A stretch of DNA of 64,000 nucleotides, from NCBI GenBank assembly GCA_000002435.2, contig CM018793.1. One strand, 5' to 3'. The translations under genes were made by a program, and so were the position numbers. Origin of the DNA: Giardia intestinalis. Taxonomy: Eukaryota. Below are positions 1 through 64,000 of the stretch, piece after piece. The number at the start of each line of letters is the position of its first letter. Position 1 is the first letter of the stretch. The notes under the pieces were generated by a model. It ran no database searches. It was not told the DNA's origin and worked only from the letters and a program-made list of their open reading frames with translations.

Positions 1-528
1 GATCTACTTTTGGAAGTGGAGTCTCTGCAGGCGTTAAATAATGAACTACAGGCAGAACTAGCTGGACACCGGAATCAGCTCTGTAAAGAGTCCACTTATC
101 CGTCAGAAGATGTCAAAGAATTACCTCCAGATACAGCAATGCGTGAACTTCAAATACTCTTGCAGAACTGTATGACTGAGAACAAAAACTTGCGGCTCGA
201 AGTTGTTGCGCTACAAGAGATGCTTGATGTTCAGCGTCTGTTAGCACGCATCTCACCGAGGACAACCAGTGGAGACGATTCTTCTATTAAGCAGCAACTT
301 GATGAAGTGATTACAATAAACAGGCAATACGAAGTACAAATATCAAAGCTCGAAAGGGCGGTGGCGGCTGCAGATGAAAGGCTGAATCTCTACGAGGCAC
401 GTCAGAGCCGAGAAGCACTTCTTGTGGAAACCATCACACAGTTACGAAGCCAAATCCATCACATGACTAAGAAACTCCTTGCTTATGAACACCAAGCAGG
501 GGATGGTGCTTCTCCACGAGCTAAGTAA
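1..528 (+). CDS. 3' portion of a coiled-coil protein gene, 5'-truncated by the window edge. The frame is open from nt 1, and the 'M' the ORF track places at 10 is a TTG codon.
   Basis: The frame is open from nt 1 to TAA at 526-528. Heptad-rich sequence throughout. The C-terminal ~40 aa (ETITQLRSQIHHMTKKLLAYEH...SPRAK) is paralogous to the C-terminus of the next gene. An AGTAAAT poly(A)-type signal overlaps the stop codon. Confidence 0.6.
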   Translation, partial: DLLLEVESLQALNNELQAELAGHRNQLCKESTYPSEDVKELPPDTAMRELQILLQNCMTENKNLRLEVVALQEMLDVQRLLARISPRTTSGDDSSIKQQLDEVITINRQYEVQISKLERAVAAADERLNLYEARQSREALLVETITQLRSQIHHMTKKLLAYEHQAGDGASPRAK

Positions 529-530
529 AT
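524..530 (+). promoter_or_regulatory. Giardia-type polyadenylation signal (AGTAAAT) overlapping the stop codon of the first gene
   Basis: The literal sequence AGTAAAT sits at the TAA stop and matches the Giardia AGTRAAY consensus. Confidence 0.5.
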
Positions 531-602
531 GGCGGCAGCAGCTTCCTACGTTTTGCGCACCATTTCCTTGAATTCTAATTAGTGAGATTTCCAAAATAGG
601 AA

Positions 603-2066
603 ATGCCTGCAAAGGAGCGAAATCAGAGCCCAACAACGCGTGTCCGCGCAGCTTCTGGCCCCAAAAACCAGCTTGCTGAAGAGCCTGCTGTGAGAGCCCC
701 GTCAAAGTCGAAATTGATCCATCAAGAGAAGCAGGCCAATATAACTCCTAAGCGTCCAGACACAGATCGCCGTGCTAGCAGGGGCCAGCCTCGTGGACCT
801 TCTCCGACTCAAGCAGAGCGGTCTGCATCTGGGCGCAATCATCGTGCCGCTCTCCCTGCCTCCCAACGCACCAACAACGACAAGCATACCCCCAGCCCGA
901 AAATTGACAGCGAGACCCTTCTTGCATACAAAGCCATGCGTGTGCCCTCAGATGAACAGGGCCAGTTTGATATGGTTTCAAAGATGCAGCTAGAAATAAA
1001 ACGCCTTGCCCGCGAACTCGATGAGACCCGTGCGCAAAAGGTTACGGTTGAAGCAGGAAAAAACGATCTGATAGCGGAAAACGCACGCATGAAGAAGGAG
1101 CTTAACGATGTTCTATCGAACCAGAAGTACAAAAATCACACTATTAAGAAGTTGGAAAGGGAGACAATAGAGCTGAGGGCCCGACTGGAAACAGAAAGAA
1201 GCTCATTTGTTTTGCGTCTTGCCGAAAATAATAGCAAGAATAACACTCCTGGGTCTAGAGTATCAAGTCACTCCCCACGCAGGCAGTCACCCAAGCCCTC
1301 TGCTAACGGCTCTCCAAAGGGTCCTATATGTGACAAGTGCAAGGAGAAAATAAGATCTGGTCAGTACCCCGCAGGCTCTGTCCCCTTACGAGCCGAGGAC
1401 GGGTCCTTGGAGCCACAAGAGTATAAGATTCCGGATCTGTATCTAAGAGAGGACCCCTCCCGACCTGAGTCCCAAGAGTTTCAGGTTGCAGCACCAAACG
1501 TCCTTGTATCTACGGAGAAAGACAACGCTTCATGGAAAAAGGAGCTTGAACATCTCCAGAAGGAGAATAAGGCTCTCCGCGGGGAGCTTGAAGCATTAAC
1601 AGTCATACAAAATGACGGTCACAGTCACCTGGATGTTATACAGAAAATGAACGACGATTTGGATAGGGTATTAGAGGAACGCTCAACTCTCCAACAGGAC
1701 GTCGCTTATTGGAAAGCCCAGTGTGAGCTGGCCAAGGCACAGAATGCCAACTGTGACGTTGACCAGCACGCAAGCGGATGTAGCAGGGAGGAACTTCTTG
1801 CGTGCCAGGCGCTTAATGCTGAGTACGAGAAGAAGCTTGCTGCGACTAGTGAGCGTCTCCGCCTTGCAGAAGAGCAGCTCAAGCCGTATTTAGAGGCCAA
1901 GGGCCGTGAAAAGGCTCTTATCGAGACCGTTACTTCTCTGCGTGCTCAGCTGCAAGATATGACCAAGCGTCTGTTGGCGTACGAGCAGAACAAATCACCA
2001 AGGTCTGCTAGGGCTAAATCTAACGAAAGCCTTAAAAAGGCCAACAAGCCGGCTGGCAAGAAGTAA
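603..2066 (+). CDS. Coiled-coil protein with a basic, low-complexity N-terminus; tandem paralog of the upstream gene
   Basis: ATG at 603 preceded by an AT-rich stretch (caaaataggaaATG). 487 aa. Long heptad coiled-coil region. The C-terminus (ETVTSLRAQLQDMTKRLLAYEQ...SARAK) is conserved with ORF 1-528. AGTAAA at 2062-2067 overlaps the stop. Confidence 0.7.
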   Translation: MPAKERNQSPTTRVRAASGPKNQLAEEPAVRAPSKSKLIHQEKQANITPKRPDTDRRASRGQPRGPSPTQAERSASGRNHRAALPASQRTNNDKHTPSPKIDSETLLAYKAMRVPSDEQGQFDMVSKMQLEIKRLARELDETRAQKVTVEAGKNDLIAENARMKKELNDVLSNQKYKNHTIKKLERETIELRARLETERSSFVLRLAENNSKNNTPGSRVSSHSPRRQSPKPSANGSPKGPICDKCKEKIRSGQYPAGSVPLRAEDGSLEPQEYKIPDLYLREDPSRPESQEFQVAAPNVLVSTEKDNASWKKELEHLQKENKALRGELEALTVIQNDGHSHLDVIQKMNDDLDRVLEERSTLQQDVAYWKAQCELAKAQNANCDVDQHASGCSREELLACQALNAEYEKKLAATSERLRLAEEQLKPYLEAKGREKALIETVTSLRAQLQDMTKRLLAYEQNKSPRSARAKSNESLKKANKPAGKK

Positions 2067-2067
2067 A
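2062..2067 (+). promoter_or_regulatory. AGTAAA polyadenylation signal overlapping the stop of gene 603-2066
   Basis: Literal AGTAAA, with the TAA stop at 2064-2066 inside it. Confidence 0.5.
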
Positions 2068-2139
2068 ATACTCTTTGCGAAGATGACCCTTCGTTCTTTA
2101 CGACCCCTCGTATTCATAAGCTTCTCCACTGTTATAAAA

Positions 2140-2508
2140 ATGTCAGACGATCTACAGAAACCTACGCCTCAGAAGTCAGAGCAAATAATTGATAGTTCTA
2201 ATTTGGATTGCAATAGCGGATTGATTGCGCGACACTTTCAAGTGGCCCTTACAACTGAGGATATGTCTAGAGAGGCAGAGCCCCCCTTGAAGAGCCTTAC
2301 AGACGACTTTGGAAAATGGCGTCCTGTTCAGTTGCCAGCCGGTGCAGCACCCCTTACCATACAGCGAGCTGTGACCCTGTTGAGTAGACCTGCCCTAAAG
2401 CAACGATCTGCTCGGCGAAAATCTTCCGCCACTCTTCCTCTTACAGCCAGTACGGCCACCAGGACCAAGCACAGCAAGACAGGAGAGCAGGACGGAAACA
2501 ATGTATAG
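2140..2508 (+). CDS. Small hypothetical protein (122 aa counted from the second Met; the ORF track starts it at 2083)
   Basis: An ATG at 2140 is preceded by the AT-rich 'ctgttataaaaATG'. The ORF fills the gap between the neighbouring genes. No recognisable domain. Confidence 0.3.
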   Translation: MSDDLQKPTPQKSEQIIDSSNLDCNSGLIARHFQVALTTEDMSREAEPPLKSLTDDFGKWRPVQLPAGAAPLTIQRAVTLLSRPALKQRSARRKSSATLPLTASTATRTKHSKTGEQDGNNV

Positions 2509-2546
2509 AGTGGTTTACAAATGCACAAACGTATGATGAGGCAGGC

Positions 2547-4844
2547 TCAGTTTCCGAGGAAGATCTCCATCCTCTTTTGCGAGTCGGCGTCTCCCCACTT
2601 CGCCTGAGCGGTTCGCGCTAAAGACTCTGCCTGACGGCTACGCTCATCTTGATGATGAACTCTGAAAAGCTGCGAGCACTTTGCAAGAACCACGGGACGC
2701 TCTCTTCGTACAAGGAGAACGCTGGCTAAAGCAAGGAACCTGTTCAGAATGGCAGCCTCCTCGCCCTCTGGAAGCTTGACGCTAGCAACGACACTCATCA
2801 TCTCGCACAGTATCTGGCACTGCTGCCTAGAACTGTGGAAGCACTCATAGACAAGAATAGCTGCAGCAAGCTCGTTATAGATATCGTCCTTGGTGAAGGT
2901 CTCAGTGGAGAAATAGGAGCCGCTCATCGCTTCTATGATGGACTTAGTGTTGTCGATGTGGAGCTTTATCGCAGCTTGTTGATCGATGTCATCCATCAAG
3001 CTGGCAACCCTACCTGCCTCGCGAAGATACCCATCACGATGACAGACATAGAAGAGACTTGGATATATATCTGCCTTCGCTTCCGTCGGCAGCTCGTAGT
3101 TTGGATTCATAAGCATGTTATAGCAATCAAGAGCACCGTGGAATGATTGAATGCACTTCGCGAAAAGGAGACAGTCAGTATGCGCAAGAGTATAAACGTT
3201 CTCAAAGCAGAACTTGCCCAACATAAGGGCCCTTTCGTTATTTCTAGCGTATTCCTCGGGGGAAACAGTGAGCGGGTTTTCCAGAAGAGCATATGCGACG
3301 CCCAAACTGAAATCCCTCATAAGACGGTCCGACTTCTGCATAAGATAACATTTGAGTGCGCGAGATGGCAATAGTCTAAGGTACTCTGGCATCATAGATG
3401 CCTTCATCCTTATGAGCGGCGAAGTAAGAGTCTTCACAATCGAGTCATCATCGCGCTCCAAGAGCTGCACTGGTTGTATCTGCGGCAGATGTCTGTTCTC
3501 GACCTGTTCGGCATACGACCTGATGTGCTGCTCTGAGCAGTGAGGGAAAATTATGCCAATCAGAACGTTGAGGGCAGACGTTAGCTTGCTCATATCCTCA
3601 GGCCAGACACGAGACGAGAATACCAGAAGAGCGTTGATGCAAGAAATCCAAGCGCTATCCATGATCATGCCTGTGACCTTGTCAACATGCTCCAGACCCT
3701 TTGACGCTATCTCCTGAAGTACCGTATTGCAAAGTCCTGTTCCTGCTTCACAGAATCTCCTATACAATTCTTCAGTAATCGTGATCTTCTCCTTCTCCAA
3801 CGAAAGACGGTCTAGCAGAATGATGAAAGACTTGACACCGTGGCATCCACTAACGACAGCAGCAAAAACATCGTCTAATGCAACGAAGAGCTTGTTGATG
3901 TTGATATGGGCGCAGACACCCTCCAGAATAGTTGCGGTGGACATAGGGTCACTGCTGAGTTTTACCTGGCGAAGCACCTCGACAAGTACATCTGCCTGGA
4001 GACCATCTATTGTGCATAGCTTGGCAATCTCCTTGAAACCAGTGCTGATCATTTCGGAGAGGTAAATGCGCCTCTTGTCGCGTCTGTCTGCTTCCTTACG
4101 CGTTCGCGCCGGGTCGTACTGGGTACGGACCCAGAAACGGTTCATCTCAATATAGTTTCGCAATAAAAAGTCCAAAGTGATGTCGACATCAGCAACGACC
4201 ACGTACGGCTCACTCAGATCAAAGTCAAGATGCGGGCGCAGTACCTCAACTATATAGTGGCGCAGAAAGAGGTGGCGTAAGGGATTCTGGACACCACGGC
4301 AGAACTCGTGCAAGTCAAGAACTATGTTGTTCTTAAGCTCACGGATACTGTCCATAGTGGTAGGCATCCCAAGCTTCAGTAGCTCAGCAGGAGCTGTGTC
4401 CGGATTCGCATGGAGGAACTTCCTGGCATTGTTGAGGTGCTCCAGCCAAATAGACGCAGCAAGGGCCATTAGATACAGGCGCGGTATGACGATGGTTGTG
4501 CGCTGTACGAAGACATAAAGCTGGTACGGGCTCATGATGCGCCCAAGTGGGTTCTCTGTAATCGATGAGAAGTACTGGCGAAGGGAGACCAGGAATTCAG
4601 AGACCTTTTCGTAGAGTTTCTCATACCCAGCAGGCTCCAGAAGCGTAGTCTTAAGAAGGAAAGTGCATTCTATCGCAGCGGTTGTTATAGCCATGTAATT
4701 CGACTGGTCTGCGGCGCGCACATTATTGAACTTCGATATCCTAAGGCCCAGATCTTCTAGCTGCGCAGTGAGCCACTGCTCCTGCAGAGGACGAGCCTGT
4801 ATCTGGCGCAGGTATTCAGGGTCTACTTTGGTCTGGAAAGCCAT
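2547..4844 (-). CDS. VPS35: Vacuolar protein sorting 35 (retromer cargo-selective subunit)
   Basis: 765 aa. Contains the hallmark 'IPRLYL' motif and the conserved 'EFCRGVQNPLRHLFLRHY' and 'LDFLLRNYIEMNRFWVR' blocks, collinear with Vps35 from other eukaryotes. ATG at 4844 (revcomp of 'cat') with an AT-rich upstream 'caaaaataaaATG'. Confidence 0.9.
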   Translation of the reverse strand: MAFQTKVDPEYLRQIQARPLQEQWLTAQLEDLGLRISKFNNVRAADQSNYMAITTAAIECTFLLKTTLLEPAGYEKLYEKVSEFLVSLRQYFSSITENPLGRIMSPYQLYVFVQRTTIVIPRLYLMALAASIWLEHLNNARKFLHANPDTAPAELLKLGMPTTMDSIRELKNNIVLDLHEFCRGVQNPLRHLFLRHYIVEVLRPHLDFDLSEPYVVVADVDITLDFLLRNYIEMNRFWVRTQYDPARTRKEADRRDKRRIYLSEMISTGFKEIAKLCTIDGLQADVLVEVLRQVKLSSDPMSTATILEGVCAHININKLFVALDDVFAAVVSGCHGVKSFIILLDRLSLEKEKITITEELYRRFCEAGTGLCNTVLQEIASKGLEHVDKVTGMIMDSAWISCINALLVFSSRVWPEDMSKLTSALNVLIGIIFPHCSEQHIRSYAEQVENRHLPQIQPVQLLERDDDSIVKTLTSPLIRMKASMMPEYLRLLPSRALKCYLMQKSDRLMRDFSLGVAYALLENPLTVSPEEYARNNERALMLGKFCFENVYTLAHTDCLLFAKCIQSFHGALDCYNMLMNPNYELPTEAKADIYPSLFYVCHRDGYLREAGRVASLMDDIDQQAAIKLHIDNTKSIIEAMSGSYFSTETFTKDDIYNELAAAILVYECFHSSRQQCQILCEMMSVVASVKLPEGEEAAILNRFLALASVLLVRRERPVVLAKCSQLFRVHHQDERSRQAESLARTAQAKWGDADSQKRMEIFLGN

Positions 4845-4862
4845 TTTATTTTTGAAAGGTTT

Positions 4863-5726
4863 TTACTCTTTGTTCAGAAACAACCTAAACAGGATCGACA
4901 AGAGCGCCACAACAAGAAGTCCTGCCACAGCACGAACAGTACCGCTTTTGAGCTTGCACAAATGTGCATTCAAGCCAGTGGAGCAAACGCCACCAACGCA
5001 TTGTCCGCAGCAAGAGTTCTTCTTGCTGGGCGGTGGGAGAGTCGCAGCAGTCTTTGTCATTAGGGAGTCATCCACCTTAATGTTGGACACGCTTGGCACT
5101 GCAGACACAATGTCTTCTATGGGGTCAATGACTCTGTTGAGGTACATGTCATCAGTTGCGTTCTGTGGAATATCTGCTATGATCCCTCGCAAGTACTCGG
5201 CGAGCTCGCTGTAGTTGTGCCTCTCTGCAATCTGTAGATAGTCCTTGAGCTGACCATAGCGAGTCCACGTGCCATGTGCCAACAAAGCCTTCACGGACCT
5301 TAGGCAATTGCCATCAATGGCCAAATCTAAAGCAGTTTTACCATTCTTATCCTTGCTTACCTCAAGGCTCTCCGTAAGGGCACGCACTGCATGGTATGCG
5401 TTGCTTATAGCTGCTATGTGGAGCGCTGTCTTGCCATCACTAGTACAAACATTCGCCTCGGACTCAACCAGTAGAGAGCAGGCGTCGGGATCATCTAATT
5501 CGGCGGCTATCATCAGTGCTGTCTTGCCTTCGTTGTTACAAAGGGTGATTGCGTTCGGCATTAGCACGGGGATGATGACGTGCCTTTTCTTGCGAACAGC
5601 CATCATAAGAGCAGTTTCTCCGTTTTCGTCCTTCTTTGGGCCATAAATCCACACATTATCCTCGATCAAATCCAGGTTGTCAGCCCCAACCGCCTTGAAC
5701 CAATCTTCAACTGTGTCCAGAGGCAT
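4863..5726 (-). CDS. Ankyrin-repeat protein with a C-terminal cysteine cluster and a single TM tail anchor
   Basis: The N-terminus 'MPLDTVEDWFKAVG' matches the WF.AV start seen in the other ankyrin genes of this window. About six ANK repeats (TALMMAV / TALMIAA / TALHIAA / TALDLAI). The C-terminus is ...CCGQCVGGVCSTGLNAHLC... followed by a hydrophobic AVAGLLVVALLSILFRLFL. The start is taken as the second Met (5726), which has the AT-rich 'gtttaaaaaagtccATG' upstream. The ORF track extends to 5783. Confidence 0.7.
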   Translation of the reverse strand: MPLDTVEDWFKAVGADNLDLIEDNVWIYGPKKDENGETALMMAVRKKRHVIIPVLMPNAITLCNNEGKTALMIAAELDDPDACSLLVESEANVCTSDGKTALHIAAISNAYHAVRALTESLEVSKDKNGKTALDLAIDGNCLRSVKALLAHGTWTRYGQLKDYLQIAERHNYSELAEYLRGIIADIPQNATDDMYLNRVIDPIEDIVSAVPSVSNIKVDDSLMTKTAATLPPPSKKNSCCGQCVGGVCSTGLNAHLCKLKSGTVRAVAGLLVVALLSILFRLFLNKE

Positions 5727-5740
5727 GGACTTTTTTAAAC
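5727..5740. promoter_or_regulatory. Shared AT-rich core (ggacttttttaaac) between divergent start codons 14 bp apart
   Basis: ATG of the minus-strand gene at 5726 and ATG of the plus-strand gene at 5741. The only sequence between them is the T/A-rich 14-mer, which reads as an AT-rich initiator in both directions. Confidence 0.45.
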
Positions 5741-7525
5741 ATGAATCCTGCCATAATACCAAAAGAGACTTTTCGTGCGTCATTGACCCGCGTTCTACGA
5801 CGAACAGCTAATGTGCAGAAAGCCGTTCGCCAACAGCAGCAGGATCTGCGATCTGATCTCGGGGCTTGTGTGCAACCACTAGGCCTGACCCAGGTGACAG
5901 GCCTCCCTCCATCAGATCCTGTAGAACCTGTTTCCAGAGTAGACACATATCAGCAAGCAGCCCCGGTAATGGTACAAGAGCCACAAGAACGGATTTTGAA
6001 GGGGCACCAGGCACCACTCATTCAGCCATCAACAGATGATAACCTCTTTATATTAGTCCATGTCACAGATTTATATCTTGCCCAGGGGCTCCAGGCATTG
6101 GCACCTAATCAGATATTGAACAAACTGCGGTTGTACGTTAAGTCGCCACCCAACACTGAGGAAGAGCTCACTCCAGAGAAATCTGTATATCTGGTAGAAC
6201 ATACCAAGCTGAAAACACTAGAGCTGTCCCTCATAGCAGAGCTTGAGACAGCCACAGGAGCACTTGACTTTCAGCTTGGCGCTGCTTATATTGATGTTGC
6301 CAGGACAATACATCCTGTGCTATATAAAATAGACGAGTATGGTGAACGAAGGAACGCCTTTTCACGCCGTAGAGTCAACGTCCTCTTCTCTGAAGTGGTT
6401 CCGATCCATGCTGTTACCATATCAAGTAACTATGCTGGTAGGACCGATGCAATCCAGGGCAATCTTCTAATAGGTGCTGCAGATATCTCTATCCTTTGCG
6501 GTGGCCAGCCCCTGTTAGAGTATGAGCAATCTCTGAGATCTAAGCCCTGCATCTACCTTGACATGGCAAGATATAATCCTTCAGTGAAAAAGGCAAGTAA
6601 GTCTGTCTGCTGTTCGCTAGAAACCCATGCTGACATAGAAGCATATCGTGAACTAGCATTGGGTAGGCGGACTGCACTGATGCAGGGGAAAGGTGAGGCT
6701 ACTTCCAAGCCAATACTTGGATCTAAGCAGCCAGACATGCACAAAGTTGCTGCAGTTTGTTTCGTCGCTAAGGTATCACGAGTCTTCTTCAGGAACCTTG
6801 GCCCTGTGGAACGGATCTACGCTGTAGCAACACTTCAGCCCACAGCAGAATTGGCAGCAATTATAGGGTACAAGCTTACTCAGGTGCACAAGCTTACAAA
6901 GGAGTTACGAGAACCAGGAACATCGACGGCCATACACACAGTACCATATGATCGGGAAGAGCACGGGCTTGTTTATGCAGACACGACACTGACTATTTCA
7001 CGAAAACTGGCACTTATACCAACGAACATTAACTATCTACTACATGGCTCTTTTTCTCTATCTATTTTCGGATTCCTTGCCGGTAATTCGAGAAAGATCT
7101 TTTTGGGGTCTGTGGACATCCCCCTCGCAGAGTGTTATTCTTCTGGAATAGTGATAGGGGGCTGGTTCACATTGAGCAATACGTCATACGACGGTTATAT
7201 CTATGCTGAAGCATCCATCAATAGGTCAACCAACCAAGGAAACGAGAACTGGAATTCGGCAGAGGCCGCAGAGCCGCCCACTTTTGCCCCACCAGCCTTT
7301 TCTGTGTATACCGTACCGCCCAGAGTGTCTTCATCGCCTAGACCAGCTATTCAACTCCTCAATCACGTGGCTAATGTGGCCTCTGGTATTGTCCCCCAAG
7401 TCTCAACCCAACCCCTCAAGGAACCTGTAAGCGTTAGTGTTCCGTTACTGAAGCCTGATGCTGGTGTATATGAAGAGATAGGAAGCATTGTTTCCGGCTT
7501 GAACAATCTCTTTGTGAACTTTTAA
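5741..7525 (+). CDS. Hypothetical protein, 594 aa
   Basis: ATG at 5741 directly after 'ttttttaaac'. Long open frame. No motif I can assign. Confidence 0.6.
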   Translation: MNPAIIPKETFRASLTRVLRRTANVQKAVRQQQQDLRSDLGACVQPLGLTQVTGLPPSDPVEPVSRVDTYQQAAPVMVQEPQERILKGHQAPLIQPSTDDNLFILVHVTDLYLAQGLQALAPNQILNKLRLYVKSPPNTEEELTPEKSVYLVEHTKLKTLELSLIAELETATGALDFQLGAAYIDVARTIHPVLYKIDEYGERRNAFSRRRVNVLFSEVVPIHAVTISSNYAGRTDAIQGNLLIGAADISILCGGQPLLEYEQSLRSKPCIYLDMARYNPSVKKASKSVCCSLETHADIEAYRELALGRRTALMQGKGEATSKPILGSKQPDMHKVAAVCFVAKVSRVFFRNLGPVERIYAVATLQPTAELAAIIGYKLTQVHKLTKELREPGTSTAIHTVPYDREEHGLVYADTTLTISRKLALIPTNINYLLHGSFSLSIFGFLAGNSRKIFLGSVDIPLAECYSSGIVIGGWFTLSNTSYDGYIYAEASINRSTNQGNENWNSAEAAEPPTFAPPAFSVYTVPPRVSSSPRPAIQLLNHVANVASGIVPQVSTQPLKEPVSVSVPLLKPDAGVYEEIGSIVSGLNNLFVNF

Positions 7526-7636
7526 ATCTGAGATTGTCAATGTACTTTCCCCGTATCAATGGATATACTTATGACACTGGATTCAGAAGTAGGAACTGGC
7601 ACAAGTGCAATTTACTGCACGCGTCTCTGAGAATAT

Positions 7637-9746
7637 CTAAACCTCTGTGGGAACGATGAAGGAGCTAATTCGAGGGATGTGTAAGGCCTCTTCCATGACC
7701 GTCTCTCTACGAGACTCTTGGTAGAATCTGCAAAAATCACCAGCATTTCGCAGTGCATCCTGAAGAAGGTGTGCCTTAGGCTTTTCGTCCTCGGCACTTC
7801 CAAGGTTCTTACTTTCGATGTCAATGGCAGACGCAGCGAGTTCTAAAAGTGTTGCGACCTCTGAGCCCTGAAAACCGAAAAGGCACGGATTCCACTGCGT
7901 CATGCTCAGCGGAAGCCACAGCTTCAGGTCGTTGCTTAAACCCAGGACCACCCATATCAACAGGTCTTTCTCTTCGACTACATCGTATCCTCTACGAGCC
8001 ACATCTAAGGCCTTAGCGTTGTGACGCCCATCAAATAGTGCCATTTCCTTGCGAGTGAAACGATAGCGCAACCTAATGTCTACCGGCTCCATGACCAATG
8101 CAACGCTGTCAATAGCAATGAAGGGAATGAAGAGGTTTGGTGTCTTATTGCCAAAGAAATAACAGAGGCCCTCATCAATATTGTGTACTGATGAATAGTC
8201 TAGCGCGAAAACATTCGATGGATAGAACCCCCGAAGATTGCAACATATTGATTGTCTGATACTTTGCTCAACAATACGGCAGTGAGTGTACAGGAAAGAA
8301 GCCGGAAAGAATGTAGCGAATCCTAATGCAGCAATAAGCATGGTGACGTACGGCGCCCAAGACTCGGGGCAGATTAGAAAAATAGGCGGGAAGAAGGAGT
8401 GCATGGAGAGCGAAACCGGATACAAAAGGAGAAGAAAAGTAACCGCCCCCAAGGCTGACACAAGGCCCTTGTACGTTTCTGGGGAAATTCGTTGCCTACG
8501 AAGATATTTAGAGTGACCACACTCCGAGGGCATCTGTCGAGGTAAAGACGAGGCCATGAGACAACTGGCATCAAACACAAGGCTTTGAATGTCGGTAGAG
8601 GTCGTCTGCATTTGGCTGTTACTATATCCAGAGGCTACAAGGAAAAGCAAAACCTCAATGAGTATGGCGAGCGTGGCAGTACTGATGAAAGTGTGACTAT
8701 ACGTCTTAAGTGACGGGATTAGTGTGCAAATGAGCGGTGTCCAAATAAGGACTTGAAGTAGTATTAGTGTCACATAGTTGAAGACAATAGAGGTCGTCGA
8801 CTTCAACTTCAAGATGGGGGGTATATGTGTCGATGCCCTCAAACTAGGGGATGCGTCGGGAAATCCATAATTTTCCATCTGAGTGTAATTTGACGGAAGT
8901 GCCTCCAAGATAGAGTATTTGTGCTGCTTGACATTAGATATAGTCGTCACAGAAAAGCTACAATATTGAGGGTTTTCTATGATCTCCTTTTGCAGAAACG
9001 TAACAACCGCGTCTATTGAGCCTGTGATTTGCTGTCGCAAATTAAACCACTGTACATTCTTCTGGCCCATGAACTTGAAGCCAGGCATAGGGTCTTTGGT
9101 TTTAAATAGGTCTGCGGGTGCCACGGGAAGATCTGAAAATCTTGGCTTACGTGCAGGCAGATTGATCTCAGCTGTTTCTATTGTCGTCTTTTGGGGAGCT
9201 GAGGAATTGGTGGTGCCTTCAGAGGATGGTACTGAACCAGCTGTTGGAGTTGCACTCTGAGAACGAGCTTTTTCCAGCTCATCACGCTTAACCACTGAGA
9301 GGGCAGTTGCAATCTGAGTGCTTCCACGACCATAGTTCTCGTCCATCTCAAGAAACTGTTCACTAGTCCCTGATCTACAGCTTTGGAACGGAACGTTTTC
9401 CAGAACATCCACAACTGCAGCATCCGTTTGCAGTGTTGTTCCGCTTGCTGTAAGAGGCCCTTGTGCACTTTTTAGTTGCTCCTGAAAACTCCCAGCATCT
9501 TGAGTTTCATTATTCTTCATATCCATGACTTGAGTAACAGATACCCCTTCAGTTGCTGTAGCAAACGGCTCTGAGTAGTCCAGGTTATTATAGTACCCTG
9601 CACCATCGTCAGCAGTTTCATACCCATGGGGTCCAATGTAGTGTGTAAGCTTTGGTTCAGCTCCTGGTGAGATTATGGACGTGACGTCTGCAGTATCATA
9701 GGTCGTCCTCGAAGTGTATCCTGAATCAGAGACATCTGCATCCATG
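7637..9746 (-). CDS. Hypothetical multi-pass membrane protein: acidic, disordered N-terminal ~300 aa, then 5-6 TM helices, then a C-terminal soluble domain
   Basis: The ORF-track start at 9754 is GTG. The first ATG is at 9746 (MDADVSDSG...). Several ~20-aa hydrophobic segments follow (IVFNYVTLILLQVLIWTPLI, ALGAVTFLLLLYPVSL, YVTMLIAALGFATFF, ...). Confidence 0.6.
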
Positions 9747-9862
9747 TCGGCCACGGCGAATTTCTAGTTATAGAGATTATCGTAAATACTACAGTTGCCT
9801 CTACAGTAAAGTACCTTTGCATCCATAAAAACCTCTAAACTAAAATCAGTAAAAAGGGGACT

Positions 9863-11938
9863 ATGGAGAATTGTTCGCGAGTGTCCTCATATCCAAAGAT
9901 TGCTCACACCTCAACAGATGGCCCCATTACTTATGTTATTGGGCACAAAAATCCAGACAGTGACAGCGTTCTATCCGCCATATCGTATACAGCCCTACTA
10001 AGGCAGCTATACCCGCAGAACTTTTATGTTGCTGCCGCTGCGGGCCCAATCACGGCCCAGACACGCTATATTCTGGACCGCTTCAAGATGGATCATCCGG
10101 AAATAGTTCTAGACATCACGCCCAAGGCCGGTGCGTTTGCACGCCCTAACCTAATAACCATCAACGAGACAGACAGCATAGTCCGCGCCTTGGAGCTTTA
10201 TGCCAAGTTTCAGTTCAAGGTCATCCCCGTGGTGAACGCCGAAGGCTCATTTGGCGGGTTTCTCTCCTTGACGGATATCTTTAGTGCCTTTCTCCGGCCG
10301 CGTACTGAACGAGAACTTCGGATGGTTTATACAAGCGTGGGATCTATCCTGAATGCAGTGAGGGGGAAGTATCTCGGAAAGGTATCCCTTGTGAATGACG
10401 TGCCCACTCACCGGCTCATTTACACGCTCTCTATTAGCTACTCGTCTTTCATCGAGCTCACTGCCTCTATGACCCCTGAAGACTGGAAGATAGGCATCTT
10501 TGTCGTTGGATACCACATAAACATGATTCGATACCTAGTAGAGAAGTCGGCCGGGGTCATAATTATCTCTAAGGAGAGCAAAATCAACCTGATGACCGAT
10601 GATTACCAGGGCATAGACTTCTGTAGCGATTCCGAAAACGATATGGACGACGTTGACAGCCAGAGTCACGAGCTCGGCGTTTGTTTGCATGGAAGCGGCA
10701 TTGGCGACATGGAATCTAGTCGCAACTCTGCTGTGCTGAACGTTTCCTTCTCTGAGGACTCCTCACACATGGTGATTAAGCCAGACGACTGCCTTAATTT
10801 ATCTGGGTACAACAGTTCGTCGCACAATGTTCATGACGCCGGAGAGGTTGCAAGTATTGGCGAGGCCAATCTACACACTTTCAGCAAAAAGCGCAAGGCT
10901 CTTCCTGATGATCTGGTGAAGGCCATAAATGAGTCATCGACCACTGTCATAGTGACCCCGCTTGCAGTGTCCTCTACCACACTTCTAGTGAAACAATCTA
11001 CGCCCATAACAGAATACATCAATCGTGACCAGAGTCTTGTTGTCAACGAAAACGCGAAGCTCTCTGACGTAAGGGCAAAACTCAATACGGCAAAGCACGC
11101 TCATGCTATCTGTGTTGTGGACAAGGCGAACAATCGCCCTATAGGCGTCATCACTAGAATGGATCTCCTCAAGTCTAAGATGCGCAGAGTAATTCTGATG
11201 GACCACAACGAATTTAGCCAGTCCGTTGATGGCATCAAGAGTGATGGAGTGGAAGTTGTGGAGATCGTCGACCATCATCGCCTGGGGACAAACACCACGG
11301 TAACTCCCATTAAGATGACCGTCCGTACAGTTGGGAGTACATGCACTATTGTTGCAGGGATGTACAAGGAGTATGGTATAGTTCCATCAATAGAGGTCGC
11401 TAGCCTCCTTCTCAGTGGGATAATGTGCGACACATTGATCTTGCGGTCTCCTACGACAACGCGAATAGATGTCGTCACAGCCGAACACCTAGCAAAGCTA
11501 ACAGGACTACGAATTCAAGAATTAGGACCCTCAATCTTCAACGCGACATCGCCCTTAGTTAACTGCGAAGATAAAGTGAAGCTTATTAAGACAGACTACA
11601 AACTCTACACAGTTGATGGGACAGATAAAAACATTTCAGTTGCCCAGGTGGAAACAACCTCTTTAGAAGCTCTCACGCCCACTCTAATAAAGGAGCTCCA
11701 GGAAACATTGATGGATTTGCGTAAAGTAGAGAAGCTATGGGCGATTGCCCTTTTGATCACAGACGTAGTTACATCCAACTCTATCCTCATGTGCGAAGGA
11801 CCTATCGAGATAAAGGATGTCATGGGATATCCTAATTATGAAGATTACGACATGCTTTTCGAAATGAAGGGCGTGGTTTCCAGAAAGAAGCAGTTGCTGC
11901 CTCACCTTATGACAGTGCTTCCTCTTGCTGTGAATTGA
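9863..11938 (+). CDS. DHH-family (family II, Mn-dependent type) inorganic pyrophosphatase-like protein with a CBS-domain pair inserted in the catalytic domain (CBS-PPase architecture)
   Basis: N-terminal DHH motif I 'VIGHKNPDSDSVLSAISY'. DHH motif III 'EIVDHHRLG'. A DHHA2-like region follows ('GSTCTIVAGMY', 'LSGIMCDTLILRSPTTT'). Two CBS-like segments lie between the DHH motifs ('IVRALELYAKFQFKVIPVVNAEGSFGGFLSLTDIF' and 'KLSDVRAKLNTAKHAHAICVVDKANNRPIGVITRMDLL'). ATG at 9863 after an AT-rich 'taaaatcagtaaaaagggg'. Confidence 0.7.
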   Translation: MENCSRVSSYPKIAHTSTDGPITYVIGHKNPDSDSVLSAISYTALLRQLYPQNFYVAAAAGPITAQTRYILDRFKMDHPEIVLDITPKAGAFARPNLITINETDSIVRALELYAKFQFKVIPVVNAEGSFGGFLSLTDIFSAFLRPRTERELRMVYTSVGSILNAVRGKYLGKVSLVNDVPTHRLIYTLSISYSSFIELTASMTPEDWKIGIFVVGYHINMIRYLVEKSAGVIIISKESKINLMTDDYQGIDFCSDSENDMDDVDSQSHELGVCLHGSGIGDMESSRNSAVLNVSFSEDSSHMVIKPDDCLNLSGYNSSSHNVHDAGEVASIGEANLHTFSKKRKALPDDLVKAINESSTTVIVTPLAVSSTTLLVKQSTPITEYINRDQSLVVNENAKLSDVRAKLNTAKHAHAICVVDKANNRPIGVITRMDLLKSKMRRVILMDHNEFSQSVDGIKSDGVEVVEIVDHHRLGTNTTVTPIKMTVRTVGSTCTIVAGMYKEYGIVPSIEVASLLLSGIMCDTLILRSPTTTRIDVVTAEHLAKLTGLRIQELGPSIFNATSPLVNCEDKVKLIKTDYKLYTVDGTDKNISVAQVETTSLEALTPTLIKELQETLMDLRKVEKLWAIALLITDVVTSNSILMCEGPIEIKDVMGYPNYEDYDMLFEMKGVVSRKKQLLPHLMTVLPLAVN

Positions 11939-13841
11939 CACCCTCCTTCTTTTCGAAGACCCTTGAGGTTGTTAATGCGTATATCACTCCCAAAAGTCCG
12001 ACCATTAGGCATGCTCCTATGGTAAATACTATCATTAAGTAGGTCTCTTTGAACACGATCGTGGAGACTTTGTAGGGCACGTCATTAAAGAATATAACTG
12101 CAGAGAGTGTATTGCGGTAGTGCTGAAGACGGATTTCCTTAAGTAGATCCCAACAGTTGAGGCTTTTCGCAGGCATATAGTTTTTGCAAGTTATTGTGAT
12201 ATGTTTTTTCTGATAGAAGTATGTGTCTGGTATCGAAGTTGAGAGATAGAAATCGCCGAGAAGTACTTGGTCCTGGTACGTTTCGGTAAAAGGAAACTGC
12301 TCATAGAACTCCAACCGGATGTCGGTAATAGTGGATGTATAAGCGAGCTTTTCGTCAGTGTTGTTGAGCGCAGATGTGCAGACATTGATCTTTCTATCCT
12401 TTGTGCTCTCAGCCACTAGGTTGTTGATGGCGACAGTGTGAGAATAGTTTGGAAGCAGAAGAGAATAGCACGACGTTGTGGTTGTATACTTTATGAAATC
12501 TCTGAAAAAGAACTGTATGTAATTCGCATAAACAATAAGCTGCGGACGCATAAGGCAAGGAACATAGAGCGTCTTAACGTGGTGCAAAAGGTGAAAGATC
12601 TTTTTATCGCTTGCTTGAAATTTTGTTTGGATTGCGATAATAACGTTATCCATTGTTAGCTCTGTGGCTTTATAAGTATTTGATGTGAAAAACCTTTTCA
12701 GGTCGTACTCTACCCAGAAGACAGTATTGTAAAAGCCCCTGTTGGTACAGCTGGTGCTCAGTATTTGGAGTGGATTAGGCTCTACCGTCAGCTTATCTTG
12801 AAGAGACTCAGACAGATAGGTGTTGTTGTAGAACATTGTTAGGTTGGAACCTATAAGTGTACTTTTCACCGCAGTGTAGCACCAACTGGGCGCGTCGTCA
12901 CGAAAGAAATAATACTGACGCATACACCTGTCCATTATGATACCGTCTGTAGTCCAAAAGCAGGTGTAAACTAGATCAGACTGCGAGCACGAGCCAAACG
13001 ACGAAAAGGAAAGGCTTTGAATGTTGTCATTGTTAATGCTAACATCGCCTTCTTCATGAACAAGATAACCGGTGATATAGTCCAGGCGAATAGTGACGTT
13101 TGGAGTGTATCCATAGATTATAGAAGATGAAATATCGCAGTTTGAGGAGGAAGACACAAGGCTGGTGGTGCAGCTCGCACATACCTGTGTTATTGCCGTA
13201 TGATTATAGTATCTAAGTCCCAAGATGGGATCTGTTTGCAGAAAGTCGTCGTCAAGTGGTATAGTCACCGTCGTCTTATCGCTAATTACCCACGACATTG
13301 TTCCAGTGATGTTGCAAACCATAGGATGCTGCACACGCACGGGTAAGGGGATGTATCGAGGAATGAAGTGCATGCATGTCTTCGAAATGCCAGTAGCCAC
13401 ATCGGAATAGAGTACAAAGTAGGGGTCTGTCCACGACTTAGCCAAGTCATGGACCCGCGATACAGAGTGCAGAATGGGAATGCTGAAACCCTCGTCTTGA
13501 ATGTCCCTCATGAAGGATACGTAGAAAAGTTGAAGACCATCGAGCTCCTGCATACATTCAGGGTTCCCGCCTTCCATAATGTCTGTGCATGTAAAGCGAA
13601 GAGAAACTAGACTAGTAAAGGCTATATTTGTAAGCTCAACAAGAAAGCTCCACGTTCCTGCCTGAAGCCTGACGAGCATTCCGTCCGAGGGGAGGGAACA
13701 GTTGCCAACCTCCGGGACAAATACAATAGTGAGTAGACAGTAGGCAAGATCTTTATAGATGATGAGCTCGGAACTGTTAATTGGACAGAGAGACGAAAGG
13801 ATCCTGACACTAAGAAGAATAATGATAAGACATGCAAGCAT
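11907..13841 (-). CDS. Type I membrane glycoprotein (signal peptide, many N-x-S/T sites, one C-terminal TM), hypothetical
   Basis: The N-terminus 'MLACLIIILLSVRILSSLC' looks like a signal peptide. The C-terminus has 'LMIVFTIGACLMVGLLGVIYAL' followed by a charged tail. ATG at 13841. The 3' end overlaps the convergent gene 9863-11938 by 32 nt. Confidence 0.65.
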   Translation of the reverse strand: MLACLIIILLSVRILSSLCPINSSELIIYKDLAYCLLTIVFVPEVGNCSLPSDGMLVRLQAGTWSFLVELTNIAFTSLVSLRFTCTDIMEGGNPECMQELDGLQLFYVSFMRDIQDEGFSIPILHSVSRVHDLAKSWTDPYFVLYSDVATGISKTCMHFIPRYIPLPVRVQHPMVCNITGTMSWVISDKTTVTIPLDDDFLQTDPILGLRYYNHTAITQVCASCTTSLVSSSSNCDISSSIIYGYTPNVTIRLDYITGYLVHEEGDVSINNDNIQSLSFSSFGSCSQSDLVYTCFWTTDGIIMDRCMRQYYFFRDDAPSWCYTAVKSTLIGSNLTMFYNNTYLSESLQDKLTVEPNPLQILSTSCTNRGFYNTVFWVEYDLKRFFTSNTYKATELTMDNVIIAIQTKFQASDKKIFHLLHHVKTLYVPCLMRPQLIVYANYIQFFFRDFIKYTTTTSCYSLLLPNYSHTVAINNLVAESTKDRKINVCTSALNNTDEKLAYTSTITDIRLEFYEQFPFTETYQDQVLLGDFYLSTSIPDTYFYQKKHITITCKNYMPAKSLNCWDLLKEIRLQHYRNTLSAVIFFNDVPYKVSTIVFKETYLMIVFTIGACLMVGLLGVIYALTTSRVFEKKEGVNSQQEEALS

Positions 13842-13950
13842 TTAGCACCTTGTCTTGATGTCGGTGTACCGGTTCTTTCAGAGCGGCTGCTCCAACCCAG
13901 TGCAAAAGTAGTTGGGCTTTAAAAAGTTTAATTACTCTTCCAGGCGCGCG

Positions 13951-14529
13951 ATGAACCTGGAGGACGTCCTGCGAGAGACACCCATGGAGACGTTAGAGCG
14001 TGTGCGACAGCGGCTTAGACAGGAAAGCACATCCACTAATGCTAAGGGAACCCTACCAAGACCAACCTTCGGCGATGGCACAGGACCTACCAGGGTGGGT
14101 AGTGTGATTGCTGACAGCATGCCAGTTATGCCAGAGATGGATTTAGCCACTATTCTTGAAGCTGCGGGAGTAGATACAACGAAGATGTCCTATGCAGCAG
14201 TTAATCTCGATCAGGGTGAGCGAGATAAGGAGAAGAGGAGCATTCTCACTCTTTCAAGTTTAGAGTACACAGCCGACGCTTTCCCCTTCATGGATGCTGA
14301 TAGCGTCGATGAATCTGTGATGCATCTTACTGCAATGCCCATTAAGAAGCCTACTCCTAAAAGGCGGTCAACACTACCCGCTGCTAGGTCATTTACTTCA
14401 TTGGGAGTGGCAGTCTCGGAGATCTTGAAAAACGTATCTCTCGAGGGCCCTCAGATATACTTTCAAACGTATACTACACTCAAACCATCCAATATATCTA
14501 TTTCAGATTGTGTGGAAGATAGCTTGTAA
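13951..14529 (+). CDS. Hypothetical protein (about 192 aa counted from the first ATG; the ORF-track start at 13912 is TTG)
   Basis: Open frame with ATG at 13951 (MNLEDVL...). No recognisable domain. Confidence 0.4.
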   Translation: MNLEDVLRETPMETLERVRQRLRQESTSTNAKGTLPRPTFGDGTGPTRVGSVIADSMPVMPEMDLATILEAAGVDTTKMSYAAVNLDQGERDKEKRSILTLSSLEYTADAFPFMDADSVDESVMHLTAMPIKKPTPKRRSTLPAARSFTSLGVAVSEILKNVSLEGPQIYFQTYTTLKPSNISISDCVEDSL

Positions 14530-14928
14530 ATTATTTTGACTGTTCATTGACCAAAAGATTAATCGATCGACAGTCATGAAGCAGGCGATAGTGGGATTTG
14601 CTTTAGCTACTTTAACTGTTGTCAGCGCTAAAACATCGGAGACTCCTGTAAGCTAACTCGAGACGCTCACGGCTTTAAAGCAATAGATGCACGAGTGCTC
14701 TGTAGTACTCTGCAATACTGGACTGTTTTCTATATTTTAGCAGGCCGTCTGCGCTGGTTGGTAGTGCGAGTTCTGTGCCCAGTGCCCGCCCCAGCACCTA
14801 GGTGCGGCGCGATCTGATGAGAGTAGAAACAAGGCAGAGACAAGTAGTTGGGCAAGATGTGCATCAAGTACTTGAGCTAGTAACAACTGAAGGGGGTATT
14901 TTGCTGAAGCAGAGTAGGTAGATCAGCG

Positions 14929-15510
14929 ATGCCCAGTAAATTTAAAATGGACGATCTACAAAACAGTTACACAAAGTCCCCTCCAAGTGCAAACCGGTCG
15001 ATCAGAAGGCAGCCCAACGCCAGTCTTCACTTGTCCTCAGCGCCCATGACCATGTCTTTAAAGCACGAAATTCGACTCCCAGTGTTGACCAGGGCATACA
15101 CTATACGGTTACAAGAAGAGGCAATGCGAAGAATCAAGAATGGCTTCGTCAGCTTACAGAAGCTGAGACGAGAGCCTCCATACAGAAACACAAAGCAGCA
15201 ACTTGCGAGCTCAGGCGCGATATCAATCTCCGACATTGTGACCAGTCTTACACAAGATCTACTAGATGAATTTATTACTCGTGTATGTAGTGAGGTAACC
15301 ATCTCAATGGACAGACTTCTTGTAGAAATGGGGATCAAGAACGGTCCTCCTCACCTTTCCGGGGCTATTCCTTTGACAGAGACGCTCACGACATCAATGC
15401 TTAACAGCACGGCAACGCTAAGTGGTCCAGGTCTGTCTTTACACCAGGGTCCGTCTCGGATAACACAAAAAGCCTATCCCCATCACAAAGTACCCGCTAG
15501 AAGTAAATGA
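14929..15510 (+). CDS. Hypothetical protein, 193 aa
   Basis: ATG at 14929 (MPSKFKMDD...). Convergent with the MORN gene, 30 bp apart at the 3' ends. Confidence 0.45.
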   Translation: MPSKFKMDDLQNSYTKSPPSANRSIRRQPNASLHLSSAPMTMSLKHEIRLPVLTRAYTIRLQEEAMRRIKNGFVSLQKLRREPPYRNTKQQLASSGAISISDIVTSLTQDLLDEFITRVCSEVTISMDRLLVEMGIKNGPPHLSGAIPLTETLTTSMLNSTATLSGPGLSLHQGPSRITQKAYPHHKVPARSK

Positions 15511-15540
15511 AAAGAACGCAGATTGGGGTGCAGAAGGTAC

Positions 15541-17247
15541 CTACTTTGGAACCCTTCCTAGTCCATCAGAGGGTCGCTTCATCGGATCACGGTATCCCAG
15601 GGCCCCGCGAATGCCGCCTGAACTGGCGAGCCGATTGGCTGGAGCTAGCGTGTTATTACTCAGCTGTAAGAAGCGGGAAGGCGCGGGATGCACGCTGACC
15701 CCTGTAATCAAAGAACTCGCCCCAAGGCGCGCTTTAGAGCCTGACAGAGCTTTTTCCATGGTCCCTGCCATCGAAATAGCAGCTGTGGAAGCTGACTCAA
15801 GTCCTTGGTTCGTCCCCATCTGCGTAAGTGGCACCGTTCCAGGGATCACAGAGCTCTGCAACGAGCTTCCATGACCATGCTTAACATCATTATGCCACGA
15901 TCCTTCGTAAACGCTCCCATCGGAGTACTTGCAGATGCCAGTGCCTTCACGAAGATTATTAGCAAAGGACCCCGTGTAGACGGACCCATCCTCGTAATAC
16001 TGAATTCCTTGGCCGTTTCTCTGGTCATCCTTCCAGGCCCCTTCGTACTTGCATCCATTAGCCTCCTCGAAGGTTCCATTGCCTTCGCGCACATCGTTGA
16101 GCCACTCGCCTCTGTAAACACTGCCATCTGGATAGCGGCACGTTCCTCGGCCAGCTCTCTTGTCGCCATTGTAATGACCTGAATATGTCTCTCCATTTGC
16201 GCGCACCTGGGTGCCTTGGCCACATTTGTTCCCTTCAAAGAACTCACCTGTAAAGCGTGTCCCATCTGAGTATTGAATGGACCCACTCCCATGAGCAAAG
16301 CCATTGCGAAACCCGCCCTCATAGACACTGCCATCTGTAAACTCTATACGGACCCGTTCGCCAAGAATCTCGTCGTTCCTGAACTCTCCTACCCACCGTG
16401 TTCCATCAGGAAGAGTCAGGACACCAGGTCCATGCCGCCTATCATTGTTCCACCTTCCTTCATAGACAGAGCCATCGGTGTACTTCATAGTTCCGGTTCC
16501 AGACCGACAATCATTGCACCATTGACCCGTGTATGTACCTCCCTGTTCCTCGCCTGGATCGGGCGCGTACAGCATGGTTCCTCGGCCATTGCGTTTATCA
16601 TCTACCCACTCGCCTTGGTATCGGGAGTTGCCGTCTACCATAGTGCCAGTGCCATGCCGCTTACAATTGAGAAAGTCGCCACTGTATATGGCTCCGTTGA
16701 CAAGAAAGAGCTTGCCTTGGCCGCACATAAGGCCCTTGACCCATTCGCCCTCGTACCGGCTTCCGTCGGCAAACTCACACGTGCCCTCTCCATCAGGAAC
16801 CTCGTCCCGGAAGTTACCGACGTAGCGTTCTCCCGATGCATATTTAAGGCTACCGTGGCCATCACTCCTTCGGCCCTCACAGAAATTGCCTTCGAAGATG
16901 TCTCCGTTGGGTAATTGGACTTCCCCCTTGCCATGTGGAAAGTCATTTTGCCAGTTACCCTTGTAAATGGTTGTATCCGGATACCGGCAAGTCCCATATC
17001 CTGAACGCACGTTGTGCTTGAACTCACCTTGGTATGACTCGCCAGACGCTGTCTCCAGCTCTCCAATCCCATGCCGCATGTCGTCCTGAAAGTCTCCTCT
17101 GTATCTATCACCGCAGGTTGCATTCGTTGTCTCCTTAAGAGTGCGGGCCAGATGTTCATTTGCAGTCCCTCCTGTGGGCATACGAGGCGCCAACTGAGAT
17201 CGACTCAGATCCGCTGCTCCAGAGCGAAACGATCCTGCGCGACTCAT
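15541..17247 (-). CDS. MORN-repeat protein
   Basis: About 20 tandem MORN units of the form Y.G.W..(D/N)..(H/N)G.G (for example 'YEGEWVKGLMCGQGKLFLVNGAIYSGDF' and 'YQGEWVDDKRNGRGTMLY'). The ORF-track start at 17262 is TTG. The first ATG is at 17247, with the AT-rich 'aaaattttaaaaaattatc' upstream. This start lies only 24-40 bp from the stop of the next gene. Confidence 0.8.
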   Translation of the reverse strand: MSRAGSFRSGAADLSRSQLAPRMPTGGTANEHLARTLKETTNATCGDRYRGDFQDDMRHGIGELETASGESYQGEFKHNVRSGYGTCRYPDTTIYKGNWQNDFPHGKGEVQLPNGDIFEGNFCEGRRSDGHGSLKYASGERYVGNFRDEVPDGEGTCEFADGSRYEGEWVKGLMCGQGKLFLVNGAIYSGDFLNCKRHGTGTMVDGNSRYQGEWVDDKRNGRGTMLYAPDPGEEQGGTYTGQWCNDCRSGTGTMKYTDGSVYEGRWNNDRRHGPGVLTLPDGTRWVGEFRNDEILGERVRIEFTDGSVYEGGFRNGFAHGSGSIQYSDGTRFTGEFFEGNKCGQGTQVRANGETYSGHYNGDKRAGRGTCRYPDGSVYRGEWLNDVREGNGTFEEANGCKYEGAWKDDQRNGQGIQYYEDGSVYTGSFANNLREGTGICKYSDGSVYEGSWHNDVKHGHGSSLQSSVIPGTVPLTQMGTNQGLESASTAAISMAGTMEKALSGSKARLGASSLITGVSVHPAPSRFLQLSNNTLAPANRLASSGGIRGALGYRDPMKRPSDGLGRVPK

Positions 17248-17286
17248 ATGCAGCTGTTCCAACGAGATAATTTTTTAAAATTTTAC

Positions 17287-20200
17287 TTATGCTAAGCCAG
17301 TCATCTCGATGTCCTCGGCAAAGGTAGAAAGACTATCCAGTACTTTAAGGGTTCGGAGTGTTGGTCTGTCGCAAACCTTCAGAAGTGCACGGCGAGCAAT
17401 TGGAAGTAGGGGCCACGTGGCCAAAATCTGGCTGATCACCAGGAAGAAGGAATCCCGCGGAACATTATCTGCCTTGCAGTAGTCTATGTTTGGGTTTCTA
17501 TATGGCATGGAATTGTCGACAAGGATTCCGATAGCAGTGGAGGCTTGCTGAACGTCTGGCTCGTACGCAGACAGCAAGTAATTACAGTACATGAGTATCT
17601 GTGACTCAAATACGTTGAGCCTTTCTCCACTTCTTAGGCTAGATATCACTACTAGCTCATTGGCGTGGGCGAACTTTTTGTTTCTACGCTGGATCTTCGC
17701 ACCCTCTATGCTAATCTGTTGTATGAATGCATTGATAATATCTTCGTTATCATTATCATGCATTAAATAAAATGCAACCTCTTTTGGTAAAGACCCAATG
17801 AATTTCCGACACAGAGCCTGAAACCTGTCTGTAAGTGATGCAGCCGTAAGTAATTGACCGCTTGGTACCATCTGGCTAGTGGGTTGTTGGAGTCTAGCGT
17901 CTATACTTGCCTTAGAAATAATAATGCCTGCTGTGCAGCCGCATGGCAAATATGCTCGAGGATTAGTAACGTAGCTGTCTGCCTGCATAAGCCTCATGCC
18001 CTTAATTCGCGCTGTCCCCCTAGTAGCCATAATGTGCAGTGGAGTTTTTACGGGGGTGTCTAGTTCATTTGTAGGGGTAGATTGCAGCTTTTTAGGCTGA
18101 TCGTTTTCATCTTTTTGGGGCACCTCTATCAGCCCAAGCGCCTTATACCTCTCTTCAAGCTTGAACGTCCTTAGAACAAAATCCTTGTCATAAATATTCT
18201 CCAAGTTGAGCCAAATGTAATCGACTGCGCTGTCACTAGATAGCTCGACTGGCAAAGGGCTTGTTGTGGTAGTGGTATACTTTAGCAACGTCTTTATTTC
18301 TTCCATCTTCTCGTCTGTAATATTTAGTGATAGAGCAGAAGAAGACTGTTGGTGTACGGGCATCCGTTCTCGAAAATTTAGAGACGACGCGATGCTCATT
18401 CCTATGTTAATGTTTGCACCCGCCATGTTTGCGATATGCAGTGAGGTATCCATCAACATATTGTGTGAGCGTCCCCCAGCATGGTGGTTGTCCTCGTGGG
18501 GGGTCCCGCGAGCATGACTGTTAGCAACAGAGACACCCTCTGTCTGCGTCATTGTTGTGTGACTACTGTGTATGCTCCTGAGGGGGGTCATAATAAAGGT
18601 TTCCACTTCCTCATTTGAAAGGAGTTTGGCACGGTAAAATGTATCAAACAGTTCCACAGGCGGGAGGCATCCGTAAGACTCGCCAGAACGTGATAGACGA
18701 GTGACCTCCCAGCCTAACTTATCAACAAAGTAACTCCTTATACGGGCATTGAGGCAGCAATGGCTTATACAAAGGGTTGCGGTTTGTTTAACCTTATATG
18801 AATCTGAAAAAATTGCCAGATTGTGCAGGAGGTGTAAAAGAAGAGGCGGAAATTTCCAATCGTGCTTGTAGTGGATAAATGATTCATTAGAAGCAGAACA
18901 CTGTGAGGATGTTTCGTAGAGATGAGACGTTGAGCAGCTCGTCTTATTAAATATATTTGAAATCGTTCCTCCTCTATGACTACAAACTGTGTGCATCAGT
19001 TTTCCGCGTGTACTAAGCATGGGGGCGTCGCCAAGGCTTAAGCCTGTAAGCTGGTAGCCGGGAATATTACTGATCAGACCAGTACCCCCGAACGCATTAG
19101 TCATGGAGTTTATTGGGTTCCAATTTGTGACTCCAGACTGTTCTCCCGCGGTGATGAAGCTGCTAGCAACGCTGTGGCATGTATACACCGAATGGATTGA
19201 TTCATCGTCATTACCGTCCAATGTTTCATTACTAATTGAGATAGAATCTTGTCGCAAATAGTTGCATGAGGGATCCAGTGACGCCTTTGCAATTATCTCT
19301 TTGAAGCCTGCCTCTGACTGGGCAATGAAGGCAATTGACCAGAGAGATGCTCTATACTGTAGCGTAAATCGATTTTCTACAGGGTTGAGCAATATCTCCA
19401 TGATTGTCTTGAAGATGCCTGTCTTGATAATCAGCTCACAGCCTTGTGGCGTTTTGGCCAGTTCTGCTAGAAGGCATGGACGGAGGTGGGTAGGTAGAAT
19501 ATTGGACACTCTGTTTCGATGAGAGGAATCCGGACCATTATACTGATTCATATAGTCGCTGAAGAAACCACACGGGTTAGACATGCCCTTATTTAGCCGT
19601 CCGGTCATTGCCTCTGTTGTCAAAAAGGATAGCGCTGAGGCAGGCCTTTCGAAGCCAATCGACGTACTGCTAGCGGTGTCCTTCTCCCTGATCTGTCCAG
19701 TGTTGGCAATGAACAGCTCACGAAACGCAGGTGGCATGTCAATCGACGAGTAGGGCAGATAAAGACTAGACCTTCCTAAACGTGTGTGATGTGGCATCAC
19801 CAAGTGGTCATACATTAGCTCGTCAGCTTTGTAAAAGGTTAATGATGCCGCGTCCCCCCTAACTCTATATGGAATTTTTTCTTGGAAAAAAGCTGGCAAG
19901 GAGTAATTCTGTGCAATTCCCAAATCAATATTCGAGTATATTCTTGCCTCTAGATTAAGGGTCCACTCCATGGCTGGAGCAAGACCATTGGCCCAATATT
20001 CCAGTAGAGGCATAAGAATGTTCTTTTCATCTTTAATGTAATGCAATCCTGCAGGACAGGAAGCCAACCGTTCGATAAGAACCTCTCCTATTCGACCATA
20101 TGTCACAAAAGATGGTTTTAGTGACACTATATATTCAAGAATAAGCACATTCTTTTCAGAACTAAGCTCCTCTAAGGCAATAAGGGCACAGATTGCTATT

Positions 20201-23200
20201 TCGGTAATAGGGTCGCGGCATTGCGCTACCAAACACTCTGCTGCCCAAAAGACATCGTTGAGTGTCTTGAGTTGTATAGAGTGGGACCTGAGATCTACAA
20301 AGTGGTGTTCAAACACAGAGAGGCAGGAAGAACAGAGACACGTAACATTATATTCCTTGAGAAACGTGTGTCTCTGTCTCACCATTGCCGCAATGTGGAA
20401 TGTCGAAAAATATCGCGTGCTAACGTTACTGCTTTTAAGAGCCTCTACCATGCACTCCCGGGACTCTTTGTTCAACTCACTGAATAGGATATTAAAGTGG
20501 TCGGTGGGATCAATATCATGGATTGTCAGCGACTTGTCGGGTGTTGCTCTTTTCTGTTCCACTACACCAGGGCTTAGCATATTTGCCACATTCGTTGATC
20601 CTCCAGTTTCATCCTTATTATCCCTCAAGCTGTGGTTCATGATATCGGCTTTTTCTGAGGTTGACGAATATAGCTCCACGATTCCGGGGAGCAGTGAAGT
20701 TTGGGTAAGTGATGCAGAATAGTTTAGTGACATAACTAAGTGCTGAGCCAATTCTGGTCGTGTATCTTGCTTGATGAGTTGCTTGATTGGCTTCCAAAGA
20801 CTGTCCGTCCGACCAGTTGATAGATTTAATGACGCCATTATATAAAGCCCTAGATCTGTTGATGATAGTACTCCGATCGCAGCAACCGCCCCCAAAGATA
20901 GATTTGCTTTGTAATTTTCCTTTGAGAGTAGCCCTTCATCCTTAGAGGCACTGTCTAAGATGTCATACAGTACCGAAGCAAGCCTTGACTTTCTAATTAA
21001 CGCAATACCTTCCGGGTGGCGCACTAGTAAAGAGAGCATGCCTATGCAAGTTCTGCAGATGTACAGTGTATACTCTGTTACTGGTAGTTCAAATAGAGCG
21101 CCTAACTTAAGGTCGCTGCACTGCTTGTACAGCTCTAAACTCTGCATTTCGGAGCTATCCTGATCTCCACCGATGGATTGCAACAGTAAAGTAGACGGTG
21201 CGGACCCGGGTGTGTACCCAGCAACGATAGGAACAAGCGACTTTGACCCAGCGGCCCCGGTCCTTTCTTCGGTAAATCCTTCTGGTAAGTTAGCCATGGT
21301 TATCGAAGTAGCGGCATCAAGATTGAGCTTCTTGTAGTTAGCACGCTTCAATTTCTGTATCGAGTCATGAGATTGCTTTATAGTTCCATCCATGAAGCTA
21401 AGAATATTTTCAAAAATGGGTGTTACCTTGGTCCACACAGACTTAACTTCTGCCTGTGTTTCTCCTGCATGCCCGAACTGATTGCTGAGGAAACCAATGA
21501 GTGCCGATATTGAGTTCCATCCCCAGTAGCTGGGATAATCGCTGAGTTCTCCTGACTTGAGAAAAGAGTCAATACGAAAGTAATAGAAATCAAAACCAGT
21601 CTTGCACTCAACGGACGAAATCCCTACTCTTAGGCCGCCCTTTGTTGAGGTAAGGTGTACAAACAATTTTTGAATGGCTTGGTCTAAATAGTTAAGACGA
21701 ATTCTATACAATTCTAGATTGATGTGAAGTATTCGCTCCTTCAACATTTTCTTAGCAAACCCGTTGTCATTGATTGCAATGTATGTCTTTATTATATCTG
21801 AAAACTTCAGTTTAGAACGCGTCTCCACAAGCTGACGCAATCGTTCAAACAGACTATCTTCTGAAAGGTTATTTCCATGCCGCTCGAGCTCCTTTTCATG
21901 TATGTAATGGTGAAGGTCAATTTGCTGCTGAGAAAGATTAATCTGATTGACATACTGATTAAAGTATCCTTGAGTAAACACAAATTCGTACATCTCTGCA
22001 TAAATAGAGATCGAGCGCTGGAAATTTAAGAAGGAATTGTATGCAAGAGAGCCTGAGCTGGAGCCTGACCACAGCCTAGAAAGCCCTGTGGTGTTGAGAT
22101 TGGCCTTGCTCTTTTCACACAAGTTGCCAATATAATAGCTGATTAGACTGGATAAAGAGATGATAGGATTAGAGTAAGTTCTTGGGAGTAGCTGGACACA
22201 CTTAGACAGGAAGAGCGTGAGCAGCATGAGAGCAGGTCCGTATGACATAGAGGAATCGGACATTAGCTCCCAGCAGAGCACCTCAACGAGCCCAGCTCTG
22301 GCTAGTGTTATTAAGACCCACATCATGTGGTCTGCTGTGATGTCACTATCGGTGTAGCTACCATAGCTAGACGGACAGCCCAGAGAGGCAAGGTATAGCT
22401 CGTCGATAAACAGGAGTTCTAGCAAGTTAAGTTCTGACGTCACCATACCAGAAAATGAGGCACTCATCGTCATGCTAAAGTTAGGACTGATCTCCATTGC
22501 AAGAGCTGCAAGAGCACCATAGTTAGATGAACTGTACATGTACACATCGCCTAGGCCGGGGCATCCCTTACTGCTATAGCTAGAACGCTGAGCAACAGGA
22601 ACCTCCTGGGATTCAATAACGCTATTGGTCTGGGACGATTCATTAACGAAGTTAGATAGGTACCGCAGATGGCTTGGCTGAAGCTGGGCTGAGGTGTTGG
22701 CTTTCTGCTTGCTGCGCAAAGTCGTTGTGCTCGTTAATAGGTTTCCCTTAGTCTCTGCCAGCCGCAGCCCTGCAGTACTCTTTGTCTGTTGAATTCCCAA
22801 CTTGTTTCCTGGGGAGTTTGACAAGCTTAGCTCAGTCAGCGCAATGGCACTTTGAAATCTATGCAATTCCGTACTAGGATATGTTGTACTATTCTTCAGA
22901 GAAAGGAGCTGTGCTGGACTAACAAACTTTTGCATAAACCGAGATTTAAATATACGTTTATCTCCAAGGATATCAAATAAGAGTTCATAGATAGCTCGCT
23001 TTGTCCCATCGAAGTCTTTGAGCGTTAGAAGATTATTCAATACCCCCTTAAGCCCGCACGGCAGAGACAATAAATATAGAAGGCCGGTATGAGTAGATAG
23101 AAGGCAGTACAAAAGATGTTTAGTGATTTCTGTCCGTGACGAAACTCGAACTGTTTTAGAACCGGACTGGTACTCAAAGTTCTGGGGCTGCTTTTTAAGT

Positions 23201-24690
23201 CGCGCATCAACTGCTTCTTGTCGCACACGGCACATATGAGAGATAAGCTTTTTCCCCACTTGGGTTATGGATGCATCTGCATCATTTGCTAGTGCTGTGG
23301 ATGCTCCAAAGCCACCTGCTTTAAGGGAGGACGGACCTGTGTTGAGACTCCTTTGCTTCTTACCGTGAACATCTGTCTTAGCATGCTTATCAGCGGGGTG
23401 GCCTGGTCGCAAACCCTCACTCACAAAAAACATATCCATGGCTCGTTGCTGCGCTCCATTCTTTTGTCTAATCTCTTCATAGAGAGCAGATTCCCTTTTT
23501 TGTAACTCTTCAATCTGTGCTGACAGGCCAGTGTACTTCTCTATATATGCAGTTTTTGCGGATTGAATCTGCACCAGCTTACTCTCTAACTCTGCTCTCT
23601 TATGATCTTCAATTTGATGAGAATGCTGAGCTGATAGGAGGTCTTTCCGTGTAGTGATCTCCAATTGATGTTTAGAGCTATCATCACCGAGAGTATTTAG
23701 AATTTTCTGATAATTGTGGACAATATGTGACAAATTGCGTATAGAGTTGTTGGTGGAATCGAGCTCTTCGGAAAGTGCAAGCATCATATCGGAAGTGTTC
23801 TGGATTGCTTTTTCAATTGTCTGTCTATTGGACTCCAAAATCCTGAGCTTTAGGGCAACATCATCAAGGTCTCTCTGTATGTCTTCTGCTTCACGTAAAT
23901 ACTCGGTATTGGAGGGTCTATTCTGAGTCTCCTCATCATCATCAGGTATCTCCGTCTTCGTGCATAACGGAACAAGGAGTCTATCTACGTTGTGCTTTAT
24001 TTTTGTGTCCTCTTCAGGGGTTCTTTTGGAGGATATGAGCCTCAGAATAACGGCAGAATTAATATACACTTCGTTAATTCTTTCAGGCTCAGTCAGTTGG
24101 TCAAAGAATACGCGCATGGCAGGCTCTGAATTACTAACTCCATATATAACCATCTGCTGGCATAGCGCCATACACTCTAGTTGCAAAGCATCTGCCTTAT
24201 CCGTGGCAATCGACGCTACGGCATTGATTATTGCTGTAGAAATACCCTTGGGGTCAACCGATATCATAGCGCCTATGCAATCTGTTAGACAGGTGTCTTC
24301 TGTGCTGTGATCTAGACTGTGTATTTCCAAGTGCCGCGCCATTAGAATCTGGCATCCATTCCGCAAAAGGCGTCGGGGAACCTTAGATCCTTCGAAGCAC
24401 AATGCGGTGATAAGCTTAAAAAGCGCTCTTTGAGTAAGACGGTACTGGGTTAACATCAGCGTCCTTATAGCTATGGAAATCTCAGTGGCTGCCTTATTTA
24501 TCTGGTTCTGCAAGTCCTTTGCTGCCGCAGCAGACCTCGTCATCTCCATGGATATGTACTCTATCAAGACGGCAATAGCGTCTGGGAGGACACGAAAATG
24601 CCGGACATTTTCTTCGTATTGCTCAAAGTGTGTGGCATACTGGATCAACGGAGTAAAGTTCTGTTCAAATGGAGTTAGATCATAAGTCAT
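17287..24690 (-). CDS. Very large (~2,468 aa) protein, probably a Rictor-like TORC2 scaffold
   Basis: Three collinear blocks resemble conserved Rictor regions. 'LPCGLKGVLNNLL...KRAIYELLFDILGDKRIF' resembles 'CIPNMEIRRGLLEVLYDIFRLP' in RICTOR_N. 'CIGMLSLLVRHPEGIALIRKSRLASVLYDIL' resembles 'FIGTLSCHPHGVKMLEKCSVFQCLLNL' in RICTOR_M. 'LVMSLNYSASL' resembles 'LTVSSLDYSRDGL'. 'YRASLWSIAFIAQSEAGFKEII' resembles 'KASLWALGNIGSSNWGLNLL' in RICTOR_V. There is an N-terminal coiled-coil insertion. The ORF-track start at 24702 is TTG. The first ATG is at 24690 and is preceded by 'ttgtaaattatttggg'. Confidence 0.6.
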   Translation of the reverse strand: MTYDLTPFEQNFTPLIQYATHFEQYEENVRHFRVLPDAIAVLIEYISMEMTRSAAAAKDLQNQINKAATEISIAIRTLMLTQYRLTQRALFKLITALCFEGSKVPRRLLRNGCQILMARHLEIHSLDHSTEDTCLTDCIGAMISVDPKGISTAIINAVASIATDKADALQLECMALCQQMVIYGVSNSEPAMRVFFDQLTEPERINEVYINSAVILRLISSKRTPEEDTKIKHNVDRLLVPLCTKTEIPDDDEETQNRPSNTEYLREAEDIQRDLDDVALKLRILESNRQTIEKAIQNTSDMMLALSEELDSTNNSIRNLSHIVHNYQKILNTLGDDSSKHQLEITTRKDLLSAQHSHQIEDHKRAELESKLVQIQSAKTAYIEKYTGLSAQIEELQKRESALYEEIRQKNGAQQRAMDMFFVSEGLRPGHPADKHAKTDVHGKKQRSLNTGPSSLKAGGFGASTALANDADASITQVGKKLISHMCRVRQEAVDARLKKQPQNFEYQSGSKTVRVSSRTEITKHLLYCLLSTHTGLLYLLSLPCGLKGVLNNLLTLKDFDGTKRAIYELLFDILGDKRIFKSRFMQKFVSPAQLLSLKNSTTYPSTELHRFQSAIALTELSLSNSPGNKLGIQQTKSTAGLRLAETKGNLLTSTTTLRSKQKANTSAQLQPSHLRYLSNFVNESSQTNSVIESQEVPVAQRSSYSSKGCPGLGDVYMYSSSNYGALAALAMEISPNFSMTMSASFSGMVTSELNLLELLFIDELYLASLGCPSSYGSYTDSDITADHMMWVLITLARAGLVEVLCWELMSDSSMSYGPALMLLTLFLSKCVQLLPRTYSNPIISLSSLISYYIGNLCEKSKANLNTTGLSRLWSGSSSGSLAYNSFLNFQRSISIYAEMYEFVFTQGYFNQYVNQINLSQQQIDLHHYIHEKELERHGNNLSEDSLFERLRQLVETRSKLKFSDIIKTYIAINDNGFAKKMLKERILHINLELYRIRLNYLDQAIQKLFVHLTSTKGGLRVGISSVECKTGFDFYYFRIDSFLKSGELSDYPSYWGWNSISALIGFLSNQFGHAGETQAEVKSVWTKVTPIFENILSFMDGTIKQSHDSIQKLKRANYKKLNLDAATSITMANLPEGFTEERTGAAGSKSLVPIVAGYTPGSAPSTLLLQSIGGDQDSSEMQSLELYKQCSDLKLGALFELPVTEYTLYICRTCIGMLSLLVRHPEGIALIRKSRLASVLYDILDSASKDEGLLSKENYKANLSLGAVAAIGVLSSTDLGLYIMASLNLSTGRTDSLWKPIKQLIKQDTRPELAQHLVMSLNYSASLTQTSLLPGIVELYSSTSEKADIMNHSLRDNKDETGGSTNVANMLSPGVVEQKRATPDKSLTIHDIDPTDHFNILFSELNKESRECMVEALKSSNVSTRYFSTFHIAAMVRQRHTFLKEYNVTCLCSSCLSVFEHHFVDLRSHSIQLKTLNDVFWAAECLVAQCRDPITEIAICALIALEELSSEKNVLILEYIVSLKPSFVTYGRIGEVLIERLASCPAGLHYIKDEKNILMPLLEYWANGLAPAMEWTLNLEARIYSNIDLGIAQNYSLPAFFQEKIPYRVRGDAASLTFYKADELMYDHLVMPHHTRLGRSSLYLPYSSIDMPPAFRELFIANTGQIREKDTASSTSIGFERPASALSFLTTEAMTGRLNKGMSNPCGFFSDYMNQYNGPDSSHRNRVSNILPTHLRPCLLAELAKTPQGCELIIKTGIFKTIMEILLNPVENRFTLQYRASLWSIAFIAQSEAGFKEIIAKASLDPSCNYLRQDSISISNETLDGNDDESIHSVYTCHSVASSFITAGEQSGVTNWNPINSMTNAFGGTGLISNIPGYQLTGLSLGDAPMLSTRGKLMHTVCSHRGGTISNIFNKTSCSTSHLYETSSQCSASNESFIHYKHDWKFPPLLLHLLHNLAIFSDSYKVKQTATLCISHCCLNARIRSYFVDKLGWEVTRLSRSGESYGCLPPVELFDTFYRAKLLSNEEVETFIMTPLRSIHSSHTTMTQTEGVSVANSHARGTPHEDNHHAGGRSHNMLMDTSLHIANMAGANINIGMSIASSLNFRERMPVHQQSSSALSLNITDEKMEEIKTLLKYTTTTTSPLPVELSSDSAVDYIWLNLENIYDKDFVLRTFKLEERYKALGLIEVPQKDENDQPKKLQSTPTNELDTPVKTPLHIMATRGTARIKGMRLMQADSYVTNPRAYLPCGCTAGIIISKASIDARLQQPTSQMVPSGQLLTAASLTDRFQALCRKFIGSLPKEVAFYLMHDNDNEDIINAFIQQISIEGAKIQRRNKKFAHANELVVISSLRSGERLNVFESQILMYCNYLLSAYEPDVQQASTAIGILVDNSMPYRNPNIDYCKADNVPRDSFFLVISQILATWPLLPIARRALLKVCDRPTLRTLKVLDSLSTFAEDIEMTGLA

Positions 24691-24749
24691 AGACCTACCC
24701 AAATAATTTACAAGGGTGAGCTAGGTAGAGAGTTAATTCTCTTGAGATT

Positions 24750-26399
24750 CTAGTCTTGGGATTCTAGTGCAGTGCAGAGGGCGCTGGTAAACTTATCATG
24801 AAAGTAACGGGCAGAGTATGTGTCTGCGGTCCAGCCGTTTATGTCGACCATTGAGCCTTCATCTATCAGAAGCGGTATGCACTCTACGTTGCCTTTCATT
24901 GCCGCATACATTAGTGCCGTACGCTGCTGCCTATCCTGCATCATTTTCTGTGTCGGAGCATACTTCTTGACCGCCTCGATGTCGTTGCAAAAGGAGGCCA
25001 CCATCAGGTCAGTCATTCCGATTAACTCTCGCTCCTTAGAGGATCGCATAAGAAGCTGTGCCGAGTTATAGAAGGCTAGCTGCAAAGCAATGTTGAGCGC
25101 GGTATCCTCGAACTCAGTCTTCAAGCCCGCCTCCTCCATGCAGAGAGAGACCAATTCTGTGTTATCACTTTGCAGAGCAGTCATCAGGGCGGTGGATCCA
25201 TCCTTCCTGACAATGAGCTTTTCATACGGAAACAAGCGGGTGGCTATATCCAAAAGACCGAGAGAAGTGGCGATAATGAGCGCCGTAGTGCCAAGATTGT
25301 CTTGCTTACGGGCTTCCTTAGAAATAAGGAGATCGACGGCTTCTCGACAGTTAGCCTCGACAGCAAACATAAGGGCAGTCTTCCCTGTTGAGCTTTGCAT
25401 TTCTGCTTCATGACTTATTAGTTCCTTGATCACATCTATATGCCCAGCCTGTGTTGCAAACATGAGGGCTGTCATGCCTTGGTTATCCCTTATGCCTTTC
25501 TCCTTTGGTATCAGCAGCCTGACCCCATTGAGGTCTCCGGCTCGAGCAGCAATCATCAGTGCTGTACGGCCCTCTGCGTTTGCCCAACTAGAGATCTTCG
25601 GTATCAAGGCTGCAGACTGGGCGACGGTTCCGGATAATGCAGCGAACATTAACGCAGTGTTATCGTTATCGTCAACATACTGAGCTTCATGTTTTGTGAG
25701 AATGTTAATGGCATCTGTACTCCCCTTCTTAGAGGCCCTCATCAACGCAGTTAGGAATCCATTGTCGCGCATGCCCACCTCCTTGAGCAAAAGACTCACG
25801 ATGCCACCATGATTATGTATGGCTGCAAACATTAGTGCTGTTATGCCACTGTTGTTCCGCATCTTTAGCTCATGTTTAACGAGAATCTTCACACACTCTA
25901 TGTGCCCAGCCAGCGCTGCAAACATCAATGCCGTCATGCCACCAGCCGCCTGACATTTTGCATACTGAATATACTGATGCACCGCTGCAACGTTGCCAAC
26001 GAACGACTCCCACATGAGGGGAGTGATCTTTGCCTTGGCCTGCTCAAGAGGGTAGAGCACCTCTGCTATCTTATGCTGTCTGTGCTGCATTGCAAGTTCT
26101 AAAGCAGTCATCCCATTGTCTGCGCTAATATTGACCTCATTCGAGAGGCACTGAAGGATTTCCACGGATCCCTTTTCAGTGGAATACATCAGCGCTGTGT
26201 AGCCCCTGCGGTCTCTCATGGTGGACTCATGAGGTGCAAGCAGTGAAACAGCGCCCAAGTGCCCGTGTGATGCCGAAATCATAAGTGCTGTGGTACCAGC
26301 AGCCGTAGCCTTTCGGTGACAATTTGTGAGACGGCGCAGGACAGCGACGTCTCCTGTCTCTGCAGCAGACATATAGGCCTGAAAGGCATCGTCCGTCAT
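24750..26399 (-). CDS. Ankyrin-repeat protein (Giardia 'Protein 21.1'-type), 549 aa
   Basis: Almost entirely tandem ANK repeats (G.TALM.AA..GH...V..L...). ATG at 26399. Confidence 0.8.
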   Translation of the reverse strand: MTDDAFQAYMSAAETGDVAVLRRLTNCHRKATAAGTTALMISASHGHLGAVSLLAPHESTMRDRRGYTALMYSTEKGSVEILQCLSNEVNISADNGMTALELAMQHRQHKIAEVLYPLEQAKAKITPLMWESFVGNVAAVHQYIQYAKCQAAGGMTALMFAALAGHIECVKILVKHELKMRNNSGITALMFAAIHNHGGIVSLLLKEVGMRDNGFLTALMRASKKGSTDAINILTKHEAQYVDDNDNTALMFAALSGTVAQSAALIPKISSWANAEGRTALMIAARAGDLNGVRLLIPKEKGIRDNQGMTALMFATQAGHIDVIKELISHEAEMQSSTGKTALMFAVEANCREAVDLLISKEARKQDNLGTTALIIATSLGLLDIATRLFPYEKLIVRKDGSTALMTALQSDNTELVSLCMEEAGLKTEFEDTALNIALQLAFYNSAQLLMRSSKERELIGMTDLMVASFCNDIEAVKKYAPTQKMMQDRQQRTALMYAAMKGNVECIPLLIDEGSMVDINGWTADTYSARYFHDKFTSALCTALESQD

Positions 26400-26519
26400 A
26401 GACTACCTTTACCCCTAATAATTACAGGCGATTCAATCAACAAATAGTGCAATTTTTTCAATTTCCTCATTTTTGTGAACTTTTTACAAAAGAATCTGAC
26501 AAACTTTATCAGTGCAGGA

Positions 26520-28691
26520 ATGTTTAACTTCGGAACAAGCTCCTCTTCCACTTTGAATGCCAACCAAGACACAAAGCAGCCGGGCAACTTATCGTTTGGA
26601 AGCCTTAATCTTTCAACCGGAGATTCTCAAGGCTTCAATGTATTTTCATCTTGCATGCCCACGCTGGACATGGTCTTTAAGCGGGACAACGTACAGCCTG
26701 CTAACAACCAACTAGTAGATAGTAATCTTATGTTTGACTTTCGGCAACCTAAAGTCAATAACCCTCCCATTCAGCCTCCAGTGGCCACTTTGGCAATGAC
26801 TTCTGACTCAACTTGTCCAGCAACTCCAGAACCGCAGCCACCTTATGCTTCAGAGCTGTCTTCGGACCCCGCAAGATTAGCAGAATATATATCCAAGTAC
26901 GCCCAGACCGTTGGTTCATCCCTGTCCACCGCAGTCGTAAGGAAAGAAGTCTGCACTAATCCCATCATTAAAAGGTTCTCTCATTCATTAGTATCGTCAG
27001 ATAATTCTCGCGTTTATGGACTGCTTAATACATCCACAGGGGCAACTCTTCTTACCGTTGATATTGCACATAGAAATCAAGTATCCAAACAGAGATTAGA
27101 CATCACTGACTATATAACAGAACTTATTGTAGACCCATTCGATAATAATCTGATACTGTTTTCACAATCTTCTATGATCGTGCATCTTTTGAACCGCTCT
27201 ACTGGAAAAGTTATCAATTCATATTCACACACGTTTTCTTATTATCCCTATTTTTCTCAGCTTCATAGAAAAACATATCTCTTTTTGCTGATGCCGAATG
27301 AAGCCATAGCAGGAATTGCTATTTATATTTTAGATTTAAAGACACAAAATCTCCACCAATGCCCTGTCCCCATCTTCACCTTCGAGTTCCTAGACAAAGA
27401 AGTATGTAGACTAGCTGATAGTGATACGTACTCCTTCTCCAGCACCGATGTCACGCGAGCATACATCTGTCCCTTTGGAGCCTCAACAGATTGCCTAAAT
27501 ATGTCCTCATCAAATCAGCTACCTCAGTCTCAGTCATTTCTATTCGAGGAATCTGTCTTTTATGTCGGTCTAGAACTTTTGCTTCCTTCAAATGAAGTCG
27601 CGTTGGTTCACTCAATGGTAGGCCCTATTCTACTAGAACCGATTAAGCAGCGTATAGCCTCGCTATCAAAGATCAAGGCAAGCGACTCCATCAAGATGAT
27701 ATCTTCAGATAACTTTTCCGTCGATTTTTATCTGGTTCAGCAGATCCAGTCACTCGTCATTTCCAGCGAAGAACCTAAGCACCTCATCGGCATCATTCCA
27801 GTGGCTGTATGCTCCTTAGATGATGACGTTTATAGTCATTTCTTTCTGTGCATGAGCTGGGCAGGTAAGCAAACGTCGGCTTCTCTATATGAGCTTTGCG
27901 GGGCCGAAAACTTTTTGTATGAATGCAACAATCCCATCACAATTTCACTCCAGGATGCACTGTGTTCTTACAAAGACGAGGCCATCTGCATCCATCGTGT
28001 GACCGCGTTCAGAAGCTCTTTCAATACTAACGGAATTGGCGCCAAAATCCTTCTACTGGGTACTAAAACGATTGAGGACACGCTGCACGAGTTCACTGTG
28101 ACAGTTTTCAATGTTGCGAGTGCCTCCTTGGAAGAAACTGCAGTTACCATCCAGGGAGATTTCCCCGTCCTGCTTGGGTATGACCCTACCCATCATTTTA
28201 TTCTTTGTGCATCGGGAACCCTTGCATCGATATCTATCTTACGCATGACCTCTCAGCCTCCTGTTGCTTATGATCCTCTTGTGTTCAACCACTCTACCAC
28301 TCAAATGTCAACATCGTTACCTCAACAGACCACGAACTGGCTGTCTCGACTCTCGGCTAACAAGCTCTTTGAAGAGTCCCTGGCATATCTTAAAAGTACC
28401 CCTGTCACCCAGATAGACCCCGACACCTTGAACGCCAAATTGACGTCCCTTAATGAGGTTATTATTGCAGTACTTTCTCATTCTTTTCCGGGAGAATCGT
28501 CATTGATAAAAGCTCTCTTGAAAACAACCGAAAGTTTACTCGGACAGATCTTCAAAAATAACAATCTTCTATTGCAAGCAATGCAACAGATTGATACGAA
28601 CCTTGTGCAATTATCCTGTGAATGCATCTCTAACAGTAGCAGTATAGTAACAAAGAGTACTAACGACGATACCATAAGCAGCTACCTCTAA
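26520..28691 (+). CDS. Hypothetical protein with an FG-motif-rich N-terminus (MFNFGTSSSS...SFGSLNLSTGDSQGFNVFSS). This is speculative: possible FG-nucleoporin-like.
   Basis: The ORF-track start at 26475 is GTG. The first ATG is at 26520. FNFG, SFG and GFNVF motifs fall within the first 45 aa and are followed by a large ordered domain. Confidence 0.6.
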   Translation: MFNFGTSSSSTLNANQDTKQPGNLSFGSLNLSTGDSQGFNVFSSCMPTLDMVFKRDNVQPANNQLVDSNLMFDFRQPKVNNPPIQPPVATLAMTSDSTCPATPEPQPPYASELSSDPARLAEYISKYAQTVGSSLSTAVVRKEVCTNPIIKRFSHSLVSSDNSRVYGLLNTSTGATLLTVDIAHRNQVSKQRLDITDYITELIVDPFDNNLILFSQSSMIVHLLNRSTGKVINSYSHTFSYYPYFSQLHRKTYLFLLMPNEAIAGIAIYILDLKTQNLHQCPVPIFTFEFLDKEVCRLADSDTYSFSSTDVTRAYICPFGASTDCLNMSSSNQLPQSQSFLFEESVFYVGLELLLPSNEVALVHSMVGPILLEPIKQRIASLSKIKASDSIKMISSDNFSVDFYLVQQIQSLVISSEEPKHLIGIIPVAVCSLDDDVYSHFFLCMSWAGKQTSASLYELCGAENFLYECNNPITISLQDALCSYKDEAICIHRVTAFRSSFNTNGIGAKILLLGTKTIEDTLHEFTVTVFNVASASLEETAVTIQGDFPVLLGYDPTHHFILCASGTLASISILRMTSQPPVAYDPLVFNHSTTQMSTSLPQQTTNWLSRLSANKLFEESLAYLKSTPVTQIDPDTLNAKLTSLNEVIIAVLSHSFPGESSLIKALLKTTESLLGQIFKNNNLLLQAMQQIDTNLVQLSCECISNSSSIVTKSTNDDTISSYL

Positions 28692-28747
28692 TCGCTCACG
28701 GTTTTGTGGCTATAGTCAGCATACATGACTGATGCACCTACATGCTT

Positions 28748-30994
28748 TTAGAGCATCAAGGATTCATCTGTGATTTGATCTGCATCATCGTCATCCACAA
28801 CTCGGGACAGCTCTAGCTCCAGGCGCTTCGCGTCCATCAAAGAGTTGTCAAGTCGTGCGATCTCCTTCTTCATAGTGTAGATGTCACGCTTAGTGGATTC
28901 TGAAAAGTTGTGGGCCATGCTGTCAAGCTGCTTGCGAAGCAGTTCTATGGTCTGCTTATCTGTCTTGCTCTCGTCGTACAGTTGACGCTGCATTCGTTTG
29001 AACTTGTCTAGTTCTTTATTAAGTAGAATATTTTCATTTGACAAGTCATCAATGATTTGCGTAAAGTTTTCAATTGTATCCATGAGGCCTTGATTTGTGG
29101 CTGCTACGGTAGCATCACTTGACTGTTTGTGTTGATCTTCTTGTTGGTTTTGCTGCTGTACGATGCTGTTTGTGCCCATAAAGATACTGGTTGTGTTCTT
29201 AGGGCTCTGCGCTACCTCATTATATGGTGTCGAATTGATTAGGGTGCTATTGTAAACGTTTGTCTCATTATCTGGGATAGGTATTTTGGCATTGAGGTGT
29301 TCGGAGTCGTTAGTGCCAACTACTTGATCATAGACTATCTCAAAAGCCCTTGGGGACTGAAGGCGCTGGGCTGAAGCAGGTACAGATCTCGTTAGAATAG
29401 AAGCTAGACCATCAGGGCCATCAATATTGCCCTTGAATTCTTCTCCTTCTTTATTGGCAGTTGACTGTGAGAAAAAGGAGCTATCGCTGCTGTTCCAGCC
29501 CAGCGATCTATCGTGCTTTTGATTAAGCATAGTAAGTAGCTTGGATTGCATCTGCTTGCTATAGTTAATATATGTGTTTGCAGCCTTAGAATTTGACAGA
29601 GAGCTGATGGTATCGTTTGTATTGACAGCTTGCTCCGTGTGAGATTGCATGGAGTCTGTACTTGCAGTCCAATTGTCCCTAGCTGTTAGTGTACTATTGC
29701 TGCGTACGGGCCTAGAGACAGGTCTGGATGGTGAACGTGGAGATAAAGGATTCGTACCCATGGACTTTACAAAGCTGACAATTATCTCGTTGCAGAGTGT
29801 AGTGACATCTCCTCCCGCACGCTTGATGCGTGGCGGACTACTAGTGAACGAGTGGACAATATGTGCCTCATCTTTTGCCATTGTTTTAGGAAGAGAGGTA
29901 GGGGTAACAGTTGCTTGGCGGAGTGCTGTTGGAGTTTTTTGATATCGAGGGCCACCGGTGGATGACCGCGGAGGATCGCTGGATTGAGCCTGGGCATGGA
30001 CCTGGGCCTTGAGTTGCTTTTGCAGAGACTCTGCATCTCGACGAAGCTGGTTAATATTAGTAATATACGAGTCCTTGAATCTTTCCAGTTCATGTGCGCT
30101 GTTTTGTATTGACTGAGATATGGTCACATGCTCCTCCTTAAGCCTTGAGTTAACAGACCGGGACGACCGAAGAGGCGAGGATCTAGTCGGAATGGGCGAT
30201 ATAAACAAGGCTTTGTCTGTTCGTGCGTCTGATGGATTTAGGGAGTTAACAGAGCGACCCGTTAAAGGCCGTAACTCAGCAATGGATCGGAGCTCCTTGT
30301 AGGGACTCAAGGAGGTTCCCGCCTGACCGCAAAAATCTCTATATGCCTTCTCTATATTGGGGTACTTATGTGCTAGATACTGAATATACTCGGTGGTCTT
30401 AGGGTCAGATAAACACATGCCAACAACAGATACAAGCTTGTCACACCACGTATTGGCCTCCACTGGCTCGAGAATCTTTGCCGTGGATAGGTTATTGTGA
30501 TAAAGAGCAAGATAAAAGGCGGTTTCTTTGTGCGAGTTGACAAATCCGCCCTCCTGGGGGAGTAGTAGCTCAACCGCCTTGTTCTGGCCGCTTATCGAGG
30601 CCAGCATCAGAGCCGTACGATCCCGTGAATCCCGGCGCATTACCTCATTGGGGAGAATGATTTGGATGATCTTTGCATGGTCCCTTTCGGCAGCTATCAT
30701 AAGAGCAGTTTGCATTTCAGAATTCACGGCTGAGTGACCGCTAGCAGCAAGGATTATTGCCACGTCAACACAGTTATATAGAGCACATACCATGAGCGGT
30801 GTGAAAGCGCCATCTAAAATCAGGTTGCGCTCGTACGGAATTAAGAATGATGCAATATCCACACGGTTATGCTTTATCGCATACACAAGCCCTGTTTCGT
30901 TATGTTTGTTGCGGGTACCCCGGTACTTAGTTGCATTAGCACGCACGAACGTGATATCCCCTGCTCTGATGGCATTAAACCAAATTTGGCTCAT
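28748..30994 (-). CDS. Ankyrin-repeat plus coiled-coil protein (Protein 21.1 / GASP-180-like family) with a Ser/Thr-rich low-complexity middle
   Basis: N-terminus 'MSQIWFNAIRAGD' followed by ANK repeats, then coiled coil (LQKQLKAQVHAQAQ..., and C-terminal heptads). ATG at 30994 with AT-rich upstream. Confidence 0.8.
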   Translation of the reverse strand: MSQIWFNAIRAGDITFVRANATKYRGTRNKHNETGLVYAIKHNRVDIASFLIPYERNLILDGAFTPLMVCALYNCVDVAIILAASGHSAVNSEMQTALMIAAERDHAKIIQIILPNEVMRRDSRDRTALMLASISGQNKAVELLLPQEGGFVNSHKETAFYLALYHNNLSTAKILEPVEANTWCDKLVSVVGMCLSDPKTTEYIQYLAHKYPNIEKAYRDFCGQAGTSLSPYKELRSIAELRPLTGRSVNSLNPSDARTDKALFISPIPTRSSPLRSSRSVNSRLKEEHVTISQSIQNSAHELERFKDSYITNINQLRRDAESLQKQLKAQVHAQAQSSDPPRSSTGGPRYQKTPTALRQATVTPTSLPKTMAKDEAHIVHSFTSSPPRIKRAGGDVTTLCNEIIVSFVKSMGTNPLSPRSPSRPVSRPVRSNSTLTARDNWTASTDSMQSHTEQAVNTNDTISSLSNSKAANTYINYSKQMQSKLLTMLNQKHDRSLGWNSSDSSFFSQSTANKEGEEFKGNIDGPDGLASILTRSVPASAQRLQSPRAFEIVYDQVVGTNDSEHLNAKIPIPDNETNVYNSTLINSTPYNEVAQSPKNTTSIFMGTNSIVQQQNQQEDQHKQSSDATVAATNQGLMDTIENFTQIIDDLSNENILLNKELDKFKRMQRQLYDESKTDKQTIELLRKQLDSMAHNFSESTKRDIYTMKKEIARLDNSLMDAKRLELELSRVVDDDDADQITDESLML

Positions 30995-31014
30995 TTTTGT
31001 TTACAGATTTAATC

Positions 31015-31677
31015 CTAATCCTTACGTAGCTCAAAGGTCCTCTCTTGGATTCCGTCGGCAGATATGCACATAGCAACAACTGAGTCTCCCGTATATATGT
31101 CACGTTCTGCACAGCTCCTAAATGCCGATTGAATCAGTTCAAAGGCAAACTCCCGAGTAATCTCGGCCTCGTTCTTTGACAATATGGCCTCGTCAAGTAT
31201 TGGGCATATCATGGCATTCCCTGTACCTGCAGAACCGTATCTGGTTCGCAAAGTTGAGCCAATTACGTCATATGAGTAGACAGCGCCCCTCCCTTCGGAG
31301 TCAATACCCGCCACAATGGATGATGTATACCAAGGGAAGGAGCGCCTGTAGTACATCATAGCGCTCAGCAATCTTATGAACTGCTCTATAGCTATCTCCT
31401 TTTGTGTCTTTAGATAATACTCTGTTGACTCTATCTTCATATGCTTGAGTAGTCGCTGCACATCCGCATGCATACCAGATGCGGCATAGACAATTTTATC
31501 TGTGACAGGAAAGACTTTACGGACATTACGAGAAAGGATGTTGTACCCCTCTGAAAGCCTAGTGTCTCCTGCAATCATGGCGAAGTCTGGCCCTGCAATG
31601 GCAATGATTGTTCCTCCATTGTCTATGTAAGGATCAAAATCGGGATCTTTTAACGGCGCATTCGACACCTCGGGCAT
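31015..31677 (-). CDS. 20S proteasome beta subunit (beta-3-like, non-catalytic type)
   Basis: 'DNGGTIIAIAGPDFAMIAGDTRLS...VFPVTDKIVYAASGMHADVQRL...IVAGIDSEGRGAVYSYDVIGS' aligns with proteasome beta subunits. The start is taken as the internal ATG at 31677, which is preceded by the strongly AT-rich 'caaaaataaaaaagATG'. The ORF track extends to 31779. Confidence 0.85.
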   Translation of the reverse strand: MPEVSNAPLKDPDFDPYIDNGGTIIAIAGPDFAMIAGDTRLSEGYNILSRNVRKVFPVTDKIVYAASGMHADVQRLLKHMKIESTEYYLKTQKEIAIEQFIRLLSAMMYYRRSFPWYTSSIVAGIDSEGRGAVYSYDVIGSTLRTRYGSAGTGNAMICPILDEAILSKNEAEITREFAFELIQSAFRSCAERDIYTGDSVVAMCISADGIQERTFELRKD

Positions 31678-31704
31678 CTTTTTTATTTTTGGTCCCTGCA
31701 CAGG
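31678..31704. promoter_or_regulatory. Shared AT-rich region (cttttttatttttgg...) between divergent starts 27 bp apart
   Basis: ATG at 31677 on the minus strand and ATG at 31705 on the plus strand flank a T-rich 15-mer. Confidence 0.4.
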
Positions 31705-32127
31705 ATGAGCTATGAACCAGCCAACTACAAAACCGCCATTCCAAAAGATCTTCCGGCTCAGCGGGGCTTTCAGGACCATATAAATGGCATCTTTAATTCT
31801 GCAAGCCAGTGTTTACTCACCCTAGCAAGTCTCAAGCTTGCAAAGGACTCTCAGGATACAAGGCCCGGCGTGGTTGATAAAAGCCTTCTTAAAACAGTCC
31901 AGTCTAACCTGGATGTGCTACGCCGCCTGCTTGCGTGTATAGCTGCGGTTGACCACACTACATATATGATGGCACGTATCATGGACGTGGCAACCATGCT
32001 CTTGCAGATTTCCAGTGAGCCTATGTCGGATCAGCAAGCCCGTAAGTTCAATGAGTGCTCGTCTACACTAGCAGACTTCCTAGACAGATCTATACGTTAC
32101 CTGAGTGATCTATTCAGTATTCATTAA
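31705..32127 (+). CDS. Hypothetical protein, 140 aa
   Basis: ATG at 31705 with AT-rich upstream. The ORF fills the interval between the proteasome gene and the TBCE gene. Confidence 0.4.
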   Translation: MSYEPANYKTAIPKDLPAQRGFQDHINGIFNSASQCLLTLASLKLAKDSQDTRPGVVDKSLLKTVQSNLDVLRRLLACIAAVDHTTYMMARIMDVATMLLQISSEPMSDQQARKFNECSSTLADFLDRSIRYLSDLFSIH

Positions 32128-32161
32128 GCAACAAGCCAGTGAAATGCAGAGTGATGGGTCC

Positions 32162-33976
32162 TCATACTCGGATGCGACACTCTGTTCCTGTGACGTCTCC
32201 TATAGGTGTGTAAAGGCTTAAGCTGCTTATATTTTCTCCATATATGCTCTTGCTTGAGGCAACCATCCCGTGAGACACATCTACTCCGTAAATCTCCTTC
32301 AGGATTATGAGTAGCCTCCACACGCACGTACTCTTTGGTAAAAGGATCTTCCTAGGACTTTTCTGTTTGGAATGGTGAGGCTCTAACAGAGTAATTTCAA
32401 TCAGCTTTCCACGGTATCTTCTTTCCACACTTGATAACTCCCTGTCTTCTTGCTCATCATTCCAATCACTTATCCCCTTTATTCCTTCCTCTCTTATCTC
32501 AGGCACAGACTCCAATAGATGCTTAATCCTACTTCCAGGTAATTGCAGGTCATGTTTACGTAAAAGAACAGAGACTTCTGAGGACTCCTTCCAATGCTTT
32601 CGGAGATCATCTCCACTAAGTTTCATGGCACCGATAAACCAAATGGAAATGTAAAATCGCTCCTCTGAACTTATGTCTTCGGCAGACAATGGTATCCAGT
32701 TGAGGACCTTGAGCTGTGGGCCCAGCACAGCAACGGCATAGGCCTTATGTTCTTTTCGTGGAACAGGTGCGCCGTTCACGTGGATCTCCTCATATATAAC
32801 ATCCTCTATTAGTGGGCAAAGCTTGTGCATCAATCGTAGGAGGCTAATATCCAAGCTTCTTCCAGAAAGGTTGAGTGTCGTAAGACTTTGAAATGTATGT
32901 AAGTAACTGCATTGCATAGAGGCCTCAATCATACACTTCTGCAGGCAATTAAGCTCTGAATGCTTTGTGTCTGCGCAAAGACTTAAATGTTTAAGCTTTG
33001 GAAATGCTCTAGCCATGGCCACCAATACTTCGGAAAGGGGCTGACTAAAGCTAGAGGTTGCAGACAATTGCAAGAGATCTTGGTGCCTAATCCAGGAAAT
33101 GTCTTTAGGTGAAAGAGCCCAAAAGTCAACGTGTAACTCAGTCAAGTTGGGTAGATAGAGCAGAGCTCTGAGGGAAAGGCCAGTAATACATGTATTAGTG
33201 GCGGTGGTATTGGCATCATGCTCTGGTCTGTGCTTCTGGGCATTAGTATAGATAGCGAACTGGCGTTTTCTACGCCTAAGTTGATGTAATATTCTTACAA
33301 ATTCTTGACGCTTGCTGGGAACACAAGTAGACATGTCTGCATTTGAATTTCTGGCTCTGTCTGGCTTGGTCTCAAACAGCTCATGCCATTTAACGTTGCA
33401 TCCATTCACCAAGATAACTTCAAGAGATGGAATTGCACACAGTAGGGTAAGCACACTAATAGGATCGTTGAGCAATGTAAATGAAAGTTCGAGAAAGCGA
33501 AGGTTAGCTAGGCGCGAAAATACAGAGAGGTCGCCTGTACTGGTTAGGTGCCCGACGTCATATCCTTGAAGATCGATGTCTGTTAGGTTTTCCAGATGTT
33601 GATGGTACTTATCAAGCTTGTCTTGCCCATAGAAGTGCACCCGAGTGTCTCGAATACCATCGGTAACGAACATCGTTTCTAGGCCGTTGACTTCGCGGCC
33701 TGTAACATATCGGTCCAGAATGGCATCCCATAAACTCGTTGCTGGGATAAGCCTTTTTACATGAACAAATGACCCATATAAAGGTGCACAATTGAAGTAG
33801 CGAGTCCCCTGGTATTCTCCGTCGTATTTCCCGACGGACGAATCCCACTCTACCCCACAATAGTTACTGCTCTGTTCCTTAATAGGTCCAACGTATCGTA
33901 TCGTCCCCATCTGTTCTGGATGCTCGCTGTGCCGTACTCTCTGGCTCACAAAGAGTGAGTCATTGGCCAAGGACAT
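32162..33976 (-). CDS. TBCE: Tubulin-specific chaperone E (tubulin-folding cofactor E): CAP-Gly, LRR and a Ubl-like C-terminus
   Basis: N-terminal CAP-Gly signature 'VSQRVRH...GTIRYVGPI....CGVEWDSSVGKYDGEYQGTRYFNC' (compare GVEWD...GKHDG...YF). Multiple LxxLxLxxN leucine-rich repeats follow ('LANLRFLELSFTLLND', 'LTELHVDFWALS', ...). The start is taken at the ATG at 33976 (MSLANDS...), which has AT-rich upstream. The ORF track extends to 34018. Confidence 0.8.
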   Translation of the reverse strand: MSLANDSLFVSQRVRHSEHPEQMGTIRYVGPIKEQSSNYCGVEWDSSVGKYDGEYQGTRYFNCAPLYGSFVHVKRLIPATSLWDAILDRYVTGREVNGLETMFVTDGIRDTRVHFYGQDKLDKYHQHLENLTDIDLQGYDVGHLTSTGDLSVFSRLANLRFLELSFTLLNDPISVLTLLCAIPSLEVILVNGCNVKWHELFETKPDRARNSNADMSTCVPSKRQEFVRILHQLRRRKRQFAIYTNAQKHRPEHDANTTATNTCITGLSLRALLYLPNLTELHVDFWALSPKDISWIRHQDLLQLSATSSFSQPLSEVLVAMARAFPKLKHLSLCADTKHSELNCLQKCMIEASMQCSYLHTFQSLTTLNLSGRSLDISLLRLMHKLCPLIEDVIYEEIHVNGAPVPRKEHKAYAVAVLGPQLKVLNWIPLSAEDISSEERFYISIWFIGAMKLSGDDLRKHWKESSEVSVLLRKHDLQLPGSRIKHLLESVPEIREEGIKGISDWNDEQEDRELSSVERRYRGKLIEITLLEPHHSKQKSPRKILLPKSTCVWRLLIILKEIYGVDVSHGMVASSKSIYGENISSLSLYTPIGDVTGTECRIRV

Positions 33977-34177
33977 TTCCAGTGTCAAAAGTCTAAAACT
34001 TTTATAAAGATAGAGCATACCATGCGGCCTTCGATAGAAGCTATCCCATTGGTGTTAATTATAAGTGAATATTAGGGCCTGAATTAGAGCGCTTATCCAA
34101 GCATCTGAGCTGACATAGCGTTCAGGGATCCTAAAGCATTTGTCAAAATTTCTAAATTTTAACAAGGCAGAGAGCAT

Positions 34178-37100
34178 ATGCCCCAAGTGCTAAGCGCCCA
34201 GGACTGGTTCCTGGCCGTGGACTCTAAAAATCACGCGGGAATTCGCGAGGGGCTTCGTAGATTTGCAGGAATTAGGGACGAGTTGGGAGATACAGCGCTC
34301 ATGCACGCCGCACGTTCAGGGGACTTAGCTGCCGTTAAAATTCTAGTGGACTATGAGAATTCTCTACTAAATTCAGTACAGCAAACTGCTCTCATCCAAG
34401 CCATCCTACAAGAACAGGTCAATGTAGTACGGTTCCTGCGGCCATATGAGAGTCACATTAACACTTCTGATAATCGCACGCCATTCATGGTTGCTGCCAG
34501 TGCTGGATGCAGTCAATCGTTGGCCATTTTGACCCATTATTTTGATCTTTCTACAAATCCAAATGGATTGACAGCGCTAGATTATGCCGTTTTGGGAAAC
34601 AATCTCGGTTGTACAAAGATTATTATAGAAACACAAGATGTGACACTAGATCAGGTAGATTACGCACTACAATTGTCTGAAAGCCAGCATAACAGAGAGC
34701 TATGCATGTACTTATCATCTGTTAAGCAATACATAAAGCAAAAGCTGCAGGGACGTGGCGTTTCGGGGCGAAAGCAGTTGTTCTGTATACCAACAAATGA
34801 GCTGCAAGAAATGGGGACAGTTTTGGACAAGGTAGTTAAAACACGTGTAGAAAGTGCTAGGCGTCCATCATCTGCTAAGGCTTCGCTCACAGTACACGTT
34901 CCACGTAGTAGAGCCCTGGATTCCTCTGCAGACCCACCGCAGCCAACGCTCTCTGCTCTCCAGACAACTCGGAATTCCTCTAAAATTCGGCTTCCAGTAG
35001 TAGGGCCATCTCTCACTCACGGGAAATCGGGATCGGTGGCCAAGTTTCTCCCAAGCGTTGTGCCTTCATCAGCTGTCAGTTCCTTTCTTCAAGCTCAGGC
35101 TCAGGCACAGACCCAATTGGTGGGGAGTGGAGTTAATGCATCTCTACTTTCCTCTAGCTCTGGAGGGAAGAGGTCATCACGCCCGTCATCTGCTAGAGCC
35201 GCGTCACGTCCAGGATCTGCACAGAAGTCACACAGTGTGCACAAGAAGACGAAAGAGCACAGAGAGAGTAGCTCAAGGCATAAGTACGATAGCACACACT
35301 CTAGAGATTACAGAGAATCGGATGCCATGACACTGATAACATCTCTAAATAAAGAGCTGAGCGTTAAAACATATGAGAATCTCCAGCTCGAAAAGGAAAA
35401 CGAAGATCTTAAGAAGACTATCGCCATACTCAGATCCAGTGGCCATTCTTCCGATGAAATGACTTCCCAGATGGATGCGCTGAAACGACAACTTGAGCGA
35501 CAAGATCGCATAATATTAGAATTAGAAGCCTCAAACAAAAGTCTAATGTTATCACAGAAGCATGACGAGTCAGTAGTGAATCCACCAGATCACATGGGAG
35601 TATTAAAAGATGAGTTTAGACAACAGTGCCTTGCCATTCACGAAAAGATCATTGAAATTTCTCAAATTCTTACTACAAGAAGGCAGGATCTTGCAGCACT
35701 TTATTCTTCTGCTTCTGGGCTCACTGTGGATAGTCTCTCCACAGACACCCCTATCAGTGCGTCTAAAGCTAATCTTGTACCACTAACAGATAACCTATTA
35801 TCTATGAGCAGTTCGTTACTGCAGGCACTTGGACTAAAATCCAATGATCGGGCATCTTTTGGCAATGCTCCAGCTGAAGCCCATACAGCAGAAGAGTCCC
35901 ACGCAACATCTAGCACAATGGAACCTAACTTATCACAAAACCAGCAGCTTTCCAGCCTAACAGCAGAGAATCAAGAATTGAAAACAAGATGTATAGAACT
36001 CCTAGAGTCTCTTACAATGGCACAGAGCGAGGTGGCACGACTATCTAGCCTGCAAGCTGATAACGATGTGACGCAGATATCTGAGCTTGTTGATATGAAG
36101 AATAGCCAGATAGGAGAGCTACGGAAAAGAAATGAAGCTCTTGAAAGTACAACTGCGGAAGTCCAGAATTTGTACAATGAACTAAAGGAACGCTATATGC
36201 ACGAGACTGCAGAACACAATACGCTTAAGAAGCTTCATGAAGTAACCGAGCGGGAGCTGGAAGAAACACGGAAAGCACTTGCAGGAAAGAATACAACCAT
36301 TAATAGTCTGATAAAACGAATGGCCACTCTCAGAGCAGAAGCAGAGGCTACTGGGGCTTCTGCGACGCATCAGGGTCATGGAGTTTCTGGTCTAACAGAT
36401 TGTTCTCTGGATCACATATTCTATGAGTCCTCATTGGCCACTGATGCACTATCCACAGAGAACAATCAGCAACCTCAGTCTACTTCATACACTAATGTAC
36501 CGATAGAGTTTCAATCTAAGCCAGAGCAGGATGCACCAGCTGTCTATCTTCGAACTGGAAATAGTAATGTTGCTGAGGCTTATGAGCACGCGCCTATAGA
36601 GTGTCAATCGCCAGTCAAGCCAGAAGGCCAACACCAGAAGCTTACTGGCTCGCCGTTTCCATTAGAAACAGAACATTGTCATTCTGTAACAACAGAGGTG
36701 ACACCCCTTATGAAAGCGATAGTTGAAGGAAATGCTCGGGGTGTTGGTTCTAGTCTGAAGTATCTACAAAAAACACTTCCCGATGGGACTACTGCATTAA
36801 TGCTAGCTGTACAATATGGAAGACAGAGCTTTATCAAGTATCTGCTGGAGAAAGAAGCAAGAATGCACCGATCTGATGGCGTAACAGCTCTTCAACTGGC
36901 CGTCGAATCTGGAAACGTACTTGCTATAACCGCCCTTGAAGACTATGAGGCGCCCCCTTTACCAGATGTGCCCACAGATGATGGTCGCTACACAGAGCTC
37001 ATGCAAGCAATCGAGGAGAATCGTCTGCTAGATGCTTGGAGCTTATCTAGGGTTCAGGCTGGCCTCCGTGATCCACTAGGTCGGACCGCGTTGATGCTTG

Positions 37101-37264
37101 CAGCTCAGCGTGGTTCTGTGTCCGCAATTCGCTTTTTGGTCGACAGTGAAGCACAGTTCCGAGACCACCATGGTCTAAGTGCCCTAGACTATGCACAGAA
37201 ATGCTTCAATCAAACAGCACGAGCAACCTGCATTACTATTCTTCAGAAGCATATTCATTCATAG
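34178..37264 (+). CDS. Ankyrin / coiled-coil / ankyrin protein (Protein 21.1 / GASP-180-like family), 1,028 aa
   Basis: 'MPQVLSAQDWFLAVDSKNHAG' plus N-terminal ANK repeats, a long heptad coiled coil (aa ~380-700), and C-terminal ANK repeats (TALMLAVQYGRQ..., TALMLAAQRGS...). ATG at 34178 after 'caaaatttctaaattttaac'. Confidence 0.85.
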   Translation: MPQVLSAQDWFLAVDSKNHAGIREGLRRFAGIRDELGDTALMHAARSGDLAAVKILVDYENSLLNSVQQTALIQAILQEQVNVVRFLRPYESHINTSDNRTPFMVAASAGCSQSLAILTHYFDLSTNPNGLTALDYAVLGNNLGCTKIIIETQDVTLDQVDYALQLSESQHNRELCMYLSSVKQYIKQKLQGRGVSGRKQLFCIPTNELQEMGTVLDKVVKTRVESARRPSSAKASLTVHVPRSRALDSSADPPQPTLSALQTTRNSSKIRLPVVGPSLTHGKSGSVAKFLPSVVPSSAVSSFLQAQAQAQTQLVGSGVNASLLSSSSGGKRSSRPSSARAASRPGSAQKSHSVHKKTKEHRESSSRHKYDSTHSRDYRESDAMTLITSLNKELSVKTYENLQLEKENEDLKKTIAILRSSGHSSDEMTSQMDALKRQLERQDRIILELEASNKSLMLSQKHDESVVNPPDHMGVLKDEFRQQCLAIHEKIIEISQILTTRRQDLAALYSSASGLTVDSLSTDTPISASKANLVPLTDNLLSMSSSLLQALGLKSNDRASFGNAPAEAHTAEESHATSSTMEPNLSQNQQLSSLTAENQELKTRCIELLESLTMAQSEVARLSSLQADNDVTQISELVDMKNSQIGELRKRNEALESTTAEVQNLYNELKERYMHETAEHNTLKKLHEVTERELEETRKALAGKNTTINSLIKRMATLRAEAEATGASATHQGHGVSGLTDCSLDHIFYESSLATDALSTENNQQPQSTSYTNVPIEFQSKPEQDAPAVYLRTGNSNVAEAYEHAPIECQSPVKPEGQHQKLTGSPFPLETEHCHSVTTEVTPLMKAIVEGNARGVGSSLKYLQKTLPDGTTALMLAVQYGRQSFIKYLLEKEARMHRSDGVTALQLAVESGNVLAITALEDYEAPPLPDVPTDDGRYTELMQAIEENRLLDAWSLSRVQAGLRDPLGRTALMLAAQRGSVSAIRFLVDSEAQFRDHHGLSALDYAQKCFNQTARATCITILQKHIHS

Positions 37265-37555
37265 GCATAACTTTCCAGTTTTATTTCGGGCTTCGCTTAT
37301 GTCTTGAAGGCTTCATTTTTACATATTACATTAAACGTATCGGATTGGATAATTTATTAAAAGTTTAAATTGCTATCTGTGCCCGCATCCTGTGTAATGT
37401 AGAATTATCGTTATACTGATTGCTTAGGGATGAAGACCTGCAGGTGCTCAGATCCCATATTTTGGTGAATACGTTTGGAGAAAAGCCTACCTAGGAGCTG
37501 TTGTAGACATGTAAATTCTACCTCAAAAAAGAGCTCATTACTCAGTGGGATTTGG

Positions 37556-40357
37556 ATGATTTCCGTATGGTTCGGAGCCGCTCAGCGCGGAGATGTAGCT
37601 GTCATTAAAGAACTCTTGCAGGTGCATGTTCGAACGGTTGAGGAAAATGGGAATACAGCCCTTATGCTTGCAACCCGCAACGGGCATTCCAATATCTGTC
37701 AAATCCTATCTTCGTATGAAGCAGGAATGCGCAACACTGAGGGAATGACGGCCCTGATGATGGCTGCAGTTGCAAATAACGCAGAGCTTTGTGACATTCT
37801 TGCTCCATTAGAGTGGCCGCTAACTCTTTCAGATGGAAAAGACGCTCTCATTTTAGCGGCAGAGCTAGGAAACGCCTATGCCCTCACGGTGCTCTCTGCC
37901 CATGCCGATCTTATCCAGGATGCTTCTGGACATACTGCACTAGATTATGCTGCCCTGCACGACAATATTGCATGTGTCAGGACCATAGTAGAAACACAGA
38001 GGTTATCGACGGGCCAAATAGACTCCGCTATTGAAAAAGCAGAACGGACTAAGAGCACTAGTGTCGTTGACTATCTAGTAACCACTCGACTAGCAATGAA
38101 GAGCAAATCGAAGGACGAGACAGACGTCAAGATACGAGAGTTGGAGCGTGCTGTTGCTTCTTTGCAACTCTGTTTTGCAGAGCGAGAGAACCGCGAATTT
38201 GGTGTACCAAGGTCTGATGCAGCGTGCACAGGTAACTTACCCCCGCGTTCACTTTCTCAACTGGCTGCGCCAAAAAGCTCTATTCCAGAGACAGATATTA
38301 AACTGACAGAACTATTAGAGGAAAACAAAAGGCTCAAGAAGCGGCTAGCAGCATCAATGGACCAATCCACATCGATAGCATCTCAAGTAGTTTCAGGCAA
38401 TGAATCCGACGAGGTAAAGCTTTTGTACAAGGAGTTAGAGTCAGCGGCGACCATTATGAGGGACTATGAGGCGCGCATCGATGACCTCACTTCAACGTTG
38501 AGAGAGCGTGATATGACAATACTTCAGCTGCGCACCTCCCAACTCCGGTTAGTGTCTGCAGATCCAGTTGCTGCAGAGGCAAATTTCTTCTCTTCTGGAC
38601 TTGACTCTTTTCACAGTTCTACAAGAAGTGGAAAACCTCTCGAGACTCCTAAGAAGCGTGCATTTTCTGCTATTAAAAAGTCATTCTGTGGATCAGGACG
38701 TGATGGCCGCTCTCGGTCACGTTCAAAATCTGTAAGAGGAAGCTCTCTTATTCTAGACGATGGCTGCCATAATGCCTCCCTTGGTACTGATTGCACTGGC
38801 CGTGCATCATGCACGATCTGTGGATCCACAAAACTCATGACCATTATTGATAACCTCAAGCTTACAGTCTCAGAGTACGAATCAATACAGGCTTGTATGC
38901 AGGCGCAAGTGGATGAAATAACTAGATTGACTGATGAATTGAACGGATATCATAATGTTAATATTTGTAGCAACATGCCTTCACCGACTAACTCTCATTA
39001 CCAAATGGCTTTGCAGCAACCAGCATCAAACACGTGTTCTCAACAAACAGTCTTAGACATGGAAGCACTAGACACTCTTCTCGTCAATCTTGATTTGTCT
39101 AACACAGAAGAAAAAAAGGCAATGAATCTATGGAACATCGTGTTTCAGAAAACACTAGAGCTCACATCGGACGATACAAGGAAAATGGTTGTCAGAAATT
39201 TACTCATAGCATTAAATAAGGACCTAGTTAAGTGCACTCAATCCTCAGTAGGATCACTGGACAATGAGTCTGACCAGCAGCTAACGTGTCAGTGCTTTAA
39301 AAGACAACAAGCATTCCTTCCTCTCTTTGGATATCTACCCGATCAATACATAAGGTACATTACTAACCTATACCAGTACGCACAGAGTTTGGAAAAGCTA
39401 ACTACACAGAGTAGTAAGAGCTGTACAACGTCGGCAGTCTCCGACACTTTAAGAGAATGCCAGCAAGAACACCCGGACGAAGCATCCAACTTGCAGATAA
39501 AAGACGATCTCTTTGACGGCAGAAACTCCTTGGAAATCTCATCTCTCAAGGACAAGGTTAGATTTGCAGACGCAGAAGCCGTAGTACTTGACGAGTCCAT
39601 CAGTCACAGCCTGAGCATGCCTACATTACTTGCTGATAACACACAGACATCAACCTTTGCTGTTGCACACGCACGACCCACCACACCTGCTTCAGTTATC
39701 CAACCAGAGGACTCCGTTGATACATTAGCGGGAAGCCTGCCCAATATACTCGACGGGATGACAGATGATGATTACAACCCATTGATGCGCGCTATCAAAA
39801 CGAATAATCTCCGTGAGATAGGCACAACTCTACGTTACGCCGGTGAGAGTTTATCAGATGGTAGTACAGCTCTTATGTTGGCGGCAGAACACAACTGTAT
39901 CGTTGCTGTTAAGTACTTACTTTCTGTAGAAGCAAAAAGGGTGCGGTCAGATGGGAAGGTCGCCTTGGATATAGCTTTAGAGAAGGGGCATTATAAGATA
40001 GCTGAGCTATTGAGCGCAGAGTGCCTAGATGTTTCCGCATACTCCCGAGAATCCGGACGCGTAACTGAATTAATGACTGCCGTCTTGGACGGCGACATGA
40101 AGCTCGCGTGGAGTTTGATCCCCCTACAGGCTGGTCTTCAAGACGAAGAGGGGAGGACCGCGCTAATGTACGCTATAACCGAGGGGAAAATGAATATGGT
40201 ACAAATGCTTATCCCTTACGAACACGGGATTATAGACAAAGAAGGCCGGAACATACACGACTTTATAAAGCTCTTCATCAATGATCGCTCACTCATAAGC
40301 CAACTGGAGACATCCCTACTCCGTTGTTCTTTGCGCACAAATTCTCGAGTGCAATAG
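37556..40357 (+). CDS. Ankyrin / coiled-coil / ankyrin protein, paralog of 34178-37264
   Basis: Same tripartite architecture. The ORF-track start at 37475 is TTG. The first ATG at 37556 gives 'MISVWFGAAQRGD'. The C-terminal ANK block is '...STALMLAAEHNCIVAVKYLL...'. Confidence 0.85.
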   Translation: MISVWFGAAQRGDVAVIKELLQVHVRTVEENGNTALMLATRNGHSNICQILSSYEAGMRNTEGMTALMMAAVANNAELCDILAPLEWPLTLSDGKDALILAAELGNAYALTVLSAHADLIQDASGHTALDYAALHDNIACVRTIVETQRLSTGQIDSAIEKAERTKSTSVVDYLVTTRLAMKSKSKDETDVKIRELERAVASLQLCFAERENREFGVPRSDAACTGNLPPRSLSQLAAPKSSIPETDIKLTELLEENKRLKKRLAASMDQSTSIASQVVSGNESDEVKLLYKELESAATIMRDYEARIDDLTSTLRERDMTILQLRTSQLRLVSADPVAAEANFFSSGLDSFHSSTRSGKPLETPKKRAFSAIKKSFCGSGRDGRSRSRSKSVRGSSLILDDGCHNASLGTDCTGRASCTICGSTKLMTIIDNLKLTVSEYESIQACMQAQVDEITRLTDELNGYHNVNICSNMPSPTNSHYQMALQQPASNTCSQQTVLDMEALDTLLVNLDLSNTEEKKAMNLWNIVFQKTLELTSDDTRKMVVRNLLIALNKDLVKCTQSSVGSLDNESDQQLTCQCFKRQQAFLPLFGYLPDQYIRYITNLYQYAQSLEKLTTQSSKSCTTSAVSDTLRECQQEHPDEASNLQIKDDLFDGRNSLEISSLKDKVRFADAEAVVLDESISHSLSMPTLLADNTQTSTFAVAHARPTTPASVIQPEDSVDTLAGSLPNILDGMTDDDYNPLMRAIKTNNLREIGTTLRYAGESLSDGSTALMLAAEHNCIVAVKYLLSVEAKRVRSDGKVALDIALEKGHYKIAELLSAECLDVSAYSRESGRVTELMTAVLDGDMKLAWSLIPLQAGLQDEEGRTALMYAITEGKMNMVQMLIPYEHGIIDKEGRNIHDFIKLFINDRSLISQLETSLLRCSLRTNSRVQ

Positions 40358-40427
40358 CTGCATGCATAATTTTAGAGTTTCCCGCGTTAAAAAATCCATT
40401 AAATTCCGCCAATGTGGAAAATTTAAA

Positions 40428-42872
40428 ATGTTCAAGATCAAGGACTCCGACAGCTGGTTTTCTGCGGTCTCCGAAGGGAAGGCGAAGCTCGTTGCAGCGT
40501 CGGCCAAGTCCTTCAAGGGTTTTCGTAATGAGAACCAAGAAACTGCTCTCATCCTAGCAGCGAAGCTCAACCATCCGGATATTGTTGAAGCCTTAGCTGT
40601 GCACGAGGCGAGGCACACAGACAGCAATGGATATACTGCGCTTATGTGGGCAGCTAAGAACGGAGACGCCAGAATGGTCCGGGCCCTCATTAATAGCGAG
40701 CGTGATATTGTCTTGCCCGATGGGCGTGATGCGCTATCCTTGGCTGCAGAGGCGGGAAATTTGGAAACCACAAATGCCCTTGTCCCCTTCTTCGAGCTCG
40801 CTAGGCCTTCTACTGGACTTTCGGCTCTTGACTATGCGGCCCGTGCAAACCATGGAGAAGTAGTTAAGGCGCTCATTGCAGAGTTCGATCCGGCTGTGCA
40901 CGTACTCGAAGCAGCACTTCGGCAGGCAGAGATTATGAACCACGGGGAGCTAGCGTCCTACCTTAGGAGTGTTGTTGACTCTAAAGCAGATGGAGTTTCC
41001 CCCATAGGCTCCGCGGGTAGTAATTTTGTCTCTCGCCTAGCAACTCCGAATACTCATTCGCCGTGTGCTAGTGTTGTTCCTTTACAGACACACGCAAGCT
41101 ATGCAGACTGCGAACGGATGGCGGCCTATGCGCACAAGCTTGAGGATGAACTTAGGGAGGAGCGCAGTAAGACGCATATCGATGCTAACCGCATTCTAGG
41201 TAAGTCATACACCGACGAGGATCTTCGCATGTACATTGCGACAATGGAGGCCAAATTGGAAGCATCGGATCGTGAGCGTGTAAAGCTGCACGCAGAGATC
41301 ATGGAGCTTCGTCGGCACTACGGAGATTCGAAGAAGGCTGGTGCAGGTGATATGAATGTGGTTTCTCGTTCTCTAACCGAGCTTCAAAAGCTTAGAAAAG
41401 AAAACTCTGACCTTCAGGATGTTATCAAGAGCCAGACTAGCCGCATAAATGGTTTGGTTGCAACTAGCAAGCGTCAGAGTGAGTTGTTGCGTAGCATTAA
41501 CAAGTCTGGTGCTGATGGAGATAGCGCAATGGGGGCGACCAAGAGTATGCGTGAGTTACATAGTCTGGAGGAAAAGTTGCAGGAAACGGACACACAGTAT
41601 ACAAAACTAAGGAAAGAGCATGGGCGTTTGCGTGGAGAGCATGAAGATCTTAAGGAAAAGTACGAGGAGGCTTGCAAAATGCTGGCCACCAAAGAAAATG
41701 GCGAAGATGCAGTAAAGACCCTGAATGCGATGGAGTCTAAGTCAAGGGCGGAGCGTCAGAGAATGAATGACACGAAAATGATGTCGCACCGAAATAGAAG
41801 TAGCGCTAGCCCGAGCCATCGTGCTTGTGCTGAGCCTAAGAGCATAATTGAATCTCCCAAACGTGGTAGTTCTTATGGAACGATGGGACCGCCTAGACGC
41901 ACCGTTAGCAGGCTGACTGAGCAGAACATTCCTGTAATTGCGCCATCTAGTGGGGATGCAGATAGTTTCGCTGCCGCATTTGATAACACGTTGTCGAAGA
42001 CTCCAAAGGACTCCACTTATAAAACAGCCGGAACATATCAGGCGATAAAGAGTTCCAAGGAAAAAGACAAGGAAATTGCCCAACTTAAGGATGAGCTTTT
42101 TAATTGCTATTCTGCAGACGAGGTTGAAAAGCTGCACCGTGTAATTGAACTCCGTGAGGCTCAACTCGCAGATGTTACAAAGGAGCGTGATGCCTTAGGT
42201 GCTTACCTGGATCGTTACAACACGTCGCAGTATAATGCGCAACAGGTGGCAGACGAGAACGACCACTTGAAGCGAAGGATTGCTGCACGCGACGAGGCCA
42301 TCCATAAGATGACACGTGAGCTTTGTACCGTGGCGCGTGCCTCTAGATCAACCATGGAGTCCAAATTGCAGGAAAAGGACCAAGAAATTGCACGACTTAA
42401 TGAGAAGATTACTGCCTTACATGATGATTATATGCGTTTGAAGAATGACCCCAATATTCCGCAGCAGACCGCGCTCGGGATCGAGTCCCGGGAGAAGTAC
42501 CTCCGGATGATCGCAGACACGGAGCAGCAGAATCACGTCTACCGGAAGCTCATCCAGGACCAGCAGGCGCAGATCGGCATGCTGGTCGCGCAGCTGGGGG
42601 CGGCCGAGAGCCAGGCGCAAGCCCTCGCTGCTGACGGGCTTCGGGGGTCGGCAACCTGGGCCCCCAGCGAGGCGCAGCCAGCTCTGGGGCCGTTCCCGCA
42701 GTGCCCGCCCCAGTCCTCTGCCCGCAGCCCTCTGGATGCCCGTCTGCAGGACGTCGAGATCCTCGAGCGGGAGCAGATGGCGGCACAAAGCGGCGCAAAG
42801 GCAGCCTCTGACCGTCCCTGGACACCACCGAGCGCAGAGGGCTGTGCGCGGCCCGCAAGCTCATACTCATAA
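40428..42872 (+). CDS. Ankyrin plus coiled-coil protein; the last ~137 codons lie inside the left inverted repeat
   Basis: 'MFKIKDSDSWFSAVSEGKA' follows the canonical 'ggaaaatttaaaATG' (the ORF-track start at 40362 is only 5 nt after the previous stop). N-terminal ANK repeats, then coiled coil. The sequence shifts abruptly to GC-rich at 42462, the repeat boundary, and the frame continues as ...QQTALGIESREKYLRMIADTEQQNHVYRK...ASSYS*. Confidence 0.8.
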   Translation: MFKIKDSDSWFSAVSEGKAKLVAASAKSFKGFRNENQETALILAAKLNHPDIVEALAVHEARHTDSNGYTALMWAAKNGDARMVRALINSERDIVLPDGRDALSLAAEAGNLETTNALVPFFELARPSTGLSALDYAARANHGEVVKALIAEFDPAVHVLEAALRQAEIMNHGELASYLRSVVDSKADGVSPIGSAGSNFVSRLATPNTHSPCASVVPLQTHASYADCERMAAYAHKLEDELREERSKTHIDANRILGKSYTDEDLRMYIATMEAKLEASDRERVKLHAEIMELRRHYGDSKKAGAGDMNVVSRSLTELQKLRKENSDLQDVIKSQTSRINGLVATSKRQSELLRSINKSGADGDSAMGATKSMRELHSLEEKLQETDTQYTKLRKEHGRLRGEHEDLKEKYEEACKMLATKENGEDAVKTLNAMESKSRAERQRMNDTKMMSHRNRSSASPSHRACAEPKSIIESPKRGSSYGTMGPPRRTVSRLTEQNIPVIAPSSGDADSFAAAFDNTLSKTPKDSTYKTAGTYQAIKSSKEKDKEIAQLKDELFNCYSADEVEKLHRVIELREAQLADVTKERDALGAYLDRYNTSQYNAQQVADENDHLKRRIAARDEAIHKMTRELCTVARASRSTMESKLQEKDQEIARLNEKITALHDDYMRLKNDPNIPQQTALGIESREKYLRMIADTEQQNHVYRKLIQDQQAQIGMLVAQLGAAESQAQALAADGLRGSATWAPSEAQPALGPFPQCPPQSSARSPLDARLQDVEILEREQMAAQSGAKAASDRPWTPPSAEGCARPASSYS

Positions 42873-44797
42873 GTAAACACTTCTGTAAGTACTTCTGATA
42901 AAAAGAATTAAAATATAAATATATCTGGCGCGCCCCCAGTCCGGCGTAGTATAACGGCTAGAATGGTTGGTTCTCACCCAACAGATCCGGGTTCGATTCC
43001 CGGCGCCGGAGCGTTTCCCGCCTTCCTTCGTCTTAGCATACGCCGCCCCACGGTGGGCCCAGACCCTAAGTATCGATTTGCAAAGACAGCTGACCGGACT
43101 GTCGCACAAGTAAGTAAGCTCGTGATCTGCAGCCAGTGATGATGCATCCATATTTAGTGAACAATAAACCAATTCCTAGAACTCCGGAATATAACTGGCT
43201 GTACTATGAGCCGACACAAGCCTTGAAGATAGATCTGCCACAACGTAATTAACTCTGCGCTGGGCGCCAAAGGTAGCCAGTCTATAGTGAGCTAGGCTCC
43301 ACAGGTCACATTTAGTATTGCATGCATGAAACGTGCTACTCCTCTACACGGCAAGTATAGCTTGTGAAAGAATGCACACTTGATTCTCGGTGTCTAGCTG
43401 CAAAGGTGATACATCTTTTAATGCATAGATGAATGGGTTTTTTGTAGCTCAGATAAAAAAGGTAGAATGGGCATTGGAAGAGCAAAACTCTAGAAGATAG
43501 GTTGGCATTCATTAAAAGGTAAGCTTCGAAGTGCACAAGTCTTTCAACCACATTCTCACTTTTAGTTTGAAGATTGTTCCACCTCATACAATCGGATTCT
43601 TTTGCAATCGCTGAAATTGTCATACCATCTCTTTCTAATTCTAACTTAATAGGAAACGCAACTACAAAGCCATTGGTTAATGGCCAACGTCACTATCATT
43701 ACATGAGCTATTAACTACTCATCTCACCATCTTTGTACTATGTTTAGCTTATCTTTTCGAAGAAGACTAGCCCGAGGTCAAATCTCTATAGCACCAGCTG
43801 GGCGTACCTCATAGGTATGCAGATTACTAGAAGTATACATTAATACTATGCTTAGTTTCCCCTTTAGTTATATTATTTACCTACATAGTAGAGAGATTGT
43901 AAATCGCTCGGAAGAAGAGTGAACTTCTAAAACAAATACTTAGTAGAATAAGATATGCGACACTACTGTTAGCTGTAGCGTCTACCGCAAAAGCGCCGGC
44001 CCAACGAATCTTTCTACAGTGGCGCGCAAAGTGTACTCGCGCACGCTACTGTCCTGACCTAGACATGGGACAGAAAATAGCCACTGATAAGAATTTATAC
44101 CTAACAAGATTTAGAGCGGTTTCAGTCGAATACTAATAAAGCGGAACCATTTATCTAGTCTAACTAGGGTAAGAATAGGTCCCGATTGTTCCAGTTTCAC
44201 AGAAACAGGAACGTAGATCTGCTCAAGCTGTCAATGGCCGGAGCCCGCTGGCCTGAGATTTATGCTTGGATGCCATCAAACTAAATGTGAGCCCGATGGT
44301 CCCGCCTACAAGAACGGTCACGCCAAGGGTGATCCCTGTGATCGCGCCTGGGCCGAGGCGGCGCTTGACCGACGAGCCTCCGCAGTAGTTCTCCAGGGGG
44401 AGGTTTCCGTCCGCACAACGGAGGCAGAGGACGGCGCCTGACCCTGCCTGCGCCTGGCAGAGCCCGCACCCGTGGATGCCTGCCATCCGAAGCCCCTGGG
44501 GCGCCGTCTGGTCGCAGGGCACACAGTCCCGGGGGCCTCCGAGGGGCGTCGCCTGGAAGTACCTGTCGGCACAGGCCAGACAGCTGGCTGCCGACGAGCA
44601 GGCGGCGCACGGAGAGGGGCATGCCAGGCAGCGGTCGCCCGCCAGGTGCCAGCCCCTCTTGCAGGAGGTGCAGACACCCCCGTCGCAACGGGCGCAACCG
44701 GCCGCGGTGCACGGGCTGCACGAGCCCCCGGAGAGCCCGTAGCCTTCCGCGCAGGCGTGGCACGTGACCCCCGCCCTTGCCCGGTCTGCCGCGCACA
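42462..44797. repeat. Left arm of a 2,336-bp inverted repeat (partner at 52022-54357)
   Basis: Reverse-complement identity with 52022-54357 runs the whole length as far as I can read it, and every translated ORF I compared is identical between the arms. The outer boundary maps to 42462 / 54357 (ccgCAGCAGACC versus tcaCAGCAGACC). The inner boundary maps to 44797 / 52022. Contents: 3' end of gene 40428-42872, tRNA-Glu, 1.2 kb of AT-rich non-coding DNA, 3' end of the HCMP gene. Confidence 0.85.
42940..43011 (+). tRNA. tRNA-Glu (anticodon CUC)
   Basis: 72-nt cloverleaf. Acceptor stem tccggcg / cgccgga, fully paired. Anticodon stem gttgg / ccaac with loop ttCTCac. T-arm ccggg-ttcgatt-cccgg. Overall very similar to eukaryotic tRNA-Glu (same T-arm, CTCAC loop). 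Confidence 0.85.
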
Positions 44798-47700
44798 CGG
44801 CACAGTGTGGAATTCCCGTGAAACCGTTCTGGCTTGTCACATCATCGCACGGGCGGCAATCGGACGGAGCAGAGACAGAGCTCTGCGTCGAGTAGTATCC
44901 CTGGCTGCACGCGCTGCATGTGGTGGCAGATGTGCAGCGGAGGCAACCAGGCGCGCAGGGGATGCATTCGCTGCCGCTTGTCCAGAAGCCCTCTGTCGGA
45001 CAGTCGCGGGGGCACAGGAGCATCCCGTCCAGAGTCAGCGCCTTGCGTCCACTCTCGCACGCCAGACAGACGACCGGGCCCACGCGATCAGCGAGGCGGC
45101 ACCTCTGGCAGCCGTCGACCCCTGTCCATCCTCCGCCTGCCCCCGCGTCGTTGCACAGCAGGCACCTGCTGGCGCTGGAGTGGGTCGGCCTGACCTCGAC
45201 GGCATTCTCGTTGCATCCTATGCACGCTATACTTTGCTCCCTACAGAGGCATTGCGGAGGGCAGATCTTGGGGACGCACTCTTCGCCGTTCCAGATGTGC
45301 TCTGGGACGCAGCTGGTGCATCTCGTGCTTGTACACGTTGCACAGTTGTCGATCGCGCACGGGATGCAGCTGTCAGCGGCCTCGTAGTACGTCATTGGAC
45401 AGACTGCATGGCAGGTCACCTCTGTCCCGGTCGAGAGCGCCTTGTAGCCCGGGAGACAGTCCTTGCACAGTGCGGGGCCCGCTACCTTCGGAGCCTCACA
45501 GAGCCTGCAGCCACTCACTCCCACCCAGCTGTCCCTGCCAGACGTGTCCGAGCAGGCAAGACAGGCTCCCAGGCCAGGCGTGGTGAACGTGCCAAAGTAT
45601 CCCTCGGCGCACTCTTTGCATTTATCAGCCCCCATACCATCGCACGTCTTGCACGCTGGGTGGCACGCAATGCAGGACGTGCTCTGGAGATAGTATCCGG
45701 CCCTGCAAGCAGTGCACGTGTTGGGGTCGTCTACGCACGCGCCGCAGTTGGGATCGGAGCAGCGCACGCAGCCCTTATCTGTCTTGGAAAAGCCTGCCTT
45801 GCATGCAGTGCACCCGGACGTCGACTCCGTGGTGTCTCCACAAATGCTCGTCCCCGGCGCCCTTTCCTTTGTGTAGCAGGCGCCCTCGAAGAGGAACATC
45901 CCGTCTCCGCAGTGCGAGCACACGCCCTTGCTGCAGATAAGTCCCTCCTTCGGCTCTGCGCACGTGCCATCCAGAGGAACCTCTCCGTCGATCAGGCAGC
46001 GCCCGCAGACGACCTGGCCGTCGACGACCACTGCATCGCGCTCATCGCAGATACCCGTGCCGGGGTACTCGCCTGCGGAGTAGCAGCCCCCCTGGTGGAG
46101 GAAGTAGCTCCCTCGGCACGCGGTGCAGCGGCCCTTCTTGGCGTCCTTTACGCATGGACCGGCAAGTGAGCGAGCTTCTCCAGGATAGAGTGTGCAGACG
46201 CCGTCGATCGGCACATAATCACTCGACGCGCACTGCGAGCACAGAGACCCGTCCATGACTGTGCAGGAGCCCCAACTGCAAGCGTCCTGCCCCACTCTTT
46301 TGCAGGGCTTCGTGCAGTATGCCCCGGCCCCGACGCCTGTCAGCGTGTAGGGCTGAATGCATTCTGTGCAGTACTTCACGTCTATCTCGCAGCTGGCGCA
46401 GTTGGAGACGGCGCAGGACATGCACGTCAGCGTCTCCTTGTTGTGACGGTAGCCGGGTCTGCACCGCCGACAGGTTCCGGCATCGCGGCCTGTTCCAAGG
46501 ACTTCGCAAATCCCACTTCCAGGAGTAGTCGTGATATCATAGCAGCCTCCCTCGTGGAAGAAGTAGTTCTCGGGACATATGACGCATAAACCGCTGGAGC
46601 ACGAGACACCATCTGGCACATCCTTTGTACACAGGCCATTTATTGGAAACTCTCCTGCAAGATTGCACTGCTTGCAATATGTGCGCCTTCCGACTGTCAG
46701 AAGCTCCCTACAAATGCCAGACCCGGGAATCGCGGCAGGGTCATAGCACCCGCCCATGTAGAGCATGTATCCGCGTAGGCACCCTGTGCAGACGCCCTTC
46801 CCCTTCTCGCAAACATAGTCTGTGTCATGCCCCGTGCAAGCCCCGTTGATCGGCCACTCGTCATCCAGCGCACACCTGGAACAGTACAGCGAGCCCATCG
46901 CCGTACAGCTGCCAGCCTTACAGTTACCAGACTCTGATCTACTGTCGTTGCAGCTTTGGATACACCGCGAGCCGTCCTCGCTAGGAATGTGCTTGTCCTT
47001 GCATCGCGTGCAGATGACCCTCTTTGGTGTCTCGCTTGGATAGCACTCTGTGCAGCCGTCAACGCCCGTGTATCCATTTGTTGCACCTGTATCATTACAT
47101 AGGATGCAGGACTCCTTTGTGGGATCGAGCAGGTCTGTGCTGTAGTACCCGGAGGCACACGATGTGCACACCCCTGCAACCGCTGAGTCGACGGCCACCG
47201 CGCAGACCACCGTTCCAGGCGAGCGTCCTATCTCGTAGCACCCCCCGGCGTGCAGGAAGAACCTTGGCCCGCAGCGTGTGCACGACGTGGGGCTTGGTGT
47301 GGCAGCGACACATTGCGATCTGATTGCCCTAGTGTTAGCCAATGCAACGCACGAGCCGTCGATCGGGACTTCCCCGTCTCGCTTGCATTGCTTGCAGATC
47401 GTGTACGGGCCCAGCGTAGCCTGGTGCTGGCTGTCACATATGGCAGTCCCAGCTGTTGCGCCTTTAGCATAGCAGCCCCCATAGTAGAGGAGGTGCGTGT
47501 CCTTGCAAGCCGCACACGTCCCGCTGGATGGGGTTGTACGGATGCAAGCGTCGTCATTTGCCTTGCACTTTCCGTCGATGATAACGCTGCTTAATAGCGC
47601 ACAGCGGCTGCATGCGAGCGTGCCGTTGACATTGCAGTATCCTGCAGCACAGGACGTGGGAAGCAATCCAACGGGGCATTCCTCAGTACATATGTTATTC

Positions 47701-50700
47701 CTCAGTGCAAATCTATCCTTGCAGACCTTACACCCAGTACTATCGCACTTCTTACACCCGGGTGTGCATGCAACACACGAGTTCCCACTGGCATAGTACC
47801 CATCCTGGCAAGAGGCGCAGGTATTTGCCGCATCGCACGTCAAGCAGTGGAGCACGCTGCAAGCAACACACTTTCCGGCCGCAAGATAGAAGCCGTCTGC
47901 GCATCCCGTGCATTTTGTTGCACTATCCTGGCACGTCTTGCAGCTCTTATCACACATCTGACAGAACTCAGCAGACTCATACATCCCATCCGGACACTTA
48001 GTAAAGCATGCAACCGTTGCAGGACTTCCATCCTTGGTTATCTGGAATGACTTAACACCCTGTTTGCACGACCTGCAGATGCCATCTCCCTTGACGGTGC
48101 AGTCATCCGAGACCTTGCACTCCCCATCAACGGGCACCTCATCCTTCTGCTTACACTTCGCACAAAACGACCCTGCGCCCGATGTCACGACATCCTGGGC
48201 GTCGCAGATGTCCCCCGCCTCGAACGACCCCGCTTCATAGCAGCCACCCTTGTACTTGATGTATCTGTGGGTGCAGTATTTGCAGGTGCCATTAGCTTGT
48301 TTATATTGTATGCACACGCCTGCGGCCACTGAAGCACACACGCCGTTGACTGGGCCCTCGGCGTCAGCAGCGCACTGGGAGCAGTAGAACGTGCCCAGGA
48401 CATCACACTTGTCCTTTCTGCACCTGTGCTCCTTGGGGTCTGCCTCTGCCTCAACGCACGTTTGCACGCACTCCGTTCCCCCGTTCATTGGTCTGTAGAA
48501 CTGCTCGCAGGCAACACAGACCAGGAGTCCGTTGGAAACCTTGCAGCTCTTGCAGTGGGGTATGCCCTTCAGCGTGTCGCTGTTCTCTGTGCACGGAACA
48601 CACGAGTCGCTGATACTTGAGCGGTCGGGGGGCGCGTAGTATCCCTCTTTACAAATATCACAGATCCCATTGTCAGATCCGATGCTTTTGCATAGTATAG
48701 TTCCGGGAGCAAGGTCTGCTGAGACACAACTCCCTTTAAGCAGAAAATGATTGTCAACACAATAATAACATCGTCCAGTAGGCACACGGGCCAAAACGCA
48801 CGGAGAAAGCTTGCTGTCAGACATAGGAATGCAGTGCCCATTAACTGGCAGATCAGATAAAATGCTACATCGGAAGCAATACGTCACGCCATCCATTACA
48901 GCATACTCGCCACAAATGGCGTTTCCTGGATAGGTCTTTGGATTATAGCAACCATTCTTATAATAAAAGAATAATCCTGCGCATCCAGTGCATGTACCAT
49001 TTGGCACACCCGACTTCTTACATATATTCTCCTTATCGACACTAGTACATTTGCCATCGATAAGAGCATCTGTATTCAACGCGCACTTTGAACAAAAGGT
49101 AGCTCCAAGCACATTACAAAAATCAACGGCACACTGACCTGATCTAGGTTGTAGCGAGTCAGTCGGGAGAGGGCAGCTTTCCTCGCATACACCGTTAACC
49201 AATAAATAGCGATCTAGACAGCTTGTGCAGTGTCCTGGACCAGAGATTAGGGGAGCTAAACACGTTCTACAAAAAGCTATACCGGTGTAGCCGAAAATTC
49301 CACCTACATCGCTACAGTGAATGCACGATTGAATCGTTGAGCTTCGAACAGGATTGAGATAATAAGTTGGTCCACATACTTCGCAAACGCCTGCTCTTGC
49401 TTTAGTGCATATCTGTGGATAAAATTCTGGTGTAAAGCAAACTGTACGGTGCAAGAAATATCCAGCTCCACAACCAGTGCACACTCCCTCTTTGCACGTA
49501 TTTCCATAAGTTTCGGTGGTGCAAGATCCGTTAATAGGATATTCTGTTTCGAGAGTGCATTTCTTACAATATGTAAATCCATAACCTGTAAGTGTGTGTT
49601 CCTTTTCACATATCGGTATTACTGGCTTAATCGTATTGTAACATCCACCGTAGTAGAGAAGATAGCCTTTTGAGCATCTCCGGCATCTACCGCCCTCCAT
49701 AACAGCACACTCGGGAGCATCTTCCCGTAGAGGCCGGCAAACCCCATCTATGGGAACCTCACGTTCTATACTACACCTTTCGCAGAATGTCTTATCACGA
49801 ACAACACATCCTCCGTAAATGCAGCCCCCAGGCGTGAGTTCCTCCGTGCAAGCTTTAACACATGAGTCCTTACCTTCATTCTTTTGAAGCTGATAACTAT
49901 AAGCGCAACTATTGCAAACGTCCACGCCCCCATCACAGTTTACGCAGTACTTGATGTTACATGGTCTGCATTCTGATCCAACATGGGTATATCCAGAGGC
50001 ACAAACTGAACAAGTAGCTGTGTCGTCGACATCCTTACAAATACTGAGGCCGATGGGCGTTCCTTTTTCATAGCATCCTCCTTTGTAAGGAAAATACCGA
50101 GGTGGACACTCTGTGCAGCGGCCAGATACTACTTTGGCGCCCATTAAGGCAGATGTGCACTGTCCATTTATGGGGCACTCATTATCATTTGCGCAACAAG
50201 AACAAAGTGCAGACGAGAAAATGTTGCAATGATCAGACTTACATGACCCCGGAGCAAGACCGTTTGTCCAGCACGATATTTCGCAGTGATTTTCTGTTAG
50301 GAGATATCCCCTTTCGCAGACTGTGCATTGCGCTCGTTGGCCTCGTGGAAGAGGTAAGCATTTTGCACAGTGAGCTATGCCAGCGTTATCGTACTGAAGA
50401 AGTACATCATTACAATACTTGCACATACCTTTCCCCATCGAAAACACTTGAAAGAATATTTCTGGAGCACAAGAAGTACAATCATTCGCGTTAGGACCAA
50501 GGCATGAAGCACAATTTGAATGGCATGGAATACAATCTCCTCTGTTGCGAAAATAGTTGTCTACACACGCTTTGCATTTCCCAGCATTATCCACCTCGTT
50601 ACATATGACGTTTCCTGGAGCAGATTCTGGGGAATAACATCCACCTTGGTAAATGAAGTAATTCTTACCACAAGAGGTACACTTAATAGAGACAGGTGTT

Positions 50701-51812
50701 GGTAGACCGCCGGCTGAATCTCGACAACCAGAAGTTACAACTAGCGGATTATTGTATGGCACACATACTCCGTTGATTGGAACGAAACCAGGCGTACCAC
50801 ATTTCGCACAAAAGGTTGCACCCCTAATATCAGTAGTGTAGGCACATGCCTTAAGTCCTAGCTCAGTATCCACACGATAACATCCGCCTTGAAAAAGGAT
50901 GTATCCCTTTCCACAGTTATCACACATTCCCAACGAGATGGATATATGGAGACAAATATTCTGGTCATTAGAAGTGCAAACTCCGTTAATCGGTACTTCG
51001 GTGCCAAGAGAACAGTGGGCACAGAGTTTGTTCTCAAAAGCAGTACATCCATCTTCAGCACACTTTCCAGACTTGGCTATTTTACTTTTATCACAAGTGA
51101 GAATACATGTACGAGTCTGTGAATCATATGAATAGTTATCAATACAAAGAAGACACTCATTAGGCGTTGCACCCGTACACATCAAGCAATTGCTAGGGCA
51201 AGTAAGACACTGATTTCCAGCCAAATAATATTGTGCTTGACAAGAGAGGCATTTCAAAGAATCACTGGTACTCATTGTACAAGAGCGACAATTTTCTATA
51301 CCGTAAGGTTTATCTGAACACCTTTTACAGAGAGACCCATCAAGAAAACGATCCGGAGGACAACTCAGGCACTGATTTTCAGAACTTCCAGAACAAGAAC
51401 TGCAGTGAGCATGACAGGTCTTACAAGTCTGAGGAGTTGCTTGAGTGTCGAGATAGTAACCTAAAGAGCATATTTTGCAAAGATTCCTGGCTAGATCAAC
51501 GCAAATAAGATTTCCAGGACTATAAAGTATATTGTAACACCCGCCCTCATGAATGAAATAATTCTTTTCTACACATGAAGAACAGGTTTTAGCAGAGTTT
51601 TTAAGAGGCTTACCTGCCTCAGAAGCGCAGCCGGAGGCCACAGCCCTGGGGTCGTCGTACGGGATACAGAGTCCGTTTATAGGAACCTCACCAGGGGTGG
51701 CACACTCAGAACAATACCGGCCCTCTAAAATAGTGCATTTTCCTATAGCGCACTCTCCAGGTCGATTCCCATGGGTACATGAGAGTGCAAGTCCAAAAAT
51801 GATCGCCAGCAT
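44223..51812 (-). CDS. High-cysteine membrane protein (HCMP, VSP-like), 2,529 aa. The 3' 575 nt lie in the left inverted repeat.
   Basis: Signal peptide 'MLAIIFGLALSCTHG'. Hundreds of CXXC / CXC motifs. A recurring 'GGCY' motif (YQGGCY, FQGGCY, LYYGGCY, ...). A single C-terminal TM 'ITGITLGVTVLVGGTIGLTFSLMA' with a short tail 'SKHKSQASGLRPLTA'. This is HCMP-like rather than VSP-like because there is no CRGKA ending. ATG at 51812 with AT-rich upstream. Stop TGA at 44223-44225. Composition switches from AT-rich codons (5' ~3.1 kb) to very GC-rich (3' ~4.4 kb) near 48650. Confidence 0.9.
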   Translation of the reverse strand: MLAIIFGLALSCTHGNRPGECAIGKCTILEGRYCSECATPGEVPINGLCIPYDDPRAVASGCASEAGKPLKNSAKTCSSCVEKNYFIHEGGCYNILYSPGNLICVDLARNLCKICSLGYYLDTQATPQTCKTCHAHCSSCSGSSENQCLSCPPDRFLDGSLCKRCSDKPYGIENCRSCTMSTSDSLKCLSCQAQYYLAGNQCLTCPSNCLMCTGATPNECLLCIDNYSYDSQTRTCILTCDKSKIAKSGKCAEDGCTAFENKLCAHCSLGTEVPINGVCTSNDQNICLHISISLGMCDNCGKGYILFQGGCYRVDTELGLKACAYTTDIRGATFCAKCGTPGFVPINGVCVPYNNPLVVTSGCRDSAGGLPTPVSIKCTSCGKNYFIYQGGCYSPESAPGNVICNEVDNAGKCKACVDNYFRNRGDCIPCHSNCASCLGPNANDCTSCAPEIFFQVFSMGKGMCKYCNDVLLQYDNAGIAHCAKCLPLPRGQRAQCTVCERGYLLTENHCEISCWTNGLAPGSCKSDHCNIFSSALCSCCANDNECPINGQCTSALMGAKVVSGRCTECPPRYFPYKGGCYEKGTPIGLSICKDVDDTATCSVCASGYTHVGSECRPCNIKYCVNCDGGVDVCNSCAYSYQLQKNEGKDSCVKACTEELTPGGCIYGGCVVRDKTFCERCSIEREVPIDGVCRPLREDAPECAVMEGGRCRRCSKGYLLYYGGCYNTIKPVIPICEKEHTLTGYGFTYCKKCTLETEYPINGSCTTETYGNTCKEGVCTGCGAGYFLHRTVCFTPEFYPQICTKARAGVCEVCGPTYYLNPVRSSTIQSCIHCSDVGGIFGYTGIAFCRTCLAPLISGPGHCTSCLDRYLLVNGVCEESCPLPTDSLQPRSGQCAVDFCNVLGATFCSKCALNTDALIDGKCTSVDKENICKKSGVPNGTCTGCAGLFFYYKNGCYNPKTYPGNAICGEYAVMDGVTYCFRCSILSDLPVNGHCIPMSDSKLSPCVLARVPTGRCYYCVDNHFLLKGSCVSADLAPGTILCKSIGSDNGICDICKEGYYAPPDRSSISDSCVPCTENSDTLKGIPHCKSCKVSNGLLVCVACEQFYRPMNGGTECVQTCVEAEADPKEHRCRKDKCDVLGTFYCSQCAADAEGPVNGVCASVAAGVCIQYKQANGTCKYCTHRYIKYKGGCYEAGSFEAGDICDAQDVVTSGAGSFCAKCKQKDEVPVDGECKVSDDCTVKGDGICRSCKQGVKSFQITKDGSPATVACFTKCPDGMYESAEFCQMCDKSCKTCQDSATKCTGCADGFYLAAGKCVACSVLHCLTCDAANTCASCQDGYYASGNSCVACTPGCKKCDSTGCKVCKDRFALRNNICTEECPVGLLPTSCAAGYCNVNGTLACSRCALLSSVIIDGKCKANDDACIRTTPSSGTCAACKDTHLLYYGGCYAKGATAGTAICDSQHQATLGPYTICKQCKRDGEVPIDGSCVALANTRAIRSQCVAATPSPTSCTRCGPRFFLHAGGCYEIGRSPGTVVCAVAVDSAVAGVCTSCASGYYSTDLLDPTKESCILCNDTGATNGYTGVDGCTECYPSETPKRVICTRCKDKHIPSEDGSRCIQSCNDSRSESGNCKAGSCTAMGSLYCSRCALDDEWPINGACTGHDTDYVCEKGKGVCTGCLRGYMLYMGGCYDPAAIPGSGICRELLTVGRRTYCKQCNLAGEFPINGLCTKDVPDGVSCSSGLCVICPENYFFHEGGCYDITTTPGSGICEVLGTGRDAGTCRRCRPGYRHNKETLTCMSCAVSNCASCEIDVKYCTECIQPYTLTGVGAGAYCTKPCKRVGQDACSWGSCTVMDGSLCSQCASSDYVPIDGVCTLYPGEARSLAGPCVKDAKKGRCTACRGSYFLHQGGCYSAGEYPGTGICDERDAVVVDGQVVCGRCLIDGEVPLDGTCAEPKEGLICSKGVCSHCGDGMFLFEGACYTKERAPGTSICGDTTESTSGCTACKAGFSKTDKGCVRCSDPNCGACVDDPNTCTACRAGYYLQSTSCIACHPACKTCDGMGADKCKECAEGYFGTFTTPGLGACLACSDTSGRDSWVGVSGCRLCEAPKVAGPALCKDCLPGYKALSTGTEVTCHAVCPMTYYEAADSCIPCAIDNCATCTSTRCTSCVPEHIWNGEECVPKICPPQCLCREQSIACIGCNENAVEVRPTHSSASRCLLCNDAGAGGGWTGVDGCQRCRLADRVGPVVCLACESGRKALTLDGMLLCPRDCPTEGFWTSGSECIPCAPGCLRCTSATTCSACSQGYYSTQSSVSAPSDCRPCDDVTSQNGFTGIPHCAVCAADRARAGVTCHACAEGYGLSGGSCSPCTAAGCARCDGGVCTSCKRGWHLAGDRCLACPSPCAACSSAASCLACADRYFQATPLGGPRDCVPCDQTAPQGLRMAGIHGCGLCQAQAGSGAVLCLRCADGNLPLENYCGGSSVKRRLGPGAITGITLGVTVLVGGTIGLTFSLMASKHKSQASGLRPLTA

Positions 51813-52020
51813 GTGATGCTATTTTTACATAAACGCCTTTATACATTAGAATCACACATCATAAATTTGGCTTTTCCAGAGCTAATTTCCTATTTTTGAA
51901 TACAAAAATATATTCCCATCTTTCAATCTGGTCTATTTATCACACTACAGTAGTGTTATTTAAACGCTCGTATGTGATGCTCCTAAAGATGGTTGAATCG
52001 TGCTAATTTTGCATTGTATT

Positions 52021-52596
52021 ATGTGCGCGGCAGACCGGGCAAGGGCGGGGGTCACGTGCCACGCCTGCGCGGAAGGCTACGGGCTCTCCGGGGGCTCGTG
52101 CAGCCCGTGCACCGCGGCCGGTTGCGCCCGTTGCGACGGGGGTGTCTGCACCTCCTGCAAGAGGGGCTGGCACCTGGCGGGCGACCGCTGCCTGGCATGC
52201 CCCTCTCCGTGCGCCGCCTGCTCGTCGGCAGCCAGCTGTCTGGCCTGTGCCGACAGGTACTTCCAGGCGACGCCCCTCGGAGGCCCCCGGGACTGTGTGC
52301 CCTGCGACCAGACGGCGCCCCAGGGGCTTCGGATGGCAGGCATCCACGGGTGCGGGCTCTGCCAGGCGCAGGCAGGGTCAGGCGCCGTCCTCTGCCTCCG
52401 TTGTGCGGACGGAAACCTCCCCCTGGAGAACTACTGCGGAGGCTCGTCGGTCAAGCGCCGCCTCGGCCCAGGCGCGATCACAGGGATCACCCTTGGCGTG
52501 ACCGTTCTTGTAGGCGGGACCATCGGGCTCACATTTAGTTTGATGGCATCCAAGCATAAATCTCAGGCCAGCGGGCTCCGGCCATTGACAGCTTGA
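52021..52596 (+). pseudogene. 3' fragment of an HCMP gene (191 codons: a few CXXC repeats, a TM segment and a tail), identical to the HCMP C-terminus. It begins with an ATG placed exactly at the repeat boundary, so it could be expressed as a mini-HCMP.
   Basis: From 52022 the sequence is the reverse complement of 44223-44797. The HCMP codon gtg (V) reads atg here. Upstream is an AT-rich 'gctaattttgcattgtattATG'. The 20 nt just upstream still show weak similarity to the HCMP (LILHCIMCAADR versus GIPHCAVCAADR). That suggests a diverged HCMP copy whose 3' end was homogenised with the left copy. Confidence 0.5.
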
Positions 52597-53807
52597 GCAG
52601 ATCTACGTTCCTGTTTCTGTGAAACTGGAACAATCGGGACCTATTCTTACCCTAGTTAGACTAGATAAATGGTTCCGCTTTATTAGTATTCGACTGAAAC
52701 CGCTCTAAATCTTGTTAGGTATAAATTCTTATCAGTGGCTATTTTCTGTCCCATGTCTAGGTCAGGACAGTAGCGTGCGCGAGTACACTTTGCGCGCCAC
52801 TGTAGAAAGATTCGTTGGGCCGGCGCTTTTGCGGTAGACGCTACAGCTAACAGTAGTGTCGCATATCTTATTCTACTAAGTATTTGTTTTAGAAGTTCAC
52901 TCTTCTTCCGAGCGATTTACAATCTCTCTACTATGTAGGTAAATAATATAACTAAAGGGGAAACTAAGCATAGTATTAATGTATACTTCTAGTAATCTGC
53001 ATACCTATGAGGTACGCCCAGCTGGTGCTATAGAGATTTGACCTCGGGCTAGTCTTCTTCGAAAAGATAAGCTAAACATAGTACAAAGATGGTGAGATGA
53101 GTAGTTAATAGCTCATGTAATGATAGTGACGTTGGCCATTAACCAATGGCTTTGTAGTTGCGTTTCCTATTAAGTTAGAATTAGAAAGAGATGGTATGAC
53201 AATTTCAGCGATTGCAAAAGAATCCGATTGTATGAGGTGGAACAATCTTCAAACTAAAAGTGAGAATGTGGTTGAAAGACTTGTGCACTTCGAAGCTTAC
53301 CTTTTAATGAATGCCAACCTATCTTCTAGAGTTTTGCTCTTCCAATGCCCATTCTACCTTTTTTATCTGAGCTACAAAAAACCCATTCATCTATGCATTA
53401 AAAGATGTATCACCTTTGCAGCTAGACACCGAGAATCAAGTGTGCATTCTTTCACAAGCTATACTTGCCGTGTAGAGGAGTAGCACGTTTCATGCATGCA
53501 ATACTAAATGTGACCTGTGGAGCCTAGCTCACTATAGACTGGCTACCTTTGGCGCCCAGCGCAGAGTTAATTACGTTGTGGCAGATCTATCTTCAAGGCT
53601 TGTGTCGGCTCATAGTACAGCCAGTTATATTCCGGAGTTCTAGGAATTGGTTTATTGTTCACTAAATATGGATGCATCATCACTGGCTGCAGATCACGAG
53701 CTTACTTACTTGTGCGACAGTCCGGTCAGCTGTCTTTGCAAATCGATACTTAGGGTCTGGGCCCACCGTGGGGCGGCGTATGCTAAGACGAAGGAAGGCG
53801 GGAAACG

Positions 53808-53879
53808 CTCCGGCGCCGGGAATCGAACCCGGATCTGTTGGGTGAGAACCAACCATTCTAGCCGTTATACTACGCCGGA
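53808..53879 (-). tRNA. tRNA-Glu (anticodon CUC), second copy in the right repeat arm
   Basis: Exact reverse complement of 42940-43011. Confidence 0.85.
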
Positions 53880-53946
53880 CTGGGGGCGCGCCAGATATAT
53901 TTATATTTTAATTCTTTTTATCAGAAGTACTTACAGAAGTGTTTAC

Positions 53947-54312
53947 TTATGAGTATGAGCTTGCGGGCCGCGCACAGCCCTCTGCGCTCGGTGGTGTCCA
54001 GGGACGGTCAGAGGCTGCCTTTGCGCCGCTTTGTGCCGCCATCTGCTCCCGCTCGAGGATCTCGACGTCCTGCAGACGGGCATCCAGAGGGCTGCGGGCA
54101 GAGGACTGGGGCGGGCACTGCGGGAACGGCCCCAGAGCTGGCTGCGCCTCGCTGGGGGCCCAGGTTGCCGACCCCCGAAGCCCGTCAGCAGCGAGGGCTT
54201 GCGCCTGGCTCTCGGCCGCCCCCAGCTGCGCGACCAGCATGCCGATCTGCGCCTGCTGGTCCTGGATGAGCTTCCGGTAGACGTGATTCTGCTGCTCCGT
54301 GTCTGCGATCAT
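53947..54312 (-). pseudogene. 3' gene fragment: a copy of the last ~135 codons of the ankyrin/coiled-coil gene 40428-42872. It sits just downstream of, and out of frame with, gene 54363-59345.
   Basis: Translation 'MIADTEQQNHVYRKLIQDQQAQIG...ARPASSYS' is identical to the C-terminus of the 40428-42872 product. The TAG of the upstream gene lies 6 nt outside the repeat. Confidence 0.6.
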
Positions 54313-54362
54313 CCGGAGGTACTTCTCCCGGGACTCGATCCCGAGCGCGGTCTGCTGTGAAA

Positions 54363-57300
54363 CTACCGTGCTTTTTCGAAGGGAAGTAACAAGCGAATAA
54401 TTTCAGTTCTTTCTGCCTTTATAGCCAAATCAAGTGCAGTAGCCCCGTCAGCCCTCTCCACGCCAGATTCGTATTCTCTGAGCACACTTACGGCATTTTT
54501 GTTTCCCATTTGTGATGCGAGCATTAAGGCTGTTGTACCATCTGGCCTGACACATCCTACATGGCGCAACTGTCGCCTCAAAACTCCAATTGGTGCATTC
54601 GAAAGTACAGCTCTCATCAGAGGAGTATCATCATGGTGTTCTTTAAGTAGAGCATCGCCATAAGAATCTTCGGTCTCGATCTTATGATTCGTTGCTGTAT
54701 TAATGGAGGAAGCAATGCCAGATGAAGACTCTAGATATCCATCTAGTTTCCTATCTGCCATGAGCATTCTTAGCTTCTTATTAGTTTGAGAAAGAGCATC
54801 AAGTCTTTGTAATGCTCCATCATGCTCCTTGCTTAGCTGCTCATATGACTCCTTATACTCACTTAAATGGTTTCTAGTGGAAATAAGTTGCTGTTCGATA
54901 TCATGGACCTGCCTATTTAGAGCTGTCGTCGTTTCATCCATATGAGATTTGAGATTGATAAATGAATGCACTGTTCTATTCAGTTTATCTTGTAATTCCT
55001 GCTTCTCTGACTCTAATAGCTCAACTGTACTAGATAAATTAATATCAGGCTCGGTAGCAGTGTCTGTCTGTGTCTGCGCTATAAGTGCTGTTAATGCTAG
55101 GTTTTCGTTAGCAAGTTGAGAAGCAGATGTGCGTAACTCTAATTGCTCTCTACGAGCTACCTGAAGCTCTGATGTGATATTGGACAGTTCCCTCTCAAGT
55201 TGAAGCCCTCGGCTAGTTTCTAACTCCAGCTGCCTCTTGGCAGATTCTAATTCTATAGAAATCTCGTAATTCTTACCCTTTAGTTCATCTTTCTGTTGTT
55301 TGAGGTCCAGTAACTCTGCATTCCTCTTGTCACTTATAATGTTATCATGTTCAGTCAAAGCTATGCGCTCTTGAAGCTGATTTTCTGCCTTCCTTAGCAA
55401 TGCTGTAACGGTGCTTATTTGATTTTCCTTTGAAGCTAGCTCTTCACGAAGATACCGTATTTCGTTCTGATGAATAGATAGCTCATTCTCAGCGTTATCT
55501 ATGATATCACGTGTCGCTTCAGTTTCTAGTAATTCATGACGTAAAGAGCGATTGAGAAGTTCTGTCTGGTGCAACTTAGATTGTATAGATGCCATCTGAA
55601 TACTCAGATGTTGGACAGTTTGAACAAGTGAGTTAGGAACGGCTACTTTATCTACTTCTGTGTATTTTTGTATTGAGTTGGAAAGTGTGCGACTGAGAGA
55701 TAAATGGTTAAATGCAGAGTTTCTTGCATCTGTGCTTATATTACAAAGATCTAATGCTGAATCTTCCTCGTTTCCACCACAAATACTCTGTAGCAGCTCC
55801 GCATATTGTATCCCCGAGAGTGTTATAATAGAATCAGCAGGAGAAAGCTCCGAATAACAGTCATGTAAAGATACGTTCAGATCGCTCTTCTTTACCGTGG
55901 TTGTTTGAGAAGTGCTCCGGGGAACTATAATGTTAACAATACTCGGGTCAGCATCATATTCATTAATCTCATTCAAATTCTCTGCTTGTTGCATTATAAC
56001 ATCGCGTGCTGGCTGGTTGTCAACGTCTGCATTGGAATGCAATTTTGTTGATGTAGACTGATATATTGCTGTTTGAACAATCTTGTCGCTGAATTGTATC
56101 ACATCGTGGTTTTCTAAATTATCCACGGTTTGAGTCTCTGTTGAAATAGCATTTTGGCGTTGCAAAATGGTGCGCCGCAACTCAACTAATTGTGCATTAA
56201 CATCTAAGAGCTCATCTTGTAACTCATCATTTCGTATCTGTAATTCCTGTCTATTTTTAATTATAGAATCAGATGCATCTCTTGCACGTTGAACTTCACT
56301 TTGCAATTGCTGGATTCGAAGATCCTTTTCTTGCACTTCAAGGTTAAGCTTATGGATATGCTGTTGAAGCGTTTCTTCAGTCGTTTTGTTCGCTGACGCT
56401 AATAGCTGACCTGCTATTTGCTCATTTGCAATGGATAACTTATTCTGAAGGTCATCATTTTGAGTATTGAGGGAGTCACATAATTCCTCAAGGTAACGTA
56501 GTCGTGCAGAGGTATCAGATGTGGGCACATGTCCTTTGACATCATGTTCTTGAGATAAACTATATAGGCCTTTTGGAGCAGAGGCTATTTGGGTTTCTAG
56601 TTGTAAACTGGAAACATGAGGCTCAGGATTGGCCGATCCGGATGTATCTAGATGTACAAGTACAGATGAAAGTTGTATGGTATCTGAATCTGATATCGCA
56701 GGACGTTTGTCTGTCTGTGTAAGAGTTAGCACGTTGGCTGATTCTTCTAAATCTAAATAGTCTCGAATAATGTGTGTCGTCTGTCCATATGCATTATCTG
56801 ATCCACTAGACCTAGAGATACTTCTAGACAATATTAGGCTTTGAGCCATGATAGACCGATCAACCAGTTGACATGATTGATCCGAGATTTGTCTTAGCTT
56901 CTCTGATAGCTGCACAATCGTATCATTTGCTAACAGCAGATCGTGTTCTGCTTGGGTATTCAGAGCAATTTGTTCAGTAAGTTGAATAATTTGAACATCC
57001 TTGGCTTTAAGTAAAGGTATCATCTCCTGTAGGTTCTCTACTTCTAGCATCTTTTCTTCTAACTGTTTTTTTAAATCGACTAGGTCATCTGTCGAGTGGG
57101 CAGATGCAACAGTCTCGTATTCTGCTAATTTTGCATCTAAAATGTGAACCAGTTTGGATAGCTCATCATTCTCATCTCTCACTTGCTGTAGTTCTAACAT
57201 CACGGATTTGACATCAGTATTATCAGAAACATCAGCAAGTTTATCAGACACTGCACAATCTGGGGTACGTTGTAGCTCTTCCTCCCGACGTTTCTCTAAC

Positions 57301-59345
57301 TCTGTGATTTGCTCCTTGCTCTTTCTGAGCTCATCTTCTACAGATAACTTTGATAGCTTAACCTCCTCAAGCTGAAGAGAAAGGCTGGCTATCATTCTGG
57401 ACGTTCCTGAGGCATTTGTTACCTGACTAAGCTCCTCCAAGTCACGAATCTTCAAACGCTGATCATCAATAAGCTTTTCCTGTTCTGCCACTTTATCTCT
57501 TAGTTGGGTGATTGTCTCATCAACGGGAAATACTTCATTAACTGCGCTTTTTTCTAAAAATCTATAAATACTACTGTTCTTATCTATAACAATCGATGGA
57601 CTGGAAAACAAATTTGGAGCATTTAAGTCCAAGCCAAGACAATCGTTTTCCTGCATGCTTTTCAGGGTGTTCATAGATGCTCCCGATAGTCCACCATTAG
57701 GGCTAAGTAAAGAGTTGGTACTTTGAGAATCCTCCAAAATACTGCTCAGATCAGTTGGAGCAGCAATAGTAATCTTGGGTGACTCAGAGACTGCAGTTAA
57801 CACGGCGGAATTGTGGACAACCGAGGGTATGCCTGTGTGCTCATACGGGCTTGCAGTCCTAGTGAGTTGTCGTGAGGGTTCAATTGGAGAAAATGATAGA
57901 GGTTCTTCCTTTAATAAAAGAATAAGAGATTGTAAAACAGAAGACATTGCATCTGGTAGATTGGAATCGTAAATATTTGCAGATTGCACTAAAGCTTTAA
58001 GAGATTGGATTAAACCAGTGTGTTCTTGCGTCAGTGTATTAAGCTGTTCAGCCTGGTGCTGTGAGAGAGACTCGTGCTCAGACAACCGGGCCGTGAGATC
58101 AGTGATTGCTTTTTCCTTTTCTTCTAATTGGCCAAACAACAAACTGATTGCATCGTCTTCTTGTGTGAGTACCTGTTGAATATTTCCATTCTCATCCGTC
58201 AAAATAAGCTCCTTAGGAGCCTGCTCTGTATTCAGGCCAATGTTATCAGAAGCTATAGTCATAGAAGTGGACGCAGACTTGCGTTCAATCTGAATTTCTG
58301 CCTTCAAGTCAGTAATAGTCTTAGTTAGTATAGCAATAGTTCCATTTCTGAGCTCTAGCTCTTGATTTAGCAGAGCTATTTCGGCTTCCAACGTAACCTT
58401 GGCTGCTTCGTCGCTAGTTATCAGAAGGGGGTCGTTTTTAAGCAAAATATGGCCAATTTGCGATTGCATTTCTGATAGAGACAGCCGTAATCGAGTGTTT
58501 TCCTTCATTAAAGAGGCCAATTCAGGAGTTTGATTAGTCTGTAAAGATGCAGACTTAACTACTTGTTCTCCCGATGAGGTAATTATTTTATGGTCTAAAA
58601 TGTGGGCGCCTATTGTTAGAGATGCTACTTGTAATCTGAGACGTTCCAATTCTTCTTTTTGTGAACAAATAAGTGATGCTGCTGGGTATTCTTGCAACTT
58701 CCCATGTATCAATGACTCCAGCTGTTTCATCTCGTTATTCTGTCGAACAAATACATCACGAAGAACCGTGTTTGCATTCAGAAGCGCTTTGAGATCGTCG
58801 CGCTGCCGTACAACAAGAGATTGAAGGGAATCCAATTGAACATAAGCCTCAGACAGCTCGCTAACCATCTTCTTGACCTGCTCAGCGTTATACTCCTGAA
58901 CGCACGCAACGGTTTCAACCCGAAAGAGGAGTTCACCACTACCTTCACTGTCAGTGGAATTCTCCGTAGGAAGTTCCTTACTATAATACTGAGCCATAGC
59001 TCTCATAGCACGATAGCTACGAGACCAATGTGCCACATTGTATGCGGTGTATAGGTCCTTTAGGAGAATGTGGCCTTCCAAATCCAATAGGCAAAGACAC
59101 ACTTCCGGATTATCAGCTTCAGCAGCAAGCATTAGTGCTGTATAGCCCCGGTTGTCACAACAGCCTGCCTCGTGCTGCTTGAGAATATGCACCATACGAT
59201 AATCATTGCGCATTGCAGAGTACATAAGGCCTGTGAGACCGCTGGGAGTCTTAGTTCCCTTGTACCTAGCAAGGGAATGCTGAACAACTGCATAATCGGA
59301 CCGAAGAATGGCGTCAAACCAGCCTTCTTCATTCTCAATTAGCAT
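54363..59345 (-). CDS. Ankyrin / long coiled-coil (~1,300 aa) / ankyrin protein, 1,660 aa (Protein 21.1 / GASP-180-like family)
   Basis: 'MLIENEEGWFDAILRSDYAVV' plus N-terminal ANK repeats, a very long heptad region, and C-terminal ANK repeats (TALMLASQMGNKNAV..., TALDLAIKAERTEII). ATG at 59345 after 'ccgaaaaATG'. Stop TAG at 54363-54365. Confidence 0.85.
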   Translation of the reverse strand: MLIENEEGWFDAILRSDYAVVQHSLARYKGTKTPSGLTGLMYSAMRNDYRMVHILKQHEAGCCDNRGYTALMLAAEADNPEVCLCLLDLEGHILLKDLYTAYNVAHWSRSYRAMRAMAQYYSKELPTENSTDSEGSGELLFRVETVACVQEYNAEQVKKMVSELSEAYVQLDSLQSLVVRQRDDLKALLNANTVLRDVFVRQNNEMKQLESLIHGKLQEYPAASLICSQKEELERLRLQVASLTIGAHILDHKIITSSGEQVVKSASLQTNQTPELASLMKENTRLRLSLSEMQSQIGHILLKNDPLLITSDEAAKVTLEAEIALLNQELELRNGTIAILTKTITDLKAEIQIERKSASTSMTIASDNIGLNTEQAPKELILTDENGNIQQVLTQEDDAISLLFGQLEEKEKAITDLTARLSEHESLSQHQAEQLNTLTQEHTGLIQSLKALVQSANIYDSNLPDAMSSVLQSLILLLKEEPLSFSPIEPSRQLTRTASPYEHTGIPSVVHNSAVLTAVSESPKITIAAPTDLSSILEDSQSTNSLLSPNGGLSGASMNTLKSMQENDCLGLDLNAPNLFSSPSIVIDKNSSIYRFLEKSAVNEVFPVDETITQLRDKVAEQEKLIDDQRLKIRDLEELSQVTNASGTSRMIASLSLQLEEVKLSKLSVEDELRKSKEQITELEKRREEELQRTPDCAVSDKLADVSDNTDVKSVMLELQQVRDENDELSKLVHILDAKLAEYETVASAHSTDDLVDLKKQLEEKMLEVENLQEMIPLLKAKDVQIIQLTEQIALNTQAEHDLLLANDTIVQLSEKLRQISDQSCQLVDRSIMAQSLILSRSISRSSGSDNAYGQTTHIIRDYLDLEESANVLTLTQTDKRPAISDSDTIQLSSVLVHLDTSGSANPEPHVSSLQLETQIASAPKGLYSLSQEHDVKGHVPTSDTSARLRYLEELCDSLNTQNDDLQNKLSIANEQIAGQLLASANKTTEETLQQHIHKLNLEVQEKDLRIQQLQSEVQRARDASDSIIKNRQELQIRNDELQDELLDVNAQLVELRRTILQRQNAISTETQTVDNLENHDVIQFSDKIVQTAIYQSTSTKLHSNADVDNQPARDVIMQQAENLNEINEYDADPSIVNIIVPRSTSQTTTVKKSDLNVSLHDCYSELSPADSIITLSGIQYAELLQSICGGNEEDSALDLCNISTDARNSAFNHLSLSRTLSNSIQKYTEVDKVAVPNSLVQTVQHLSIQMASIQSKLHQTELLNRSLRHELLETEATRDIIDNAENELSIHQNEIRYLREELASKENQISTVTALLRKAENQLQERIALTEHDNIISDKRNAELLDLKQQKDELKGKNYEISIELESAKRQLELETSRGLQLERELSNITSELQVARREQLELRTSASQLANENLALTALIAQTQTDTATEPDINLSSTVELLESEKQELQDKLNRTVHSFINLKSHMDETTTALNRQVHDIEQQLISTRNHLSEYKESYEQLSKEHDGALQRLDALSQTNKKLRMLMADRKLDGYLESSSGIASSINTATNHKIETEDSYGDALLKEHHDDTPLMRAVLSNAPIGVLRRQLRHVGCVRPDGTTALMLASQMGNKNAVSVLREYESGVERADGATALDLAIKAERTEIIRLLLPFEKAR

Positions 59346-59638
59346 TTTTCGGAACGTTAGAAGTAGTTTGTTTTGGCTTACGTCGACCCGGTACGTTAGC
59401 TCTTACTGATGTTGTTATCCTTATAGGCCATGACATCTAGTAAACATCTTTATGCTGTCTTTTGTGTAAACGAGCTGAGTCCTGCCAAATTGAACGGTTA
59501 ATTGTTATGATTAGTTGACACTCATAGAAGAGCCAGAGAAAGAAACCTGTATCTATGCATGTACTACTTGTACTGTTTGAATGAATAAGTTTCAGGCGTA
59601 GAACATGGAGATAGACCTAAAAGCTGATACAAAAGTTT

Positions 59639-61684
59639 ATGGAGAATGACGAGCGGAAAGCCAGCCTGTCAAGCCTTTTGAGGGAATTAGAGGACAATGC
59701 AGCCCTCAGGCTAAGGTGCTTAGCTCTTGAGGAAGAGATCCAGCGGCTTAGTTTAGTCTTACAGAATACACAACAGGCAAATGATATCTTCTCTCCAAGA
59801 CTCAATGACACTAGCAATACTGCAAATATTCCATGTGGTCTCTGCACTAGCATGCTTCCAAAAGTAGCAGAATTGCAGGGAGTAGTCAACGTGCTAAATG
59901 TAGCCGTAAAGGAAGCCGCGGCGTCTAATGACACACCATCATACCGGATTCCATCAACACTAACAGAAAGCCTCAGAGAGGATATTAGAAATGCTTATCT
60001 TTGGCTCCAACGGATGCTGGAGGCACATTCAGAAGAAATCCAAGAAGATTGCAATCTGAAACAAATATCTATAGAGATACTTAAATTGCTTGCGCAGAGG
60101 GGGGAGCATAATAAGTTACTAGAAAACTACAAAGCCTTGGCTGCTGAAAATGCCGAACTTATGAAACGTATTACACAGCTAGAATGTAGAGACAGAGTAG
60201 GGACAGTAGGTGAAAGGTACGAGGAGGACAGCGAAAAAGTTATGCCAGCTGAATGTGACGTTAAGTTATTAAACGATCAGATAACCACTTTGACTCATCG
60301 CGTCGAAGCTTTAACATTTTCGAACAGGTCTCTTAAGAACGAGTTGCTAATTAAAACAAAAAGTGCATCAGCTTTAGAGTCTAAGCTTGAGAACTATATT
60401 GCCATACAGCAAAGCTATCTGGCTGTATGCGACAAGATAGAGGAGCTATGCGAGCGCACCGTTTACAGCAATAGAGAAGATGATGCCAATCTGAATAATA
60501 ATTTATTAGTTCACAATATTTGTAATACTCTGACAATCGTAGCAGATCAGCTATTTGAGATCTCTGCCCTATTCACTCAAACCAGCCCTGCAGAAATGCA
60601 GCCAGTCCTTCATCAACAACCCCATTCCTGGGGAGTAACTAGCATAATAGCCCGGTGTGCTCAGCTTAAGGATATTAACCAAAGGCTGCAAATAGAATTG
60701 GAAACAACAAAATATGAACAGTTGCATAAATTTAAGGAGCAACAGGAAATAATTGGTGCTAAAGAGAGGTATATAGAAGAGCTACTTACGAAATTATCAA
60801 TAGAAAATACTCTGTGTGCACATAGTACCGATTCCCATCAGTCACCCCTTTCAGACAGCATCGACGATGTAAAAAATATTGAAGATCTACAGAAATTTAT
60901 AGAACACTTAGAACACACAGAAAGATCTACGGCCACTTTGAGCATAAACTCTTTGAAGCAGATTTTGGCCGCCGCAAAGTCTAACTCTCTGATGGCTGAG
61001 AGTGTATTAACTAGCATATCGTCATTACGAAATGATTTACCCATAGATACGTTGAGAAATCTATCAGTAACTCTGTCAACCGGTATCCGGGATGGCACAG
61101 AGCATTCTCTATCCATTGTCACGACATCAGAAGGAACTAATACTCCAATACGTTTAACTGAGAAGGAATACCATACCCTAAAGGAAACGATTTCTGGCTT
61201 GACCCATTTATTGTTGTGCTCCTCTGATACCCTTGGGGATCAAAAAGTTGAAGAGGAGTGTGAAGCTGAAGGATGTGGTGAACGTGACTATGTACTCGAA
61301 AATAAGCAATCTCCTGGCTCAATAGAAGAAGAGTTGCCCTTGGAAGAGACAAGCAAGGTGGCCTTAAGTGAAGCTGAGAGTATATTGTTGGATAAAGGTA
61401 AAAGCGATATAGCAAGTGAAGATAAAGACACAAGTCCTCCAGAGCAGTGCTCTTCTGACTCTGGAAAAACCACTGAGAAAGGTAGCACAAGCAAACCAAC
61501 TATAATAATTAAATCCTTGAAAAAGCCTGCCCATCAGAAGCGAAAAATAAGTGTCTGTCTTTCATCACCAAGTTCAAATCAGAGCTCCCAGAAGACGATA
61601 GACTCAAATTCCGAGGATGAGTTCAGCAAAGAAAAGTCTACAACAGATAGATGGAGGGCCCTAGATACCGAAGATATATGGTAA
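59639..61684 (+). CDS. Coiled-coil protein with an acidic, Ser-rich C-terminus; hypothetical; 681 aa
   Basis: ATG at 59639 after 'ctgatacaaaagtttATG'. Heptad-rich N-terminal two-thirds. No catalytic motif. Confidence 0.7.
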   Translation: MENDERKASLSSLLRELEDNAALRLRCLALEEEIQRLSLVLQNTQQANDIFSPRLNDTSNTANIPCGLCTSMLPKVAELQGVVNVLNVAVKEAAASNDTPSYRIPSTLTESLREDIRNAYLWLQRMLEAHSEEIQEDCNLKQISIEILKLLAQRGEHNKLLENYKALAAENAELMKRITQLECRDRVGTVGERYEEDSEKVMPAECDVKLLNDQITTLTHRVEALTFSNRSLKNELLIKTKSASALESKLENYIAIQQSYLAVCDKIEELCERTVYSNREDDANLNNNLLVHNICNTLTIVADQLFEISALFTQTSPAEMQPVLHQQPHSWGVTSIIARCAQLKDINQRLQIELETTKYEQLHKFKEQQEIIGAKERYIEELLTKLSIENTLCAHSTDSHQSPLSDSIDDVKNIEDLQKFIEHLEHTERSTATLSINSLKQILAAAKSNSLMAESVLTSISSLRNDLPIDTLRNLSVTLSTGIRDGTEHSLSIVTTSEGTNTPIRLTEKEYHTLKETISGLTHLLLCSSDTLGDQKVEEECEAEGCGERDYVLENKQSPGSIEEELPLEETSKVALSEAESILLDKGKSDIASEDKDTSPPEQCSSDSGKTTEKGSTSKPTIIIKSLKKPAHQKRKISVCLSSPSSNQSSQKTIDSNSEDEFSKEKSTTDRWRALDTEDIW

Positions 61685-61686
61685 CA

Positions 61687-63882
61687 TCATAGTATTTTAT
61701 TAGAAAACCTCATGTTTACGTAGTCACACGTTTCCTTGGTAAATTGATATCTCTTAGACAAGTATAAGACCCCTTCTAAATCCCCATCAGAGCAGAGCTG
61801 TACCACAAAGCTATGTAGAGCAGCCTGCAGAAGCCATTTGCGCGTCTCAGCGGATTCACCCGATACGTCCCGACTCAGCATAAGGTTGACTGCATCACCA
61901 TAAGCTTTTACACGCATCTCCACGTCTGTGCTAAAAAGACAGGTATGCTCATATGCCCTCGAAGGCATGGAGTACGCTTTGGTATAGTGTGTGAGTGGCC
62001 GCACCGATTCATTTAGGCGACATGCAGGGCCTTTATGTCCAGGTAGATCAGTGGCCAAGGGTGCTTCCGATTCACACTGCTCCTTAAAGGCGTCGCCAGG
62101 TGTGTCACTGTCAGATAGCGTTTGAGAGCTGTGGTTACTAGTATCAGCTACATTACTTACACCGGTGTTTATCAGTAGGTGAGACAGAGTTGAAGAAGCT
62201 TCATATAGAACGTCGAAAGCACCTTGTTGATGCAAGGATGGTTTAGCCCCGAAGCTCCTCTCTATAGGTCGTTGATGAGTTGAGCAAGAATTTGCTCTAG
62301 AAAGTAAGCCTTTCGGGACTTGACTCCACAAGTCCTTTACGCATCTTTTCGCAGCACTCTTCAGAATGTGATAATCTGGTTTGGGAGTGGTAGAAACAGT
62401 AACATTGAAAAGTTCTGTAGTTGCAGTAATAGAGTAGTGATCTGTATTAGGCTCATTCTGGATTTCATTCGCTAAAGGGTTGGACTGTTTCAATTGAAGT
62501 GTGATGGTGAGCTTTGTTTCAGATGTCAGTGAAAGGTTTTTGCGTAGCATTCGTAAATAGAGTTCTGTGATCAATGGAGACACAGATTTGTCTAAAGAAA
62601 TATCGTCTTGTAGAGAGTGCACTTGTCCAGGAAGAGGTCTAGTCAGTATGCTGAGGCGCCTTAATGCCTTTGAAGATAGCGTTTCTGTAGACTTTTTGTG
62701 TATCTGTTTGCTTTCCAAGGTGTTGAGGAAAAGCTTGCGAGCTCTAGGTTGAAGCCCTTCTGTTCTGACAGGAAAAAATCCTTTCGATGCGTCATCAGTG
62801 CGCCCCTTCAGCATGGAAATTAGCTGCTTCGCTTGGTCTACGCTAATTATTTGGCAGATATCTCCAATTTGTGCACTTAGAATCTCTCCACACTTGGTAA
62901 TTCCAAGTTGTTCAGCAAATTGCTGCTCTACCTCTGAAGAAAGGCCTGGAAGAAAAGACAGAGGTCTATTAATTAACAGTGTTCTACAGGTAGATGACGT
63001 AGCAGAGAATATTCCATTAGAACCGGCCAGCTTTGTGGCAATTTGAGCTGCAAAGAGGGAGTCACCAAATCCCAAGGAGCAATGCAAGCCAGTCTCTTGA
63101 AGAACACGCTGTTGCAGTTGTAACCCTAGTGCTAAGCAACTATTACCATTAGCTGCAGAAAGACTAACGTGGCCCGATAAATCTAGAACTGCCTCGTTGT
63201 AATTCATGGGCATGATAGCTTTGCTGAACTGGCCAAGAACTTTAAATAACTCCTGACCTTTAGTATTATACATTTTGGTATCATAGCTTAGAACCTGAGT
63301 AGTGGGACAGCGTTCAAAGGCCTCTCCTACCGTCATACCAGATTCAATTCCCATTTGCTTGGCAGCCTTGGTACAGTCCAGAATAATAGCTCCATCGTTG
63401 GCTTCCTTGCTATCAAATTGGTTGGCAATAATAACGGGTGCTCCAATCAACCGTGTTCTTTCATTAGAAGACAGAAAGCTTAAGGAGGAAGATATGAAAA
63501 ATGCATCAACGTATACGTGACAAAGGACATACATGTTTTTTGAGTGTATTGGAGTGGGACCTGTTGGAGGGTGCGTTAAAAGATAGTCAGTCATTTCGAG
63601 TTTCCACGCAGACATCTGCTGATCAAAATGTTGCTTTTTGCATACAATTGGAGTTGCCCTATATGTATTTGTGACGCCGACATTTTTGTATTTAATGGAT
63701 GGGCCTCCTATGAACGATCCGCTCATCAATCTGGATCTTGGGCGCAGAAAACGCCATTGCAATAGACTCTTAGCCACTCGCATCCTTCCCTCTCTAGTAC
63801 ATTGATAGTAGTCCGCTTTGTTGAGAAACTCCTCTGGGGAAGACGGAAGCTTTTCATTTAGTAACGCCTCAATGGCCTGCAA
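61687..63882 (-). CDS. Y-family (DinB / Pol kappa-like) DNA polymerase homolog with substitutions at two of the three catalytic carboxylates; a probable pseudo-polymerase
   Basis: Collinear Y-family blocks. 'HVYVDAFFIS' aligns with HVDMDAFYA. 'LDCTKAAKQMGIESGMTVGEAFERCP' aligns with NYHARRFGVRAAMPGFIAKRLCP. 'MPMNYNEAVLDLS' aligns with MAMSLDEAYLNIT. 'SLGFGDSLFAAQIATKLAGSNGIF' aligns with SAGIAPNTMLAKVCSDKNKPNGQ. 'LPGLSSEVEQQFAEQLGITKCGEI' matches the HhH region. The Asp of motif I is Tyr here, and the SIDE Asp is Asn. The ORF-track start at 63882 is TTG. Candidate ATGs are at 63783 and at 63534 ('caaaaaacATGtat', 6 aa before motif I). There is an N-terminal extension of about 117 aa, like the Pol kappa N-clasp. 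Confidence 0.7.
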   Translation of the reverse strand: MQAIEALLNEKLPSSPEEFLNKADYYQCTREGRMRVAKSLLQWRFLRPRSRLMSGSFIGGPSIKYKNVGVTNTYRATPIVCKKQHFDQQMSAWKLEMTDYLLTHPPTGPTPIHSKNMYVLCHVYVDAFFISSSLSFLSSNERTRLIGAPVIIANQFDSKEANDGAIILDCTKAAKQMGIESGMTVGEAFERCPTTQVLSYDTKMYNTKGQELFKVLGQFSKAIMPMNYNEAVLDLSGHVSLSAANGNSCLALGLQLQQRVLQETGLHCSLGFGDSLFAAQIATKLAGSNGIFSATSSTCRTLLINRPLSFLPGLSSEVEQQFAEQLGITKCGEILSAQIGDICQIISVDQAKQLISMLKGRTDDASKGFFPVRTEGLQPRARKLFLNTLESKQIHKKSTETLSSKALRRLSILTRPLPGQVHSLQDDISLDKSVSPLITELYLRMLRKNLSLTSETKLTITLQLKQSNPLANEIQNEPNTDHYSITATTELFNVTVSTTPKPDYHILKSAAKRCVKDLWSQVPKGLLSRANSCSTHQRPIERSFGAKPSLHQQGAFDVLYEASSTLSHLLINTGVSNVADTSNHSSQTLSDSDTPGDAFKEQCESEAPLATDLPGHKGPACRLNESVRPLTHYTKAYSMPSRAYEHTCLFSTDVEMRVKAYGDAVNLMLSRDVSGESAETRKWLLQAALHSFVVQLCSDGDLEGVLYLSKRYQFTKETCDYVNMRFSNKIL

Positions 63883-64000
63883 CCTAGTAACGGCTGCAGA
63901 CTCGAAATATGCATCTGGCGACTCGTCATGATTTATTGTTTCGAACTGAGCACTCTCAACTAACCGTTGCTGCGAATGACTATCGGTAGCGAAATAGTTA

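What the first reader, a model, noticed from the sequence alone, without database searches (positions are those of the whole stretch)
17287..24690. A 2,468-aa ORF with collinear matches to Rictor N, M and V regions: a candidate TORC2 scaffold
Three short but ordered blocks resemble the most conserved Rictor segments. '...KRAIYELLFDIL...' resembles RRGLLEVLYDIFRL. '...SLLVRHPEG...' resembles SCHPHG. '...RASLWSIAFIAQSEAG...' resembles KASLWALGNIGSS.

These are embedded in a much larger protein that has an added N-terminal coiled coil.

If this holds, it matters for whether TORC2 exists in this lineage. Diplomonad TOR-complex composition is poorly resolved.
Basis: inference. Interest (0 to 1): 0.5.

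Follow-up and report, generated by a model that had tools for sequence, protein, structure and literature searches.

The report
Giardia's Rictor (TORC2 scaffold) gene

Summary
The ORF is real. It lies on the minus strand at 17287-24690 and encodes 2,467 aa plus a stop. It is identical to Giardia intestinalis WB GL50803_0042676 / UniProt D3KGC1.

It is a genuine Rictor homolog:
- Pfam RICTOR_M (42 bits) and RasGEF_N_2 (41 bits) both pass their curated cut-offs.
- An exhaustive HMMER search of 1.84 billion proteins returns only diplomonad orthologs and bona fide Rictors.
- A diplomonad profile hits only human RICTOR in the PDB (E 1e-9).
- Profile-profile alignment maps Giardia 517-1797 onto human RICTOR 278-941 (99.9%, E 1e-34). 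Giardia 70-244 maps onto human 83-259.

The 'SCHPHG' motif is at chance level and about 55 residues out of register.

The coiled coil is not an N-terminal addition. It is a ~260-aa insertion inside the RICTOR_N armadillo domain, shared by the Giardia-lineage orthologs.

None of the core claim is new. A 2023 paper names D3KGC1 as the Giardia RICTOR-like protein, and a 2025 survey scores RICTOR as present in Giardia and SIN1 as absent. That the protein works in a TORC2 is inferred, not shown. Verdict: correct, ordinary, already known.

The parts
17287..24690 (-). Complete intronless CDS of the Giardia Rictor ortholog (2,467 aa plus TAA stop); GL50803_0042676 / D3KGC1
   Evidence: ORF list and translation. 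Exact-sequence look-up.
23956..24504 (-). RICTOR_N (armadillo domain) piece 1, aa 63-245; corresponds to human RICTOR ~62-259
   Evidence: BLASTP 70-241 to Hs 83-256, E 0.005. Pfam RICTOR_N 13.1 bits, profile 90-181. hhalign 84-86% probability, E 5e-6 to 7e-6. Custom Rictor-N HMM positions 17-198. AF2 gives stacked short helices at pLDDT ~85.
23167..23955 (-). Lineage-specific insertion 1, aa 246-508. Two long helices (aa 268-333 and 338-424, window 23419-23889) are read as an antiparallel coiled-coil hairpin, followed by a disordered linker. The insertion sits where canonical Rictors have a 7-27 aa loop (human 259-278).
22882..23166 (-). RICTOR_N piece 2, aa 509-603.
   Evidence: Pfam RICTOR_N 13.3 bits, profile 212-281. 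hhalign main alignment. Custom HMM positions 203-293.
22354..22881 (-). Lineage-specific insertion 2, aa 604-779: a Ser/Thr/Asn/Gln-rich segment predicted to be disordered
   Evidence: Composition. Mostly unaligned in hhalign. AF2 pLDDT below 30.
22183..22353 (-). RICTOR_N piece 3, aa 780-836; aligns to human ~385-440
   Evidence: Custom HMM positions 313-369. hhalign 769-855 to Hs 372-458. PDB profile search piece at 10.5 bits. The G. muris ortholog hits Pfam RICTOR_N profile 312-371 at the equivalent place.
20710..20946 (-). RICTOR_M domain, aa 1249-1327.
   Evidence: Pfam PF14666, 42.1 bits against a cut-off of 27. Custom HMM. Register check.
19987..20247 (-). RasGEF_N_2 (Rictor HEAT-like domain) segment, aa 1482-1568; aligns to human 750-831
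   Evidence: Pfam PF14663, 40.6 bits against a cut-off of 27. BLASTP to human RICTOR, E 1.4e-5, 32% identity. PDB profile search piece at 30.2 bits.
19288..19359 (-). First half of RICTOR_V, aa 1778-1801.
   Evidence: Pfam PF14668, 16.9 bits, below the cut-off of 27. hhalign register. Chance test 1/300.
18706..18816 (-). Tentative second half of RICTOR_V, aa 1959-1995. If real, the V domain is split by a ~150-aa insertion.
   Evidence: Transitive evidence only. The positional ortholog P0021 hits Pfam RICTOR_V profile 28-65 at 23.9 bits. That segment aligns by BLASTP to GL 1959-1995, E 0.004 in a pairwise search. A direct Pfam scan of the Giardia segment found nothing.
17326..17451 (-). Possible remnant of the Rictor C-terminal helices, aa 2414-2455; weak alignment to human 1651-1693
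   Evidence: hhalign E 0.012, probability 3.5%, so not significant. P0021 gives a weak 7.8-bit hit at the homologous place.
17282..17287 (-). AGTAAA, a Giardia-type polyadenylation signal overlapping the last base of the stop codon
   Evidence: Read directly from the sequence. The motif identity rests on established knowledge of Giardia 3' ends (AGTRAA).

Best explanation
The gene encodes the Giardia ortholog of Rictor (yeast Avo3/Tsc11, fission-yeast Ste20). Rictor is the alpha-solenoid scaffold that binds the TOR kinase and LST8 and so defines TOR complex 2.

Shown here: homology to Rictor over the whole conserved core.
- Giardia aa ~63-1800 corresponds to human RICTOR ~62-941, that is, the armadillo domain plus the HEAT-like domain.
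- The Pfam domains occur in the canonical order: RICTOR_N, RICTOR_M, RasGEF_N_2, RICTOR_V.
- The protein is about 1.5 to 2 times the size of canonical Rictors because of lineage-specific insertions.
  - Insertion 1 is a ~260-aa coiled-coil hairpin plus linker. It sits in a surface loop of the armadillo domain (human 259-278).
  - Insertion 2 is a ~175-aa low-complexity segment, also inside RICTOR_N.
  - Further insertions lie between and inside M, RasGEF_N_2 and V.
- A ~670-aa C-terminal region has no detectable similarity outside diplomonads.

Inferred, not shown: the conserved armadillo and HEAT-like core docks on the single Giardia TOR (GL50803_35180) and LST8 to form a TORC2-like complex. 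That complex would direct TOR to substrates other than those of Raptor/TORC1. The inserted coiled coil projects from the solenoid as an extra interaction or oligomerisation arm.

I put the homology at about 0.97. I put actual function as a TOR-bound scaffold at about 0.7.
For: Pfam:
- RICTOR_M 42.1 bits and RasGEF_N_2 40.6 bits, both above the cut-off of 27.
- RICTOR_V 16.9 bits.
- RICTOR_N gives two collinear sub-threshold pieces.

Exhaustive phmmer of aa 640-1839 against 1.84 billion representative proteins gave 28 hits:
- The G. intestinalis P15 ortholog, G. muris, an unnamed Giardia-like ortholog and Hexamita.
- 24 others, of which 23 carry Pfam RasGEF_N_2, 21 RICTOR_V, 20 RICTOR_M and 12 RICTOR_N. 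They include S. octosporus 'rictor'.

Profile searches:
- hhalign of the diplomonad alignment against the canonical Rictor alignment: 99.9%, E 1.3e-34, for GL 517-1797 to Hs 278-941; 84-86% for GL 49/70-244 to Hs 62/83-259.
- With G. intestinalis sequences alone: 98.8%, E 7.6e-17. Reversed control: E 0.54.
- Diplomonad profile against all PDB sequences: the only significant hits are six human RICTOR chain sequences, E ~1e-9, in five collinear pieces.
- A custom Rictor-N HMM finds three collinear pieces in every Giardia-lineage ortholog, 26-35 bits in total.

Other support:
- AF2 predicts an armadillo-like solenoid for aa 7-238 and a long two-helix hairpin for aa 268-424.
- Orthology is backed by synteny. 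The P0021 locus has the same MORN-repeat gene downstream (70% identity) and the proteasome and CAP-Gly genes upstream.
- Literature: Giardia has TOR, Raptor and LST8, and D3KGC1 was proposed as its RICTOR (PMC10418948). RICTOR is scored 'H' for Giardia WB, P15, GS and G. muris (PMC12467227 Suppl. Table 1).
Against: - Nothing here shows binding to TOR or LST8.
- RICTOR_N and RICTOR_V do not reach Pfam's own thresholds.
- The partner SIN1/Avo1 has not been found in Giardia (PMC10418948; SIN1 = NA in PMC12467227).
- The Giardia Akt hydrophobic motif (FKDF) has no neighbouring phospho-acceptor (PMC3218828). The classical TORC2 read-out may therefore not exist.
- Yeast Tsc11 chains in the PDB were not hit by the diplomonad profile.
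- Structure searches with the AF2 model returned only generic ARM/HEAT solenoids, not RICTOR specifically.
Confidence: 0.75

Rival explanations
1. A Rictor-derived scaffold that no longer acts in a canonical TORC2. The protein descends from Rictor, but without SIN1 and with large insertions and a novel C-terminus it has been re-purposed. It might, for example, act as a coiled-coil-anchored cytoskeletal or membrane scaffold, with or without TOR.
For: - SIN1 has not been identified in Giardia.
- The Akt hydrophobic motif lacks a phospho-acceptor.
- The C-terminal 670 aa have no Rictor similarity.
- The protein evolves fast: 31% identity to the syntenic ortholog, against 70% and 51% for the flanking genes.
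Against: - The TOR-contacting armadillo and HEAT-like core is the part that is retained and collinear across all diplomonad orthologs.
- SIN1 is notoriously hard to detect in divergent lineages: PMC12467227 finds it in only a small subset of Discoba and Metamonada that have RICTOR.
Confidence: 0.2
2. A generic armadillo/HEAT-repeat protein whose resemblance to Rictor is convergent or a chance similarity between helical repeats.
For: - Single-sequence phmmer against the PDB found no RICTOR.
Against: - Two Rictor-specific Pfam models pass their curated thresholds.
- Among 1.84 billion proteins, every non-diplomonad hit is a Rictor, and no other ARM/HEAT family appears.
- 656 collinear columns align at 99.9% probability, and the reversed control is null.
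Confidence: 0.02
3. An SMC-like 'chromosome segregation ATPase', as the DH-strain ortholog ESU35878.1 is named in GenBank.
For: - The source name.
- The coiled-coil region resembles tropomyosin and SMC coiled coils.
Against: - No ATPase, SMC head or hinge domain appears in any Pfam scan.
- The resemblance is confined to ~170 residues of coiled coil inserted in a Rictor framework.
Confidence: 0.01
4. A gene-model artefact: two genes, a coiled-coil protein and a Rictor, wrongly read as one ORF.
For: The unusual length, and a coiled coil near the N-terminus.
Against: - The reading frame is open for 7.4 kb without a stop.
- Rictor-N-like sequence lies on BOTH sides of the coiled coil.
- The same architecture occurs in G. 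muris, P0021 and Hexamita.
- The flanks are compact, with an AT-rich sequence upstream and an AGTAAA signal at the stop.
Confidence: 0.01

Closest known systems
Human RICTOR (PDB 6ZWM chain E; Pfam PF14664, PF14666, PF14663, PF14668)
   Same: - The conserved blocks are in the same collinear order. Giardia 63-245, 509-603 and 780-836 correspond to RICTOR_N. Giardia 1249-1327 is RICTOR_M, 1482-1568 is RasGEF_N_2, and 1778-1801 is the start of RICTOR_V.
- Both are alpha-solenoids.
- Human RICTOR is the only significant PDB sequence hit.
   Different: - About 20% identity over the aligned columns.
- 2,467 aa against 1,708 aa.
- A ~260-aa coiled-coil insertion where the human protein has a 20-aa loop.
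- A ~175-aa low-complexity insertion in the armadillo domain.
- No detectable counterpart of the human phosphorylation region or C-terminal domain.
- RICTOR_N and RICTOR_V fall below the Pfam thresholds.
Fungal Rictors (S. cerevisiae Avo3/Tsc11, Schizosaccharomyces Ste20/rictor)
   Same: - The same four Rictor domains.
- They were retrieved as significant hits by the Giardia query.
- They also carry an extra coiled-coil element. Four of the 24 hits have an N-terminal HR1 repeat.
   Different: - The fungal coiled coil is an N-terminal HR1 domain placed ahead of RICTOR_N. The Giardia one is inserted inside RICTOR_N and shows no HR1 similarity (hhalign probability 1.5%).
- Yeast Tsc11 PDB chains were not hit by the diplomonad profile.
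Diplomonad orthologs: G. muris GMRT_12072 (UniProt A0A4Z1SPF9), an unnamed Giardia-like protein P0021 (Logan SRR31929897), and Hexamita inflata CAL6015053.1
   Same: - Shared architecture, including an insertion at the same site in RICTOR_N and the long C-terminal region.
- P0021 is a positional ortholog.
   Different: - 40%, 31% and about 18-28% identity respectively.
- Hexamita is shorter (1,581 aa), and its link to canonical Rictor is only moderate on its own (hhalign 52%, E 1.4e-4).

Membership tests
Rictor / Avo3 family | RICTOR_M (PF14666) at or above the Pfam gathering score | tested here: met
   42.1 bits against a cut-off of 27, aa 1249-1327.
Rictor / Avo3 family | RasGEF_N_2 (PF14663, the Rictor-specific HEAT-like segment) at or above the gathering score | tested here: met
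   40.6 bits against a cut-off of 27, aa 1482-1568. BLASTP to human RICTOR 750-831, E 1.4e-5.
Rictor / Avo3 family | RICTOR_N (PF14664, armadillo domain) | tested here: inconclusive
   Not reported for the full-length protein. Two sub-threshold Pfam pieces (13.1 and 13.3 bits; cut-off 28.5) fall in the correct profile order. A custom 12-sequence Rictor-N HMM gives three collinear pieces totalling 26.3 bits, and 28-35 bits in the orthologs. hhalign gives 84-86% for piece 1; pieces 2 and 3 lie inside the 99.9% alignment. Homology is likely, but the curated threshold is not met.
Rictor / Avo3 family | RICTOR_V (PF14668) | tested here: inconclusive
   16.9 bits against a cut-off of 27, and only profile positions 2-24. 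The register is confirmed by hhalign. The second half is supported only transitively through P0021 and is not found directly.
Rictor / Avo3 family | Domains collinear in the order N, M, RasGEF_N_2, V along one polypeptide | tested here: met
   hhalign block map GL 70-244 and 517-1797 to Hs 83-259 and 278-941. Five collinear pieces in the PDB profile search.
Rictor / Avo3 family | Specificity: database searches recover Rictors and no other family | tested here: met
   The 24 non-diplomonad hits in 1.84 billion proteins are all Pfam Rictor-domain proteins. The only significant PDB hits are human RICTOR. The reversed control is null.
Rictor / Avo3 family | Conserved C-terminal domain next to the TOR FRB domain (the basis of rapamycin insensitivity) | tested here: inconclusive
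   Best match GL 2414-2455 to Hs 1651-1693, E 0.012, probability 3.5%. The AF2 model of aa 1700-2467 is too poor to use (mean pLDDT 41).
TORC2 (functional complex) | Physical association with TOR kinase and LST8 | not testable with these tools
   Only the literature inventory is available: Giardia encodes one TOR, Raptor and LST8 (PMC10418948; PMC12467227).
TORC2 (functional complex) | Presence of the SIN1/Avo1 substrate-recruiting subunit | not tested
   It lies outside the window. The literature reports no SIN1 in Giardia.
TORC2 (functional complex) | AGC-kinase substrate with a phosphorylatable hydrophobic motif | not tested
   It lies outside the window. PMC3218828 reports that Giardia Akt has 'FKDF' with no neighbouring phosphorylation site.

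The most novel reading that the evidence does not exclude
The coiled-coil hairpin inserted into the Rictor armadillo domain is conserved across the Giardia lineage, and Hexamita has an insertion at the same site. It might be a functional module of a re-wired TORC2. In an organism with no detectable SIN1 and no hydrophobic-motif phospho-acceptor in Akt, it could take over substrate recruitment, dimerisation, or tethering of TOR to the cytoskeleton or membrane. On this reading Giardia would run a structurally distinct, SIN1-independent TORC2. A smaller corollary is that Hexamita inflata, scored RICTOR-absent in the 2025 survey, does have a highly divergent Rictor.
Probability: 0.12. Interest if true: 0.55.

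Novelty: already known. Interest (0 to 1): 0.2.

Why it matters
The result confirms, with stricter tests than those published, that Giardia keeps the TORC2-defining subunit. It supports the view that TORC2 dates back to the last eukaryotic common ancestor and survives in a minimal-genome parasite.

The practical value is in annotation and experimental design:
- GenBank still calls this gene 'hypothetical protein', and one ortholog is mis-named 'chromosome segregation ATPase'.
- The domain map given here shows which parts are conserved core and which are lineage-specific. In it, RICTOR_N is split into three pieces by a coiled-coil insertion and a low-complexity insertion.
- That map is what anyone would need for tagging, truncation or structure work.

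It does not open a new question. The identification itself is in the literature and in UniProt/InterPro-derived names.

Tried and rejected
- Single-sequence phmmer of the whole protein against the PDB gave only tropomyosin-like coiled-coil noise, E > 0.4. A family profile was needed to reach RICTOR.
- The word-indexed homolog search found only G. intestinalis assemblages.
- I tested whether the C-terminal 670 aa match the Rictor C-terminus. The results were not significant: hhalign E 0.25 and E 0.012.
- I tested whether the second half of RICTOR_V is detectable in Giardia aa 1935-2040 with Pfam. It is not. Only transitive support through P0021 exists.
- I tested whether the coiled-coil insert is an HR1 domain like the N-terminus of fungal Rictors. 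This is rejected (hhalign probability 1.5%).
- The MAFFT alignment of P0021 against Giardia in the region after V was visibly wrong, so I did not use it there.
Full report
**What is there.** The window is a piece of a Giardia intestinalis chromosome. On the minus strand a single open reading frame runs from an in-frame TTG at 24702. The first ATG is at 24690 and the TAA stop is at 17289-17287. From the ATG it encodes 2,467 residues. An exact-sequence look-up identifies it as GL50803_0042676 / XP_037902220.1 / UniProt D3KGC1 of strain WB, annotated 'hypothetical protein'. The DH-strain ortholog is named 'Chromosome segregation ATPase'. The P15 and G. muris orthologs carry the automatic UniRef name 'Rapamycin-insensitive companion of mTOR domain-containing protein'. 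The gene is compact. A 59-bp spacer with an AT-rich stretch separates it from the upstream ankyrin gene. The Giardia poly(A) signal AGTAAA overlaps the stop codon.

All three Giardia strings exist, at aa 564-575, 1220-1228 and 1780-1795. I wrote out human RICTOR from memory and verified all 1,708 residues as identical to PDB 6zwm_E. The human strings sit at residues 324, 667 and 924. These lie inside Pfam RICTOR_N (58-439), RICTOR_M (641-740) and RICTOR_V (922-991).

I scored each motif pair against 300 shuffles of the Giardia protein:
- The N motif is reached by 15 of 300 shuffles.
- The V motif is reached by 1 of 300.
- The 'SCHPHG' motif is reached by 202 of 300, so it is no better than chance.

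SLLVRHPEG falls on human 610-619, and human SCHPHG aligns to Giardia 1276-1281. It also appears as a secondary 15-bit hit of a Rictor-M HMM on the preceding helical repeat.

**Is it a Rictor?**
- *Pfam*. RICTOR_M scores 42.1 bits and RasGEF_N_2 scores 40.6 bits, both above the curated cut-off of 27. RICTOR_V scores 16.9 bits, on motif 3. RICTOR_N is not reported for the whole protein. Scanning aa 1-250 and aa 501-650 separately gives two sub-threshold RICTOR_N hits in profile order. They are 13.1 bits on profile positions 90-181 and 13.3 bits on positions 212-281.
- *Exhaustive search*. I ran phmmer with aa 640-1839 against 1.84 billion cluster representatives and got 28 hits. Four are diplomonad-type proteins: the G. 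intestinalis P15 ortholog, G. muris GMRT_12072 (40% identity), an unnamed 2,497-aa protein from a Logan assembly (31%), and a Hexamita inflata 'conserved hypothetical'. The other 24 proteins come from fungi, holozoans and other eukaryotes. Scanned with Pfam, 23 of these 24 have RasGEF_N_2, 21 have RICTOR_V, 20 have RICTOR_M and 12 have RICTOR_N. No other family appears.
- *PDB profile search*. A profile of the diplomonad proteins, searched against every PDB sequence, hits only human RICTOR chains. E is about 1e-9, in five collinear pieces.
- *Profile-profile comparison*. I compared the diplomonad alignment with an alignment of 13 canonical Rictors using hhalign. Giardia 517-1797 aligns to human 278-941 at 99.9% probability, E 1.3e-34, over 656 columns. 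Giardia 70-244 aligns to human 83-259 at 84%, E 7e-6.
- *Robustness*. A second canonical alignment gives the same collinear picture. G. intestinalis sequences alone still give 98.8%, E 7.6e-17. A reversed-sequence control gives E 0.54.

Homology to Rictor is therefore secure.

**Anatomy, and a correction.** A Rictor-N HMM built from 12 canonical sequences matches every Giardia-lineage ortholog in three collinear pieces. In the window protein these are aa 63-245, 509-603 and 780-836. The coiled coil at aa ~255-430 therefore lies inside RICTOR_N, not ahead of it. It replaces a loop that is 7-27 residues long in 13 canonical Rictors (human 259-278).

AlphaFold2 was run on aa 1-940 with only an 8-sequence alignment (mean pLDDT 58). 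It predicts:
- short stacked helices for aa 7-238, at pLDDT about 85;
- two very long helices, aa 268-333 and 338-424, at pLDDT about 88, which I read as an antiparallel hairpin;
- disorder for aa 417-513 and 580-785.

The coiled-coil insert is present at the same site in G. muris and in the unnamed relative. Hexamita has a 188-aa insert there, but my crude heptad scan did not confirm its coiled-coil character. A second, Ser/Thr/Asn/Gln-rich insertion (aa 604-779) also splits RICTOR_N. Further insertions separate the M, RasGEF_N_2 and V blocks.

RICTOR_V is matched only in its first third. The second half may lie at aa 1959-1995. The unnamed ortholog hits the Pfam V profile (positions 28-65) at 23.9 bits, and that segment aligns weakly to this Giardia stretch. 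A direct scan is negative.

The last ~670 residues show no significant similarity to the Rictor C-terminus. The best match is E 0.012 at 3.5% probability, for aa 2414-2455 against human 1651-1693. The AF2 model of this region was too poor to use.

Fold searches with the N-terminal model returned generic armadillo/HEAT proteins and SMC-type coiled coils. This is consistent with Rictor's fold class but not specific to it. It also explains the 'chromosome segregation ATPase' misnomer.

**Orthology.** The contig that carries the unnamed ortholog has the same neighbours as the window. A MORN-repeat gene lies immediately downstream (70% identity). A proteasome subunit (51% identity) and a CAP-Gly gene lie upstream. 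In G. intestinalis the upstream interval has additionally acquired ankyrin-repeat genes. Rictor itself is only 31% identical between these two organisms, so it evolves much faster than its neighbours.

**How it most likely works.** Established knowledge comes from the reviews read here (PMC5745459) and the mTORC2 structures (PDB 6ZWM, 5ZCS). Rictor is the TORC2-specific scaffold needed for assembly and stability of the complex. Its C-terminus lies near the FRB domain and makes the complex rapamycin-insensitive. The part conserved in Giardia is the armadillo and HEAT-like core. Giardia has one TOR, a Raptor and an LST8 (PMC10418948; PMC12467227; PMC3218828). My best explanation is that the protein docks on TOR/LST8 and defines a TORC2-like complex, with the coiled-coil hairpin as an extra lineage-specific arm. 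This step is inference.

Against a fully canonical TORC2:
- No SIN1 has been found in Giardia.
- The Akt hydrophobic motif lacks a phospho-acceptor.
- The FRB-shielding C-terminal domain is not detectably conserved.

The main rival is therefore a Rictor-derived scaffold with altered partners or substrates (about 0.2). Chance similarity, an SMC-like ATPase and a fused gene model are each effectively excluded.

**Comparison with what is known, and novelty.** The identification is not new.
[quoted passage not shown] D3KGC1 is this exact sequence.
- PMC12467227 (2025) scores RICTOR 'H' and SIN1 'NA' for G. intestinalis WB, GS and P15 and for G. muris. It concludes that Giardia retains TORC1 and TORC2.
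- The protein database used here already carries precomputed PF14663 and PF14666 hits for these proteins.

What this analysis adds is modest. It gives a residue-level domain map. It recognises that RICTOR_N is split by a conserved coiled-coil insertion. It adds synteny-backed orthologs. It also hints that Hexamita inflata, scored RICTOR-absent in the 2025 table, has a very divergent Rictor-like protein. The Hexamita protein hits the Giardia query at E 5.7e-11. On its own it hits the canonical Rictor profile at hhalign 52%, E 1.4e-4.

**Verdict.** The gene is nevertheless an ordinary, already reported member of a known family. Interest is low. The most novel reading still open is a SIN1-independent TORC2 in which the inserted coiled coil has a functional role. 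It is speculative.

Noticed in passing
Protein P0023 (Hexamita inflata CAL6015053.1, 1,581 aa; paralogs P0047, P0048): This 'conserved hypothetical' protein hits the Giardia Rictor at E 5.7e-11. On its own it matches the canonical Rictor profile at hhalign 52%, E 1.4e-4, aligning to human 604-990. The 2025 TOR survey (PMC12467227 Suppl. Table 1) lists RICTOR as absent in Hexamita inflata and Spironucleus salmonicida. Rictor may have been missed in Hexamitinae.
   Followed up: partly
L001 (Logan SRR31929897 contig, 67 kb), gene 4001-11494: An unnamed, more GC-rich Giardia-like organism carries a syntenic Rictor ortholog (P0021, 2,497 aa, 31% identity). It has the same MORN gene downstream (70% identity) and the proteasome and CAP-Gly genes upstream. 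The organism was not identified.
   Followed up: partly
window 15544-17247 (-): A MORN-repeat protein (11 MORN stretches) lies immediately downstream of the Rictor gene. The listed TTG start at 17262 is probably wrong; the first ATG is at 17247, preceded by an AT-rich stretch.
   Followed up: partly
window 44226-51812 (-): A giant 2,529-aa ORF with 17 stretches matching the Giardia VSP family (PF03302, E 2e-171). It coincides with the GC-rich block at 44-48 kb (GC 0.58-0.63). It is far longer than typical VSPs and may be a high-cysteine or VSP-like membrane protein.
   Followed up: no
window 4866-5783, 24753-26399, 28751-30994, 34178-37261, 37475-40354, 40362-42869, 54366-59345: Seven ankyrin-repeat genes ('protein 21.1' type) are scattered through the window. 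Two of them sit between Rictor and the proteasome gene, where the syntenic relative L001 has only one small gene. This suggests lineage-specific insertion of ankyrin genes.
   Followed up: no
window 2550-4844 (-), 9863-11935 (+), 31018-31779 (-), 32165-34018 (-), 61690-63882 (-): Ordinary housekeeping genes: Vps35 (retromer), a CBS plus DHH/DHHA2 phosphoesterase, a proteasome subunit (the true start is probably the internal Met35), a CAP-Gly protein, and an IMS/impB Y-family DNA polymerase.
   Followed up: no
GenBank ESU35878.1 (G. intestinalis DH ortholog, P0007): It is annotated 'Chromosome segregation ATPase'. This is almost certainly a mis-annotation driven by the SMC-like coiled-coil insertion. 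The protein is 2,471 aa, which corresponds to the upstream TTG start in this window.
   Followed up: partly

Follow-up and report, generated by a model that had tools for sequence, protein, structure and literature searches.

The inverted repeat analysed here raises the question of whether two arms that are identical at every position are the product of a recent duplication or of a process that keeps old copies alike. The repeat encloses the body of a gene for a high-cysteine membrane protein (HCMP) in Giardia intestinalis strain WB (assemblage A1), within a 64-kb stretch of DNA referred to below as the window (Table 1). Direct comparison of the left arm with the reverse complement of the right arm gave 2,336 matches at 2,336 positions, with no mismatches, and similarity lies at about chance level in the 200 bases outward and inward of all four arm edges. 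A repeat search found a single inverted pair between positions 38000 and 60000; the 2,358 nt that it reported, instead of 2,336, reflect an extension step that lets a small number of mismatches through at the flanks. Chance cannot account for a perfect inverted repeat of 2.3 kb. These data agree with the initial annotation, which had described identical arms with a rapid loss of similarity outside them and had placed both ends of the repeat within coding sequence: the outer arm end falls at codon 679 of the 814 codons of an ankyrin/coiled-coil gene (Protein 21.1), and the inner end falls at codon 2339 of the 2,529 codons of the HCMP gene. HCMP coding sequence makes up 7,015 bp of the 7,224-bp spacer, and it follows from this geometry that inversion of the spacer would be coding-neutral, as had also been proposed.

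Table 1. Features of the inverted repeat and its surroundings, in window coordinates.
Feature	Position	Strand	Description
Protein 21.1 / 'Ankyrin repeat protein 1' (XP_001709281)	40428..42872	+	814 aa; Pfam ankyrin matches
Left arm	42462..44797	.	2,336 bp; authentic 3' ends of two convergent genes, tRNA-Glu, 1.2-kb non-coding middle
Segment in repeat of assemblages A and E, outside repeat in B	42462..42722	.	261 nt; mirror copy 54097-54357
tRNA-Glu(CUC), left-arm copy	42940..43012	+	ARAGORN; Rfam RF00005 56.4 bits
Non-coding arm middle	43013..44222	.	mirror copy 52597-53806; GC 0.42; sequence unconstrained
TMK-like high-cysteine membrane protein gene	44223..51812	-	2,529 aa; Pfam VSP E=2e-171
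Unique spacer	44798..52021	.	7,224 bp; HCMP codons 1-2338 and 209-bp HCMP upstream region
AT-rich HCMP upstream region	51813-52021		209 bp, GC 0.31
Orphan HCMP 3' end	52021..52596	+	annotated 191-aa 'High cysteine membrane protein', XP_001709275.1 / KAE8305132.1
Right arm	52022..54357	.	2,336 bp; orphan copies of both gene 3' ends and second tRNA-Glu
tRNA-Glu(CUC), right-arm copy	53807..53879	-	ARAGORN
Orphan Protein 21.1 3' end	53947..54357	-	codons 679-814 and stop; mirror of 42462-42872
1,660-aa ankyrin/coiled-coil gene, right-arm flank	54363..59345	-	stop codon 5 nt from arm

The content of the arms indicates which copy is the authentic one. The last 136 codons of Protein 21.1 lie inside the left arm, and the orthologue in the assemblage B genome GS keeps ~83% identity over the whole of the 136-aa C-terminal stretch that the arm encodes. 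The last 191 codons of the HCMP gene also lie inside the left arm, and the open reading frame is continuous. These observations support the earlier suggestion that the left arm supplies the real 3' ends of both genes and that the right arm holds orphan fragments of them. The orphan HCMP end is identical to HCMP residues 2339-2529 at 190 of 191 residues, with an ATG that straddles the arm boundary; the orphan end of Protein 21.1 does not share the reading frame of the 1660-aa gene upstream of it, and its counterpart in the assemblage E genome P15 is open save for a TAA at codon 2. Across the 64-kb window ARAGORN called two tRNAs and no more, both of them tRNA-Glu(CTC) and one in each arm, as had been described beforehand, and an Rfam hit of 56 bits supports the identification as tRNA. 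The tRNA is 100% conserved among WB, P15 and GS and stands at the matching place in GS and P15, both of which also have the right-arm copy (positions 15478-15550 of L032 in P15, and 15207-15279 of L035 in GS). The non-coding middle of the arm has a three-way identity among WB, P15 and GS of only 20-48%, and a scan of it against Rfam gave no match; apart from the tRNA and the two coding ends, neither three-way alignment nor Rfam showed anything conserved in the arm.

Evidence on the age of the repeat came from other Giardia lineages. A P15 contig (ACVC01000185.1) carries, in order, the orthologue of the 1660-aa gene, 2.5 kb with tRNA-Glu and orphan open reading frames, and a 2,529-aa HCMP; its outer junction matches that of WB, and its inner boundary lies within 3 nt of the WB position, at the same codon of the HCMP gene. 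For GS, the right arm is on AHHH01000159.1 and the left arm on AHHH01000098.1; the inner boundary is readable in P15 and not in GS. The junction on the side of the 1660-aa gene, which consists of the stop codon, TTTCR and then the arm, is common to WB, an A2-like isolate, P15 and GS, and the locus is syntenic in three assemblages. In the A2-like isolate the right-flank contig breaks at the same point, and in a more distant lineage the right-arm junction is apparently present, on a 30-nt contig tail. The outer boundary has shifted: that of GS maps to window position 42723, ~258 bp further in than in assemblages A and E, and the 30-nt contig tail of the distant lineage places its boundary ~15 nt further again.

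Comparison of the arms within and between genomes argues that they evolve together. Arm-to-arm identity within a genome is 100% in WB, 99.5% in P15 and 99.4-99.6% in GS; the P15 value is an inverted self-match of 429/431 (99.54% over 431 bp) and the GS value covers ~1,415 bp, such that the left-arm comparison is limited to 431 bp and ~1.4 kb of these partial arms and full-length identity in the two genomes is extrapolated. The six differences between the GS arms need not be real, since heterozygosity between alleles or 454 sequencing errors could also produce them. When different genomes are compared, the HCMP part of the arm retains 82-90% identity, and the outer and middle part 52-76%. For WB against P15 the figure is 80% over the arm as a whole and 67-78% for the non-coding middle; for WB against GS it is 55% for the outer and middle part. 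Every comparison groups the two arms of one genome together, rather than left arms with left arms and right with right. The divergence of the arm middle between WB and P15 is about that of third codon positions in single-copy genes (identity 0.75-0.77), suggesting that the identity of the arms does not come from constraint. Judged from these alignments, the arms are under concerted evolution and were not recently duplicated, and the probable mechanism is gene conversion from arm to arm.

The initial annotation had also invoked gene conversion, but between HCMP loci. Conversion among HCMP loci does occur, as a process distinct from the one acting on the arms. The HCMP matches Pfam VSP over 17 stretches, and two proteins named 'HCMP TMK-like', XP_001708230 and XP_001710289, share 74-75% identity with it; its P15 orthologue is 86% identical and gap-free. 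As a large Cys-rich type-I membrane protein with VSP-type CXXC repeats, and one of three near-identical paralogues, it belongs to the TMK-like group, a family described as comprising three ORFs (Davids et al. 2006, PMC1762436). HCMP codons ~1060 to ~2500 are homogenised with the two paralogues, which lie on other chromosomes: within-genome identity in the TMK-like group is 95-100% at the amino acid level in WB and 97.3% at the nucleotide level in P15, versus ~85% between assemblages. This homogenisation resembles that of the palindrome in affecting the same HCMP gene and in raising both within-genome identity and GC3, but it acts between chromosomes and excludes the tRNA and the Protein 21.1 end. 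It fails to explain the identity of the arms because the paralogue locus examined in P15 has no inverted repeat and no tRNA, and because paralogue similarity, which covers the 3' 4.4 kb of the HCMP gene, ends 69 nt before the stop codon.

The composition of the arms provides an additional record of their boundaries. In WB, GC3 of Protein 21.1 jumps at codon 678 (position 42462), from 0.38 to 0.93, while in GS it is 0.52-0.69 until codon 761 and 0.93-1.00 thereafter; the steps at these lineage-specific boundaries have p values of 4e-5 to 7e-7. Across the 87 codons between both boundaries, GC3 is 0.885 in WB and 0.83 in P15, versus 0.61 in GS (Fisher p = 4e-5 for WB vs GS). A corresponding rise in the HCMP gene, from ~0.35 to ~0.7, occurs at codon 1020-1080, exactly where paralogue identity becomes 95-100%. 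The GC profile of the arm is U-shaped in P15 and GS as well, with the excess limited to the coding ends and the non-coding middle at the intergenic background of the window (0.42). In Giardia, genes that lie within gene-conversion tracts have been found to be enriched in GC (PMC12669663), and conversion in the coding ends of the arms appears to be GC-biased. While the data are consistent with such a bias, this reading is incomplete, since uniform GC-biased conversion of the whole arm does not predict a middle at background GC.

Together, these observations make it highly probable that the repeat is an old palindrome that predates the split of assemblages A, E and B, with arms homogenised by gene conversion that appears GC-biased at the coding ends, and with a boundary that has shifted. 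Before the divergence of these assemblages, and probably also of a C/D-like lineage, an inverted copy of ~2.1-2.3 kb would have been inserted between the stop codon of the 1660-aa gene and the HCMP promoter. The copied segment would have comprised the 3' end of Protein 21.1, tRNA-Glu(CUC), a 1.2-kb intergenic stretch, and the 3' end of the TMK-like HCMP gene. Repeated non-reciprocal conversion from arm to arm would afterwards have held the arms at ~99.5-100% identity within each genome while they diverged between genomes. The outer boundary would have moved by ~258 bp between A/E and B, most likely through expansion of the repeat in A/E, a direction that depends on the rooting of the tree.

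An alternative model is that the palindrome has been kept by selection, either as a flip-flop switch that inverts the HCMP gene or as a source of hairpin or antisense RNA that feeds the Giardia RNAi machinery. In the RNA version, transcripts of the 1660-aa gene that continue through the right arm would be antisense to the 3' end of the HCMP gene, and transcripts that start on the plus strand in the divergent HCMP upstream region would be antisense to the 3' end of Protein 21.1. This model is attractive because deeply divergent lineages have kept the repeat in spite of a compact genome, its 1.2-kb unconstrained middle keeps its length, and its geometry permits both inversion and the formation of dsRNA. 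Nevertheless, a function is not needed for persistence, because recombination between inverted repeats flips the intervening DNA and does not remove it, and conversion restores the homology. Moreover, WB and P15, the only two assemblies that resolve the orientation of the spacer (short-read graphs are identical for both orientations), share the same one; inversion leaves the protein unchanged; and the absence of a conserved arm element other than the tRNA and the coding ends also weighs against a selected role, making this model unlikely.

A recent inverted segmental duplication in the WB lineage, which would have left the arms no time to diverge, was suggested by the initial annotation. Zero mismatches over 2,336 bp and sharp edges do have the look of a young duplication when a single genome is considered. 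This reading did not survive comparison with other genomes: P15 and GS have the same structure and the same right-flank junction, P15 shares the inner boundary, the A2-like isolate shows the same break in its right-flank contig, the distant lineage apparently has the junction too, and the arms have diverged by 10-48% between genomes. Contamination of P15 and GS by WB, or scaffolding on WB, is impossible given nucleotide divergence of 20-45%. A recent origin is therefore very improbable.

It is just as hard to credit a scenario in which each lineage duplicated the segment independently and in parallel, as might happen if the tRNA gene lay close to a recurrent fragile site. tRNA genes act as replication-fork barriers in yeast, and the outer boundary differs by 258 bp between A/E and B and by ~15 nt more in the distant lineage. 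However, parallel events would have had to hit the same insertion point, TTTCR at 5 nt from the stop codon, in WB, the A2-like isolate, P15 and GS, and those in WB and P15 would also have had to share an inner boundary to within 3 nt at one HCMP codon. In addition, GC3 in the arms has risen to ~0.9 in every lineage, which argues for long residence in the repeat.

Independent assemblies bear on whether the repeat exists at all. In at least 20 read sets, right-flank contigs terminate at 54328, having entered the arm by 30 nt, and in five read sets left-flank contigs terminate at 42491, at the same depth of 30 nt; an isolated contig of exactly 2,336 bp, equal to the arm, is present in SRR10368402 (L021), and all arm contigs that were fetched (10/10) start exactly at the inner boundary. 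Although chimeric long reads can yield perfect long inverted repeats and the exact HCMP product is absent from the gene index, the earlier caveat of a false duplication or mis-join in the reference has a negligible probability and is ruled out by these read sets and by three independently assembled genomes, given that De Bruijn contigs of many independent Illumina runs stop inside the arm from both outer flanks, that the stand-alone arm contig has branch points at both ends, that both the first WB assembly (XP_001709275.1) and the chromosome-scale one (KAE8305132.1) carry an annotation of the 191-aa orphan, and that a single P15 contig runs without a break from the right arm through the spacer into the beginning of the left arm. 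A composite transposon or terminal-inverted-repeat element was rejected, as the spacer encodes only the HCMP and no mobility gene, no direct repeat is common to the two flanks (...ATTCCG and TGAAAC...), and the locus is syntenic.

An old, conversion-maintained palindrome has parallels elsewhere. The primate Y palindromes P1-P8 are reportedly maintained by gene conversion, with arms of 9 kb to 1.45 Mb. As in Giardia, their arms are closer within a genome than to the orthologous arms of other species, and they share a unique spacer, long persistence and a reported GC bias of arm-to-arm conversion. The Giardia arms differ in measuring 2.3 kb, in holding gene fragments and a tRNA rather than testis gene families, and in showing the GC effect only at their coding ends. 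Giardia intestinalis is a tetraploid protist, and meiosis is not known in the sub-assemblage of WB. The inverted repeat of plastid genomes, whose boundaries are said to undergo 'ebb and flow', likewise has identical inverted arms homogenised by conversion, boundaries that shift among lineages and can lie within genes, leaving a truncated gene copy in one arm, and possible flip-flop isomers; the Giardia palindrome is nuclear, on a linear chromosome, with far smaller arms.

The closest parallel within the same organism is the set of identical inverted vsp pairs with abrupt divergence points in WB (Adam et al. 2010, BMC Genomics 11:424, PMC2996952). As described in the passages of that paper on these pairs, they too are identical inverted copies a few kb apart, with near-identity that extends into the flanks until an abrupt divergence, and they too cause premature contig ends in assemblies; those passages do not mention cross-assemblage conservation or composition effects. 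According to the same passages, each arm of a pair holds a complete vsp gene (C-terminal CRGKA), with 2-4 kb of non-coding DNA between the copies. The palindrome arms instead hold the last 191 HCMP codons (ending ...GLRPLTA), the last 136 Protein 21.1 codons and a complete tRNA gene, the spacer is the HCMP body, and one arm completes the HCMP gene while the other is an orphan. The only complete gene that is truly duplicated is tRNA-Glu(CUC). The gene fragments of the right arm, including the annotated 191-aa 'HCMP', would be by-products, 'intact' only through being overwritten from, or together with, the functional copies in the left arm.

Compared directly with the reverse complement of its partner, the left arm is identical to the right at 2,336 of 2,336 positions, and within 200 nt past each of the four arm edges only a chance-level match is found. 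The exact, sharp-edged inverted repeat proposed in the initial annotation is therefore real at the level of the assembled sequence. A repeat search found the arm pair to be the sole long repeat in 38-60 kb of the window, with a spacer of 7,224 bp between the arms. ARAGORN called two tRNA genes in the 64 kb, both tRNA-Glu(CTC) and mirror-placed in the arms, and Rfam supports the call in the arm, in agreement with the suggestion of one tRNA-Glu(CUC) per arm. Both repeat ends had also been placed in coding sequence; indeed, the outer edge falls at the first position of codon 679 in the 814-codon Protein 21.1 gene, and the inner edge lies inside codon 2339 of the high-cysteine membrane protein (HCMP) gene. 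Between the right arm and the stop codon of the 1,660-aa gene lie 5 nt. In Giardia lamblia ATCC 50803 (WB), the Protein 21.1 product is XP_001709281 (“Protein 21.1” or “Ankyrin repeat protein 1”), placed on a chromosome record of 4.02 Mb, and the HCMP is one of a three-member “TMK-like” group (Davids 2006, PMC1762436). No description of the locus was found in the literature searched.

Features of the palindrome and the genes that meet it (window positions)
Feature	Position	Strand or place	Source
Left arm	42462-44797		direct comparison
Right arm	52022-54357		direct comparison
Ankyrin/coiled-coil gene (Protein 21.1)	40428-42872	+	ORF map, Pfam
2,529-aa Cys-rich VSP-fold protein (HCMP)	44223-51812	-	ORF map, Pfam
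1,660-aa ankyrin/coiled-coil gene	54363-59345	-	ORF map, Pfam
Orphan 191-aa “High cysteine membrane protein”	52021-52596	right arm	old record XP_001709275.1, new record KAE8305132.1

The palindrome has three consecutive “Protein 21.1”-type genes with ankyrin and coiled-coil regions on its left and a fourth on its right (34178-42872(+), 54363-59345(-)), an order kept in P15 (assemblage E) and GS (assemblage B). Long antisense ORFs of 565 aa and 106-123 aa run over the GC-rich parts of HCMP and Protein 21.1, at 44472-46169(+) and 42417-42880(-). The best explanation for them is that GC-rich sequence contains few stop codons, and the ORFs of at least 100 aa on both strands at 42417-42880 and 44281-46169 were rejected as genes and regarded as artefacts of GC composition. 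A 121-aa ORF is annotated in P15 at the equivalent right-arm position.

The possibility that so perfect a repeat is an assembly artefact was addressed with assemblies of public short-read runs, all ~100% identical to the window. Right-flank contigs stop at 54328 in at least 20 samples and left-flank contigs stop at 42491 in five, in each case 30 nt into the arm; we take these assemblies to have used k = 31, in which case 30 nt is k-1. A single assembly yielded a free-standing arm contig of exactly 2,336 bp, and all 10 of the 10 arm contigs fetched begin exactly at the inner edge. This is the behavior that a true two-context repeat predicts, and its recurrence in independent assemblies excludes an artefact, with the orientation of the spacer lying beyond the resolution of short reads. 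In SRR10919353 and SRR10662870, contigs that read through the left outer junction (L011 and L014) suggested strains lacking the duplication. This reading was rejected because both match the window at 100% and one path through the assembly graph would give the same read-through. Most short-read arm contigs end in or beside tRNA-Glu (42932-43019 or 53800-53887), and some run on for 15-25 nt unmatched in the window (L022, L023 and L028), which implies that tRNA-Glu(CUC) has further copies at other genomic sites. Over the arms, which include the final 136 codons of Protein 21.1 and the final 191 of HCMP, variant calls and expression counts from short reads are intrinsically ambiguous.

Evidence on the age of the repeat came from other lineages. 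In P15, contig ACVC01000185.1 carries, in this order, the 1,660-aa orthologue (87% amino acid identity to WB), a 2.5-kb stretch holding two orphan ORFs and tRNA-Glu(CTC), and an HCMP of 2,529 aa (86%, gap-free). The sequence following the 1,660-aa gene reads TAG TATCA and then CAGTAAACTGCGCTCGGGATCG in P15, and TAG TTTCA and then CAGCAGACCGCGCTCGGGATCG in WB. An inverted self-match of 99.54% joins positions 24553-24983 and 17333-16903 of the P15 locus, running off the end of the fetched sequence; it begins within 3 nt of the HCMP codon at which the WB repeat begins. In GS, the right-flank contig AHHH01000159.1 extends 1,963 bp beyond the stop codon of the 1,660-aa gene, and its positions 14990-16406 match 12287-13701 of the left-flank contig AHHH01000098.1 at 99.4% up to the contig end, with tRNA-Glu on both sides. 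The same break points are seen in contigs of an A2-like isolate and of an independent isolate of assemblage B. In a more distant lineage (68% amino acid identity in the 1,660-aa protein), the last 30 nt of the right-flank contig code for ...RLQSVEILE, the C-terminal motif of Protein 21.1. These comparisons indicate that the repeat is ancient and not WB-specific, contrary to the recent segmental duplication originally proposed. A homologue search with HCMP at E <= 1e-100 returned paralogue cluster P0032 alone and missed the syntenic P15 protein.

Within each genome the arms are nearly identical: 100% in WB, 99.6% in GS and 99.5% in P15, the P15 left arm being compared over the fetched portion of the ACVC01000185.1 locus. 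Between genomes, WB and P15 arms are 80% identical overall and 76% identical in the outer and middle part, where WB and GS are 55% identical; the HCMP part is 82-90% identical. Between WB and P15, the non-coding arm middle has an identity of 67-78%, and third codon positions have one of 0.75-0.77 in the 5' half of HCMP and in the single-copy 1,660-aa gene, such that divergence of the middle is indistinguishable from third-position divergence. Three-way identity of the middle is 20-48%. Thus, the arms diverge freely between lineages and stay locked together within each, so that constraint cannot explain their identity and a young duplication is excluded. By standard reasoning, we infer the explanation that remains, namely that the arms have repeatedly exchanged sequence in a non-reciprocal way. 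The right-arm end of Protein 21.1 in P15 is open over 136 codons save for a TAA at codon 2, beside the boundary, as continual overwriting would lead one to expect. Differences between the P15 arms gather at the edges: the two measured mismatches, the only ones in the inverted match, lie at L032 (the P15 locus) 17324-17333, at most 10 nt from the inner edge, and a presumed difference, the TAA in place of the second codon, was read from the right arm at 14989-14996. This clustering looks like erosion at sites that conversion tracts seldom extend to.

The left arm had been proposed to supply the real 3' ends of its two genes. The 136 C-terminal residues of Protein 21.1 encoded in the arm are conserved in the GS orthologue and the HCMP ORF runs uninterrupted into the left arm; hence, the left arm holds the functional ends, as proposed. 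Without the right arm, 214 bp would separate the stop codon of the 1,660-aa gene from the HCMP ATG, a normal intergenic gap for Giardia. The annotated 191-aa HCMP is better treated as a conversion-maintained gene fragment than as an independent family member.

The junction on the side of the 1,660-aa gene is constant (stop codon and TTTCR). At the other end, the arm starts at window position 42462 in assemblages A and E, at the site corresponding to 42723 in assemblage B, and ~15 nt further in than B in the distant lineage. GC content at third codon positions (GC3) of Protein 21.1 follows each lineage's own boundary.

GC3 of Protein 21.1 relative to the repeat boundaries
Codons	WB	P15	GS
675 codons upstream of repeat	0.50		0.47
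WB codons 649-677, just outside WB repeat	0.38		
WB codons 678-706, just inside WB repeat	0.93		
87 inter-boundary codons	0.885	0.83	0.61
GS codons to 761, outside GS repeat			0.52-0.69
GS codons 762 onward, inside GS repeat			0.93-1.00

In the 87 inter-boundary codons, GC3 differs between WB and GS (Fisher p = 4e-5), and that of GS shows no significant difference from its upstream background (p = 0.17). High GC3 in WB and P15 and background-like GC3 in GS favor expansion of the repeat in A/E followed by a rise in GC, the direction of the shift depending on the placement of the root. Genes in Giardia conversion tracts were reported to be GC-enriched in a 2025 study (PMC12669663).

The non-coding middle of the arm does not fit this picture of GC-biased conversion: its GC content is 0.42, as against 0.43 in other intergenic DNA of the window, and the resulting U-shaped GC profile across the arm recurs in P15 and GS. 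The middle (43013-44222 and 52597-53806) lacks GC enrichment though it lies inside converted arms, and its 1.2 kb of unconstrained sequence has a similar length in A, E and B despite the compact genome. Three-way alignment revealed no conserved hidden gene or RNA in it, and an Rfam search of 42000-45000 at a permissive threshold returned the tRNA alone, two sub-threshold matches (E = 0.5-0.8) being dismissed as chance. Conversion may be less frequent in the middle, or its composition may be constrained. All of the GS arm-to-arm differences, six mismatches and one 2-bp indel, fall in the middle (12621-13525 of the left-flank locus L031, compared with the right-flank locus L035). All six mismatches are transitions, with the G/C allele on the left arm in five. 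They may be true arm differences or allelic heterozygosity in GS.

Gene conversion between HCMP loci, put forward in the initial annotation, is supported for part of the gene. HCMP GC3 is ~0.35 over codons 1-1020 and ~0.7 from codon 1080 (a step near 48570-48750), reaching 0.81-0.87 in the arm part. Exactly at this step, amino acid identity to the WB paralogues XP_001708230 and XP_001710289, on other chromosomes, rises from 35-60% to 95-100%; it falls back to ~50% over the last 29 residues. HCMP is thus a compositional and evolutionary mosaic. Exact-product look-ups for WB HCMP and paralogue P0044 returned no record, and at the DNA level a P15 paralogue stood in for the WB paralogue loci. This paralogue (ACVC01000054.1, L037 13064-17545) is 97.3% identical over 4.4 kb to the syntenic P15 HCMP (L032 20583-24983), the high identity setting in at the GC3 step, and both are ~86% identical to WB. 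These data show that the 3' halves of TMK-like HCMPs are in inter-chromosomal concerted evolution, and the GC3 step would be a second, independent link between conversion and GC. As the cause of arm identity, paralogue conversion fails: the P15 paralogue locus has neither inverted repeat nor tRNA, and similarity ends 69 nt before the stop codon.

It is also conceivable, at long odds, that the palindrome is a functional module conserved across assemblages, either a flip-flop switch re-orienting HCMP relative to its neighbors in some of the four genome copies or a source of hairpin, antisense or double-stranded RNA (dsRNA). The geometry permits such readings, but the spacer has the same orientation in WB and P15. 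If the dsRNA reading were true, read-through or divergent transcription of the right arm would yield 0.4-2.3 kb of perfect dsRNA for Dicer/Argonaute, tuning TMK-like HCMP and Protein 21.1. A composite transposon was rejected, given no mobility gene, no target-site duplication and synteny in three assemblages; neither microhomology nor target-site duplication was found at the four junctions.

Arm-to-arm conversion has parallels in sex-chromosome palindromes and plastid inverted repeats, which the locus resembles in mechanism, boundary movement included. The nearest case described in Giardia is a set of 14 identical inverted vsp pairs (PMC2996952). Identity and abrupt edges are common to both, but those pairs carry whole vsp genes, whereas the present arms hold gene 3' ends and a tRNA, with a gene body as spacer.

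Recombination and sex are debated in Giardia, and the case has been made that sub-assemblage AI lacks sex and exchanges sequence by gene conversion alone (PMC12669663). An apparent young duplication or artefact becomes, at this locus, dated concerted evolution across assemblages, and the locus is more informative than the recent-duplication reading allows. What makes it particularly valuable is the natural experiment it offers on GC-biased conversion, in which a boundary that differs between A/E and B, with a GC3 step at each position, ties intragenomic conversion to base composition. Independently of function, the lineage-specific GC3 steps would let the locus serve, in a eukaryote that is putatively asexual, as a natural and calibrated reporter of GC-biased gene conversion at mitosis.

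What the first reader, a model, noticed from the sequence alone, without database searches (positions are those of the whole stretch)
44223..51812. The HCMP gene is compositionally mosaic: an AT-rich 5' third and a very GC-rich 3' two-thirds
From the ATG at 51812 down to about 48650 the codons are AT-rich. Nearly all antisense frames there contain stops.

From about 48650 to the stop, the sequence is so GC-rich that several 60-565-aa stop-free antisense and alternate frames appear (44281-48841).

A sharp intragenic composition shift like this is the expected footprint of a chimeric gene assembled by recombination between two different cysteine-rich surface-protein genes. The GC-rich 3' part ends inside the inverted repeat.
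Basis: seen in the sequence. Interest (0 to 1): 0.55.

Follow-up and report, generated by a model that had tools for sequence, protein, structure and literature searches.

The report
Paralog gene conversion makes HCMP mosaic
The sharp AT-to-GC switch inside this giant Giardia surface-protein gene is real: it marks, to within a few codons, where a 4.3-kb stretch starts being copied back and forth between three sister genes on different chromosomes, and that copying probably also made the stretch GC-rich.

Summary
The CDS at 44223-51812 (-) is Giardia intestinalis WB GL50803_113319, a TMK-like high-cysteine membrane protein ("alpha"). Its GC3 jumps from 0.35 to 0.71 at codon 1057 (window 48641).

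The interpretation, recombination between cysteine-rich paralogs, is supported but needs refining.
- Against its syntenic assemblage-E (P15) ortholog, the gene diverges evenly (~87% nt) along its whole length. P15 has the same GC3 step, so the mosaic predates the A/E split.
- Against the two dispersed paralogs (beta 113416, gamma 114180), the 5' third is ~51% nt identical, with synonymous sites saturated, and it groups by paralog.
- Codons 1058 to ~2504 are 96-98% identical within a genome but only ~86% between genomes. This is concerted evolution by interlocus gene conversion, independent in A and E.
- The last ~25 codons are paralog-specific again. The breakpoint test peaks at codon 1053 (chi2 = 1169).

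Within the tract, AT-to-GC changes are shared among copies far more often than GC-to-AT changes (p = 1.4e-6). This fits GC-biased gene conversion as the cause of the GC-richness. That step is inferred, not shown.

A 2.36-kb inverted repeat, essentially perfect (two mismatches at its outer tip), duplicates the gene's 3' end, a tRNA-Glu gene and the neighbouring gene's tail. It is homogenised separately in each lineage.

This is a new example of a known kind of process.

The parts
44223..51812 (-). Complete CDS of the TMK-like high-cysteine membrane protein 'alpha' (GL50803_113319; 2529 aa, 13% Cys, 110 CXXC motifs).
   Evidence: The ORF is intact. The translation is identical to WB protein XP_001709278.1/KAE8305131.1 (P0213). 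The C-terminal TM segment plus tail ...TIGLTFSL MASKHKSQASGLRPLTA, 110 CXXC and 13% Cys match ORF 113319 in Davids 2006 (PMC1762436).
48642..51812 (-). Paralog-specific, AT-rich 5' third (codons 1-1057, GC3 0.35).
   Evidence: Identity to the P15 syntenic ortholog is 86.9% nt. Identity to beta/gamma is ~51% nt / 45% aa, with 4-fold sites at chance identity (0.23 versus 0.25 expected). Divergence from DH is 0.6%, about the genome-wide AI/AII level.
48641..48653 (-). 5' edge of the conversion tract, coinciding with the GC3 change-point (codons 1054-1058).
   Evidence: P15 alpha and beta are codon-for-codon identical from codon 1058 on, and mismatched upstream of 1054. WB/DH alpha versus DH beta/gamma are identical from codon 1057/1058. 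The GC3 change-point is codon 1057. The max chi-square breakpoint is codon 1053.
44301..48641 (-). GC-rich tract (codons 1058 to ~2504, ~4.3 kb, GC3 ~0.7 rising to 0.87) shared and homogenised among the alpha, beta and gamma paralogs.
   Evidence: Within a genome: the A copies are 96.5-97.2% nt identical to each other, and P15 alpha-beta are 98.1%. Any A copy versus any E copy is 86.2-87.1%. Synonymous sites are homogenised too (P15 alpha-beta 4-fold identity ~0.98). All 14 possible allele-sharing patterns occur among the four A copies.
44223..44300 (-). Paralog-specific 3' end: second half of the TM helix, the cytoplasmic tail and the stop codon.
   Evidence: Alpha and beta/gamma mismatch at nearly every codon from ~2505 on, whereas alpha of WB and alpha of P15 keep the same tail (...SK(H/N)KSQA(S/N)GLRPLTA).
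42457..44814 (.). Left arm of the inverted repeat. It holds the GC-rich last 138 codons of the upstream ANK/coiled-coil gene (40362-42872 +), a tRNA-Glu(CTC) gene, AT-rich spacer and the last 592 nt of the HCMP CDS.
   Evidence: The repeat is 2358 nt, reported 100% complementary, with 7190 nt between the arms. The exact repeat begins at ~42462. P15 has the same structure (2347-nt arms, 100% identical, 7219-nt spacer). WB and P15 arms are only 69-93% identical, so the arms are homogenised within each lineage.
52005..54362 (.). Right arm of the inverted repeat, lying between the HCMP promoter region and the stop codon of the 1660-aa ANK gene (54363-59345 -).
   Evidence: The DH contig L002 ends inside both arms. 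Short-read contigs L004 and L005 end at its outer edge.
52005..52596 (+). Copy of the last 197 codons of the HCMP. It lies 192 nt upstream of the HCMP start codon and points away from it. In WB it is annotated as a 191-aa 'High cysteine membrane protein'.
   Evidence: An ORF is present at 52000..52596. P0206 (XP_001709275.1) lies on the same 4.02-Mb contig. P15 has the equivalent 178-aa ORF.
42940..43012 (+). tRNA-Glu(CTC) gene in the left arm. Its mirror copy is at 53807-53879 (-).
   Evidence: Rfam RF00005 scores 56.4 bits for both copies. ARAGORN finds both. Both copies are conserved in P15.
44472..46169 (+). 565-aa antisense ORF, a by-product of GC-richness and not a gene.
   Evidence: Stop-triplet density is halved in the non-coding frames of the GC-rich part. 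Synonymous shuffles give longest stop-free runs of 366 +/- 88 (maximum 667) against 575 observed.

Best explanation
The gene is a mosaic of three segments with different genealogies.
- Codons 1-1057 and the last ~25 codons are private to this locus ('alpha') and evolve as ordinary orthologous DNA.
- Codons 1058 to ~2504 (window 44301-48641) form a tract that alpha shares with two dispersed paralogs, beta (GL50803_113416) and gamma (GL50803_114180), on other chromosomes.

Shown:
- Non-reciprocal ectopic recombination (interlocus gene conversion) repeatedly copies patches of this tract between the three genes. The tract therefore evolves in concert within a genome, independently in assemblages A and E.
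- The tract ends at the same codon in both lineages.
- The GC3 step sits on that edge.

Inferred:
- The tract stops where it does because beyond that point alpha and beta/gamma are too diverged (~51% nt) to pair.
- The GC-richness is a consequence of the conversion. New mutations are strongly AT-biased, but GC alleles are preferentially transmitted when mismatched heteroduplex is repaired (GC-biased gene conversion). The converted tract is thereby held far above the mutational equilibrium at which the private 5' third sits.
- An original duplication or chimeric event created the shared tract before the A/E split. Its direction is unknown. Beta has a smoother GC3 profile, which weakly suggests that a beta-like gene was the donor.

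A second homogenising system acts at the same locus. A 2.36-kb inverted repeat, essentially perfect, duplicates the last 592 nt of the gene, a tRNA-Glu gene and the tail of the neighbouring gene.
For: Identity and synteny
- The window protein equals WB XP_001709278.1. WB has three TMK-like HCMPs of 262-266 kDa (PMC1762436), on contigs of 4.02, 1.54 and 1.97 Mb.
- The alpha locus is syntenic in P15: window 44370-64000 aligns collinearly at 84.5%. The beta locus is syntenic between DH and P15. Gamma lies at a third locus.

Ortholog comparison
- WB-alpha versus P15-alpha is uniform, ~0.87 aa / 0.87 nt in every 100-codon window. P15-alpha has the same GC3 step, 0.37 to 0.66.

Paralog comparison
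- N-part: alpha versus beta/gamma 0.51 nt.
- C-part: 0.965-0.972 among the four A copies, 0.981 for P15 alpha-beta, and 0.862-0.871 for A versus E regardless of paralog.
- The tail is paralog-specific again.

Boundary
- P15 alpha and beta are identical from codon 1058. The A copies are identical from codon 1057/1058. The GC3 change-point is 1057. The max chi-square is 1169 at codon 1053.

Conversion is ongoing and patchy
- WB-alpha versus DH-alpha is 0.6% diverged in the N-part (genome-wide AI/AII is 0.8-0.9%; PMC4570179) but 3.4% in the tract, no closer than WB-alpha versus DH-beta.
- Every allele-sharing pattern occurs among the A copies.
- In one patch, codons ~1655-1750, P15 alpha-beta identity drops to 0.90.

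GC bias
- In the tract, polarised by P15, GC-to-AT derived alleles occur in 1/2/3 copies at 106/39/14 sites. AT-to-GC derived alleles occur at 20/20/25 sites. Fisher p = 1.4e-6; third positions alone give p = 1.6e-7.
- Equilibrium GC implied by singletons is 0.23. That implied by shared alleles is 0.57. Current GC is 0.61.
- The same mRNA carries GC3 0.35 and 0.71, which argues against expression-linked codon selection.
- Amino-acid content shifts as GC pressure predicts: Ala 5.7 to 9.4%, Asn 5.4 to 2.2%, Ile 5.2 to 3.2%.
- Beta/gamma N-parts, which exist as two 96.7%-identical copies in A, carry GC where P15-beta has AT at 238 sites versus 145 for the reverse. Single-copy alpha N-parts are symmetric, 201 versus 184.
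- The neighbouring gene's GC3 jumps from 0.52 to 0.92 exactly where it enters the inverted repeat, in both WB and P15.
Against: Against GC-biased conversion as the cause of the GC-richness:
- The non-coding core of the inverted-repeat arms (about 43000-44200) is homogenised as perfectly as the rest but stays AT-rich, 0.36-0.49.
- The allele-sharing skew is strong at third positions but only a trend at first and second positions (OR 0.44, p = 0.076). Selection for GC-ending codons confined to this part is therefore not formally excluded.
- P15-beta's N-part has GC3 ~0.54 although no second P15 copy is known. Part of the GC-richness could simply be inherited from a GC-richer donor gene.
- Polarisation by P15 can be wrong where P15 changed in parallel. 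My estimate is that this explains about 5-7 of the 45 shared AT-to-GC sites. This is an inference.
- Net recent change in the tract is towards AT: 159 GC-to-AT versus 65 AT-to-GC.

Limits on the conversion evidence:
- WB beta and gamma DNA could not be fetched. A-lineage nucleotide comparisons therefore mix WB alpha with DH copies.
- DH and P15 are draft assemblies.
Confidence: 0.75

Rival explanations
1. A single ancient chimera with inherited composition. One recombination or duplication event before the A/E split fused an AT-rich 5' part to the 3' two-thirds of a GC-rich beta-like gene. The GC-richness is simply that of the donor, and conversion bias plays no role.
For: - The step is already present in P15.
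- Beta has a smoother, GC-richer profile throughout: N-part GC3 0.54 in P15 and ~0.62 in DH.
- Recent net change in the tract is towards AT.
- An initial event of this kind must have happened under any model.
Against: - A single old event predicts that paralogs within a genome are at least as diverged as orthologs. Instead the tract is 96-98% identical within genomes and ~86% between them, in both lineages.
- Allele sharing among the A copies is reticulate.
- The tract's GC3 (0.69, rising to 0.87) exceeds that of beta's own N-part.
- AT-to-GC alleles spread among copies more than GC-to-AT alleles (p = 1.4e-6).
Confidence: 0.15
2. Selection, not recombination, shapes composition. The membrane-proximal two-thirds is under selection for GC-ending codons or for an Ala/Gly-rich composition, and strong purifying selection keeps the paralogs alike.
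For: - The allele-sharing skew is concentrated at third codon positions.
- The AT-rich non-coding core of the inverted repeat is not GC-enriched although it is homogenised.
Against: - Orthologs diverge equally in both parts, ~87% nt, with 4-fold-site identity ~0.7-0.8 in both. The 3' part is therefore not under stronger constraint.
- Synonymous sites are homogenised between paralogs, 4-fold identity 0.98, which purifying selection on the protein cannot do.
- Both parts lie on one mRNA, so expression-level codon selection should not differ between them.
- The step falls on the conversion edge within ~4 codons.
Confidence: 0.07
3. Assembly artefact. Reads from the paralogs were collapsed or mixed, creating false near-identity of the 3' parts and a falsely perfect inverted repeat.
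For: - DH and P15 are 454/Sanger drafts.
- The DH alpha contig ends in both repeat arms and carries an in-frame stop.
- Short-read contigs break at the repeat.
Against: - Three independent assemblies (WB chromosome-scale reference, DH, P15) give the same picture.
- The copies are similar but not identical, with 2-3.5% well-distributed differences. They sit in different unique flanks.
- The GC3 step itself is a property of a single sequence and is seen in all alpha copies.
- The repeat has the same architecture in WB and P15.
Confidence: 0.03

Closest known systems
Recombination among Giardia vsp genes and identical inverted vsp pairs (Adam et al. 2010, PMC2996952)
   Same: - It involves cysteine-rich surface-protein gene families in the same genome (WB).
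- Statistical evidence (GENECONV, DualBrothers) shows recombination in the conserved 3' regions of vsp genes.
- There are 14 pairs of identical genes in head-to-head or tail-to-tail inverted arrangement. This parallels the essentially perfect inverted repeat at this locus.
   Different: - The vsp tracts tested there were 234-657 bp at the 3' end. Here the tract is 4.3 kb and covers two-thirds of a 7.6-kb non-VSP gene, shared between three loci on different chromosomes.
- The tract has a sharply defined 5' edge that is conserved between assemblages.
- The inverted repeat here does not duplicate whole genes. It duplicates 592 nt of the gene's 3' end, a tRNA gene and the tail of the neighbour, with a 7.2-kb spacer rather than 2-4 kb.
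- That paper does not use the terms 'GC content' or 'gene conversion'.
GC-biased gene conversion enriching GC in multigene families under concerted evolution (rDNA: Escobar, Glemin and Galtier 2011, cited in PMC10123126; histone and hsp70 families, from my own knowledge)
   Same: - GC3 enrichment is confined to the sequence that undergoes conversion between copies.
- Mutation is AT-biased and is opposed by GC-biased transmission.
- The amino-acid composition is dragged along.
   Different: - Here the contrast lies inside one gene, with a private 5' third as internal control.
- The organism has no demonstrated meiosis, so conversion may be mitotic or ectopic.
- The only mention of gBGC for Giardia that I found is a speculation about rRNA genes.
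- Bias in repair is inferred from allele sharing, not measured.
TMK-like group of high-cysteine membrane proteins (Davids et al. 2006, PMC1762436)
   Same: The gene is one of the three listed members (113319, 113416, 114180). Mass, cysteine content, CXXC count and C-terminal tail all match.
   Different: A term search of that paper found no mention of GC content or recombination. In what I read, it groups the three by motif content and does not describe the partial concerted evolution.
Arm-to-arm gene conversion in large palindromes (primate Y-chromosome palindromes, plastid inverted repeats; from my own knowledge)
   Same: The arms are essentially identical within a genome although the orthologous arms of WB and P15 differ by 7-31%.
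   Different: The arms are much smaller (2.36 kb). They embed a gene's 3' end that also converts with copies on other chromosomes. The AT-rich core of the arms shows no GC enrichment.

Membership tests
High-cysteine membrane protein (HCMP), TMK-like group (Davids 2006) | At least 10% cysteine, more than 400 aa, type-1 membrane topology with a C-terminal TM helix and a short tail | tested here: met
   The protein has 13.0% Cys, 2529 aa and 110 CXXC motifs, and its C-terminus is ...AITGITLGVTVLVGGTIGLTFSL MASKHKSQASGLRPLTA. These are the same values and the same tail as ORF 113319 in PMC1762436.
High-cysteine membrane protein (HCMP), TMK-like group (Davids 2006) | Identity with a listed member | tested here: met
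   The window translation is identical to P0213 (XP_001709278.1, 'High cysteine membrane protein TMK-like', WB).
Variant-specific surface protein (VSP) | Conserved C-terminal CRGKA tail | tested here: not met
   The tail is MASKHKSQASGLRPLTA. The Pfam VSP domain PF03302 is shared by HCMPs and does not discriminate.
Concerted evolution by interlocus gene conversion | Paralogs within a genome are more alike than orthologs between genomes, in more than one lineage | tested here: met
   In the tract, A copies are 0.965-0.972 identical, P15 alpha-beta 0.981, and A versus E 0.862-0.871. Protein-level comparison that includes WB beta and gamma gives 0.964-0.975.
Concerted evolution by interlocus gene conversion | Discrete tract edges, with orthology-type phylogeny restored outside them | tested here: met
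   The 5' edge is at codons 1054-1058 in both lineages and the 3' edge at about codon 2505. Informative sites are 1217:145 upstream and 30:526 inside the tract.
Concerted evolution by interlocus gene conversion | Synonymous sites are homogenised, so the similarity is not merely protein conservation | tested here: met
   P15 alpha-beta 4-fold-site identity is 0.93-1.00 in the tract, against 0.0-0.5 upstream.
Concerted evolution by interlocus gene conversion | Multiple patchy exchanges rather than one duplication | tested here: met
   All 14 sharing patterns occur among the 4 A copies. The orthologous pattern WBa+DHa (10 sites) is no commoner than DHa+DHb (13) or DHb+DHg (13). There is a 0.90 patch in P15 at codons ~1655-1750.
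GC-biased gene conversion (gBGC) | GC enrichment is confined to the converted sequence | tested here: inconclusive
   Met for the HCMP tract (GC3 0.35 to 0.71 at the tract edge). Met for the neighbouring gene's tail at the repeat edge (0.52 to 0.92). Not met for the AT-rich non-coding core of the repeat arms (0.36-0.49).
GC-biased gene conversion (gBGC) | AT-to-GC derived alleles reach higher frequency or copy number than GC-to-AT ones | tested here: met
   AT-to-GC alleles are in 1/2/3 copies at 20/20/25 sites, and GC-to-AT alleles at 106/39/14 sites (Fisher p = 1.4e-6). The result holds without the DH alpha copy (p = 3.3e-6).
GC-biased gene conversion (gBGC) | The bias also acts at sites not under codon-usage selection (first and second positions, non-coding DNA) | tested here: inconclusive
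   First and second positions show the same direction, OR 0.44, p = 0.076. The amino-acid shift is in the GC-pressure direction. The non-coding repeat core is not enriched.
GC-biased gene conversion (gBGC) | Direct demonstration of GC-biased mismatch repair in heteroduplex DNA | not testable with these tools
   This needs conversion-tract sequencing in crosses, mutation-accumulation lines or reporter assays.

The most novel reading that the evidence does not exclude
Giardia has no demonstrated meiosis and its capacity for recombination is debated. Under this reading it has strong GC-biased ectopic gene conversion that measurably reshapes codon and amino-acid composition in its surface-protein families. 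This locus would then be a natural within-gene experiment for measuring the bias: private AT-rich third, converted GC-rich two-thirds, one promoter, one mRNA. It could also explain GC-rich islands elsewhere in the genome, including the very GC-rich rDNA.
Probability: 0.5. Interest if true: 0.6.

Novelty: new member of a known kind. Interest (0 to 1): 0.5.

Why it matters
- **Family structure.** At least one HCMP subfamily is not a set of independently diverging duplicates. A 4.3-kb membrane-proximal block is kept nearly identical among three genes on different chromosomes. The membrane-distal third and the cytoplasmic tail stay gene-specific.
- **Practical consequences.** Orthology calls, SNP and heterozygosity maps, read mapping and typing markers will be misleading in this block. 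It probably contributes to the SNP 'hot spots' reported around HCMPs (PMC4570179).
- **Antigen design.** The shared block is the conserved target and the distal third is the specific one.
- **Evolutionary interest.** The locus gives unusually clean evidence that ectopic homologous recombination is active in Giardia after the AI/AII split. It also gives a testable case that this recombination is GC-biased, with a built-in control inside a single gene.

Tried and rejected
- **Non-syntenic P15 gene taken as the ortholog.** I first treated P0014 as the ortholog. The bimodal identity (45% / 86%) then looked like a lineage-specific replacement of the 5' third in assemblage A. I rejected this once the syntenic P15 gene was found by walking from the neighbouring 1660-aa gene.
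- **RIP-like hypermutation of the 5' third.** Rejected. At 4-fold sites, identity to beta equals chance (0.228 versus 0.254), and transversions outnumber transitions 83 to 49. That is saturation, not directed GC-to-AT transitions.
- **Simple rate heterogeneity or relaxed constraint.** Rejected. The 5' part is slower than the 3' part in WB versus DH (0.6% versus 3.4%). It is equal in A versus E orthologs. It is far more diverged in paralog comparisons. No single rate ratio fits all three.
- **DH pseudogenisation as the cause of the elevated WB-DH divergence.** Rejected. The excess begins at the GC step, 200 codons before the DH stop codon, and it is symmetric on both lineages.
- **Repeat-bounded 11.9-kb segment as a transposon-like insertion.** Rejected.
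  - No target-site duplication is visible at the junctions.
  - The outer part of the arm is the genuine coiled-coil reading frame of the neighbouring gene.
  - P15 has the same structure at the same place.
- **Word-indexed protein searches.** They missed both P15 genes in one or other search. The exhaustive search lumped all family members into one 50% cluster, so it gave no donor candidate.
- **WB beta and gamma DNA.** It could not be retrieved.
- **Antisense 565-aa ORF.** Treated as a by-product after the shuffle test.

Full report
**What is there**

The window is Giardia intestinalis WB (assemblage A1). The 2529-aa ORF at 44223-51812 (-) translates to exactly WB protein XP_001709278.1 / KAE8305131.1, 'High cysteine membrane protein TMK-like'. 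Four features match ORF 113319 of the three-member 'TMK-like' HCMP group of Davids et al. 2006: the tail MASKHKSQASGLRPLTA, 13% Cys, 110 CXXC motifs and a mass of about 266 kDa (PMC1762436). I call this gene alpha. The other two members are beta (113416, P0205) and gamma (114180, P0209). The three lie on WB contigs of 4.02, 1.54 and 1.97 Mb.

**Check of the observation**

- Bulk GC is 0.40-0.49 from the ATG down to about 48650 and 0.53-0.73 beyond.
- GC3 is 0.27-0.41 for codons 1-1000 and 0.55-0.87 after codon 1050. The best change-point is codon 1057 (window 48641), with GC3 0.353 versus 0.708 and a log-likelihood gain of 160. A pure gradient gains 147, so the profile is a step plus a further rise.
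- The other 20 large ORFs of the window have windowed GC3 of 0.456 +/- 0.086, with a 95th percentile of 0.59. The GC-rich part is therefore the unusual one.
They are explained by a halved stop-triplet density, and the 575-codon stop-free run lies at the upper tail of synonymous shuffles.
- The CDS does end inside an inverted repeat. The arms are 42457-44814 and 52005-54362, 2358 nt, essentially perfect. The junction sequences place the exact repeat edge at about 42462/54357.

**A false start that proved informative**

Protein searches with each part found a DH (assemblage A2) fragment and a full-length P15 (assemblage E) protein, P0014. Aligned to P0014, the gene is collinear but bimodal:
- about 45% aa identity with saturated 4-fold sites up to codon ~1000;
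- about 86% aa identity afterwards, with the switch at the GC3 step.

However, the flanks of P0014 are not syntenic with the window. Walking from the neighbouring 1660-aa ANK gene to its P15 ortholog revealed the true syntenic P15 gene, P0214. P0014 is the P15 ortholog of beta, because its flanks match those of DH beta. Gamma sits at a third locus.

**The genealogies**

| Comparison | N-part (codons 1-1040) | Tract (codons 1058-2480) |
|---|---|---|
| WB alpha vs P15 alpha (orthologs) | 86.9% nt | 86.5% nt |
| Alpha vs beta/gamma (paralogs) | ~51% nt / 45% aa | 96.5-97.2% nt among the four A copies |
| P15 alpha vs P15 beta | ~52% nt | 98.1% nt |
| Any A copy vs any E copy | by paralog only | 86.2-87.1% nt, regardless of paralog |

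- Alpha of WB and alpha of P15 are evenly ~87% identical at both aa and nt level in every 100-codon window. P15-alpha has the same GC3 step, 0.37 to 0.66. The gene is therefore orthologous over its full length, and the mosaic predates the A/E split.
- In the N-part, sequences group by paralog: alpha-alpha 86.9% nt and beta-beta (DH-P15) 85.4%.
- In the tract, sequences group by genome, and 4-fold sites are homogenised as well.
- From about codon 2505 (mid-TM helix) to the stop, the paralog-specific pattern returns.
- The 5' edge is the same in both lineages. P15 alpha and beta are codon-identical from codon 1058, and the A copies from codon 1057/1058.
- For the triplet WB-alpha / P15-alpha / P15-beta, sites supporting orthology versus concerted evolution number 1217:145 upstream and 30:526 inside the tract. 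The maximum chi-square is 1169 at codon 1053.

This is partial-gene concerted evolution by interlocus gene conversion, occurring independently in A and E after their split.

**Conversion is recent and patchy**

- WB-alpha and DH-alpha differ by 0.6% in the private third. That is close to the genome-wide AI/AII figure of 8-9 SNPs per kb (PMC4570179).
- In the tract they differ by 3.4%, with the switch between 48882 and 48581.
- The excess is symmetric on both lineages and starts 200 codons before DH's in-frame TAG.
- In the tract, WB-alpha is no closer to DH-alpha (96.7%) than to DH-beta (96.9%).
- All 14 possible allele-sharing patterns occur among the four A copies.
- P15 has a patch at codons ~1655-1750 where alpha and beta are only 90% identical.
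- A more distant beta-type fragment, P0062, shows the same change of relationship at the same place. It is 74-75% identical to beta/gamma versus 48% to alpha upstream, and 66-69% to all copies downstream.

**Why the tract is GC-rich (inferred)**

I polarised sites that vary among the four A copies using the base shared by both P15 copies.

| Derived change | In 1 copy | In 2 copies | In 3 copies |
|---|---|---|---|
| GC to AT | 106 | 39 | 14 |
| AT to GC | 20 | 20 | 25 |

- The difference is significant (Fisher p = 1.4e-6). It is p = 1.6e-7 at third positions. At first and second positions the direction is the same but p = 0.076. Dropping DH-alpha gives p = 3.3e-6.
- Singletons imply an equilibrium GC of 0.23. 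That is close to the private third's GC3 of 0.35. Shared alleles imply 0.57, and the tract's current GC is 0.61.
- AT-biased mutation opposed by GC-biased spread among copies is the signature of GC-biased gene conversion.

Supporting observations:
- One mRNA carries both compositions, which argues against expression-linked codon selection.
- Amino-acid content shifts as GC pressure predicts, with Ala up and Asn, Ile, Tyr and Phe down.
- Beta/gamma N-parts, which are two 96.7%-identical copies in A, carry GC where P15-beta has AT at 238 sites versus 145 for the reverse. Single-copy alpha N-parts are symmetric, 201 versus 184.
- The neighbouring ANK/coiled-coil gene's GC3 jumps from 0.52 to 0.92 exactly where it enters the inverted repeat, in WB and in P15.

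Counter-evidence:
- The non-coding core of the repeat arms is homogenised yet AT-rich.
- P15-beta's apparently single-copy N-part still has GC3 ~0.54, so donor composition may contribute.
- The first- and second-position test is not significant.
- Some polarisation error is expected. I estimate about 5-7 sites, which is an inference.

I put concerted evolution at about 0.9 and GC-biased conversion as the main cause of the GC-richness at about 0.55.

**The inverted repeat**

Each arm carries four elements:
- the last 138 codons of the upstream ANK/coiled-coil gene;
- a tRNA-Glu(CTC) gene (42940-43012 +; 53807-53879 -);
- about 1.2 kb of AT-rich spacer;
- the last 592 nt of the HCMP.

The right-arm HCMP fragment (52005-52596 +) lies 192 nt upstream of the HCMP start codon. 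It is annotated in WB as a 191-aa gene (P0206).

P15 has the same architecture: 2347-nt arms, 100% identical, a 7219-nt spacer and both tRNA copies. Orthologous arms of WB and P15 are nevertheless only 69-93% identical. The arms are therefore also homogenised within each lineage. DH's alpha contig ends in both arms, and short-read contigs from two other isolates stop at the outer edge.

**Comparison with what is known**

- Adam et al. 2010 reported recombination among short 3' regions of vsp genes and 14 identical inverted vsp pairs in WB (PMC2996952).
- Davids et al. 2006 defined the TMK-like trio.
- Ankarklev et al. 2015 noted SNP-dense regions at HCMPs.
- I found no description of the partial concerted evolution of this trio, or of GC-biased conversion in Giardia beyond a speculation about rDNA.

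The process is of a well-known kind: concerted evolution of a multigene family with GC enrichment. This is a new and unusually clean example, because the private 5' third serves as an internal control.

**Verdict**

The refinement is an ancient, shared and still active conversion tract rather than a one-off chimera.
- Assembly artefact, selection alone, RIP-like mutation and rate heterogeneity do not fit the data.

Noticed in passing
window 42457-44814 and 52005-54362; L008 3447-5793 and 13013-15359: A 2.36-kb inverted repeat, essentially perfect, flanks the HCMP body. It is conserved in architecture in P15, with 100%-identical arms there too. Orthologous arms of WB and P15 are only 69-93% identical, so the arms evolve in concert within each lineage. 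Whether the 7.2-kb segment between the arms can invert is unknown. WB, DH and P15 all show the same orientation.
   Followed up: partly
window 42940-43012 (+) and 53807-53879 (-); L008 3938-4010 and 14796-14868: A tRNA-Glu(CTC) gene sits in each arm of the inverted repeat. It is therefore duplicated at this locus in both WB and P15.
   Followed up: partly
window 42462-42872 (+), tail of ORF 40362-42872; copy at 53947-54357 (-): The ANK/coiled-coil neighbour gene shows its own GC3 step, 0.52 to 0.92, exactly where it enters the inverted repeat. The same is seen in P15 (0.54 to 0.84). The tail is low-complexity and Ala/Pro/Ser/Gln-rich, and unlike its paralogs the gene lacks a C-terminal ANK domain. 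The second copy of this tail abuts the stop codon of the 1660-aa ANK gene in another frame.
   Followed up: partly
window 43000-44200 (and mirror 52620-53820): The non-coding core of the repeat arms is AT-rich (0.36-0.49) and unusually long for a Giardia intergenic region (about 1.35 kb between convergent genes). It is the most diverged part of the arm between WB and P15 (69-77%). Apart from the tRNA, nothing was identified there.
   Followed up: partly
window 52005-52596 (+): The 3'-terminal 197 codons of the HCMP are duplicated just upstream of the gene's own promoter. In WB they are annotated as a separate 191-aa 'High cysteine membrane protein' (XP_001709275.1), and P15 has the equivalent 178-aa ORF. 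It would encode only the last cysteine repeats plus the TM helix and tail. It is probably a fragment kept intact by arm homogenisation.
   Followed up: partly
L002 (DH contig AHGT01000136.1), codon 1280 of the alpha gene (window ~47973-47975): The DH copy has an in-frame TAG where WB has TCT, a difference of two nucleotides. This is why DH's annotated protein is 1279 aa. It could be a real pseudogenising change, a patch imported by conversion or a draft-assembly error.
   Followed up: partly
P0205 (WB beta, GL50803_113416), around residue 2160: WB beta lacks 21 aa (LLCNDAGAGGGWTGVDGCQRC) that are present in alpha, gamma, DH beta and both P15 copies. The deletion lies between two short 'RC' repeats inside the conversion tract.
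   Followed up: no
L004 (SRR21529638) and L005 (SRR3177748), contig ends at window ~54328 and ~54359: Short-read assemblies of another assemblage-A isolate, and of a more distant Giardia lineage (73% aa identity in the ANK gene), both break within ~35 nt of the repeat's outer edge. This suggests the repeat boundary is conserved well beyond assemblages A and E.
   Followed up: no
L006/L007 codons 1-1040 versus L001: The beta and gamma N-terminal thirds are 96.7% identical in DH, except for the first ~30 codons (signal peptide region). They are GC3-richer (~0.62) than P15 beta (~0.54). No gamma was seen for P15. Gamma may be an A-lineage duplicate of beta, or simply missing from the P15 draft.
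   Followed up: partly
window 34178-42872 and 54363-59345: The HCMP cassette is embedded in a run of ANK plus coiled-coil ('Protein 21.1'-like) genes of 1028, 960, 836 and 1660 aa. All have low GC3 (0.35-0.54).
   Followed up: no

Follow-up and report, generated by a model that had tools for sequence, protein, structure and literature searches.

The window analysed here, 64,000 nt in length, belongs to chromosome 5 of Giardia intestinalis WB (ATCC 50803), which has a size of 4.02 Mb and appears as NC_051860.1 in the tables of a 2022 preprint (10.1101/2022.03.07.483299). The locus begins with an 836-aa Protein 21.1/ankyrin-repeat gene (Ankyrin repeat protein 1; 40362–42872, plus strand), followed by the full-length, TMK-like HCMP gene GL50803_113319, which codes for 2529 aa including a signal peptide (44223–51812, minus strand). 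A gene for a 1660-aa ankyrin/coiled-coil protein (54363–59345, minus strand) lies on its far side. Between the latter two, a 191-codon truncated copy of HCMP is found at 52021–52596 on the plus strand, with its ATG at 52021–52023 and its stop codon at 52594–52596. It is annotated as GL50803_28057, under the name "High cysteine membrane protein" (XP_001709275.1, KAE8305132.1, UniProt A8B5P6).

A base-by-base comparison identified positions 52022–54357 as the exact reverse complement of positions 42462–44797, with 0 mismatches over 2336 nt; a repeat search reports the same pair as 2358 nt, with slightly extended ends. A perfect inverted repeat of 2.3 kb cannot have arisen by chance. The locus is laid out as a palindrome, with 2.3-kb arms around a unique spacer of 7224 nt (44798–52021) that comprises the 5' body of the HCMP gene (codons 1–2338) and a 209-nt region upstream of it. 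In the left arm (42462–44797), the Protein 21.1 and HCMP genes have their functional 3' ends, and the "mini-HCMP" that had been proposed from the sequence alone corresponds to the innermost part of the right arm (52022–54357). Beyond the HCMP tail, each arm contains about 1.35 kb (1350 nt) of non-coding DNA, a gene for tRNA-Glu(CUC) and the final 411 nt of the sequence coding for Protein 21.1. Since the repeat extends 1.76 kb past the small reading frame, the underlying event was not specific for HCMP.

The two tRNA-Glu(CUC) genes, located at 42940–43012 (plus strand) in the left and at 53807–53879 (minus strand) in the right arm, were found by ARAGORN and by Rfam (56.4 bits). No RNA other than the tRNA was detected in the arm by Rfam, and the 95-aa and 101-aa ORFs of the arm have no Pfam match. 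The duplication has thus doubled this tRNA gene. Both copies are likewise present in the assemblage E isolate P15, and one copy each was seen in a contig of the assemblage B isolate GS (L005) and in contig L001. The identity between WB and P15 is 97% for the tRNA and 57–78% for the adjoining arm DNA, and selection for a second tRNA copy could be one reason why the duplication was kept.

The outer part of the right arm (53947–54357, minus strand) is a truncated copy of the 3' end of Protein 21.1. It includes a 121-aa ORF (53947–54312) that is annotated as hypothetical protein GL50803_119672 but is probably not a gene, only the copied last codons of Protein 21.1. In the expression tables of the preprint its TPM is about 0–4 with uniquely mapped reads, versus 62–112 when two-fold multi-mappers are counted (10.1101/2022.03.07.483299). 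We also considered a once larger palindrome that would have included the 1660-aa gene. This gene, however, has only generic ankyrin/coiled-coil similarity to Protein 21.1, which is not colinear at the outer boundary, and the idea was rejected.

Truncated reading frame and its predicted product

Compared with the last 576 nt of the HCMP gene, the small frame shows a single difference, located in its first base: A at 52021 instead of G, by which GTG becomes ATG. The product equals HCMP residues 2339–2529 at 190 out of 191 positions (99.5%), the exception being V2339, which is replaced by M. Thus, the truncated copy is real and the one-base change is present as it had been described, although it turned out to be lineage-specific (see below). 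The statement that the ATG sits exactly at the repeat boundary is true as to its position, but it is partly circular, because the edge of perfect identity is set by the first mismatch and this mismatch is the very G-to-A change that creates the ATG.

The product has 22 Cys (11.5%) and 10 CXXC motifs and matches the Pfam VSP family (PF03302, E = 1.5e-14). It contains one hydrophobic segment with its peak at residues 152–170, followed by a 14-residue tail, KHKSQASGLRPLTA, which differs from CRGKA. The roughly ten CXXC units, the TM and the cytoplasmic tail named in the sequence-only reading are therefore all there. Judged by the features that define HCMPs/CRMPs, the product shows the Cys and CXXC content with VSP similarity as well as the C-terminal TM with a non-CRGKA tail; what it lacks is the signal peptide. 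Its N-terminus reads MCAADRARAG, that of the parent HCMP MLAIIFGLALSC. In agreement with the earlier reading, no signal peptide was found in the product, the best N-terminal 12-residue hydropathy window reaching 0.59 versus 2.5 in the full HCMP. The only other in-frame Met residues, 104 and 175, are not followed by a signal-like segment either. With the signal peptide absent, the topology of HCMP is out of reach. A single TM near the C-terminus and no signal peptide is the sequence geometry of a tail anchor, and from this geometry we infer that the product would be tail-anchored, with its Cys-rich part in the cytosol.

The frame was known before. In Table S7 of Rodriguez-Walker et al. (10.1101/2022.03.07.483299), GL50803_0028057 is given with SP = N, 22 Cys, 10 CXXC, one TM and a 14-aa tail, and GL50803_28057 is listed there as a "Cys-rich type II pseudogene". 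As defined in this preprint, type II pseudogenes have an ORF but no signal peptide at any in-frame Met, screened for with Phobius, SignalP and TOPCONS; 14 former HCMPs are now counted as pseudogenes with an ORF but without a signal peptide. GL50803_28057 fits this definition. Our literature search found no mention of it in the main text of papers, it is absent from the supplements of the HCMP RNA-seq paper, and a homology search with the 191-aa product yielded one unrelated short match. An exact look-up of the WB protein brought up no contig records. The ORF is annotated and already classed as a pseudogene; the palindrome and its conservation between assemblages are, as far as could be seen, undescribed.

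Region upstream of the ATG

The region between the HCMP ATG and the ATG of the small frame (51813–52020) is AT-rich, is 79% identical to P15 and has short uORFs on the plus strand at about 51972 and 51977. The sequence-only reading had pointed to an AT-rich, initiator-like sequence immediately upstream of the ATG. The first part of this description holds, as the 20 nt in front of the ATG consist of 75% A+T, within the range of the real genes in the window (0.40–0.85). The resemblance to an initiator is weaker. Using a weight matrix built from the commonest TSS variants that the WB TSS-seq study lists in its Table 3, the best score next to the ATG is only -1.7, where random 43-nt windows have their 75th percentile at -2.8 and their 90th at 0.9. 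Among the real genes in the window, 10 out of 15 score above 2.6 and five fall below the -1.7 of the small frame; the promoter of HCMP itself scores 6.2.

The strongest matches to the initiator consensus lie within a palindromic AT-rich element, ATTTTTGAATACAAAAAT, at 51892–51909, with scores of 11.2 on the plus strand (51899–51909) and 9.6 on the minus strand. P15 has a similar plus-strand motif, ATTCAAAAAAT, at the equivalent place. The Logan contig L002 (SRR25571675) begins at 51904, the central A of this element, crosses the junction and ends at 52915, 319 nt past the stop codon. If SRR25571675 is an RNA-seq run, the contig could be a transcript of the small frame. Read directly from the sequence, a start at 51904, 117 nt upstream of the ATG, gives a 117-nt leader with two short uORFs, which is a disadvantage in Giardia, whose leaders are very short (WB TSS-seq study). 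Reads within the arm map to both copies and are not assignable to one of them.

The locus in other Giardia lineages

In P15, a single 185-kb contig shows these genes in the same order, together with an inverted repeat of its own. Its arms show 0 mismatches over 2328 nt, in an assembly of 454 reads of at most about 500 nt, so that the arm-specific evidence is that of the boundary regions only and the orientation of the spacer is beyond such reads. WB and P15 share the HCMP codon at which the inner edge falls (V2339/C2340); the 1660-aa gene's stop codon is 5 nt away from the outer edge in WB and 14 nt away in P15. Between WB and P15 the arms are about 80% identical overall (non-coding DNA 74%, HCMP tail 87%, tRNA 97%), compared with 85–89% in the surrounding coding DNA.

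From the AII isolate DH, an 8.2-kb contig covers the entire spacer and both inner junctions. Its two arm ends match each other perfectly for 460 nt and share the 13 sites at which they depart from WB. Moreover, the DH left arm (523 nt, joined to the HCMP body) is the same as the right arm of the independent contigs L001 and L002, sharing all 15 differences from WB. Arm divergence thus amounts to about 3% between AI and AII and about 20% between A and E. Eight more contigs, assembled from metagenomes and isolate runs, have the identical junction ...ATTATG/TGCGCGG. Several contigs end just inside the arm, at 30 nt (L012, L013), 48–49 nt (L008, L011) or 141 nt (L007, k141), and contigs L001 and L003 end exactly at its outer edge. 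Ends located k-1 or k nt inside the arm are what is expected of De Bruijn graph contigs at a true repeat edge.

The locus is therefore not an assembly artefact. The sequence-only reading had itself considered an assembly duplication, and a repeat that was collapsed and then copied into the WB reference would indeed yield perfectly identical arms. A false duplication, however, is extremely improbable when P15, DH and eight independent contigs all show the same junctions, and the small frame has identifiers of the kind given in the original annotation (XP_001709275.1, A8B5P6) in addition to its KAE record. The latter, judged by its accession pattern, presumably stems from the 200x PacBio reassembly. 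This WB reassembly was built for resolving duplications (Xu et al. 2020, PMC7000408).

Because the repeat edges coincide in WB and P15, the duplication must have preceded the divergence of assemblages A and E. Left to themselves, the arms would by now differ at hundreds of sites, yet there are zero differences, which argues for repeated homogenisation. The shared boundaries are those that a single ancestral duplication would leave, and arms that do not differ inside one genome but do so from lineage to lineage match the pattern of concerted evolution. We infer gene conversion as the probable homogenising mechanism. The GS contig of assemblage B, which was reached via the Protein 21.1 orthologue, ends 1268 nt past the stop codon of this gene, inside the arm, and is uninformative on the duplication; its non-coding DNA within the arm gave no alignment with WB.

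The ATG is present in 9 out of 9 assemblage A sequences, which differ from each other by no more than 3%, so this carries little weight. In P15 the codon at this position is GTA, there is no ATG among the 21 in-frame codons upstream, and the 189-codon copy of the tail is free of Met. Since P15 has no start, the ATG is a change specific for assemblage A at an eroded repeat edge. A gene call of 178 aa at the P15 junction (L004, 9253–9789, minus strand) is in a frame other than that of the HCMP tail, is rich in Arg, Pro and Gly, has no Pfam match and is probably spurious.

These data bear on the question whether a real small protein, specific for assemblage A, is made from the locus. In that case the AT-rich upstream sequence would drive transcription, the new ATG would be used, and a tail-anchored/type III protein with the anchor and tail of HCMP would result. 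The frame is intact in all nine assemblage A sequences, AT-rich DNA precedes it, its TM ends 14 residues before the C-terminus as in tail anchors, its 3' sequence is that of HCMP and should be processed in the same way, mRNAs with very short leaders are translatable in Giardia, and contig L002 is possibly transcript-like. We nevertheless regard such a protein as unlikely. The signal peptide is missing, the ATG is missing in P15, the initiator match beside the ATG is weak, a start at 51904 would bring along the long leader with its two uORFs, and Rodriguez-Walker et al. (10.1101/2022.03.07.483299) treat the frame as a pseudogene. Furthermore, conversion alone accounts for the open frame: as long as the copy is converted against the tail of its parent, it stays open without any selection acting on it. 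The functional mini-HCMP suggested by the sequence-only reading finds no support for the same reasons. The small frame most likely is a pseudogene, and these sequence features together suggest that it has no function.

Parent gene and its paralogues

In the data tables of the preprint, GL50803_113319 has unique peptides and a TPM of about 25–65 (10.1101/2022.03.07.483299). When the full HCMP was used for a homology search, the matches were limited to a P15 paralogue and proteins of ciliates, and no assemblage B orthologue was obtained. The gene is intact in WB and P15 but broken in non-WB isolates of assemblage A. In seven independent contigs (L001, L003, L007, L008, L011, L012, L013) a 14-nt tandem duplication (GGATGTTATCGTGT) at nt 926 of the coding sequence, about position 50886 of the window, shifts the frame and brings in a stop at codon 323. 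In DH (L006) the break is a different one, from TCT to TAG at codon 1280. Judging from these reading frames, the full-length HCMP seems to be dispensable in sub-assemblage AII. Despite the disruption, the inner arm ends that were sampled (up to 523 nt) are still identical.

The tails of the TMK-like HCMPs, taken as the last 191 residues, were compared for P0010, P0003, P0006, P0012 and P0002, which are encoded on different chromosomes. Paralogues within WB have identities of 0.87–0.90 and those within P15 of 0.90, compared with 0.84 between orthologues. For the first 2300 residues this order is reversed (orthologues 0.86, paralogues 0.73–0.74), which suggests ectopic gene conversion between the TMK-like paralogues, apparently confined to their 3' ends. 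The G+C content of the HCMP gene climbs steadily from 43% at its 5' end (50–52 kb) to 63% at its 3' end (44–46 kb), and the non-coding DNA of the arm is not G+C-rich. Such a gradient would fit GC-biased conversion, or else a composition effect confined to the tail, where conversion is frequent.

Inner edge of the repeat

From the few HCMP-like codons upstream of the ATG, the sequence-only reading had suggested that a second HCMP gene once stood here and was overwritten by conversion. The scenario could take two forms: a head-to-head pair of which one member lost its 5' 7 kb, or another HCMP whose tail was replaced. WB does contain head-to-head pairs of identical CRMPs, the tails of paralogues appear to undergo ectopic conversion, and there is a borderline similarity to HCMP over about 20–60 nt past the perfect boundary, including an in-frame H-C-x-x-C. 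A global alignment anchored at the boundary gave p = 0.005 against shuffled sequences and a borderline 0.053 against other 60-mers of HCMP. By contrast, when the 60 nt past the boundary were aligned locally as DNA, the result was not significant (p about 0.38 in WB, 0.36 in P15). A blastx search of the 209-nt region against HCMP found nothing below E = 1.9, its best colinear match covering 8 residues (ILHCIMCA/IPHCAVCA). The region is AT-rich, interrupted by stop codons and conserved with P15 in the manner of promoter-like DNA. Finally, conversion of an HCMP remnant would by itself be insufficient, since the arm also carries sequence that has nothing to do with HCMP.

A second HCMP is thus highly improbable. 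That the arm runs through non-coding DNA, a tRNA gene and a part of another gene points to an inverted segmental duplication instead. Conversion tracts that stop short of the very edge are expected to leave a few tens of decayed bases there. By these alignments the residual homology would extend over at most a few tens of bases, and it fits the decayed edge of a duplicated segment equally well.

Possible roles at the RNA level

On the strand of the 1660-aa gene, the first canonical poly(A) signal (AGTRAAY) is located 416 nt downstream of that gene's stop codon and is the copied TAGTAAAC of Protein 21.1. From this arrangement, the 1660-aa mRNA may have an unusually long 3' UTR derived from Protein 21.1 coding sequence, or transcription may read through into the arm. 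Read-through that crosses the right arm, the spacer and the left arm would open the way to a 2.3-kb dsRNA hairpin or to antisense RNA against the HCMP tail, by which Dicer and Argonaute might dampen HCMP, its TMK-like paralogues, whose tails are 87–90% identical, or Protein 21.1. The perfectly complementary arms, the 416 nt free of a canonical signal and the maintenance of the repeat across assemblages are compatible with such a role. So are the antisense reads that appear on the 121-aa fragment in the preprint's tables when multi-mapped reads are counted (10.1101/2022.03.07.483299). The conservation, however, is equally well explained by the duplicated tRNA gene or by neutrality, and the literature search found no small-RNA report specific to this locus; we consider an RNA-level role very unlikely. 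In a broader form, the palindrome could be non-neutral either through a small tail-anchored protein of assemblage A with a cytosolic Cys-rich domain or through hairpin or antisense RNA that would tune HCMP and its TMK-like paralogues via RNAi. From what the sequences suggest, this too appears quite unlikely.

Evolution of the locus and comparison with known systems

We think it probable that the small frame is a pseudogene fragment, a by-product of an old inverted segmental duplication that has been kept intact by recombination between the arms. The original segment of 2.3 kb would have consisted of the convergent 3' ends of the Protein 21.1 and HCMP genes, with the tRNA-Glu gene and non-coding DNA between them. 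Its second copy would have been inserted in inverted orientation, with the promoter of HCMP on one side and the next gene's stop codon on the other. Recombination between the arms, by gene conversion, whether or not the 7.2-kb spacer was inverted in the process, may since then have maintained their identity, the truncated HCMP tail being repeatedly corrected against the functional one. In the lineage of assemblage A a G-to-A change at the decayed inner edge would then have turned a Val codon (GTG) into ATG, yielding a 191-codon ORF that could be annotated. Any product of it would be tail-anchored at best, with the CXXC domain facing the cytosol, opposite to its orientation in HCMP.

In terms of Giardia annotation, one inverted duplication accounts for both GL50803_28057 and GL50803_119672, which form its truncated ends; they ought to be marked as gene fragments instead of being counted as one HCMP and one hypothetical protein. 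Their RNA-seq and proteomic signals are inseparable from those of their parents, save at the junctions. The locus furthermore offers a clean and datable case of arm-to-arm gene conversion in Giardia, with a duplication that precedes the A/E split and zero differences between the arms. TMK-like HCMPs also seem to have their tails homogenised inside each genome. For biology at large the significance is small; its relevance is to Giardia annotation.

Human Y-chromosome palindromes and the inverted repeat of plastids likewise have arms that are identical within a genome, diverged between lineages and conserved in their boundaries. They differ from the present locus in scale and organism, and conversion is here deduced, with no event directly observed. 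Comparable, too, are the psi-VSPs of G. intestinalis and G. muris, Cys-rich ORFs with a TM and a tail but without a signal peptide that are treated as pseudogenes; in G. muris they are essentially untranscribed. Unlike these, which are mostly found in arrays and decayed, the small frame appears to have been kept perfect by conversion against an expressed parent. The entry for GL50803_28057 in Rodriguez-Walker et al. (10.1101/2022.03.07.483299) concerns this very ORF, the 191-aa sequences being identical; the accessible part of that preprint contains neither the 2.3-kb repeat nor the parent GL50803_113319 nor a comparison of assemblages.

The locus also resembles duplications known from Giardia itself. 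Duplications make up 6.9% of the WB genome (Xu et al. 2020, PMC7000408). Inverted pairs of identical VSP or CRMP genes, often found beside ankyrin or NEK genes and truncated pseudogenes, are documented in WB and G. muris (PMC7000408; PMC7641422; 10.1101/2022.03.07.483299). Such pairs, like Cys-rich pseudogenes that lack a signal peptide, are common in Giardia. As in those pairs, the copies studied here are inverted, Cys-rich, 100% identical over kilobases and shown not to be assembly artefacts. Those pairs, however, duplicate whole genes, whereas here the last 190 codons of HCMP have been duplicated together with a tRNA gene and a part of the neighbouring gene, the rest of HCMP serving as the spacer. 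The locus is thus a variant of the Giardia inverted-pair pattern in which only the tail of the gene has been duplicated.
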